The position numbers and the translations under genes were made by a program. From assembly GCA_000934665.2 (NCBI GenBank), contig KZ539218.1:1-45411 (forward strand): a stretch of 45,411 nucleotides of DNA. Reading direction: 5' to 3'. Numbering within the stretch: position 1 is the first letter of the stretch; each line of letters opens with the position of its first letter. Under the pieces are notes generated by a model. That model made no database searches and had not been told where the DNA came from. It saw only the letters and a list, made by a program, of their open reading frames with translations. This DNA comes from Catajapyx aquilonaris (Eukaryota). Positions 1-45,411 of this stretch are shown piece after piece.

Positions 1-280
1 GGGGGGGGGGGTGAACTGTGAATTTTGTTTTGCATTATCTGTCCTATAGAATCGCCGTATAAAAAGTATAACAAACATAGCCTACAATTGTATGAAATAT
101 GAAAAAAAATTAAAACCAAAAATGTACCAAAAAGTGCATAAAAATAAATAAAATGTATCAATACGTAGAAAGTATACATAAAATATACCAAAACAATAAC
201 TACAAAAAATGTATAAGATAAAATATTTCTAATATCAAGAAAGACTCCTTAGGATGAGAATTTGTATCTGATTTCTGGGA

Positions 281-430
281 GACATTTGTCACCTGACCCG
301 TCGGCAATAACAATAAATGCATAAAATAAAATATATTTTCTAATTTCAAGACATATACGATACATGAAAATTTGGATGTAAAAGTTTGTACTTTATTTTT
401 GGGAGAAATATTTGTCACCTGACCCGTCGG
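281..430. repeat. Short direct repeat (two copies)
   Basis: ATTTGTCACCTGACCCGTCGG at 284-304 and 410-430, with similar upstream sequence. Confidence 0.7.
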
Positions 431-1404
431 ACCTGAACGTGGTTTGCCACCAACGTCGAGCTTTCTCAATTTTTTTCTAACTACTTTTAACTGACATTTA
501 TGGCATTGAATGAGAGTGTAGGCGCCTTCAAAGAACTGACATGGTTCGAGTAATAAAATTATTAACCGCACTTTTTTTTTGTACCTTTCCTGAACGCGTC
601 ACTAAACTTTGAAGAAGAAGAAGAGAGAGAAAAAAAAACCACCGACTTGTGTAATTTGGATGTCAGCACCTGCGTGATGCCATCAAATCTTATATCAGGT
701 GGGATGCTCCAACCCACGATCACCACCTCGAATTGTTGTTGTTTTTTCGGGAAAAGCGTTGGTTCACCCAGTGGGTCTTTTTCCAAAAAATTGATAAGGA
801 GAAAGAGAAAAAAAATAAGAAGGTTTTGACCCGCCTTTCGAAAGCGGTTCCCTGTCATTAGCGGCTACCTTGTAGAGGATGATTTAGGAAACACAGGATA
901 CGGCAAAATGAGGCTATAAAACACGTCATAAATATATTCAAGCATTACATTACAATGGCTGTGCACCCCCTCCTGAGGGGGCACCTGTGCGGGTCAAGTG
1001 TAATTATCGTACCAACCGCATCGACTTTTTGACGGGTGAGAGATCGGGACAACAATAAAAAAAAGAAGCTTGAGATGAGGATAAAAAGAACCAAGTGTGT
1101 GTGTGCACAGTGGCTTAACGAGAAACTGCCTCCAAGCCTCATGTAGCCGACTCTTGCACGTACCCGCCCACTTAGACCTGATATGAATTAATGATGTGGA
1201 GTTGAAATTCTGTTTTTTTTCTACGAAAGGGACCCCGGCAATCCGACACAAATGGATGATGATTGCATTTGCACGTACGCCATGTTGCAATCTGAATTAT
1301 TAAAAATTACTGTACGCAATATTTTTGAAAGTGTCATTGCATCCAGGAGATTTGAGGGTGTGGTGATAGAGAAAAAAACATGATAACCCTCATTTTTGTC
1401 ACTT

Positions 1405-1580
1405 ACCATGAATTCCGTCCTACAGAAAATTCTATTGCAATAATTTCGAAATTTTGACAAAAAAAATCGCAATCGAATTTTCTGTATAGGACGGAATTCA
1501 TGGTGTTTTCGATTGCAAATATTTTTCGTCCAAATTTGAACAAATTGCAATCGAATTTTCTGTAGGACGAAATTAATGGT
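1405..1580. mobile_element. Small fold-back MITE-like element with a duplicated right arm
   Basis: ACCATGAATTCCGTCCTACAGAAAATTCTATTGC (1405-1438) is inverted at 1469-1504. A second copy of the right arm is at 1545-1580. Confidence 0.7.
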
Positions 1581-3659
1581 TTTAAATCAGGTGAGGTCAT
1601 ATTTTAAGAAAATGTTTTGACTTCTTGTATCCAACAGACTTTTTGACGTCGTGTGCGGTACGGACCACCAACACACTGCTACCAATTTCGTTCTATCGGT
1701 ATACAGGGCCCATTACCTTCCAGAAACACTGCCCTCTACTTATGTCAAGCAAACGTCCAACCGAAATTGCACCCCCCAAAAAATTGGAAAAACCACCACA
1801 ATATCTGCCCTCCGGTCCTCTCAAAATGAATAACTAAATTAAGGACTAAAAAGGTGCTTCGAAATGTATGAATCCTTTACATGGTGATCAATAAGGCATG
1901 ACCAAATGATGGGGGTGGAAAAGGACGGTGTGGAAAAAAGCACACCGACAAAACACCGGCCTGTCTCCACCTGTTAAAAAGGGCCGGCACATGAATCAAA
2001 AAAGAGACCACCGGTACATTTGAGAATCAGAAAATTTCTTTGGAAAAACTGACATAATTAAAAGGCAAGCACCGCCCTTTAATCCCGAGGCATATTTTTG
2101 GAGAGCAAGAAAACTAAAGTTCCCTAGATACGATGTTGTGGTATTGTTTCTAGGTAGTTTAACTTACGCATAGTCTCGGTCGAGTAGTTCGGGGACGGAA
2201 GTTTTCTTGCCCTCCCATCGGCCTATTATCCCCCCCTCCTAGTAAACGGGTGTAATTTTGTTTATACTTGGCTTTTCACCTGGTTAAAGGCCACTTGTTA
2301 GCGCTGTCAGCGTACAAAGGCCGATTGGCGAGCGGCGCGGCCTCTCAAAAGTAGCGGCCGTGCAAGCCGCAGCGCCACGCGAGCGGAGGCCCTGCAATCA
2401 AAGCACCCCCACCTCCTAGGAAAAACCCCACCCAACCCACCACACAACACTCTTTTTGCCCCTTGTCTCTACTAACCCCTCGTATAGTAACAAAAAAAAA
2501 AACAACACACACACCTCTCCCTGAAGGGTAATCTAAAAAAAGAATGGAAATTTTTTGGGGAAAAACTGGACCGTTGTTTTCTGGAGGGTAGGGTGTTGTT
2601 CCGGATTAGTTTAATTCCGGTTATGGAAGGATGTACCGGACAGTAGACGGGTGTACGATAGTCCTTCAGCTGTACTTACAGATGATGGAGTCAATTGTAT
2701 CATACAGCAATTACAGTGCACTAAGGAGGAGTTCAAATTTGACCGCATGATGTCACGTTCAATATTCCTGTAAGTAACTAGGGAATATCTGCACACCGCA
2801 ATAATCGACAGCTGGGACGACCCATCTATAAGCAATAAATGACATTGTCGTGGCAAATGCAGACGTGGGATTGTGATATCCACATTTCGTAACAATGGGT
2901 GTGGCACAATCGCGATTTATTTATTTATGTTTTTTTTTTGTTTTGCATTTTTATTTTTCGGTGATTCAGTCGGTGGGAGGCAAATCGCCGTTGTTTTCTA
3001 AAATATGGTTGGGTTTTAATTCCGTTTCAGGCCGACATGGCGCTTTTACCGGGCAGAACTGGCCCGTACCTACATGGCACAGAAATGACAACCTTCCGTG
3101 TGAGTATAAACGAAAACAAGATGATGTTGTGATGAGCAAGAAGAAGTTTGTTGGGTATCAGGGGGCACGAGACCTGCGAGTATAAACAACCCGGGCTAGA
3201 TGTATCTTTATATATGGTAGAGGGGGAGGGGGGACTGGCCAAAGGGTAGTTTGTTGGTTGAGTGTTGGTTGAGTGGGGGTTTCGCTCAGTGACGAAGGAT
3301 GTAGGAATGCGCAGTTACGGCCTTGGAGCAGGAAGTGCGGTGTCGGCTCATCCATCCCATGGGCCAAGCCCGCCCGACCTGCCCTCCTCGCCTGCTCAAC
3401 CCACTCCATCATTTAACCATCAAGCGCCCCATGCATTCATGCCCAAACCACCCTCCATTTTTGTTGCGTTCCCGCCTCGGCACGTGTGGGACGCGCCATC
3501 TTGATATAACTCGCCGGTAGTTGGCGCGCAGGCAGCGGGGGTGAGACCACTACGCCACCTACCAGACATTTTCGCAAAGAATATTACACGAGACCACCCT
3601 ATAGAAATTCATTATTCAATTATTTCACGAGTGAACCCGTTGCCATAACTTGGTAACAC

Positions 3660-3760
3660 TGCCCACTTTGACTTAGTACGATATGCCCCTCACAGATGGC
3701 GAGCCGCCCTCTCCGTACACTACTGCCACTAATGGGGAAATTACTCAAATTAGTACTTAG
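3660..3760 (+). repeat. Dispersed repeat family E, copy 1
   Basis: Shares TAGTACGATATGCC with 27009-27022. Shares ACAGATGGCG..CCCTC..ACACT.CTGCCAC..ATGGG..AGTA.TTA with 41145-41220. Confidence 0.6.
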
Positions 3761-5470
3761 TGTAGGTACACCTACGTACACGAGTACGTACATCTATAAT
3801 ATAGCCTCGCCTAGCCAATTCTATATGAGACACCCTTTATTGCTTTTTCATTAGGAATTAATTGATTTGGTTACATTATTAAAATTAAGCAACCGTCGCA
3901 ACCCGTCACGTAATAATAAAGCTTATCTTTATAGAAGTAACAGAAATGCGCAGTTTGTCCCACTCGTGTAGGCTTTGCAATTATTGCGTGTGCTCCAGTG
4001 GAGGCCACGTGGGGACTGAAAAGCCTACTGGAAGACTTTGTGCTCGTGCTCATTGGTTGTAATTAGGCTCATTTAGTCATTGAGACAAAATTAAAGCTAC
4101 GCATTATTTTCATGAGCCGACAAGTGAACTTCTCGACTACACTGCCAGAAAAGCTTGACATTTTTTCTCGTAATTATCCCAAGTGCGTGTGGAGAGCAAT
4201 ACAGCTCCAGTTTAAGCTTTTAAAAAATTATCCTAGGCTGCATTTTCAAATAGGTAATTAAGCAGCCACCTCCTGGGATTACTGCTAATTAATTATAGCA
4301 TTGCCGATTGACCAGTTTTAGGAGCTATCCGAATATTGACTACTGATATTACATTGAAAATCATATCTGCGGTTAACTGTATTTTAAGACGAATAAATTT
4401 ATTAGAAATGAAAGTAACCATAATAAGCAGGAATGGCCTGTTGTGTGAACGCAGATTAAGGAGCTAAACTCAGATTATGCATTTCCCCCATTGTATACAA
4501 CCGACTTTATATTCAGAAATATTTCATCTAATTTGTGTTGATGCAACCGGTCCTAAGTGTCAACTAGTTGGCACCACTGCCAGAATTATTATGATATACA
4601 AGCGCCGTTATATTTTTTTCCCCCCTCCCAAAAATTTCGGCTCATATTTGAACCCATGCCAGTCCACGTGCGCCTGATCTTCACAAACAACAACAACAAC
4701 AACAGGTTGATTACACATTATTTGACACCGATTTAAAAACCAGTTGTGACAAGGTACTTCCAAAACATGAAGCTCAACCTTTTCCCACCTGTTGGAAAAA
4801 GAGCGAGCCTAAAAACGGGTCTTACTTGGGGGCCTTTCCCTTCTACCTTTATTTTTATTTTTATTTTTATTTTTATTTTAAAGAAGATGGTGGTGGTATA
4901 GGGGTGGAGAGGACGAAGAAGAAATATTGGCCCTTTGTTTTCTCCTGGCCATCTTCCCCCTCCCTCCACACTGAACCTCATTATAGCCTCATAGGGTGGC
5001 TCATAACCTTGGGGCTGTTGGGTACACTGCTTCTTCTTCTTCTTCTTCTTCTTCACCTGGATGCTGTGCCTTCTTCTTCTTCTTTCTTCTCCATCCCCTC
5101 CTGTTTGCTTGCTTGCTTCCCAACCCCGCCGCCACTCAGACGGGACAATGGAGCTCGGCCTTGAAGGTTCTTCCACTCCCCCACCTCATTCTAACCCCCC
5201 CTCTACACACACACACACACACACTCATTCTGGCTCTTCGGGACTTTTGGAGCTGGCCCTCCTGGCTTGCCAACTGTGCCGAACTTGCACACATTCCTGG
5301 CTTGGGCATGGACTCGCCGATTGGATAAATAAACATGGTATTTTGGTAGGGGCTTTATCTGGTAAACCCTGGTTTTGTATTTTAGGACTGGACTAGAATT
5401 ATGTGGACTTTTTTTTTGCGTAAATTAACGGATAACTCCTAGTTATCAATGTACAGTACAATGCTGAACA

Positions 5471-5591
5471 TTAATGGTGTCGTACTGGTGGCGCCATGAG
5501 TCGTTGATGGCGAAAGAGCGAACAGAAGTGATGAAACTACATCCCCTCGATTCGCTCTTTCACCGTCGTCAGGTAGTGGCGCCACCATTAA
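5471..5591. mobile_element. MITE family A, internally deleted copy
   Basis: TTAATGGTGTCGTACTGGTGGCGCCA...AAAGAGCGAA / TTCGCTCTTT...CACCATTAA; homologous to 18138-18542. Confidence 0.8.
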
Positions 5592-5599
5592 TGCCCAGC

Positions 5600-5780
5600 A
5601 TAATTTACAAGTACGAGATTCGCCAAAGATTTCTTGTGATCTACATGAAGATTTCCATTAATGTCAACCAGCACTGTAGGAAATTTCCAAAATGATTTGT
5701 ACGAGATTCGCACAAATTATCGTGATTTACATGAAGATTGACATACCAAGAGGCTCGAGATTTCTGATGATTTACATGGG
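5600..5780. repeat. Degenerate tandem duplication (~88-bp period)
   Basis: GTACGAGATTCGC at 5611 and 5699; GTGATYTACATGAAGATT at 5636 and 5722; partial third copy at 5768. Confidence 0.6.
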
Positions 5781-5961
5781 GGGATTCAACCTCCGAGCCA
5801 TGATTGTTGCTGGGGTCAACAACCCAAGTCCACGGCGCAGGAGGATATACAGGAGGGGAAAAGTTACGAATTTCTTAACTTCAGAAACCTGAATGAACGA
5901 TAAGTGACAAGTGAATCATTGCTGTAGCGAACAATCCATTCTTCACCTTACCAATGTGACA

Positions 5962-6090
5962 TTTGACGTCACATCCGGTTGCCATGTATGTTTGACGTCA
6001 CTCGGTCGCCATATTGAAATATGGTTGACGTCACATCCGACCGCCATGTTGAAACGGGATTGACGTCACTTGTTGGCGCCATATTTGAAA
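5962..6090. promoter_or_regulatory. Four-unit tandem array, each unit a CRE palindrome plus a YY1-like GCCAT motif
   Basis: TGACGTCA at 5964, 5993, 6026 and 6061, each followed within ~10 bp by GCCAT. Further TGACGTCA at 6388 and 6958. Regulatory function is inferred. Confidence 0.5.
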
Positions 6091-6696
6091 AGATGGTTTC
6101 CGTCGCGTGCTGCCAGCATTGTCAGTGTGTTACGGTTGGGTGTCGCGTTTCATTCAATGTCCAGTGGCACCCGCATCAATAAAACGGGCGTCAATGGGAG
6201 GGCCTTGTTTACTCGACGGGGTGAGAGGATAGGTGGGTGGGGGTGGGGGGGTTTGTTTGTGTGCCTTGCCGTTTTTATGTAATGGATACACAGGACTTTT
6301 CGGGGGTGGGTGTGTATGTGTGTGGGGGGTTGCTCTTCAGGCTGGATGAACAAAAGCGGAGGACCTCATGTACCATGCGGTTCTGTGTGACGTCACTAGT
6401 GACACTGTCGGGGAGGGCCCAACAAAAATCCTTGGCCTTGGACTTACTTTTTCGAAATAAGGGGGAGGGGGAACCCTAATTGCTTTGAAGTCCCCCCCTT
6501 TTTTTATTTTTATTGCGAGTGTTACAGGGTGGTCAATTGCCCTTGAAGTGGTGGAAGCTATTCAAGAAGACGGAATTGGCAACGACGGGGAAAGGGAAAA
6601 AGTGGGACCAACGACCGCCCTTGATCGTCCTAGGGTTGAATATTACGAACAGACCTGTACTGTCGTCAGCCTATAATATTATGTTGGATTGTACAC

Positions 6697-6762
6697 GTAC
6701 TGTGCTGGTGGTGCCAAATTGAATTGCCTCCGTTCAATTCGCTCTTTTGCCGCTACTATTAA
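6697..6762. mobile_element. MITE family A remnant
   Basis: GTACTGTGCTGGTGGTGCCA...TTGCCTCCG...AATTCGCTCTTTTGCCGC...ATTAA pieces match family A arms. Confidence 0.55.
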
Positions 6763-7888
6763 TGACCGAAATTTCAATCAGTGTGTACAATTTTTCAACT
6801 TTTTTTAAAAAAATGTATATGATGCAATGTGGGCCTCTAATTAACGACCAGGGTGTGCACGCCGGCGGAATCCGAAATTGGGCCTGTAAACTCGACGGAT
6901 AAGCATGGCGCAATAATTAGTGTCCATCTTGGAAACCAGGGTGTAATGAGCGGGGTGTGACGTCACATCCGAAAATCCTGCCTCGGTTTTCCAAGTCTTG
7001 AGGAGGCGTTGAGCATGTGATGAAGCCTTGTCTGGACCAAACCGCCCTTAGGATGCTGCTCGTTAGCTTACGACTCATCATCATCATCATAAGCGCCATC
7101 AGAAGGTCCGGACTGAAACTAGCGGAAAATTGAAGCCAGTTTATATTATGGTGAAGGAGGCGTGGCAGGCGGTTTGTAGCCCGTCCGGAATTTATAACAA
7201 ATGTCACGAGCCAGGCTGTTGTTGCTTAGTGTTACGTGAGATGTGGTGTACACATACGGGGGGTGTAGGAATGTCAAACATAAGGTTGGGTTCAAAGTGC
7301 AAGGGTTCACATTGGTCTTTGGTCATTGCATTTTGTAACCGACTGTATGTCCCCCGAGAAGAAAAAAAAATGCGCGTCTTGAACATGGGTCCCCGCCTTG
7401 TTGGGTTGTCTCGTAACCGGAGATTTGTGGTCGCAGGGTCACCGGTGCTCTTTCTATCATGGCGGCCACCTTTTTTTTCTTCTTCTCCTTATCCACCCCC
7501 GAAAATACACCCCAGGGCCCTTCCACGCCCTTTTGTTTACTCGCACCCCCTCTTTTTTTTTCTGTGTGTGGTCAGGTAGTTACTTCTCTGCCAACCCTGA
7601 AAATTGAGGTTCTTTCGACACGATATTTTTTGGGGGGAAACGTTGGTGGGGTGCGATTAATTGGTCATGTTGGCACTACTGGTCCGGGTACACACACACA
7701 AAAAAAAAACTGGGGAGAGAGAACACCCGACCGTTGAAGGACAAGCGTATTGAACCTGAAGGTCAGGGAAGGGCTTGTTTTTGTGTCCTCACCGCCCTGA
7801 ATGGGGAGCGATCGGTTTGGCGCACCTGAAATATTTGGGGAGTCATACTATGCCCAGGTAAATGTACAGTACACGGTCTTACAATATA

Positions 7889-8363
7889 CAGTTGAATCAG
7901 GATATAACAGACTACAAGGGTGCCTGGGAGCGCTGAAAAATAGCCAAATCGCCACTTTTGCAACGAATACGCAAAGTTTTCTGCTTTCCATTGGCATATA
8001 ATGCACGGATTAATGAAACTGATCACAAAATTGCAAAAAAAACGTAATTTTCTTCTGCCGTCTATTTCTTGCCAAATATAGGCCTACCAGAAAAAGAATG
8101 ATTTTTACCTTGTCGGCAAGTAGATCATTGACAGATGGGAAAACCATCCTCGAGCTCCAGTGATTGCCTCGCATGGAAAATGATGCTGAGTAATTAAAAG
8201 CAGCACTGTGGGGCCTAGAAATGGTATGTGGTACCAGAGATGAGGTGAAGATGAGTCTGTTATATCAGGAGTGAAAATTATACAGGGCGAGGGCCTTATG
8301 GAACATTTCCGCGGCGTTTCGAGTCTTTATAACCGAAAGATTTGTTATATCCAGAGTCAACTG
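7889..8363. mobile_element. Tigger/pogo-like MITE family D, copy with ~280 bp of extra internal sequence
   Basis: TA|CAGTTGAATCAGGATATAAC ... GTTATATCCAGAGTCAACTG. 8241-8363 aligns with 14338-14466. Confidence 0.65.
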
Positions 8364-8421
8364 TGTACATCTTATCGCTTATCAGTTCTCACTCGTAGGG
8401 AGTGGCGTTTCCGCTTCGGCG

Positions 8422-8601
8422 CTGGTGTACATGTTGGACATTAATCGAGGCATATTAAGTACTAGCGACATTTTCCGAAGTGGCAGAAAAAGGAATCGAA
8501 GATAAGGATATTGCAAGCCGGGCGAGCAAGATTCCTTCTTCTGCCGCTTCGGAAAAATGTCGCTGGCAGTATGCCTCGATTTATGTTCAACACTGCACCA
8601 G
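8422..8601. mobile_element. Fold-back element (~75-bp imperfect arms)
   Basis: CTGGTGTACATGTTGGACATTAATCGAGGCATA...GCGACATTTTCCGAAGTGGCAGAA..AGGAATC pairs with GATTCCTTCTTCTGCCGCTTCGGAAAAATGTCGC...TATGCCTCGATTTATGTTCAACACTGCACCAG. Confidence 0.75.
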
Positions 8602-9872
8602 TGTGGCGACCCTGGATTCGGATGAAGCCGACAATTCAAATTGAGTCCGTTGCATATGCAGTCGAGGTTTGGATTTAATTTCTAGTTGAATTGAAGAAGG
8701 GGGCCCCGGATTTTCAACCCCACGTCTCTCTTATTCCACCTGGCAAATTCCGGGCATTTTCAGGCAGACCCCATGTTGTGACATCATGAAAAGAGAGGGG
8801 GGTCCGGATTCGGCCCCCCTTCACTCCAGCCCCCCCCCCCTCTTTTGTGCGGTGCGGAAAAGGATTTTGGCAGAACTTTAGCGACAAAGACATGAGGAAG
8901 TGCTTTCATGTGGCTGCAGTGTGGGGTTTTTAAGTGCAAGTAGGGAATGCTCCAGGGGTTTTGTTGGCCCGCGCGTGTGTGTGTGTTCGCCCCCCCCCCC
9001 CTCTCTTTCAACACTGACAATTGAAATATGTAGCTCAAGTGCCCCCCTTTGAATTGAACCTCGGCTAGAAAATGGCGATCCGGTCATATCTGACAAACCA
9101 TTTGATGTAGCTGGTTATGTGTGACTCAGCATGATTACCATGGATTCAAAATGGCCACAATTCAATATGGATGCGAATCAACATGGCGGTCGAATGTGCC
9201 ACGTGGCTTGAATTTATCACGTGTTTTTCTGGCAAACCTCATCATCCTGCCTGCCTGTCTGCTTGTCGACCAAAAAATGTGGGCAAACTTCAAGATGGCG
9301 AATCCAGTTGGCCTCCAAGGATGCTTGGCAGGCAGGGTGATGGACAGAGGGGAAAGTAAACGCCCTTTGGCTTGAGGTTGAGGAGGACACTTTATTGCCC
9401 CCTTGGAACGCCAGAAAAGCAAACCGGTCCCAAGCCCCTTTGCATCAAGGGAAAAAGTAAGGGAGGGTGATTGGCTATAATGCGGGATGACTGGTACAGT
9501 TAAGAAGAGAACCAAGGTGGTAATATCTGCGAGTGCGAAACGAAAGGATAGGAGGATTAAGAGAGAGTGACGTTAGACGAAAAAGGCCGCTTGACAGCTG
9601 CCGTTTAGCAACGGAAAAAAAAAACCCACGAGGGGGGGTGGGTAGGGTGTGGATTATTTTGGCAGGCATATTTACGTTAGAGGGAAGCAGTGTCAACAAA
9701 TAGTGGCGGGGAAGAGTGGCAGACTTTGAGATTTCAGGACCGGAGGATGCTTTGCCATCTAGAAATCAAACGCCCCCTTTGTTGGCTGTCAGAAAATTTT
9801 CGCTTGTTACAAAATAGGGGCTGCTCGTGTCCATACCTTGACAATAATTGCTTGTTTAAAAATGCAGGGTTG

Positions 9873-9964
9873 TGACTAACCTTTTTGTCCCCCTTTTTTT
9901 CCAGGTATGTAGTGATTTTGTGCCCGAAACCAACTCCATGGGACAACGCGCCGTTATTGTAAGT
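9873..9964 (+). other. Candidate recursive splice site (ratchet point) with 54-nt RS/cassette exon 9905-9958
   Basis: TGACTAAC branch point (9873-80), pyrimidine tract CTTTTTGTCCCCCTTTTTTTC, CAG|GTATGT (AG 9903-04), and a second donor GTAAGT at 9959-64. The exon reads open in phase 0: VCSDFVPETNSMGQRAVI. Confidence 0.6.
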
Positions 9965-12900
9965 ACAGACATTACAACCCAGATAGAAAATGGCCGGCAC
10001 GCGTTGCCAGCAATATTATCCTAAAAAACTGATTTCTATCACTGTTCCCAATTCTTTCAAAAAAAAATATATGGGGGGCTCAAACAAGAAGCTCACAAAG
10101 GAGCTAGAAAAATTGTATAATCAGTCTGATGGACAGTGAAAAGAGGCGCGGGCGATGAATGGCTCCTGAGGAAAATTATATATAAAGAGGAAAGGCGGGC
10201 CATTGGGGGGGTTCCTGTATGCAAACAAGCGAGTCTGGCTGAACAATAGAGGGACACACGGTATGTGAGTGTGTGTGTTGTCTAAAAGGAAATGGGTTAT
10301 GGGTGGGTTTGCATTGTAAGAAAAAGTGAAGAGTGGGGGGGAGCTCCCAAACGGAAGCGGAAGGTAGCCCCCCAGCACGGGAGTTGTTATCGCGATTTAT
10401 ATTTCGCGAGATGACCGATATGTTGTAGCAGATGTGAATCGAAAATATTGGCCGTTTGGTGATTTATTGTGGGGGGCATTATTGGGGGGCGGGGATTATT
10501 AATGTGCATAGCACTTAAGATTATATTGTTTATGGTGGGTTACCGCACCTGTGGAGGTCATATATCTGCATAATATAAAGCAGAAAGTTTGTACATATGG
10601 ATATCACTGCTACCTTACCCACTTTCAGACTACTGAGAGTGCTGTAACTTTCCACACCTTCCGCTGACTCAGGGAAAAGTTCGAAAACTGCACTTTTTGA
10701 GTGTAAATACCCAAAATTTAGGTTTTTTGGGGGTTTTAAAAACCATGTTTGTTCTCTGCGGCACATTATAATCAGTTGCCCAACTTGGCAACACTGCCCG
10801 GCTCGTCCTGCACTGCCACTCTCAGGAGAAAGTAGTACATCATGCACGTTGGTGATGAACCAATTCTACGTATGATATAAAATTCATACCGTACGTACGT
10901 AAATATTTCTTTTTTGCTAAATGATGGTTTGAGAATGGGTTGTAGGTAGGGTGTTTAAAAAAAATGGCGATAAAGAGCACGAAGATTTCGTGTGTGAGTG
11001 TTGGGTTAGGGCCAAATATGCGCGGCACCTAACGTGGGGTCACGGGTTCTGCCAACACTTTTGGCCTACCCCCCCTTCCATAGCTACTTTTTTCCCCCCC
11101 AAAATTTTTTTGTGCGTGTCCCATCCCTTGTACCTCCACCCATTTCTTGGTGATGAATGAAGGGTAGCAGAAGTTTTTCTCTGTTTCTCAAGACGGTTAT
11201 TTCCAGACCACCCCAATGATCACGTCCGTCCTAACACATACGGGTGTTTGGTCAGAACTCGTGAGTGCATCTCGCCGTGGCAAAGCCACAATAACGTTCG
11301 TTCGTCGCGTATATATATAGGAAAGATCAAATGTATTTTATGACGCGTTTCAATTGGGTTAGATTGGAAAGGGCGGCCGCTTATTTGGTCGCCGCCAATA
11401 TTTTTCTCCTTTGGTCCTCCCACCCCGATTTCGATTGAAATTTTAGGAATTGATGAGAAGCGCTTAGGCACTCAAAACAAAGCGGCGCGTCGGCTTTTCT
11501 CTCTGAAGGGATTGGGTGAAGGAAGAGAGGGATAAAGACGTGAGGGGGGATACACCAGCTTTTGTCAAAGGCAACGAATAAATACGGCTCGGATAAGTCT
11601 TGGGTTCTTGATCCCACGGCTTATCTACCGGGTGTGCCAAAAAAGTGTCCCAATTTTTTTTGGAGGGGGGCGATAATAAGTCTTGTGATTTGTCCTCTCT
11701 TGTGTGCTGTTTCCCTGCTGCATCGTTGGAGCTGACCCTCTCTCTGCTACTATAGGGGGGGTGATATTGGCTCCCTGGCAAATACCAGGCATTCCGTTGC
11801 CCGAAACAAGAGCTTGCAGTTGGGTGTGCACGGCATGGTAGAGGGGGATGGGGGTGGCAAGGGGGGAGAGAGACCCACCCCGATTTTCATTTCATTTGAA
11901 TTGGACCGGAGTTTCCAGGAGAGAGGATAGTATATGGTTGCACTACGCCCATTTCGTCCAAATCGAATTCAGGAGAGGAAGTTTTTTTTTCATTCCTTTT
12001 TTTTTTCATGTTGCCAAGCCTAGAGCATGAAAGAGGCGATGACCACAGGGATTTTCAAAAGAGTTGCGTGGGATTGTAATTCGTTTTCTTCAGTTATAGG
12101 TGGACTGTGGAGGATTTTTTGGGGGGAGGCCCTCGTTAAAAGGATACCATTCGAGAGAGGGGGATGTTATACACGTCTTTATTGAATTCTGTGAGTGGCT
12201 CCCGGTTTTTATTGGTGGACAGGAGGAATGTAACTCTCTGAAAGGGGGGGCAGGGGGCAGGATGAAACTATTGGCTACCAGGCTCGAGCGCAATGTAGTG
12301 CAGAAAATCATGTGTTTTTGGGCATTCCGAACATTTTAACAAAATGGGGCTAAGGCCGGTCTGGAATTCGCAAAGTGGAAGTCACGCCACATTTTGTAAA
12401 ACACGCCTCATTGATTTTTGCGATATGGCGTTTAAATTTATTTTTAAAACTATACGAACGCACACACACTCGCGCAAATCCATTGTTTCGACAACAACAG
12501 CCTCTAAGGTTCCTTCCAGAGCCACGGTAACGTCGCAAAAGTCGGCCATATTGTTACCCCCCTAAAGGGTAGTGTTGGAAACAGCTCGGCTGTGCTCATT
12601 TAAAAAAATGCATCTATACTAGGAAAACGCTCGCTCTTTTCTAGGCCGTGGGGTACCTATTCGGCGCACCATATCGCCGGGGAATGGACAGTTTCCCCGG
12701 CAACCCAACAGGAGTTGTTTACACCCCATTGCCCATGAGTAGAACGCGGGCCAATGGGGAGGTGGCGGTAACAATATGCGGCGGACCAATCAGAGGGCTC
12801 GGCTAACTCCCGCAATGATTTTAATATTATAGATAGAGCACTTAAGGTGCTTTTTTTGTGTGTAAATATTATGCTTCCGTTCCTTCCTGGACGTGCATTG

Positions 12901-14275
12901 TTGCTCGTGGCGATATAAAAAAAATGGGTTAGAAACCTGGAAGAATGAGTCACAAAACTTTCCTGGCAAATACGATGGGATATTGCCAAGGGAAAAAGAG
13001 TAAGTTGAATGGTGGAGTCAGGAAGCGCTGACCTCCGCTCTAATATTAAACTCCGAGGACGATGGAAATAGGCCTGGATGTGCATCTAAAGGAGTTGCAT
13101 ACAATATGTAACCCATTGCCTGTATCAAACATGGCAAACATGTCTAGTCCAACTGTTTTTTTTTTTTAAACCCTGCCATGCCTTTTGTAGATTTTACGCA
13201 ACTGTTGGAGGGCAGTTATTAAATATAATAAAAGTGGAATGTCGCCTCGGGTGGTGTCAGAAAACTAGATTGACACCGTGACACATTATGCCAAAAATTG
13301 GGAGGGGGTGATCTATTCCCCCCCCCCCAAAAAAAACAGCAAATTGTTGACATGCAGGTATGTGGTCACTTTGTTTTTGACCTCCTAGAAAATCCGTGAC
13401 TGAGACTGGAAAATGAAGCATAATAATCCAGGGTCAGGTGATAATTCGAGTAGGTTCGAGTGTACGTGTGGAAAAAACATGGCGCCGTAATTTGCGGGGG
13501 TAAAATGGTAGGATTTTTTTTTTATAAAGGTGGTAAAGGGGGGGTTGAAAAATAAGGAGGAGTGGCCCCTTAGGGGGGGGGGTGCGCCTTCTAGAGAGTT
13601 TTTGGCCCCCCTCAAAACACCTCTTTTTCCCTTTCTTCACCCCTCATTCCCTGGGCCAGGCCTTATCACGCCGGTTGATGCATGGCGTGTAAATAACAGG
13701 TTAGGCCAAACATGGTTGCCGGATTTTGGGATGGGTTGCCAGGTGAGACACCCGCCGGATTTTTACACCATTTTTTTTTGAAAAAAAAAAAAATTGTGGG
13801 CATATCCGGAAAAAAATTTGCATCCGATTGCCATAAGGTTGGTTTTGGGGGGAAAATTGCTTGATTTTTTGGCTCATAATCGCTCATAACTGTCCGAAAT
13901 AAGTATGGAAATTAGTGTGTGGGGGTGGGCCAGCTGGTGCGCCGCTGACCGTATGCTCCGGAAAATATTTTTGGGTGGTGTGTAATTAAAATAGGCGTGA
14001 TGTAAATCATGCTGAGTTATGCTTCGCACCGTCAGACTATTAATGGCGTGTTGTTGCCCCTGGAGGGACTAACGAGCTGAATTAAATATGGCTGTCGTCT
14101 ATATATAAAAAAAAGACATCACGTCACGCTTTAACTATTATTAGTATTATGCACGGCCGTGTTGGTGGAATATTTTAATAAAATTTGTGACAAAGCAATT
14201 ATTCTAGAAGCGGTTATCACACTGTCGTTTTTACCCCCAACATGTCAGATTCTTGAAGAAAAAAAATAACAAATA

Positions 14276-14466
14276 CAGTTGACTTCGGATATAACATACT
14301 TCATGGGACCGCGGAAAAAGTCTGTTACAGCCTATTGGTGAGGTGAAAATGAATATGTTATATCAGGAGTAAAAATACACAGGGCTTTATGGACGTATGG
14401 CAGGACCGGCCCTTCAGAGTTTGTTATAACCGAATAATCGGAGGCTGTTATATCCGGAGCCAACTG
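14276..14466. mobile_element. Tigger/pogo-like (Tc1/mariner superfamily) MITE family D, complete copy
   Basis: TA target duplication (14274-75, 14467-68). TIRs are CAGTTGACTTCGGATATAAC and GTTATATCCGGAGCCAACTG. Confidence 0.8.
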
Positions 14467-14745
14467 TACATTATTATGAAAGGAAAATGTTTGTTTGTTT
14501 GTCCAGGTGGCAACGTAATCAAAGTGTCTTGTAGTTGTAATGCGTACAATAATATGTGAAATAGCAGTGTGACATAACCCGTTTTCCGATTCCATGGTGT
14601 AATTGACCAGCATTGTGTATAATATAATACATTATTATAAAAGGCAAAGGTTGTTCGTTTGTCCAGATGGCAATCTAAGCAAGTGTTGCATAAAATAATA
14701 TGAAATAGATGTGTGACATAACCAGTTTTCCGATTCGGATTGTGT
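14467..14745 (+). mobile_element. Two tandem copies (~161-bp period) of a Helitron-like 5' segment
   Basis: TACATTATTATRAAAGG.AAA.GTT.GTT.GTTTGTCCAG.TGGCAA at 14467 and 14628; both share GTGTGACATAACC.GTTTTCCGATTC. Resembles insect Helitron 5' ends with (GTTT)n. Confidence 0.5.
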
Positions 14746-16232
14746 ACCCGAAAAAATCATGCCTAATTAAATAGACTGTTAATAAATCATGCTTATTCGG
14801 TGTACCGTGAACACCTTTAGGATATATATGTAAAAAAAAGAGAGTCTGCCGCCTCCACCTTGTTTGTCCAAGTATTGTAAAACAAGGGCGAGTCATTAAA
14901 TCAAAATGGCGTCCACCAGAAGTTGGGGCTTCAACTTTACGACGCCCTGGAGGCGCTCCCTTGGCCGCAATTGTCATCCACCCGTCCAATTTGACTGTGA
15001 GAAACGCAGCAGGGAGTTTTTTGATACAAGTTTACTACTACAGAAGAAGAAGAAGAAGAAGGGGGGAGAGCTTACCATTTACCATCAGACCTGCCAAGTA
15101 TTGAGTTGCACCAACTGGAGAGAGAAAAAAAAGGGGTGCACCGGTTGGGTGGATGCAATGGGGCTTTAATGGTCCATCACATTTTATTATGCGGGTGCTG
15201 GCGATGATAATTCAAAATGGAACTGGTCGACTATGAATTATTTATTATTTTGAGCCAACCATATCGACGCCATTGTAGGCTACGGTTGAAATACAGGCGT
15301 TGGCAGCCATATACATGCGCCATATATGCGAGGAGTATGGTACTAGTTTTCCAGGCTAATTTGACACGTGTTTAGCCATGCACACACACAAAAAAAAGAA
15401 GTCTTAACTTGACATTATTGGACATTAAGCGGATAATGAGTCCACAAAAGAAATTTGGGCCTCTTATAAACCCATCCGGGGCATTCTTTAGCGGTGTAAA
15501 CCTCCCTTGGATTTATAGGCCTAGTGTAATAATTTTCTTGAGCCAGGACTTGATCGCTCTGGAATTTTCCAACGGTGGCAAAACCCTTAAGTTATGACAT
15601 GTTAACGGGCAAGTGAGCACCTACAAGACGCCCCAATGAATGGGCGGATGGAATTTTCTGGGCGGGAAAATTTGTACGTGTCGTGTTACCCACTTTTTTT
15701 ATCCACTTTTTTTTACTGTGAACTCGACTGGACTAAGACAAGTAACTGGCTGCATCGATCTAAAACCCCCAAGGATCGTAAACAAGCAGCTGCTTAAACC
15801 TTACCTTACACTAATTACCATGGAGCTTGTCTTGTTACCTTTTCCTTGGTTGCACAGGCGACAGTTTACTTTACGTCCAATTTCAAAGAGGGGTGTGTGT
15901 GTTTGTGTTTACGATGCTGGTCACTGGCTTCTAATTGCGTCATTTTTTTGTGTGCACTGTTTGGCACCCTTTCCTTTCGGTGTCCTGCAGGTGACGTTTG
16001 CCAGGTGACATTTTGATCAGCGAGGCGACACGTGCCGTCCATCTTGTCCGGATCACGTGTGGCCTCCTTTTTTTTTTGTAGGAGGAAACTCCTTGAACAC
16101 ATTACCATGGTCTAGTAGCCCTAGTTAATTTTAGCAGCTAAATCCGCGAGCCTGACTTATCATCAGTGAAGATTAGCAGTACCGTAGTCATTTGCAATTT
16201 TTTGTGCGTCCATATCGAAGGGCTTTTAGCCA

Positions 16233-16770
16233 TTTTCCTGCCGGAAAACATTTTTCGGTTGGAATTGCGCCGGAATAGTTATTCGTTTTTTCTTTTTAAA
16301 AAATAATGTTTTCCAGCTCCTTACCTGCCGGAAAACAATCTTTCGACTGGAAATGAACCAGTGATAGTTATTCAACATGTTTTCTACCGGTTTTCCTACC
16401 GGAAGACATTTTTCGGCCGAAAATGAGCGGGAAAAGTTTTCGATATGTTTTCTTTATCCATCCTAAAGCATTTTATTTCTGCTGGAAATTAACTAGAATA
16501 GCTTTTTCATGTTTCCCCGAATTTTCTCACCATAAAACATTTTTTTGGCTGGTAAAGAACCAGAAAAATTTGTTATTCACTGTTCTAAACAAGTTGTTTT
16601 TTTTTACCCAGTTTTCGGCTGGAAATTAAGCAGAAAATCGATTCATTGTTTTCATGTTTTATACCACTTTTCTGCACCAGAAAATATTTTTTTGGGGGCT
16701 GGAAATGAACGAGAAAAATGTTATTCGCAATGTTTTTTTTTTGTTTTTTTTTCCAACCGGAAAATGTTTC
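16233..16770. repeat. Degenerate ~70-85-bp tandem repeat, about 8 units
   Basis: Recurrent TTTTCCT.CCGGAAAACATTTTTCGGCTGGAAATGA.C.G.AA..GTTATTC. Confidence 0.65.
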
Positions 16771-17834
16771 TTGTAGATTTTTCGTTCCGTTAGTTTCCGA
16801 GCCCCGCCATCCCACCTGCAGATTTCAACACCTATACATGCACATTACCATAACTCCATCGTGTCCCCCCCTCCAACTCGAATGGGTCCTGACATTTTAG
16901 TCTAACTAAGCGTCGTGGGTCAGGCCCGCTTGGTGACGAAATGAAGCTGGAAAAGCTGGCTTTTCGGTGTCACTTTACCTCTTCCCCCCGCCTATTTGAT
17001 GACGGCCGACCGTCCACCTAATAAATTATGGACGTCCCCCCTGCACATAAAACTTGTTCGCACCTGCACGCTCAGGGCTCTCCAAAAAAAAAAAGCCAAG
17101 CATGGTTAAATACGATTACTTTCGGGATTAATATTTTCGAAAAATTATTTTTCCCCCCTCCAAAAAAGGGGGATGGGTTTGCAGGCATGTAAAGTGGCGG
17201 AACCGATCGGTGTGTTGGCTGCCTCGTTAACCTCTCCCCCTGCAGGCGTTAGTCTCGCCTTGTTAGTCCGGCTAGATCAAGGATGTTCCTCCACCTTTTT
17301 TTTATGTGTATATTCACAGGTTTGTAGGGTGGAAAAAGGGGTGGAGCTCGCACAATAACAGCAAACTATTTTTGCAGTGTCCACATAACATAGGTGCGTG
17401 CCTTTTTACTCGGCCCCCGAACCGCCATAAAACCGTATAATTTCCAGAGCTGTGCTGCCAGGCATAAACAAACCCTGACCGTCACGCATGGCGATGTAAC
17501 ACTCCCCCGTTGTAGACGTAAGGACCCCCCGATTCCATTCAAAATGTTTGAGTCGAAATCCCCCCGACCATTTATCAGTTGCCGAATATATATGAATATG
17601 TGGTTAGTAACATGCAAGGGAATTACAACCAGGTGTGTAATTAACGTGGCGTTTAGTCCGACAGTTTTCAATATATACGCCGGGTTGCCTAATAGAACTA
17701 TTGCGTGGAGTTGTCGGCACGATAGGCGTGGCCTGGGGAATCAGTCAGTATCGCAATTAGCCCACCGTGGGGGGAGGAACGACAGAGGCGGGTATAGGTG
17801 TCTGAAAAAGTGAAGCCGACAAGTACATGGTGCA

Positions 17835-17880
17835 TTTGTGGCGCCAGGAGTTGCTGTCGGCAAAAAGCGCGAATTTGAAA
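17835..17880. mobile_element. MITE family A, left-arm fragment
   Basis: GTGGCGCCAGGAG...GTCGGCAAAAAGCGCGAATTTGAAA resembles the family A left arm. Confidence 0.5.
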
Positions 17881-17899
17881 TATTTTCTTCCGTACAGTT

Positions 17900-18125
17900 C
17901 TGCCGTCAGATATGAGAATACCGTAACTCAATGTCCACTTCCCCTTGCGGCGAGAAAAAAAAGCAGTGGTACCAAAAGCACCCAACAGGTGGAGTTGGGG
18001 TGCCGTTCCTTTTTCCCCCCCTTCCTCCAACGCCACCTCTTGGATGCTTTCGGTAGCACTTGCTTTCTTTTCTCGCCGCAAGGGAAGTGGACATTGAGTT
18101 ACGGTCCTCTCACATCTGACGGCAG
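17900..18125. mobile_element. MITE family B copy 1 (226 bp, ~100-bp imperfect TIRs, 4-bp TSD AGTT)
   Basis: AGTT|CTGCCGTCAGATATGAGAATACCGTAACTCAATGTCCACTTCCCCTTGCGGCGAGAAAA ... TTTTCTCGCCGCAAGGGAAGTGGACATTGAGTTACGGTCCTCTCACATCTGACGGCAG|AGTT. Confidence 0.9.
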
Positions 18126-18137
18126 AGTTCGGGGTCA

Positions 18138-18542
18138 TTAATGGTGTCGTACAGGTGGCGCCACGAGACGATGGCGGCACAAGACTGCCGTCAGATATGA
18201 GAAGACCGTAACTTAATGTCCACTTCCCCTTGCGGCGAGAAAAAAAGCAGTGGTACCAAAAGCACCCAACAGGTGGAGTTGGGGTGCCGTTCCTTTCCCC
18301 CCCTTCCTCCAACGCCACCTCTTGGATGCTTTCGGTAACACTTGCTTTCTTTTCTCGCCGCAAGGGAAGTGGACATTGAGTTACGGTCCTCTTACATCTG
18401 ACGGCAGAAGAGCGAATTGCAAGTTGCCTCCGGATGACCACCTTCACTTGCGATAAAGTGAAGGTGGTCATCCGGAGGCATAACTTGCAATTCGCTCTTT
18501 TTCCGCCATTGTCTCGTGGCGACACCTGTGCGACACCATTAA
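18138..18542. mobile_element. MITE family A, near-perfect palindromic copy bounded by TTAA and interrupted by family B copy 2
   Basis: TTAATGGTGTCGTACAGGTGGCGCCACGAGAC ... GTCTCGTGGCGACACCTGTGCGACACCATTAA. Central hairpin TGCCTCCGGATGACCACCTTCACTT / AAGTGAAGGTGGTCATCCGGAGGCA. Confidence 0.9.
18185..18407. mobile_element. MITE family B copy 2 (223 bp, 4-bp TSD AAGA), nested in family A
   Basis: AAGA|CTGCCGTCAGA...TCTGACGGCAG|AAGA. Removing it restores the family A arm sequence AAGAGCGAATT. Confidence 0.9.
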
Positions 18543-21500
18543 CTGTACGGAAAAATCCTGGAAACTACTGCATAAAACAAAGGCTCAGCCAGAGAGAGGC
18601 CCAGGGTCCTCTTCATTAGCGGACTCTGTCGTCTAATATGGTATAGGCCTAGCCTCTCCCGTGGAAACAGGCGGGCTAAACAGGGTTGCCATGCGACGCT
18701 GGGGAAAGGGAGAGAACCGACCTCAACTCTTCCAATACCTGAGAGAGGAGGGATTGTTACCATGGCGATTCTGAAGTGGAGGTGGGGGGGTGTTGAGAGA
18801 GAGAAACTCGGTGTGAATAATACCCCCATACTCTCTTGTCCGCTTCTGGAGCAGCCATGCTGGGAAATGGCACATAGTCACGCGTTAGAAGGGAAGTAAA
18901 ACCTGCACCCCCAGGCCGAATTTTTATAGCCGACGGAGTTAAATTGTTGCCTCATTAAACCCGAGCCCCCAATTTTTTTTTCGAGAAGAGGGGGCTAAAA
19001 ATCGCGGATTCACAAAGAGCTGTTTAACAATTCCTTTTGTGTGTCACTGGCTCTTTTTCAGTTCAAAAATTGGGCGTCCTTTAACTTTTTTTGCCCAGAC
19101 CCATTTCATATATAAACAGTACAAGTCAACTTGTTGGATAGGAAATGAATCGCGTGGTGCATTGAACCCTGTCGATTATTTGGCTCGACATGGCCCGTCC
19201 TCCCACGTGATCCATTATTTTAGAAACTTCTGTGCGGATCACGCAAAGGTTTTTACTCCCCCACCACCAATGGAGGAGTCATGCAAACTGTATGTCTGTG
19301 TGTGTGTGTTAGGTGCAAGTAGGAGGTGCCCTGTGCGTGTGAAGTAATTTAACGCCCCACGTGTATTGGCCAGGGGTTGAGTTTTCTTTTTCTTTTTTTT
19401 CAAAATGAGGAAATGCAAGGGGATAATCTGGCTACTGTGTTTCAGTTGCGCAGACCACCCGCGCATGCAATTTCGCGTAAAGAGCCGGTGTTTACATGCT
19501 CGCGTGCTGAGCCGATGAATTGACAAGCGTGTGAGAAAAGGATAGCTTACTGGGCGGAATCACTCAGCTTAGGGCATTGTACTGACAGTAATTGTTTGCC
19601 CGGGCTTTTTCTGCGCATTGTTCTGCGCATGTCAGTGCCGTTCTGCGCATGGCTTTGCGCATTTCATTGGCCGTGACCTGATTCAGGTGTATATCACAAA
19701 AGAAGCTCTGTAATTAGTGCATATGAACAAATGGGAGTTCTAGACGACTCATTTCGATGAGAAACATGCAGGGTGTTTCAAATACTGGGGGAGGGTTTTA
19801 CAAAAAAAAAAAGAGAGCTGGGGAAGGCTGGGAGTGTGCTCCACCCCCACTTTGCAGCAAACATTGGGCCGATTCTAATGGGACCCACAATGGTAATGTC
19901 ATTTTAGGGTCGGCGGGGCGCAAAATCCCGCATTGGGACCCGGGCAAGGGTGAAAACAAGAGGGGGGTGATTATCCCAGTAGTTGTATAGGCTGTCAATG
20001 TGGAAATAGGACCCTCTGATAAAAGAAATTATATTCTTTAAAAAAAAAAAGTTTCTTAACTAGGTAAAGGGGACATGAACGCATATGGTTGGCAGGACGA
20101 TTGTTGTCAGAGTGATGCTTCATTAGGGCAGATGTATGGAGAGGGAGGGTCGCATGACCTGGGTGACAGTGTCTCTTGGCCAGATTACAGGGTGACCCTT
20201 TCCACTCGTATAATCCCCCCCTTCCAAGCCCTCCTAGGGTGTCTCATTGTTCGTCAGGCATGCGAATATTTCGCACACTCATTTTACAGGAATTCACATT
20301 GCGTGGAGGGTGCTTCCAATTGTTGTAAGCTATTCGGAAAAAAAAGTTACTAACCATATTTTTTTTTGGCTGCCTGTAAAACACTTTGGGATCCCCATTA
20401 CGTCCGCTTATTATCCGCATAACGGGGCCCCCTGATTAGGCTCATTTTTAGCTCATTTTACGGCCAAGATGATATCTGATGCCACAAAAATTGGCCCGGG
20501 GTTTTTTTTCACTTAGCTCCCAAAATAGCACAATTTGATTCACTATGATCACTTTCTGATAATTTCGTGAGCATAATTTTTATCTGGATGGTGTTGTATG
20601 CTGTCCTGAAAAACATGTGGGAAAAAATCTGGCCGTGCTATCATTTACAGCGATTAACACATGTCCGGTCCTTAAGCAGGTGACCCCTAAGGGCAAAAAG
20701 CCTGGCCCTTGCTGGAATGCGGGGCATCTCCATGCCCGGTTATCTACTCCTTCTCTCGAGGATGATTTAAGATGGTGGTGGGGGCGTGCTAAGACTCGCG
20801 GCATAAATTAATGGCGCTGCAAGCCCTTTTTCTTTTTGGGGAGACCCTCGAGGCCGAAGAAGAAAAAAAATGAATCTTGATTTTCACCTTGGTTTCGCTA
20901 CTGGGTGTTTCGGAAAATCGTGACTTCCATACTGTAGAGACGCCGTCGATAGATGTCGCCATAATACTGACGAAATTGTCTAGTTAGATTTTTAAAAGAA
21001 GATATTTCCAGAAAATATGGTAAAATTGTCTCTTAGGACATACTGTGCATTTTACATTTAGGTTTGGTCCACGATTGTGCATGATATTGGTGGGTATTAG
21101 CCCATAATATCATGCTATGGGCCAGTTTGTTCACAACCCTTAACCAAAGTTATACCGACAAACTTGTGCACTGTAACAACCTCCACCTCAAACTTGGTAA
21201 CTAGTTGGCCCCCACAAAGTTTGGACCCCCACCAAACGTAACTAGTTACATGCCTGGAGCTCCCCCCCCCCCCCTTAAAAAAAATGTCATCCAGAAGTGT
21301 TAATTACACCTTCAGCTTCCAGCACAAAAGGTTTGACTTGTTGCAAGTCATTCAAAACCCTCCGGATACTTACTGTGCAATGACTCTACACATCTCAGGA
21401 TCGATACTTAAGCATGGTTTTCGAACTTTTTATGTGAGGTCCCCAATTTTTTGGTGCAGCCTGGGTTGAATTGAAGAGGGAGAAGGGGGGGTAGCTTTTT

Positions 21501-23956
21501 GCTTCATTTGAGGAGAATCGAAGGGGCGCATTGAGGCTCATGGGCCCTTGTCAATTGGCACAATGCACAGCTCCCAATATCCGGCCCTGGGGAGGAGCAA
21601 CTAGAAGGTAGGGGTCCGGAGAGAGAGAGAGGTTTTTACCCCCATCCAGACCAATAGTTCTGCATTGATTAGGTCGAAAAAGAGGGGAAGGTAGTTCTCG
21701 ATCAACGTGGTCCTTTTTCTGCCTTTTCGTTTCAAATCATTAGAATTTTTTTTTTTTCCCTTCCTGGAGCTGGAGACGAGGGGGTTGGAATGGGATTGAT
21801 CCTAGGGGACGGAGTTCTCCCCATTGAAAGGTGAGGTCTTTTGTTAAGCAGGTCAAATTAGGGGAGCGAATGGGCGGGGATGATTTTCCGTTCCTTGCTT
21901 CCAAGCGCATTTTCTCCATTCTTTGCGAATTTCTTTTTTTTATATATATATGTTGAAGTTTCGCGACCTGGACTTTTGGCAATTCGGCGAATGTGAGGTC
22001 CAAAATTGGCCCTGTTTCGAATTTTCATCCCACTGCTAGATTTGGCGCAATGGGGATGGAGACAGCTCCTCTGGTGGGTGGGAGGAAGAACTATTTGTTC
22101 GCTGTCAGCCGGAGGGTCTACATCGCTCCATTCCCACCCCTCAGCGAATGAGCAAAGCGAGGTTTAAAAAAAAGTAATTATGTAACCAGCCAATGATATG
22201 CTAGGAGATGCACCAGGATTGGACAATGTTGTCATATTCCCCAATCTGAACCCAAAATCACTTCCTCGTTGCGGTCACCGTAAGGTCGGCTCGACTGTGT
22301 CAAACCAAGGTCCCCCGCTTCCCAAATCAATGCAGCGTACACCAAGTGAGCTTTCCTGTTTGCTTATTCATGCACTTGTCATCCTCCCATTAAGCCTCCC
22401 ACCTACTCGGCTGGGGTCATATAAAAAAATATAAATAATAAAGGGCGTAACTCAACCCCCCCTCTATACTAATCACCATATCTCGTCGGCTCATTTTCGC
22501 CTGTCCCCCTACCACATTGTCCACATCTAATTGAGAGACCCAGAGGGATATCCCCCTCCTAGGTTCTAGCATCAAACCAGCTGGACATGATAGGCGTCGG
22601 AAGACGGCTTTTGTCCGCCCTCCCCCTGCCACGCCTGTGCTACTCCAAAAACTGTAGAGATACTCCAGACTAGTGTCCCCGTATTACATAACCAGCTAGA
22701 GGGGGTTGGTTTGTAATAAGGACAATGGTTTGTCTGGGGATGACGGGTTTTGCGAAGACTTATCACTTGCTAATCCCTAAGGGGGTGGAGGGGTGCACCA
22801 ATATTGTTGTTCTAGGGGGGTATTATTGGTGAGGCAGAAGAGCTCATTTCCTGTCTTGTGTTTTGCGGGTTGGTTGTCGCTGCCAATTAGAAAGCCTGGA
22901 GCCTCGAAGTTTGCTAACTGTGGCAGCATTGCGGCCGCCATGACACTTAGGGGCATGTTGCCAGAGAAATGTCGGCGGACTTTTTTTTCTCTCTCTCCAA
23001 TAATTTAACCGGGTTGTGTCACGTATCCTATTAAATATCCGGAGCTCTTTGACATCGCCGTATTATAATATCGCTGGCACACGTAGTTGAATTTTGTGCC
23101 GCCATGACACACGCACACAAAAAAAGTACACCAAAGTGCATTAATACTAGGGAAGGACACCGAGCCGTGGCTGCCTTTGATCAGACTCTGCGACTAAGTG
23201 GGGTAGAGCATGTATGTGAAAACACACACACACACGTACACATACACTGAACACACACACCCTCTGCTGACATGCATGCCCCGCACGCGTTGGGAAGCCG
23301 CATCTCTTGGCCAGTGTCCGGCCATTAATTCCGGGCCAGGGCCTAGCTCATTAAGCCCCTGCGGTTCTTCGTTATCTGCCTTCATAATGATCGTCATTGG
23401 CTCCCCTCCCTCCGGCGCAAAAAATTGCCTCCATTGTTGCTGAGGTGACAATGGGAACGCCTTTTTTTCTGAGGTTTATAACAAAATCCGGTTGGCTGGC
23501 TGGGCTGGGCTGTGCCTCAGGGCTGCCACCACTTCATATTCATATCAATATAAGGGATGGATGGATGGATGGGCAACAAAGGGGTCCGTGGCCTTTTTCC
23601 CTCAGAACTGCCCCCTGGCCCCCCCCCCCCTCCTATCCCCACCAACCGCACGCCACAAATCAACGGCACCCTGTATATACACCACCCCACGGTTTTGACA
23701 CCCTCCAGCTGGCCCATCACCTTATTATTCTAAACGCCTTCAAATAGGGAGCGCACTGCTGCCAACACCCCCCTAGTCGGATATATTTTTTTTTTCTTCC
23801 CACGGACTAATAGGGACAAGTCCCAATTTGGCCGAGAGGGACCAGGATTAGGGTGTCAAGAGGTCAGCAAATTATTAGTCAGCACGTAGTACACGTCTGG
23901 ACACATAGGAAATTTTCTGGCTTGAGCGGCGCATAATATTTTTTGTCCAGTCGTCG

Positions 23957-24090
23957 CACTACTGTACTGGTGCCGCGAGGAGCCGATGGCCGGAAAGAGC
24001 GAATCGAAATTTGCCCTCCTGATGACCACCGGATCAAAAGTGAAGGTGGTCATATACGGAGGGAAACTTTCGATTCGCTCTTTTGCCGCC
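23957..24090. mobile_element. MITE family A, diverged copy
   Basis: CACTACTGTACTGGTGCC...GAAAGAGCGAATCGAAA...GATGACCACC...AAGTGAAGGTGGTCAT...TTTCGATTCGCTCTTT. Confidence 0.8.
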
Positions 24091-24984
24091 AGGGACATAA
24101 GACAGGTGAATCTCCTGGAGTTATGTTAATAACTGGATGACGAGCCATATTTAAGCTGCTTTTTTGATGGGTGGGCCTCCCCACACCGATCACATGATAA
24201 TCAGGCATGAACCTACAGGAAATTACACATTCTTTTTTTGTGTGTCCGTGAGTCTTCCACCCTTGTCTATATAACCCAAAACCTTGTGACCAATCGCAAG
24301 TTGGCAGGTCTTCTCCCTAAGCTCTTCCATCATGTCTCCTTGTCATACCAGATCGAGTGTGGAAAAGGTTAACAGGAGATGGGAGGATATAAGGAGAAGT
24401 TGAAGGGGGGAGGAGGTTAAGAGGAATGAATTTAAAAAAAAAAACAGTTATGGGGAAGGGGGCAACCAATAGGCGCTCATTTCATGGGAATTACATGCTA
24501 CGTGGGAGGTGAACCAAGCGTTTTTTTTTTCGTGGAAAAGACACGGTTGATTCAGCCTTCTAAGGAGGTGTCTGGGCTGTCCAAATGGGTGGGTGAAAAA
24601 AACTGGTTATATTTATAGCTAATATGTGTGCAGAAAAAAAATATTCGGAATCTCAGGATCGGTAAACAAGGCTTTTGTGGGTTGGCAAATCGCAAGAGTT
24701 TGAATTTAGGGGGGTGTTAGGGTGTGGGGACCTCTTCGGGAGACTTGAAAGGAGTCGTGTGCCTTGATGTGGTCGTTGAGTTTACGTCGCCGAAAAGCCG
24801 GCGGTCTTCCTAAAAACCTCCCCCTTCACCATAAGCCCTCCCCCCCCCCNCCCCCCCTGAAAACTCGATGCCACACACTGTCGCGAGATCATCTTGGGTG
24901 GTGAAACGAGCTCTCAGGGAGTGATGAAATTACGAGTCATAGCTGGGTCTTACCTCCTTATAAGACTGTGCCAAGTGCTGGGAA

Positions 24985-25450
24985 TTAATGGTGTCGTACT
25001 GGTGGCTCCACGAACCGTCGGCTGCAAATGAGCGAATCGAAAGGTGCCTCCGGATGACCACCTTCACTTCAGCGGATTCAGCCCTATCTTCAGCGGATAC
25101 AGCCCCTATCCTACGGGCTACGCTGCAACGGAACATATAACCTTCCTTCCTTGCGGATGCAGCCCTCTCTTCAGCGGATACAGCCCCTATCATACGGGCT
25201 ACGCTGCAACGGAACATATAACCTTTCTTGCGGATGCAGTCCTATCTTCAGCGGATACAGCCCTATCTTCAGCGGATACAGCCCCTGTCCTATAAGGGGT
25301 ACGCTGCAACATAACCTAACCTTCCTTCATTCCTTGCGGATGAAGCCCTAGCTGATCAGCGGATACAGCCCTGTGAAGGTGGTCATCCGGAGGCAACTTT
25401 TGATTCGTACTTTCGCCACCACGGCTCATGGCGCCACCAATACAGTAGTG
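24985..25450. mobile_element. MITE family A copy carrying an internal minisatellite
   Basis: Left arm 24985-25068 ends CCGGATGACCACCTTCACT; right arm starts GTGAAGGTGGTCATCCGGAGGCA at 25373. Confidence 0.85.
25069..25372. repeat. Compound minisatellite (21-bp subunit inside ~80-100-bp higher-order units)
   Basis: Nine GCGGAT.(C/A)AG.CC motifs and three TACGCTGCAAC blocks. Confidence 0.85.
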
Positions 25451-27058
25451 AGCCATCTATGTGAGGGATGTGGTACTATCCAGGTCCAAAATGGCAGCTT
25501 TTCAACTCATGACTGGCCATATGGTCCATGCCAGTTCCTCCGCATTGGCGAATCTCTCTGGTGCCCCTGTAGAAAAGGAAACTCCTTTGAAAAGACCCCC
25601 TCTTGTCCCCTTTTCCTTCCTCCATTACCGAAATTAAAACTAATCCGGGCGGAGGCAGACTCCGGGGGTGCTTTTTTTTTTTGTTGTTCCGGGGCCCTCT
25701 TACCATCCAACCGAGCAAAAGAGAGGGGGGATATGCAACCGAGCGGGGGACACGCCTAGTTGGCATCTTCGAAATATCAGGATGTCCCGGACTTTTTCTC
25801 CCGGACAGGACAAGGCACACGCGACGTCAGTTTTAAACTCATGGGGGCGTGGATGAAATAATTAATATTCTCCGGCTTCAAACATAATCAGATCCTCATT
25901 TTTTTTTTGCGCAAATGTAACATGCACGACCCCGTGAAGCGTGCGTTACAATGCAGGCGCATAACCCCGGGGAGGAATTTCTCACGTGTCCTGTTTCCTC
26001 CCAGCAAAACTGTCCGCGTAAGTCCCGGTTTTACTGAAGTGCAACAAATTACAAGTCGCATGTGTGCAATTAACTAGTTAATTGCTACTGTATTCCATGT
26101 TACAAATAAATTGTTGCTGCTGTGTAATTACTTGAAGGGTTTCAATTTTTAGGATGACATACCCTCGATGAGGGATAACGAGGAGTGGAAAGTTTGATAT
26201 CGGGTTTTTTTCTTCTTCTTCTTCTTCTGGGTACTGTATAGAACGGGGGAGTGGGGGGGACCGGGTTTGAAGAAGAGCAGTGAAGAAGAGTGTAGTATGA
26301 GTTTCGTCTCTCTTGGAAAGCATTCAAATCATGAGCTTGCTTGTGGAGGATCCCGGGCTCCAATTGGGAACCGGGCCCAATTTTCGTAATGGAAGAGGAG
26401 AAGAGAGAAGAGGCTTGGCTCGGTTAGAGCGGTCAACAGACTTCGTTTGAAGAGGGTAGGAAATAGGGGGAAGAGGATAGCGGGGAGGGGGAGGATGAGA
26501 CTTCTTCTCTTTTTTTATTTATATATATTAAGGGAAGGGGAGGCCCGTGTAAGAAGAAAATTGTAACTAATAGGACCGGAAGACTGAAAAAACCCACCGA
26601 AAACACAGCTTTTAAATTTATATTAGTTTTAATATACCATGCTGAATATCCCCAACGTCTGTACACTATTTGAATGCGTACCGGAAACCATGCATCGTGC
26701 GTCTAAGTACTTGAGAAGGTAAAGAATGGCAGGAAGAATAAAGGCAAAAGGGCAGTGGGAAATTTCCGTCCCCCCGTTGGCACCTTTGCTTGCATTCTTT
26801 TCCCCCTAGTTAATTTCCCAAAGATGGCAGCTATATGTGTGTGTGCTTGGCAAATTATGGAGATATGTAATGAAAGGAAGCCATCTTGTTGTGTCCTGGA
26901 AGCATTTAATGCTGTTTGTCAGCACCATAAAATCATATAAAATGTTATACATGTTGCCAATTATTTTCTACTGGTATATAGAGAACACGGCCTTGCCACA
27001 CTTGAACGTAGTACGATATGCCACTACCAGTAGGCGTCCCAATTGAATTGTGTCTGAC

Positions 27059-27588
27059 CACTCTTTAAAAAATTTCGAGTGAAATATTTAACTCAAAAAG
27101 GAGCAATTTCGCAATATGTATTTTTTTAAAGTGAATTTTTCTCGGCAAAGATTTTAGTTTAACTCAAACCGAGTGGAATATTACTCGAAAGAAGAGTGAA
27201 AATAAGTGAGAGGCTACTGTTTCAGTGAGTGAAATTATTACTCAATTCTGAGTGAAATTATTACCTATTTTGAGCGAAATTATTACTCATTCTGAGTGAA
27301 ATTATTACTTATTTTGAGCGAAATTATTACTCATTCTGAGCGAAATTATTACTCATTCTGAGCGAAATTATTACTTATTTTGAGCGAAATTATTACTCAT
27401 TCTGAGTGAAATTATTACTTATTCTGAGAGAAATTATTACTAATGGAATGATTGAAATGATTGCGCATTCTGAGCACTCAATCTAATGAGTGCTTTTCAC
27501 TCAAAACGAGTGTGATTCAAATCAAGTGGAATAAAAGAGTGAAAATCACTCTAAACGAGTGGAAATATACTCGAAATATTTTAAAGTG
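27059..27588. mobile_element. CACTA/EnSpm-like non-autonomous element with internal tandem array
   Basis: Termini CACTCTTTAAAAAATTTCGAGT and ACTCGAAATATTTTAAAGTG; many subterminal GAGTGAAA motifs. Superfamily inferred from the CACT ends only. Confidence 0.65.
27227..27441. repeat. 22-bp minisatellite, 10 copies
   Basis: Unit TTCTGAGYGAAATTATTACTCA. GAAATTATTA occurs at 27231, 27254, then every 22 bp to 27430. Confidence 0.95.
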
Positions 27589-27844
27589 TATAGAGAGTGA
27601 ACCTGATGTGTCATGTCATTATTGAACTAGGAAAGTACATGCTCCTAGATGAGTAAACGCGTGCATAGGGACAGAGTCACGCCTATAGGCAGTTATATAT
27701 GATTAAATGATATACAGGGTAGCCAATATTTTTGTTACAAAAATATTTGAAGTAATCTGCTGTGAATTTTTAAAATTTCTTTTTAAATGAGTCCACTTTT
27801 CTCCAGCTGGCAAATACAGAGGTTGGCAAGCTTTGGTCCCTTTG

Positions 27845-28212
27845 CAGGGCGCCGGATTTTCGACGCAACCTCCCGGTTCGTTCGATGTTCCCGGATCTCA
27901 GCCTCCCCCCGTAACTTTACGGACTATGCGCCCTGAGCCCCATCGAAACTCCGGGGCACACATCTATCCCCCTCCCAGTGTATTTTCTCCTCCTCTCTCC
28001 TCTCCCGGATTTCGCTCCGCCACGCCCCGAAACTCCGGGGACGGCCATTTGCCCTGCGCCAACTACCATCTTTTATGCAAAATCCGGGGGGGAACCCCTT
28101 TGGTTATCTACCTAATAAAAAAAAATAAAAAAAATCCAGATAACTTGTCATTTTTTTTCCTGCCCCCCCTTTTTTTAAAAAGGGGGGCTGAAATCCGGGG
28201 TATGCCAGGCGT
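27845..28212. mobile_element. Decayed DNA-transposon-like segment with inward-facing subterminal repeats (hAT-like)
   Basis: CCGGAT(T) motifs mostly in the left half and AAA(C)TCCGGGG motifs towards the right. Termini unclear. Confidence 0.35.
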
Positions 28213-31200
28213 GAAATGAAGCCTGTGTTTTCCGGTTAAGGCCAATCTTAATTCAACCCTCTTTCGCGCCTCCGGGCGGAAAAGGAACCGGTCCGGAACA
28301 TGTCTACCCACCCGAAACGTCTTCGTCTACTGAAACACGAGTTACATACTCACACACATGACCTGGGGGATGGGAAATCGTCTTGACGGATTGGGTTGTT
28401 TTTTAAAGTTTTGGATGGGACCGGATGTTCCGGATATTTTGTTCCAGTGCCAGGCAATGCACTTTAGAGTAGTATAAAAATCTGATTGCGTTTTACGGGG
28501 TAGGTGGCAGCAGCAGATGGGGGGCGGGGACTCCGGTGTTGTTTACAGGAAGGAAGGTCATAAACAGGTGACACTTGTCATATTTGGCGTGTTTATTTGG
28601 GTTTAAAGAGAGGGTAGTGCGAACCGGAAGTTGGGAGCTTAAAATTTTTTGGGAGCACGTGCATGTAAATAAGCGAAATATTTGTTATAATTTATAGGAG
28701 CAAGGAAATATCACGCACAGATGAGCATTATGATTCGACATGAAAGTCGCAAATTTTTCTCAAATTAGTCGGACAATCATGTGAATTTCAGACTTGACAC
28801 TAAGGCGGAATTAATGCAAATTATGAGCACGTTGCGAATAATTGTTCGCAACAGAAGCAACCATGACATACAAGCTGAACTTATTAGCTAAGTTGCTGAA
28901 GCATTCTGTCGCTTTGTTGTTATTATTAATTGTAGCCTATACGTACAGTCAAGCCTACGTATTTTACGATAATGGCAAATATTCAAATGTAATAGTTTAA
29001 GTAGTCTAATTCCAATGACGAATAATCCCTCGATTACGGTACATTTTTAAGAATATATTTTTGGCCGTGGAAAATGACTTCAGCGATATCTGACGTTTTA
29101 GTCAAATTCACAGCTTGATTTTTGCTAATTTCAGGGGGTCGAATTTTAATTTTTTAAAGTCGCTATGCATTGTTAATTGCATATTTGGAGTGCTTAATTT
29201 TAATTAATGGGTTTATCCAGATTATAAAGCAGAACCAACTCAGTTTGGAGTTCAGATAGTAATTTTGGAGTGCAAATTGCATATTTGCATCCGAATATTT
29301 CGACCTCCCGAAAAAATTCATCACATTTGATATTTTATTTTAATTTACATTTTTTTAAAACTAGAGATATACTTGGGGAGTGCACCACCCTGTGTGTGAA
29401 ATGCTTGCCTGTAACAAAATTTATATCGTCGCCTATAAGACTTTCACCCCATGGCAGATAAATACTAGCGAATGAACCTAAGCAGCTTACACACCGCCTA
29501 TACATTTCTAAAACCAGATTGCAGCTTACGTTCGGATAAGAAGGTCCGGGAGCAGGGGGAAAAATATGCTGTATATCAAATATATATATATATAAAAGGT
29601 GGAACAACATTTGGATATGAATGGGGAAGTGCAGGAAGCGAGTCGTTGGTGTGTTATTTCCCACTCATGTATATAGACACACACACACACGGTTGGGCGG
29701 GTTTTATAGCGATTGTTCTTCAGCGCGATAACGACTAGGGGTGTGGGGAACTCACTTTATTCGGACGTATATGTCAGAATCATGGCGTACTTTTCGATGG
29801 CCTCCCTCCACACTAAATTAAGACGTAAAATGTACGACAATGAGCTCTCTGTAATGATTTACAGGGGCGGAAGCGCACATTTTATTGTCCGTGAAGATAA
29901 CTATCAGAGAAGTAGGGGGAGGGAGAGAAAAAAAAGGGCTGGTTTTTATGTGAATTCTACACTCCCTAAGGAATCCGATCCTACCCACCTGTGTGTCATT
30001 GGCGTCATTTGAGTGCGTAAAGGATGAGACGGACAAAAAAAGGGGGGATGGGGGACCCTTCATTAATGGACAGGTAAAAAAAAAAACAGGAAGGATTTGT
30101 CATTTGAGAACGATTCTTGTGGTTATTACCCTGGTTACACGTGATGACGTCATGCTCTGCTGGTCCTGAATTTTTAGGGTATTTTTTTAAAAGGCACGTG
30201 TTGATTGGGTTTGATTTAACCATAGCCTATCGTCCTACATGTATAGCACAGTTGTTGTACAGTACTTGTAGTAATTGCAGGGATCGAAATATTCTGATGT
30301 AAGCAGCTGAGGCTGTCATATCCGGATGCAAAAAATTATTTTAAAAAAACGTACATCAGGCATGGGTTGTAAAATTTGCCGATTTTTTTTCCAACTATAA
30401 CTATAGGCTATACCGTCTTAACTGGCAGTTAATTTTTTGGGGGCGATTTATAGCCACATTTTTTAAGCGTCATTTCCTTCCCCCGCTTCTCGCTGAATTC
30501 GCCAAATAATCTAGTTATATCCGGAAGACAAGTGGCATTTCAGCCTACAAATCTTCGGAGTTGTGAGCAACAACGCTTAACCTATCGGTTCGAAACCAAT
30601 CTCATTACCAGCGCTAATTGCGCTTCTAGTTAAGGGTTGCCAACTCGATTTTGTTGGTGGGAGGGGGGTATCCTTTAATTTTAATATATATATATATAAT
30701 ATTTCTCCTCCTCTCCATTTCCGCTATATATTTTTTTTTTGCAGTGATTTCTTCGTCGTTTTGAGGGGGGGTTATATCGTGGAGGCGTCGTTAGCGTTGG
30801 TTCGTGCTGTTTTCTTGCTGACATCGCCAATATGGATTTTTCATTTGCCAGTTTCGAGGGGGGGTCGAACTAGGGGTTGAAGTTAGGGGGGGATTTAGAC
30901 TCAGTCGGCTTTATATATAGTGCTTAGGACGCTGGTTTTCCAGTGGGCGGGAAGGGGGGGGGGCAGCGTTGCCATTTGTCCGCCCCCCGGGTATGGATGA
31001 CATATTGATCGGACACGGTGTGTGTCGAGCAAACAAGCTGCTAAACGAAAATCCTCCCTAGCCACTTGTGTTTTTTTGCGTTGTTTTTTTGGTACACTAG
31101 TTTAGTCATACGGGTTGGATTGTGAAAAAAAAAATTGAGGGCGTGAAATTTAAAAAAATTTATTGGCGTTGCTAACAACTTTTGCACCTATCAAGAGCAA

Positions 31201-31666
31201 CATTTTTCTGTGAATAAGTTGTTCTCTCTCTGAATTATTTTCAGCTCTGTAAGTTTGGATTCTCAAATTTTACTACTCTTGTTCAGCAGTGGACATGAAC
31301 GAGCATTTTCATTCATCGACTCTATTCATAGACCAATTTTTAAAGTCGATTTAAGTAAAATATTAAGTCGGATCGATTTTAAGAATTTGGTCAGGTCAAT
31401 TGAAATAGAGGTTCTGCGAGGGCATACCAAGTACGAAGTGAAAAATTTGGTCCAAAAAAATAATTTAAGAAGTCTGGCCACAAGATTCTAATAAGCCAAT
31501 CCGAAATTTGTCATGTTAATTGGTTCAGTTGTATCATACCTTGATCAAACGATGGTACGAAAGTAAAATGTTAACTCATTTCTTTATTTAAAAGCCCCCC
31601 GTTGGAATTAGTTGCAAATAAACGTCTCCAAAATGTGTATACAAAAATTAGTAATGATACTACAGG

Positions 31667-31803
31667 TGTACTATCGGGTTCAAATACTTTTGGCCACTTT
31701 ATTGTGGTCTTGAAGCAACCCTTCACAGACACACACCTCCTGTGCGAAGGGCTGCTTCAAGACCAGGATAAAGTGGACAAAAGTATTTGAACCCGATAGT
31801 ACA
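31667..31803. mobile_element. Near-perfect 137-bp fold-back element, probably a Tc1/mariner-derived MITE
   Basis: TGTACTATCGGGTTCAAATACTTTTGGCCACTTTAT...GGTCTTGAAGCAACCCTTC / GAAGGGCTGCTTCAAGACC..ATAAAGTGGACAAAAGTATTTGAACCCGATAGTACA. TA at both ends; CAAATACTTTTGGCCAC resembles Tc1 TIR motifs. Confidence 0.8.
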
Positions 31804-34800
31804 AAGCAATTAATAGATTGATCGTGAACCAATTCTTCTACAGCAATATTGATAAAATATATGCTTATTTATTTATTTACACCTTTAATACCATTTTTTG
31901 GAGCGATACATCACTTGACGGAAATGTTTCTGTAACAACCTTTCAGTAGCATTATCCACGAGTTGTAAACTTTTTAAATGGATTATCCTTATCATACTGT
32001 ATGTCCTGATAGAATTACTGATATTGGCAATTTATCTCCGGACATTTTGCAGGCACTGTTTTCGGATCCTGCTTAACTTTTCATATATAATTTTTCGCAA
32101 ATCTTTATACGCCGGTGCAGTACATACATTGCAAAAACCACGAACCACTTGTCCTCTTTTTATTTTTATTTTTTTTGCACTTTACTCACACACGGTCTTG
32201 CAATATATATATGAAAACTTGAGATGAAATCCCGCCTGAGTGGACACAACCGAGCTCCACTTTTGCCGACTGAACGAACCCTATAAGAAGGATAAGAAGG
32301 AAAGGAAAAAAAAAGTGTATGGTATGATGTGATGCATTAGGATGGCGGTCGGTTTTCCTCGGGTATGAACGTATGCCCTAGTCCACATGACATTCATTCC
32401 CGGTGCATTGGGCCGCACCAAGATCAAAGTCGCTCATGGGGAGAGGGAGGGGGGGTTTTGAAGGGAAAGGGGGAGAGAAGGGGGGGNGAAGGTCTGCAGC
32501 TTCCTCCCGAGGTGTACACAACTTCCAGATATTTGCCCCGGCTTCCAAATTCAACCTCCGTACCGTATATACGGTATATACATGCTGCCAACCTCTCCCA
32601 GTTTTAGAGAGAGAGAGATGCTTTTGACCCACCTTGAGTTTGCTGCGAATGTCGGTTTGGGGAAGAGAGGAAAAGGGGAGAGGGGGAGAGAGGGTTTCTA
32701 CCTCCGAATGGTAAACAAGTCGGCGTTGCGGCACAAATTTGAAAGCGGATTTTGAGAGGACCCCCCCCCCNTTTTCCCCCTGTTTAATTGAAAATCGGGC
32801 CCCCGATACTCCTCTCTTTTTTTAACGGCCCCATAGCGAAAATCCCCTCTCCGCCTGATTACACCAATTTTCGATTTAACGACTGGAGCTCAAACTCGAA
32901 CTGCAAACACTATACCATCACATGTCAAACCTGCTGGGGGGAGGTGTAGATTCGCTTACACACATTGTGTCCACAACCGATCACAGATTGACATTTTCCA
33001 CGGAAAAAAAATTTCAATCAAATTGCCCCGGATTTGTCTTATTGCATTGATAATAATTACCAAGTAGCTGAGAGTGTCACGTCGTGCATAGATTTGGCTA
33101 CAGGTGTGACTCGGCTCATCACCTAGGTGCATGTAGTCGTTCAATAATGAGAGGACTCTCTGTGGCGATCACTTCAACAGAGGTGGGCTTTGTCCGCGTG
33201 GTGACTCATCACCAACGTGCATCCTGAGAGCGGCAGTAGCGCCATCTGGTAATGCACATGTCTCCAGAAGCTTGTCCTATACATATTGCCTCGTACTTTT
33301 AAATACTGGTAGTGTCTGATCCAATAGATTCAACAGGACAAAAGAGGTCCGAATTCTTATTGTTGTCTTCTCTTCTTTTTCTATTTGGTGGAGATCCGGG
33401 CTTGAAAAAGGTCTCCGGTGGCGAGACGGAAATAACGTGCCCAATTTCCCGTTGGATCCGGAGAGGCGGCGGGGGAGTTAGAGAGAAAAGAAGGGAAAAA
33501 AGGGGGGGAGAGAGAGAGAACCTTCCTGGGCAAATGTTTGCTTCTTTCCAACAAATCCTCTCGTCTACCTGCAATTTTCCTCCCTTGCTCCCTTGCCACG
33601 CCTCGATAGATTTCTTCAGGAAAAAAAAAGAAAAAGAGGGACCGAACATTGGACTCCAAAAGCAGCGTTTTATCTGCCGTCTATAGCATTGTTAGGTGAT
33701 AAAAATTGTACAATCGAAATATAAATCCTGGAACCAAAAGTCCCCCCACCAAAAAATAAGTCCTTTTGAGGGATGGGAAAACTTGTCATTTCGAGCACCC
33801 CTCCCCCCCCATAAAAATAGAGTCAACAACGCAACACACAAGAGAGACATAATTGTGTGTGTTGAGAGAGAAGCGAAAATAGCTGGCCTTTTTTTTATAC
33901 TCGATGACAGTAATAATGCGACCTGTTTCATTGTGTGTGTGTGGCTTGTCCAGATCGATTGGTTAAAAAGGCTAGTCATTATGCAACATGACATGCTGTC
34001 CCCTCTAGTTGCAACCCCTCTACCAATTTTTTTTGTCGCATTTATTTATTTATAATTTTATCTGACCTCCCTGGATGGATTTACTGGACGTTTCATGTCA
34101 TAGTTAATCGGCTTTTCCACGCAGTTCACATGTGAATTCGGTATGAAGGTGGGAGGGAGTCATAATGCAACAGGTATAATTTGCGAGTAATCTTTGCATA
34201 ACTTATTGTAAGGTCGCAGCCAAAAAACTGGATCGTGAGAACTTTGTGACTTATTGTGGCGAACAAATTCTTGAAATATTTAAATGCAGCGTACGTGATG
34301 TACCGCACGTTTTTCAGAGTTGCCTTCAAAAAAATAAATATATATAAAAATGGCTTTCTTTCCGCGATATCGGAGAAAAATTTCCGGCCTTCGCCCCCCC
34401 CTCCCATGCCTGCCCCGGGCATGGATTTGTAATACAGAACTCAGCCTCGTGTTTGCATTTCAAAGTGTTTCAGAGGGGGTATGGTGGGGGCGGTTGGATG
34501 GGGCTTGAGGGGGTCTTGCCCTAACCCTCCCACCCTCTCTCTCACATGCTGAGGAGGAAAAGAGTTTGAAAAGCTAATTTGGGCGAACGGCTCGTGTTTT
34601 CGGCATGCAGAAATTTTTCACGGGCGCTTAAACCCCCCTGTGCCCCTGAAGCAAAGGCAAGTTTTTTTTTCTGCGAGAAAAAAAAACAGACGTAAAAGAG
34701 AGAGAGAGAAAAAAAAAAATATATATATATATATATAATGCGCCTCCAGGTTTTTGCTTTGGCTTGATAGGACCTAAGGCGAGATATGTGGAGAAAAAAA

Positions 34801-35230
34801 TGTTCTTGAAGCCGTTACAAAGAGAAAATTGCGTAGGAGCAAACTTTTATTATTAAAAAAAAACCAATTGCGTGCTAAAATGTGCAGCCAATCCACTGGA
34901 TTAAACAATGCTGCATTACACCTTTAAAAAAAGTACCAGAAAATTTGGATAATAAATATTCCGCCCGAAAATATTTTTAGTCAACGCGGCTCCCCGGTAT
35001 GCGAAAATGGCAAGTATTGGTATTTGTCTGACGGTCGAGTATTTTGTTTAATGATTCATACATCTGAAAACACGGGGCCGTAGGGCACTTGCAGCGATAG
35101 GGAAAAAAATTCGCCAAATTTTTTTTTTGCCCTCATATGTTTATCCTGCCGGTTATGCGACCAACCTGCTTCCATGCATTGCGGGCCTGACGCTCTTCCA
35201 GGATGAGCCGCCTGGGGATAGGAAAAACAG

Positions 35231-35813
35231 CCTCGTTCTTCGGCATATTTCCATGATGCCATGGAGATTTGTTGCCATGGTTAACCCGTTGCAATGGACA
35301 AACAAACAAACCAACTTTCCTTAATATGTAGGATTGCTCTTCGTTCTTCGCACGGCCTGTTCCCATGGTTTGATGCCATGACAATATGTTGCCATGGACA
35401 AACGAACAAACTTTGTTTTTCTTTACATGCGGTATATAAAAGGCAAATCTGGTTGGTTTGGTTGTCCGTGGACAAGATATTGCCATGCCACCAAACCTTA
35501 GAAACAGGCCGTGCGAAGAACGAAGAGAACGAACATTATTATGCAATATGTTCCCAAGGGACAAACAAACAAAACCAACTATGTTTTTTATATGTGTAAG
35601 AGTAGCCAACTCTGGAGAGATGGATATGGTGGGGGAGAGAAGAAGTGTAGCCAATTGTGGGGAGATAGACAGAAATGGGACAAACCGACAAACTTCGCCC
35701 TTTTTATACAATTATGCAAGAGTGTAAGAAGAGGAGCCAACTGTGGGGAAATAGAGGGGAGGTAAATGGGACAGACCGACAAACTTTCCCTTTTTTTTTG
35801 TATATGTACAAGA
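35231..35813. mobile_element. Cluster of ~6 short Helitron-like units in tandem and inverted orientation
   Basis: Minus-strand heads such as TCCTACATATTAAGGAAAGTTGGTTTGTTTGTTTGTCC (ends 35333), with similar heads ending at 35428, 35601, ~35715 and 35813; plus-strand head at ~35432. AACAGGCCGTGCGAAGAACGAAGAG occurs in both orientations (35337-35361 minus, 35503-35527 plus). Confidence 0.55.
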
Positions 35814-36229
35814 TATTTTTGGTGGGTCATGGCCGAGTAGCAGCGACGCGATTTTTGTCCCCCCCCCCTCCATGCATCTGCTACGTTATTTTTCGAACCC
35901 GGGTCCGACAGCATTATTTTTTTATGCCCGCGTCCGGCTGCGAAAAAACCGTGCGTCAATTACGCAACCGTATTTACCTCCATCCCAAAGTGTTTATCCT
36001 GCCTGGAAGCTGGTAAACAAACCGGGGTTTTCCCCCCCTCATCCTCTGCATAAAAGTCTTGTTCAGGTGCAGATCCCAGTCCATCCTCTCCATATATCCC
36101 TCTCTGCCTCTGACAAGTCTCTCTCTCTATATATTTTACCCTTAGCTCTCTCCCTCTCTGCCTTTAAGCATCTTGTTGATGATCATGATGATGATCATCA
36201 TCTTTCCCTTGGATGCTGCAGGGGGGGGG

Positions 36230-36492
36230 NNNNNNNNNNNNNNNNNNNNNNNNNNNNNNNNNNNNNNNNNNNNNNNNNNNNNNNNNNNNNNNNNNNNNNN
36301 NNNNNNNNNNNNNNNNNNNNNNNNNNNNNNNNNNNNNNNNNNNNNNNNNNNNNNNNNNNNNNNNNNNNNNNNNNNNNNNNNNNNNNNNNNNNNNNNNNNN
36401 NNNNNNNNNNNNNNNNNNNNNNNNNNNNNNNNNNNNNNNNNNNNNNNNNNNNNNNNNNNNNNNNNNNNNNNNNNNNNNNNNNNNNNNNNNNN
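36230..36492. other. Assembly gap (N run)
   Basis: 263 N, flanked by a G run and an (AG)n tract. Confidence 1.

Positions 36493-36554
<62 letters not shown>
36493..36554. repeat. (AG)n microsatellite, at least 31 units
   Basis: Direct reading; probably extends into the gap. Confidence 0.98.
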
Positions 36555-36555
<1 letters not shown>

Positions 36556-39045
36556 AGCAGAGTAAAGCATTTTTGCAGTCCTGCAGATGTACAGTTCTGC
36601 AGTTGTAACAAGGTGACATTGCAGCAAACATGTCCGGTTATGACTGGCTAGATTGGTGATGAGGCTTGACAGCTTTTTGATTGCGATGTACGCTCACAAA
36701 AATATTGCAGGCCACTTTTTTTTTTGACAACCGTTTGTTTGACCGGGGGCTGGCCAAAGAAACAATTTGTGGGAGACATGATGATAATAATAATAATACA
36801 AAAAAAATTTTGTTTGCCTAGACATGTGTTCATGAGCGAGGGGGTTGGCCTCACAATGCTAATTGTTAATGCAATATGGAACACATCCAAGAGGTATTGT
36901 TCCCATCATTATGCGGGGTTATCACTTCCAGTCATCGCGATTGACGATGCGTTTGTTGCATGATTTGAAAAGTGGGTAGGAGGGTGAAGCAGGGGGGCGG
37001 CTAATATTCCCTTATCCAGCTTCTCTCTTATCTCTCCATCAGCACTCCATTTAATTTGCCGGAGTGACGTCATGAAAAAGCCTCCCTCCCTACTCTGAAA
37101 ATCGGGGGCTTCTGCTCCGGTTGACAATGTGATTTGTCTCCATGAAGAGGATCCTCTGGGAGGTACAGTAGGTTGTACTCGAACCACCCTGTACAAGCCG
37201 GCATATAAGCAAAAGGATGGGGGGGGGGGGGGGGGGGGGGGGANAGGAGCTTAAATCCGAAAACCTCGGCTCCCTTTGTGCTCTTCATTTATCGAGAGCA
37301 AAGTCTCCGATCCCCCCCAAAAATATTTTTATATCGCGAAAAACTCCTAAAATCCCGAACTCGCCATTTTCAGACGGATTTCGCAAAGCCCGGTACCCAA
37401 ACCGCACGGGGGATTATATCCTCTGCAGAATTTATAGGCGCACCTTATTCAGTCCATCCGATATATTACACCCTGATATTATGCTTTAATTTGTTGCATA
37501 TATGAGCTGTGTATATGTATATGAAGAGAGAGAGAGAGAGAAACCCTATATTGGTCGGTGGCCCAGAATAAAATTGCTGGCATTCGCATCGTGATGAGAG
37601 GGGATTTACTAGAGAGGGGGAAAGCTTTCGGGTTGGCCGAGTATGAGCAGAGAGAGGGGGGGGGGATTGGATGAGAGAGTGTGCACAAAATGCGCATATA
37701 TGCAACCTACACGGAATTTTCGCGAGCACTCTGGAAAACCCGGGGGCTTCAGTTTGGGAAGGGGGGCATATACGGTATATATAGAGAGGGTCCCGGAGAT
37801 CGAACTCAAATCCGCTTTGTTCCCTTGGCGACTGCTCCACTTTGCCAATCTGCACACTCGAAACTCTCTCCCCCCCGCCTCCCTCACCCATTGCAAGGCC
37901 TCAAATTCTACCATTCCCTCATTTCCACCATATCCCCCCAAAATGCCTTGGAAAATCGAAGCCTCTCAAGAGACTACTTTTTTTTCTGGAGAACTTGAAA
38001 AAAAAGGGGGGCTTTGATGCACCCAATACACGGTGTACAAGCTCATTCACATTTGGAGCGTCGCCAAAAAGCGCCATGTATGTGAGGGGGGTTGCCGCTT
38101 CGGCGCTGGTGTAGTTCCAGAGTGTGTGGCGATCCTGGCGGCGTGTGAACTTGGCTCATCATAAGACTTGTTAAGTGGGCCACAAATCATTGCCAATACT
38201 TCCCACCCAAGTGGACAAATGTGGCCCGCGGGCGGTCCCCGGGGCGTGCCTCGCCAAAAACAGGCCCGAAAGGCAATAGGTGTCAAGGAGCGAATCTGAA
38301 GGGGGGGAAAAACTTCCATACCTTAGCGTGCGGATAGGTAATTGAGGCGATTATAGTTGGTGGGGTGAAATATTATTAATTGGTGGGCAGGTGGGCAGCC
38401 CTCCCTCAGGGTGCCTATTGGGGGAGGTTGGCAGCCTGGAAAAAAAGAAAAAGGTAAGGACCTGTCGCCCCCACCTGCCTGGGAAACCTGTCTTGTTGAG
38501 GAAAAGAGAGGCGCCCTGTTTCCCCCCGTGGTGTTTATTATTTTTGCATTAATCGGAACGTCATGTCCTTTTCAGCTGGGCATGTTGAATATGGCCAGGG
38601 TTGCCATATTTCACCTTTTTTTGGGGAGGGGGATGATCGGCCTCTATCGGGCCCTACTGTACGATTCCGTAAGGGAATCCGATAGCAGCTAGTTGCAACC
38701 TTCTTCATTTATTATCCATAAGGTGAAGTTAAGGACTATTACTCCCACCTAACTTGGGCCCCTACTTGGCCCATGTTTACCTCCAGCCGAACCTAGCACC
38801 CGCGACCTGTGATTACCACACTATTACAGGCTTAGATCTGTTGTGCGTTACCTCAGCGGGGGCTGTGTTGATGACGTATTGGCTGGTCGCTATAGGGCCT
38901 GCAAGTGATGAAGGTCAAAGTTGAAGGTCGGGCAACAGATAGTCAAAAAATATCAGCGATTAGTATTAGCTCTGTTGAAGCTAATTTTTATTTGCATTTG
39001 TAAAATTGCGAACTAGCAAAATTTACTCCGACGTAGGTTAGTGCA

Positions 39046-39444
39046 GAGTATCTTCTTATTCTGGAGTAACTTACTCCTGAGTAGATTCTTCATCTGGAGT
39101 AACTTACTCCTGAGTAGATTCTTCATCTGGAGTAACTTAATCCAGAGTAGATTCTTACTCTGGAGTAACTTAATCTGTCATAACTTACTCTGGAGTAACT
39201 TGAATCTGTCATAAATTACTCTGGAGTAACTTGAATATATCATAACTTACTCTGGAGTAACTTCATCTGTCATAACTACTCTGGAGTAACTTCATCTGTC
39301 ATTACTTACTCTGGAGTAACTTCATCTGTCATTACTTACTCTGGAGTAACTTCATCTGTCATTACTTACTCTGGAGTGACTTTAATATATCATTACTTAC
39401 TCTGGAGTAACTTTAATATATCATAATTTACTCTGGAGTAATTT
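39046..39444. repeat. 29-33-bp minisatellite, 13 copies, with palindromic core
   Basis: CTGGAGT at 39061, 39094, 39127, 39160, 39190, 39221, 39252, 39281, 39311, 39341, 39371, 39402 and 39433. Core TTACTC-TG-GAGTAA. Confidence 0.95.
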
Positions 39445-39525
39445 AATCCCATCACATGATTCAGTTCAGCCAATCCCATGGATACTTCCAGGCACTGCAC
39501 TGATTGGCTGGTAACCCGTGACAAA

Positions 39526-39712
39526 CAGGGTGGCCAGATGCATCCTCAACAGTTTTGACACGGTTACCAGATGAATTGCCATCAGTTTTGACAGGGTTGC
39601 CAGATGAATCGCCATCAGTTTTGACAGGGTGACCAGATGAATTCACATATTTTTGACAGGGGTTGCCAGACAAATTGCGATCCATTTTTTGACGGGCGGT
39701 TGCCAGATGAAT
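39526..39712. repeat. 33-bp minisatellite, 6 copies
   Basis: Unit CAGTTTTGACAGGGTTGCCAGATGAATTGCCAT. CCAGA at 39534, 39567, 39600, 39633, 39666 and 39703. Confidence 0.9.
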
Positions 39713-41120
39713 AAACATTGCACGCTAGTGTATATGTTCTCCCCCTCCCGTACCTGCCCATTTGGAGCGTAGTTGGGGGGGAGGAATCATGGTGGAACGG
39801 GCAGAGAAATTGGCTGTGTGCAAGAGGCCCAGCAGTCATGGAGGGGTGGCGGCGGGGCCATGTCACCTGCACCTGGCAACCCCTGCAGGGGGTCCATGTT
39901 GCCTGCACAGCACAGCCCCGGAAAAAGAGAGATGCCGATGGGAACCAGCCCACCAGACGAGGCTCTCCTTCTCATTTTTTTTTATTATTATTAAAAAAGT
40001 ATATTTTTATTTTATTTTATGTTCTACATCTCCCCCTCCTCTCAACTCTCCTACAACTTTCCTCTTTCCACTTGCTTAGCTTTGAAGTACGTGTGTGTGT
40101 ATGGTCGCCAGGCTGGCTCGCGTCAGGTACATGTGTGCATAATTTTGCAGAAATTTCCGAGAGAGAGTTAAAACCGGAAGGAAATATCCTGACCGGTGTT
40201 ACGTTAAGCGCGCTCTCTGACGTCGCTTTTCTGTAGTTTGATTGGTGCCTGAAGGCTCTCTTCTGAAACAGTTGTTTTGTATTGTTGAAGGCCAGTTTCT
40301 CCAGCAGTTTGTAAAGACGTTAAGTGGCATTAACTTAGACTAAAGAAAAATCACAGGTGTGGTCCGCATGAATGTGACTTTGCGTGACATAAGGGGTGAG
40401 GGTTGCGACACAGCCTCACAGTAGCCAGATGCTGCGGGCTATCAGAAGCGACTAACGGCCCTTGACTTTCTTGCATCCCAGGTTATGGCCCGCATTTTTT
40501 TTCCTACCGTGTGTGTCCTAGGCAGGCACAAAGTCCTCAAATCGGGGGGGGTTGGGAGGGCCTGAGTGTGGTTTTGGGGACACGGACAAGAACAAAGGGC
40601 TTCGGATGAAAGGGAGGCAGGCAGATGGGGCAGGCGAGGAGGGAAGGAGAGAGACAAAATGATCAGCTCGTGAATGACATGAACAAGTAGGCGGAGAGGG
40701 ATGGGGATGAGATGGGGCTGAATTTTATCCTCGGTTCATTGCCTTGATTGGCTCTTGGACTGGAACGACCCTGGCAACTATGGCGGAAGGAAAGGAGGAG
40801 GGTCTGCTTATGGTATTAGACCACATTACAGGGATGAGGGTAATTCTGGGAGACACACAACCCATCTCTTGCAACTTGGCTACATTTTTTTATATACATA
40901 CCGGCTCCGAAATTGGATGGGTAAAGCACGATGCGTTTTTTTCTAAAGAGCGCAAATTGTGTTCTGAAGGTGTAAATCAACCTGTGGTGTACCTGTTATC
41001 ATCCGAAATTGCAGGGTTCGTCGTAAAAAACTGGAGATCAAGGTTATCTCTGGGGTTGCCAAAATTTGGCAAAACCTACAATCAGTATGACTGACTTTAA
41101 TGAGATGGCCCGCCGATTTT

Positions 41121-41220
41121 TCCACGTAGTATTAATCTTCATGAACAGATGGCGCATACTCCCTCTGCACACTCCTGCCACCGTGCGAGAGATGGGAGAT
41201 ACTACCAAGTATCAGTATTA
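41121..41220 (+). repeat. Dispersed repeat family E, further copy
   Basis: Colinear similarity to 3670-3760 (see that entry). Confidence 0.55.
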
Positions 41221-42466
41221 GGAGCAGCGATTTGGAAATAACTGCTACTAGACTACTAGTTGCTATGCTAAAAAGATGCGCATGCGTATGTGGGCGGTGT
41301 CAGGTTTCACTTTATTCCGTCAATGGCTTCTTGTTGAGGGAATGATGATCAAATGATGCACTGTTGAGGACCATGTTTCCTCACATTGACCAATTAGTGG
41401 CCGTCTCTTTTTCCTTTCACCGCTCCTTTTTAATGGGCTTGTGTAGCCTTCTCTCTCTCTCTGAACATTGAAAGGAATTGCCCACCAGGTCCAACCATAT
41501 TCCTCCAATATCGATTCCCTCCTCTTCTCATTTTTTTATTATATTATACCATCGTCTTTTCACCCAACCCAACCCCACCGCCTCCTCACCCGATAGTGAA
41601 ATGATGTGCATGTGGTTGAACCTTCTCGTCTGGTAATTGGCAGACTCATCCAATTATGGCGGAGTAATTGATTGCTGAAGATTCGACAAGTGGTCGCTTG
41701 TGCGGAAAAAGGCCTCTCTTTGCATCCGGTTCGCCAGTCAAATATAGGGATGGGTTGGGGACTCTGAAAGAAACGAAAAAAAACCAGTACCTTTTTGGAC
41801 ATACACCTGATTGGCATACCGCTTCGTTATGGTGTCTCTTTTTTTTATGCAATGGTTTGTTCAGTGGCAAAGTGACGTCATTGGACTGCAGCTCCCCACT
41901 TTTGGATCATGTTTTTGGGGTGGGCCAAAGTCGCGAATATTTAGTACAACCTAAAGTTTGGAGCATAGTTGGAGAGCACCCTCCCCTAGCAGAGAGACGG
42001 TCTATTCAACCATCCCAGCCCAGCTCATTAGAGAAATGCAGCTCGGCCTCTGTGAAAAGGTTCGGTGGGAGAGAGAGAGAGGCCTAATTGCGGCAGTTAG
42101 CCCGCGTATGCTCCATTGGTCCATTGCGGAGCGTAATGACTAAGCCGGTCTCTCTAGCTGGCATAGGATTGGGGAAGGGGGGGGGGGGGAAAGAGGAAAT
42201 GAGGAAAAAGGAGACAAAAGTGCAGAGCCAGAGATGCACTTGGATTCATGAGGGTTTGCCTCCAGTTCGGGGAGGTTGGAGGATTAAAGAAAGGACTCAT
42301 TGAGGTGCTTTTTTCTCATCGTCTTTCCGGCGAATTGAAGGGGGGGGGGGATGGTTATTCATATTCAGGGAATGGAAATGAGTTCGATCAGAGGGGTTCT
42401 TTTTAATGGGGAAGGTTTGTCATTTGGAGCGTGTTTTTTTGATTTGTGAATTTTTTTTATTTGCAG

Positions 42467-42608
42467 GCTGGAAAGATGGGTCTGCCCTCACCTCATCCGG
42501 CGTCGCCGCTGCCTTTCTTCTGCCACAATGGGGACCACCTGACGCAGCCTCCTCCAGCCCATATGGGCATACCTCCCTACCAGTTCGATCCCAAAGCTGG
42601 AACCATGG
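42467..42608 (+). CDS. pan: Internal coding exon of a TCF/LEF-family HMG-box Wnt effector (pangolin/TCF)
   Basis: Acceptor ttttttttatttgcAG at 42465-66 and donor G|GTAAGT at 42609-14. The exon is 142 nt, phase 0 in and phase 1 out. Translation [47 protein letters not shown](G) contains [23 protein letters not shown], which I recognise from arthropod TCF/pangolin proteins. Confidence 0.9.
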
Positions 42609-42885
42609 GTAAGTACAATTGTTTGGTCAACTGCACACAAAAATCGCAACTTTTCGCCAAATTTTTGTTTGATTTTTTAAATAGCCTTTTTTTCTTTTGC
42701 ATCAGTCGTATCTGATTGAATGTCAACTACTCGAAAACCAAATGTTTACCTCGCGTTTCAATCACTTTATTCCTCCGGTTTGTTCGTCCTTAGAAAAGCA
42801 GCTTGAAAGGAATCGTCTTATGTAGGCCTATATAGCTCAAACAGACTGAGTGAAGTAATAAAAATATATAAATAAAATGTAAATA

Positions 42886-43156
42886 ATTACTTTCGCGTAT
42901 TTTTACTAAATTCTCCGTGTGAAATATTGTTCTCTTATAGCTTATTTCAGAAAATCCTGCTCTTATTTATTTTTTAAATGACTTCATATTTAATTCCAAA
43001 ACTGCATTTTCTGCAAGTTTTCGCTATACAAATTAATGTCAAAAATGCAGTTTTTGAATTAAATTAAGCCATTTAAAAATAAATAATAGCGCAGGATTTT
43101 CTGAAACAAGCTCTAAGAGAACAATGGTGAATTGAGTAAAAATACGCGAAAGTAAT
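42886..43156. mobile_element. AT-rich fold-back element (~110-bp arms)
   Basis: ATTACTTTCGCGTATTTTTACT...ATTGTTCTCTTA.AGCTT.TTTCAGAAAATCCTGC...AAAACTGCATTTT pairs with AAAATGCAGTTTT...GCAGGATTTTCTGAAA.AAGCT.TAAGAGAACAAT...AGTAAAAATACGCGAAAGTAAT. Confidence 0.8.
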
Positions 43157-43862
43157 AAAAATATACAAATAAAATCTAAATAATAAATTTAGACACGAAT
43201 TTGTAGTGAATTAATTGTAGAAATTAAGACATGTATTTAAAAAAGATAAATAATAAGATATGAAATAAACTATAAAACAATTTCACACGGAGAATTGAGT
43301 AAAAATTCAAATATGTGTATTATTAGAATTAAAACGGATAAAAATCGCAATTAAATGACCTACTTTGCCAATAGCAGCTATTTTGTAACCGCTACTATAA
43401 AACTGACAGCTACTGTAACCACATTTTACTGCGAAAACCTATGCAATGTACGGCACATAAGTGTGCAAAAATTCAAATAAACTAAAGGATGAACCCAGCT
43501 TCCCATTGGCCCCGACACGCATTTCTCTATGCAAAATAAAAATGCAGGTTGCGACCACCGTCCATGAGTATATATGAAGAGAGATGCAACAAATTTTCCC
43601 CATCATTTTTGTCCCCCCCTCCAGCCCATGCAGCCGATCAGCGACCCGTGTGCACACGTCCCTGTCGATCACAATCAATACCAGATGGATTATGGCGAAT
43701 AACACCCCCGCAGGTCATTTAATGAATGTAATTATGGCGGCCAAAGAGGAATCGCGGGGATGGAGGGGACATGGGGGTAGGGTCGGATCATAAACCAAAC
43801 CAGACGTAACAATAAATTGCATCATTTTGCCCAACAGCCAGGGTTTGACTGGACCTTGTCCG

Positions 43863-44050
43863 AAATGTGCGGACTTTTACTTGCAAAAAGTACAGGCTTA
43901 TTTCACTAGAAAGTACGTAAGTCGAATTTTACGCCATGTTGTGTGCAATATTCCTAAATCACAACACTTTTTGGTCCCAAGTCCCGATAAGAAGTGTTGT
44001 GGTTTAGGAATATTGCGTATGTCGGAATCTTTACGTAAGTCGGGACTGGG
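43863..44050. mobile_element. MITE-like family C copy 1 (internally palindromic)
   Basis: GCAATATTCCTAAATCACAACACTT (43945-69) is inverted at 43992-44016. TACGTAAGTCG occurs near both ends. Direct repeat of 44229-44440. Confidence 0.7.
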
Positions 44051-44101
44051 TTCAGTGGGGCTTCCTTGCCTGGCCTATTTCTGCCTCTAAGGCTCAACAC
44101 C

Positions 44102-44187
44102 GACGCCAGGGGGTGGTCCTCCTCCTGGAAATTTGGCCACTCTGGGGATCTTTAACGTGCACTCGCGCAATGTCACAAGCACACGGG
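44102..44187 (-). mobile_element. SINE fragment with MetaSINE-like central domain
   Basis: Minus strand reads CCCGTGTGCTTG...GTGCACGTTAAAGATCCCCAGAGTGGCCAAATTTCCAG. From memory this resembles the GCACGTTAAAGAWCC core of MetaSINEs and the tick Ruka SINE. No tRNA-like head is visible. Confidence 0.55.
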
Positions 44188-44228
44188 ACTGTCATGCTTC
44201 CATTGTGTACGTCCGTATCCCTCTAGCC

Positions 44229-44440
44229 AAATGTGTGGACTTCGCTAAATTCTGTACGTTACAGTACTTCATGCTTATTTTCCCCAGACTTACGTAAGTC
44301 GAATTTTACGTAACTCGGATCCATATTGTGCACTATTCCTAAACCGAAACATATATATTTTGCGTCCCAGGTCCCAGTAAAACGTGTTGTGGTTTCGGAA
44401 TCTTACGTATGTCGGACTTTTTATGTGACTCGGGGAGGGA
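44229..44440. mobile_element. MITE-like family C copy 2
   Basis: Shares AAATGTG.GGACTT, TACGTAAGTCGAATTTTACG, TATTCCTAAA, GTCCCA.GTCCC and GTGTTGTGGTTT.GGAAT with copy 1. Confidence 0.7.
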
Positions 44441-45411
44441 GCTGCTTCTGTTTTGTACGTCCTGACGTTGATCCCTGAAGCCTATCCCCACCGTTTATCC
44501 CCTTCTATTGTGCCAAGTGTCAGCACCTCCCTTGGCCTTTTTCTTCTGGGTTCCGTCTTGAACCCCTCCCCTGCTGGTGAGGGGTCCTAAATGCGGAAGG
44601 TGTCCAGGGGGTCCCCCTCTATAATCGACATGCATTTTCCACGGGGTCATTAAAAGAGCGAGAATTAATCAACGTGTCAAGTCCGCCTCTCTTCAAAACC
44701 CGGATATCCCGTTTTTGAAGCTAGAAAGAGGACATTTTAGCCAGTTTTTTTTTGCAAGCAAGGCGCGCGTGCTGGTTTTTAGGCTGAGACTGATTTATAG
44801 GCTAGTTTTTGAGACTGTGTAGGAATTCGGTGCTCGGCGCCTCACTCGCAGCAGGTGTGGACAGGCCGGTTGCCAAATTCTGTGAAAAAGAATGGGGTGT
44901 TGGAGAGGAGAATCTGTGGGGGGGCTTGCTTGTCCACAAAGGCATGGTTGTATAGGATCGGACGCCATTTTGGCGGATCTTCCAACAGAAGGCGATTTAA
45001 AAGTATAGGGCCTAAAAGAAAGTGTTTTGAAGCAATGAGTCTTTGCATGTGACAGGCCCAACCAACCTCCTGAACGACTAAATCCTAATCCTTCTGAGTC
45101 TCTCGGGGGAAACAAAAAGAGAAGGGCGTAGACTGGAGATTTGCAACATTGACGGTTCATAAATCACCTTTTCCCTGTTGGGTTCTACCCCTCCTCCCCT
45201 CTCCCCCCCTTTTTTGCCACACACCCCCTGCGGTGCGTTCCGGCACAATCCGGCCGGCTAATCAGCATGCCAAGTGTTAATCCCAGTTCATTAGTCGGGG
45301 ACTAATGCACGGAGCCCCAGGGCTCATTAAAGCCCCGGGGCACGACACTGCCGGCGCAATGGCACGTCAAATTCGGCTACAATGTCACCCGCACCTGAAT
45401 GGAGCACAATT

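Follow-up and report, generated by a model that had tools for sequence, protein, structure and literature searches.

A pangolin/TCF exon and the apparent intron upstream of it

The window, as the whole 45,411 nt stretch of DNA analysed here is termed, carries a coding exon of pangolin/TCF towards its 3' end, preceded on the same strand by a long region with the appearance of a single intron.

1..42466, + strand: apparent pangolin/TCF intron, with its 5' end beyond the window and no other exon found
42467..42608, + strand: pangolin/TCF coding exon of 142 nt, starting in phase 0 and followed by the donor GTAAGT

The reading frame of this exon matched 133 proteins, mostly insect pangolin/dTCF sequences, at 67-83% identity; the nearest matches, at around 80% identity, come from hemimetabolous insects. 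The first-pass annotation of this DNA was right in naming TCF/pangolin as the host gene. As the best match reaches 83% identity and none is near-identical, the source species is absent from the protein collection. The first codon of the exon, GCT, encodes the alanine of AGKMGL, which fits the A[GS]KMGL start of this exon in insect pangolins, and the exon boundary at which the match begins in homologues separates ...PIPVSM from A[GS]KMGL. The boundary falls at residue 111/112 in P0034, the pangolin of Schistocerca gregaria, between a CTNNB1-binding match (residues 6-68) and the HMG box (residues 307-375), such that residues inserted at the junction would lie between the beta-catenin-binding domain and the HMG box, as had been stated in the annotation.

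Two isoforms of Neocloeon triangulifer, P0033 and P0031, differ by the residues FQ directly before AGKMGL, a difference that fits the use of an alternative acceptor 6 nt upstream; the bases before 42467 in the window are ...TATTTGCAG. Beyond the other end of the exon, an EYWRGLGLG... extension is present in some isoforms of many insects (P0001, P0016, P0023), whereas other insect isoforms continue directly to LTRPPMYPF, which points to an alternative donor or a cassette just downstream. Reading through past 42608 in the window (KYNCLVN...; 42609-42660) yields no EYWRGLGLG-type sequence.

A long alternative N-terminus is joined to the same A[GS]KMGL exon in many insect pangolin forms, including P0006, P0010, P0012, P0018-P0020, P0022, P0026, P0035 and P0076. 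The presence of a DDE_1 transposase-like domain was confirmed for P0022, at residues 251-431; in the remaining long forms its assignment comes from precomputed Pfam lists only. That so many homologues show alternative N-termini suggests that alternative upstream exons are common in pangolin.

Eighteen insect pangolins, comprising nine canonical forms and nine long forms picked for their listed DDE_1 domain, were used as tblastn queries, and 42467-42608, with E-values between 3e-13 and 5e-21, was the only pangolin exon found in the window: all other matches to the canonical forms had E-values of at least 0.8, and the nine long forms revealed no DDE_1-type exon. Similarly, a motif search of the window recovered neither beta-catenin-binding nor HMG-box signatures, and no Pfam match above threshold was obtained from the 151 window frames of at least 78 aa, the sole listing being a sub-threshold DUF6007 match of 16.7 bits against a cut-off of 26.7. 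Neither an Rfam family nor a tRNA was found in the window. With no other exon, gene, Rfam family or tRNA detected, the 42.4 kb upstream of the exon look like intron; the upstream exon would then lie beyond the window, and we infer that the DNA around 9.9 kb is transcribed as part of the pangolin gene.

The intron itself contains a 227 nt direct repeat (17900-18126 and 18185-18408, 97% identity) and a related inverted copy approximately 5.5 kb away (18398-18529 against 23966-24092), as well as two short-period arrays at 25060-25372 and 39055-39448. A 288-aa frame on the - strand (17698-18564) is without a Pfam match. An assembly gap of 263 N occupies 36230-36492, with (GA)n simple repeat on its flanks, and single N are found at 24850, 32487, 32771 and 37244.

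Anatomy and rarity of the candidate junction

The candidate recursive splice site is on the strand of the pangolin exon, at least 32.5 kb upstream of it, within a region (9600-10300) that has no second copy in the window and contains no tandem repeat. All of the elements that the first-pass annotation had described here were found base for base on the + strand, across 9873-9964.

9873..9880, + strand: putative branch-point motif TGACTAAC, read directly from the sequence, with 9879 as the putative branch A
9881..9902, + strand: polypyrimidine tract, 21 of 22 bases C or T and the remaining base G
9902..9910, + strand: candidate ratchet point, the acceptor CAG fused to the donor GTATGT, with the junction at 9904/9905
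9905..9958, + strand: candidate RS-exon of 54 nt, open in phase 0 (translation VCSDFVPETNSMGQRAVI)
9959..9966, + strand: second donor GTAAGTAC, which would define the RS-exon, its GTAAGT 54 nt past the junction

The putative branch A is 25 nt upstream of the AG ending at 9904, the spacing that had been claimed, and motifs of this CTRAY class occur in the window at a frequency of 0.0027 per position. No AG was found between 9880 and 9902. The intervening tract, with its 21 pyrimidines in 22 nt, deserves its description as near-pure, and pyrimidines occupy 19 of the 20 positions from -23 to -4. Positions -6 and -5 relative to the candidate junction are both T, a feature shared by just 6 of the 142 AGGT sites on the + strand and 9 of the 158 on the - strand. 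At the junction, CAG/GTATGT is present as reported, the sequence running on from 9905 being GTATGTAGTG, and the GTAAGT starting at 9959 is placed exactly as annotated and is the sole GTRAGT 20-120 nt downstream of the junction.

Translation bore out the claim that 9905-9958 is free of stops in phase 0, matching the phase of the 42467 exon. Frame 3 of the same segment contains two stops, and frame 2 is open too; because of this second stop-free frame, openness alone constitutes weak evidence. The surrounding 54-aa stop-to-stop frame (9860-10021) had no Pfam match.

The rarity of this arrangement was gauged by scanning every AGGT on both strands of the window, a total of 300 sites (142 on the + strand, 158 on the - strand). 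The site at 9905 was alone in combining at least 15 pyrimidines in 20 positions with a GTRWGT-type donor, and was also the only one with both an upstream CTRAY motif and a GTRAGT 20-120 nt downstream; the assertion that no other AG/GT site has all of these elements accordingly held, at one site in 300. Strong acceptor-like sites, defined as at least 18 pyrimidines in 20 positions followed by YAG, number three on the + strand and seven on the - strand, and a strong acceptor fused to GTRWGT was seen in none of 300 dinucleotide-preserving shuffles. The expectation per strand is approximately 0.005 for the fusion of acceptor and donor and approximately 1e-5 for the full composite, figures that overstate the significance of the site because the uniqueness criteria were chosen after it had been seen and because it came from a scan of very many windows, across the whole of which a few such composites would arise by chance. 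For its own window, the site is well beyond chance expectation.

Only one other AGGT on the + strand, at 12100, has TT at -6/-5 and at least 13 pyrimidines in 20 positions (14 of 20). It has a poor donor, GTGGAC, with a GTRAG at +91, and is a much weaker candidate.

Candidate recursive splicing and its alternatives

The best explanation of these features, to which we would give about an even chance of being correct, is that 9904/9905 is a recursive splice site with a 54 nt RS-exon in a pangolin/TCF intron of more than 42 kb. The sequence elements, their uniqueness, the TT at -6/-5 and the position in an apparent long intron all back it, and recursion is further favoured by the location on the sense strand and by the absence of any other recognisable gene from the surrounding window. 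The ratchet-site reading of the first-pass annotation is in this respect partly supported: the anatomy, host gene and phase stand, and use of the site is predicted.

If the site were recursive, a strong acceptor and the 9959 donor would first mark out 9905-9958 as an exon, and the upstream exon, which ends in ...PIPVSM in homologues and hence probably in ATG, would be spliced onto 9905. The first part of the intron would thereby be removed and a new donor, ATG/GTATGT, would be formed; splicing to 42467 could then proceed either from this donor or from its competitor at 9959. Choice of the regenerated donor would give an mRNA without any trace of the intermediate step; alternatively, choice of the donor at 9959 would insert 18 residues where the beta-catenin-binding region meets the remainder of TCF.

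The balance between these two donors was estimated from the energy of U1 pairing, a crude measure of donor strength, using an 11 nt motif that we take to be the U1 5' end. The donor of the RS-exon, ATT/GTAAGTAC, formed a duplex of -6.8 kcal/mol with seven contiguous base pairs, and the regenerated donor, ATG/GTATGTAG, one of -6.9 kcal/mol, the ATG being the exon end expected from homologues. Taking each of the 64 conceivable ends of the upstream exon in turn gives energies of -3.2 to -9.9 kcal/mol for the regenerated donor, and only 16 ends, those finishing in G, push it past -6.8 kcal/mol. Near-equal U1 pairing, together with an open and in-frame 54 nt, is consistent with the annotation's suggestion that donor choice could toggle an 18-aa insert. 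By our own estimate, a random unit would have this length and an open host phase with a chance of approximately 0.15, and this frame evidence roughly cancels the prior from flies of approximately 10:1 for cryptic sites. Should the site be used, partial inclusion, as in Ubx mI/mII, is about as likely as full skipping, on account of the in-frame open unit and the apparently balanced donors.

A more specific proposal, in which recursion controls the 54 nt unit as an expressed microexon in the style of Ubx mI/mII and the last three bases of the upstream exon set its inclusion, is rather improbable. Were it true, a TCF of the Wnt pathway would gain 18 residues immediately C-terminal to its beta-catenin-binding region, and inclusion would vary with the upstream exon, since its last three bases set the strength of the regenerated donor. 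Promoter or first-exon choice would in this way be coupled to protein isoform.

Evidence from relatives was sought in 120 homologous proteins, screened for the context upstream of a K[MI]G[LM] motif. The motif was missing from 18 of these, and a further 69 were without the canonical upstream motif, many having an alternative N-terminus on the same exon. The canonical end of the upstream exon is present in the other 33. The junction is insert-free in 31 of these; P0033 of N. triangulifer has two extra residues there, and P0032 of Lycorma delicatula a 16-aa insert, SSVVDQTVKLPVTNDF. The Lycorma insert starts with S, which is not specified by a GTN codon, bears at most a faint resemblance to VCSDFVPETNSMGQRAVI and, when the region was used in a protein database search, matched itself alone among three candidates. 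Both the prevalence of insert-free homologues and the dissimilarity of the P0032 insert argue against the recursive reading, and the homologues give no support to an annotated microexon conserved widely at this junction. A cryptic RS-exon would go unannotated in any case.

Homologous exons were also present in 38 metagenome loci, totalling 212 kb and with upstream flanks of at most approximately 10 kb. These loci contain no blastn or tblastn similarity to 9700-10150 and no strong AG/GT site; two weak sites with 14 pyrimidines in 20 positions were found, one of them downstream of the exon. This blank does not count against the site, because flanks of this length do not extend as far as an equivalent position.

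Three other explanations were weighed against recursive splicing. It is unlikely that the site is a chance pseudo-exon, in which the motifs are present and the spliceosome ignores them. Decoy sites are numerous in long introns, and even a composite expected at approximately 1e-5 per strand would arise a few times over very many windows, yet the fusion was absent from all 300 shuffles and unique among the 300 AGGT sites. A pseudo-exon would also have to combine, by accident, TT at -6/-5, a donor at +54 and a branch point at -25 followed by a stretch without AG. The location of the site, sense-oriented within a long intron of a developmental gene, speaks against one too, being the setting in which fly sites are reported to be common. 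Quite unlikely, too, is an ordinary 54 nt cassette exon, either alternative or constitutive and species-specific, whose GTATGT start would be fortuitous and would involve no recursion. Such an exon would be in keeping with a length divisible by three and an open phase 0, for which the estimated chance is the approximately 0.15 given above, with the strong acceptor and the perfect donor core GTAAGTA, and with the one insect annotation, P0032, that has a 16-aa insert at the same junction; cryptic RS-exons, moreover, are described as generally out of frame (Joseph et al. PMC8605326). By contrast, our own estimate is that a good donor hexamer would be expected right after the AG in well under 1% of exons, and both the insert-free junctions of 31 of the 33 homologues and the lack of a similar peptide in the 38 relative loci, with their flanks of at most approximately 10 kb, speak against a cassette.

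The segment might alternatively be an exon of some other + strand transcript, for example one that is non-coding, or serve as untranslated sequence in a pangolin variant such as the forms with a DDE_1/CENP-B N-terminus known from many insects. The many alternative N-termini found on the same A[GS]KMGL exon among the 120 insect homologues, and the DDE_1 domain of P0022, lend this some substance. We nevertheless regard it as very unlikely, given that the searches of the window revealed neither a DDE_1 exon nor, apart from 42467-42608, any other coding one, that there is no sign of a second gene near 9.9 kb and that an untranslated exon has no need of a reading frame.

If the recursive site is used, pangolin/TCF, the nuclear effector of Wnt signalling, would join the developmental regulators with giant introns that are removed stepwise, recursive splicing would be documented outside flies, and the RS-exon would be the second clear case after Ubx of a frame-preserving unit able to switch isoform through donor competition. 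Loss of the GT at 9905 through a single mutation could also force the 18-residue insert into TCF. An in-frame RS-exon in a Wnt effector would be somewhat more interesting than an ordinary ratchet point, and the site is a well-formed prediction of an already known type of element.

Comparison with known recursive splice sites

Full-text literature searches, their listed matches judged by title and abstract, found no report linking recursive splicing with pangolin or TCF7L2; for TCF7L2 the matches were mentions in passing. The identifier FBgn0085432 is taken here to be that of the fly pan gene. Neither it nor 'pan' appears in the table of 539 sites from S2 cells of Pai et al. (PMC6110457), an absence that speaks against the recursive reading.

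The best characterised sites for comparison are those of Drosophila. The 197 ratchet points that the preprint of Duff et al. (10.1101/006163) describes in flies come from introns that measure 11-133 kb and average 45 kb. In these sites an acceptor with a prominent pyrimidine tract directly adjoins a donor, and TT is found at -6/-5 in 196 of the 197. Pai et al. 2018 (PMC6110457) found recursive sites in the majority of fly introns that exceed 40 kb, and the donor GTATGT is found at 3 of the 47 proven fly sites examined from their table S7. Joseph et al. 2021 (PMC8605326) report that each ratchet point is paired with a cryptic RS-exon of approximately 50 nt ending in its own donor, which the regenerated donor outcompetes, so that the exon is skipped. 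The same source counts fewer than 50 expressed RS-exons, whereas intronic ratchet points exceed 500, and gives the 51 nt Ubx microexons as the proven expressed examples. The candidate in pangolin has the AG/GT, the tract, the TT at -6/-5 and the donor at +54 by which Drosophila ratchet points are recognised and, as would be required of an expressed RS-exon, its 54 nt contain no stop in phase 0 of the 42467 exon.

Beyond flies, a recursive site has been proposed in the 230 kb NPF1 intron of the migratory locust, with support from U2AF65 RNA immunoprecipitation (PMC8892266), so recursive splicing outside flies is not a new idea. Like the pangolin candidate, the locust site was predicted from motifs, has an upstream branch point and belongs to a very long intron from outside the Diptera; it differs in affecting another gene, in having the U2AF65 support and in that the available part of the report describes no RS-exon. 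Vertebrate RS-exons (Blazquez et al. 2018, PMC6224609) resemble the candidate in that their first bases recreate a 5' splice site after joining. Unlike it, they are described as mostly annotated, mainly constitutive and retained through repression of the recursive donor, with the exon junction complex repressing or allowing them (PMC6224609).

With Drosophila ratchet points such as those of kuz, Bx, Ubx-RP and luna, the candidate shares the fusion of acceptor and donor, the strong tract, the TT at -6/-5, an apparent intron of more than 40 kb and a second donor approximately 50 nt further on, although its host is not a fly and it is predicted from sequence. By contrast with the cryptic RS-exons of Drosophila, which are reported to be generally out of frame, the candidate is in frame and open, and its regenerated donor is not clearly stronger than that of the RS-exon. 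In these respects it is closer to Ubx mI/mII. Whereas the latter are reported as proven, present in mRNA isoforms and ultraconserved among drosophilids, and the candidate is known from its sequence alone, both involve a short, frame-preserving exon that starts with a donor and is located in a giant intron of a gene for a developmental transcription factor, and inclusion of the candidate, like that of the Ubx microexons, would hinge on the contest between a regenerated donor and the exon's own.
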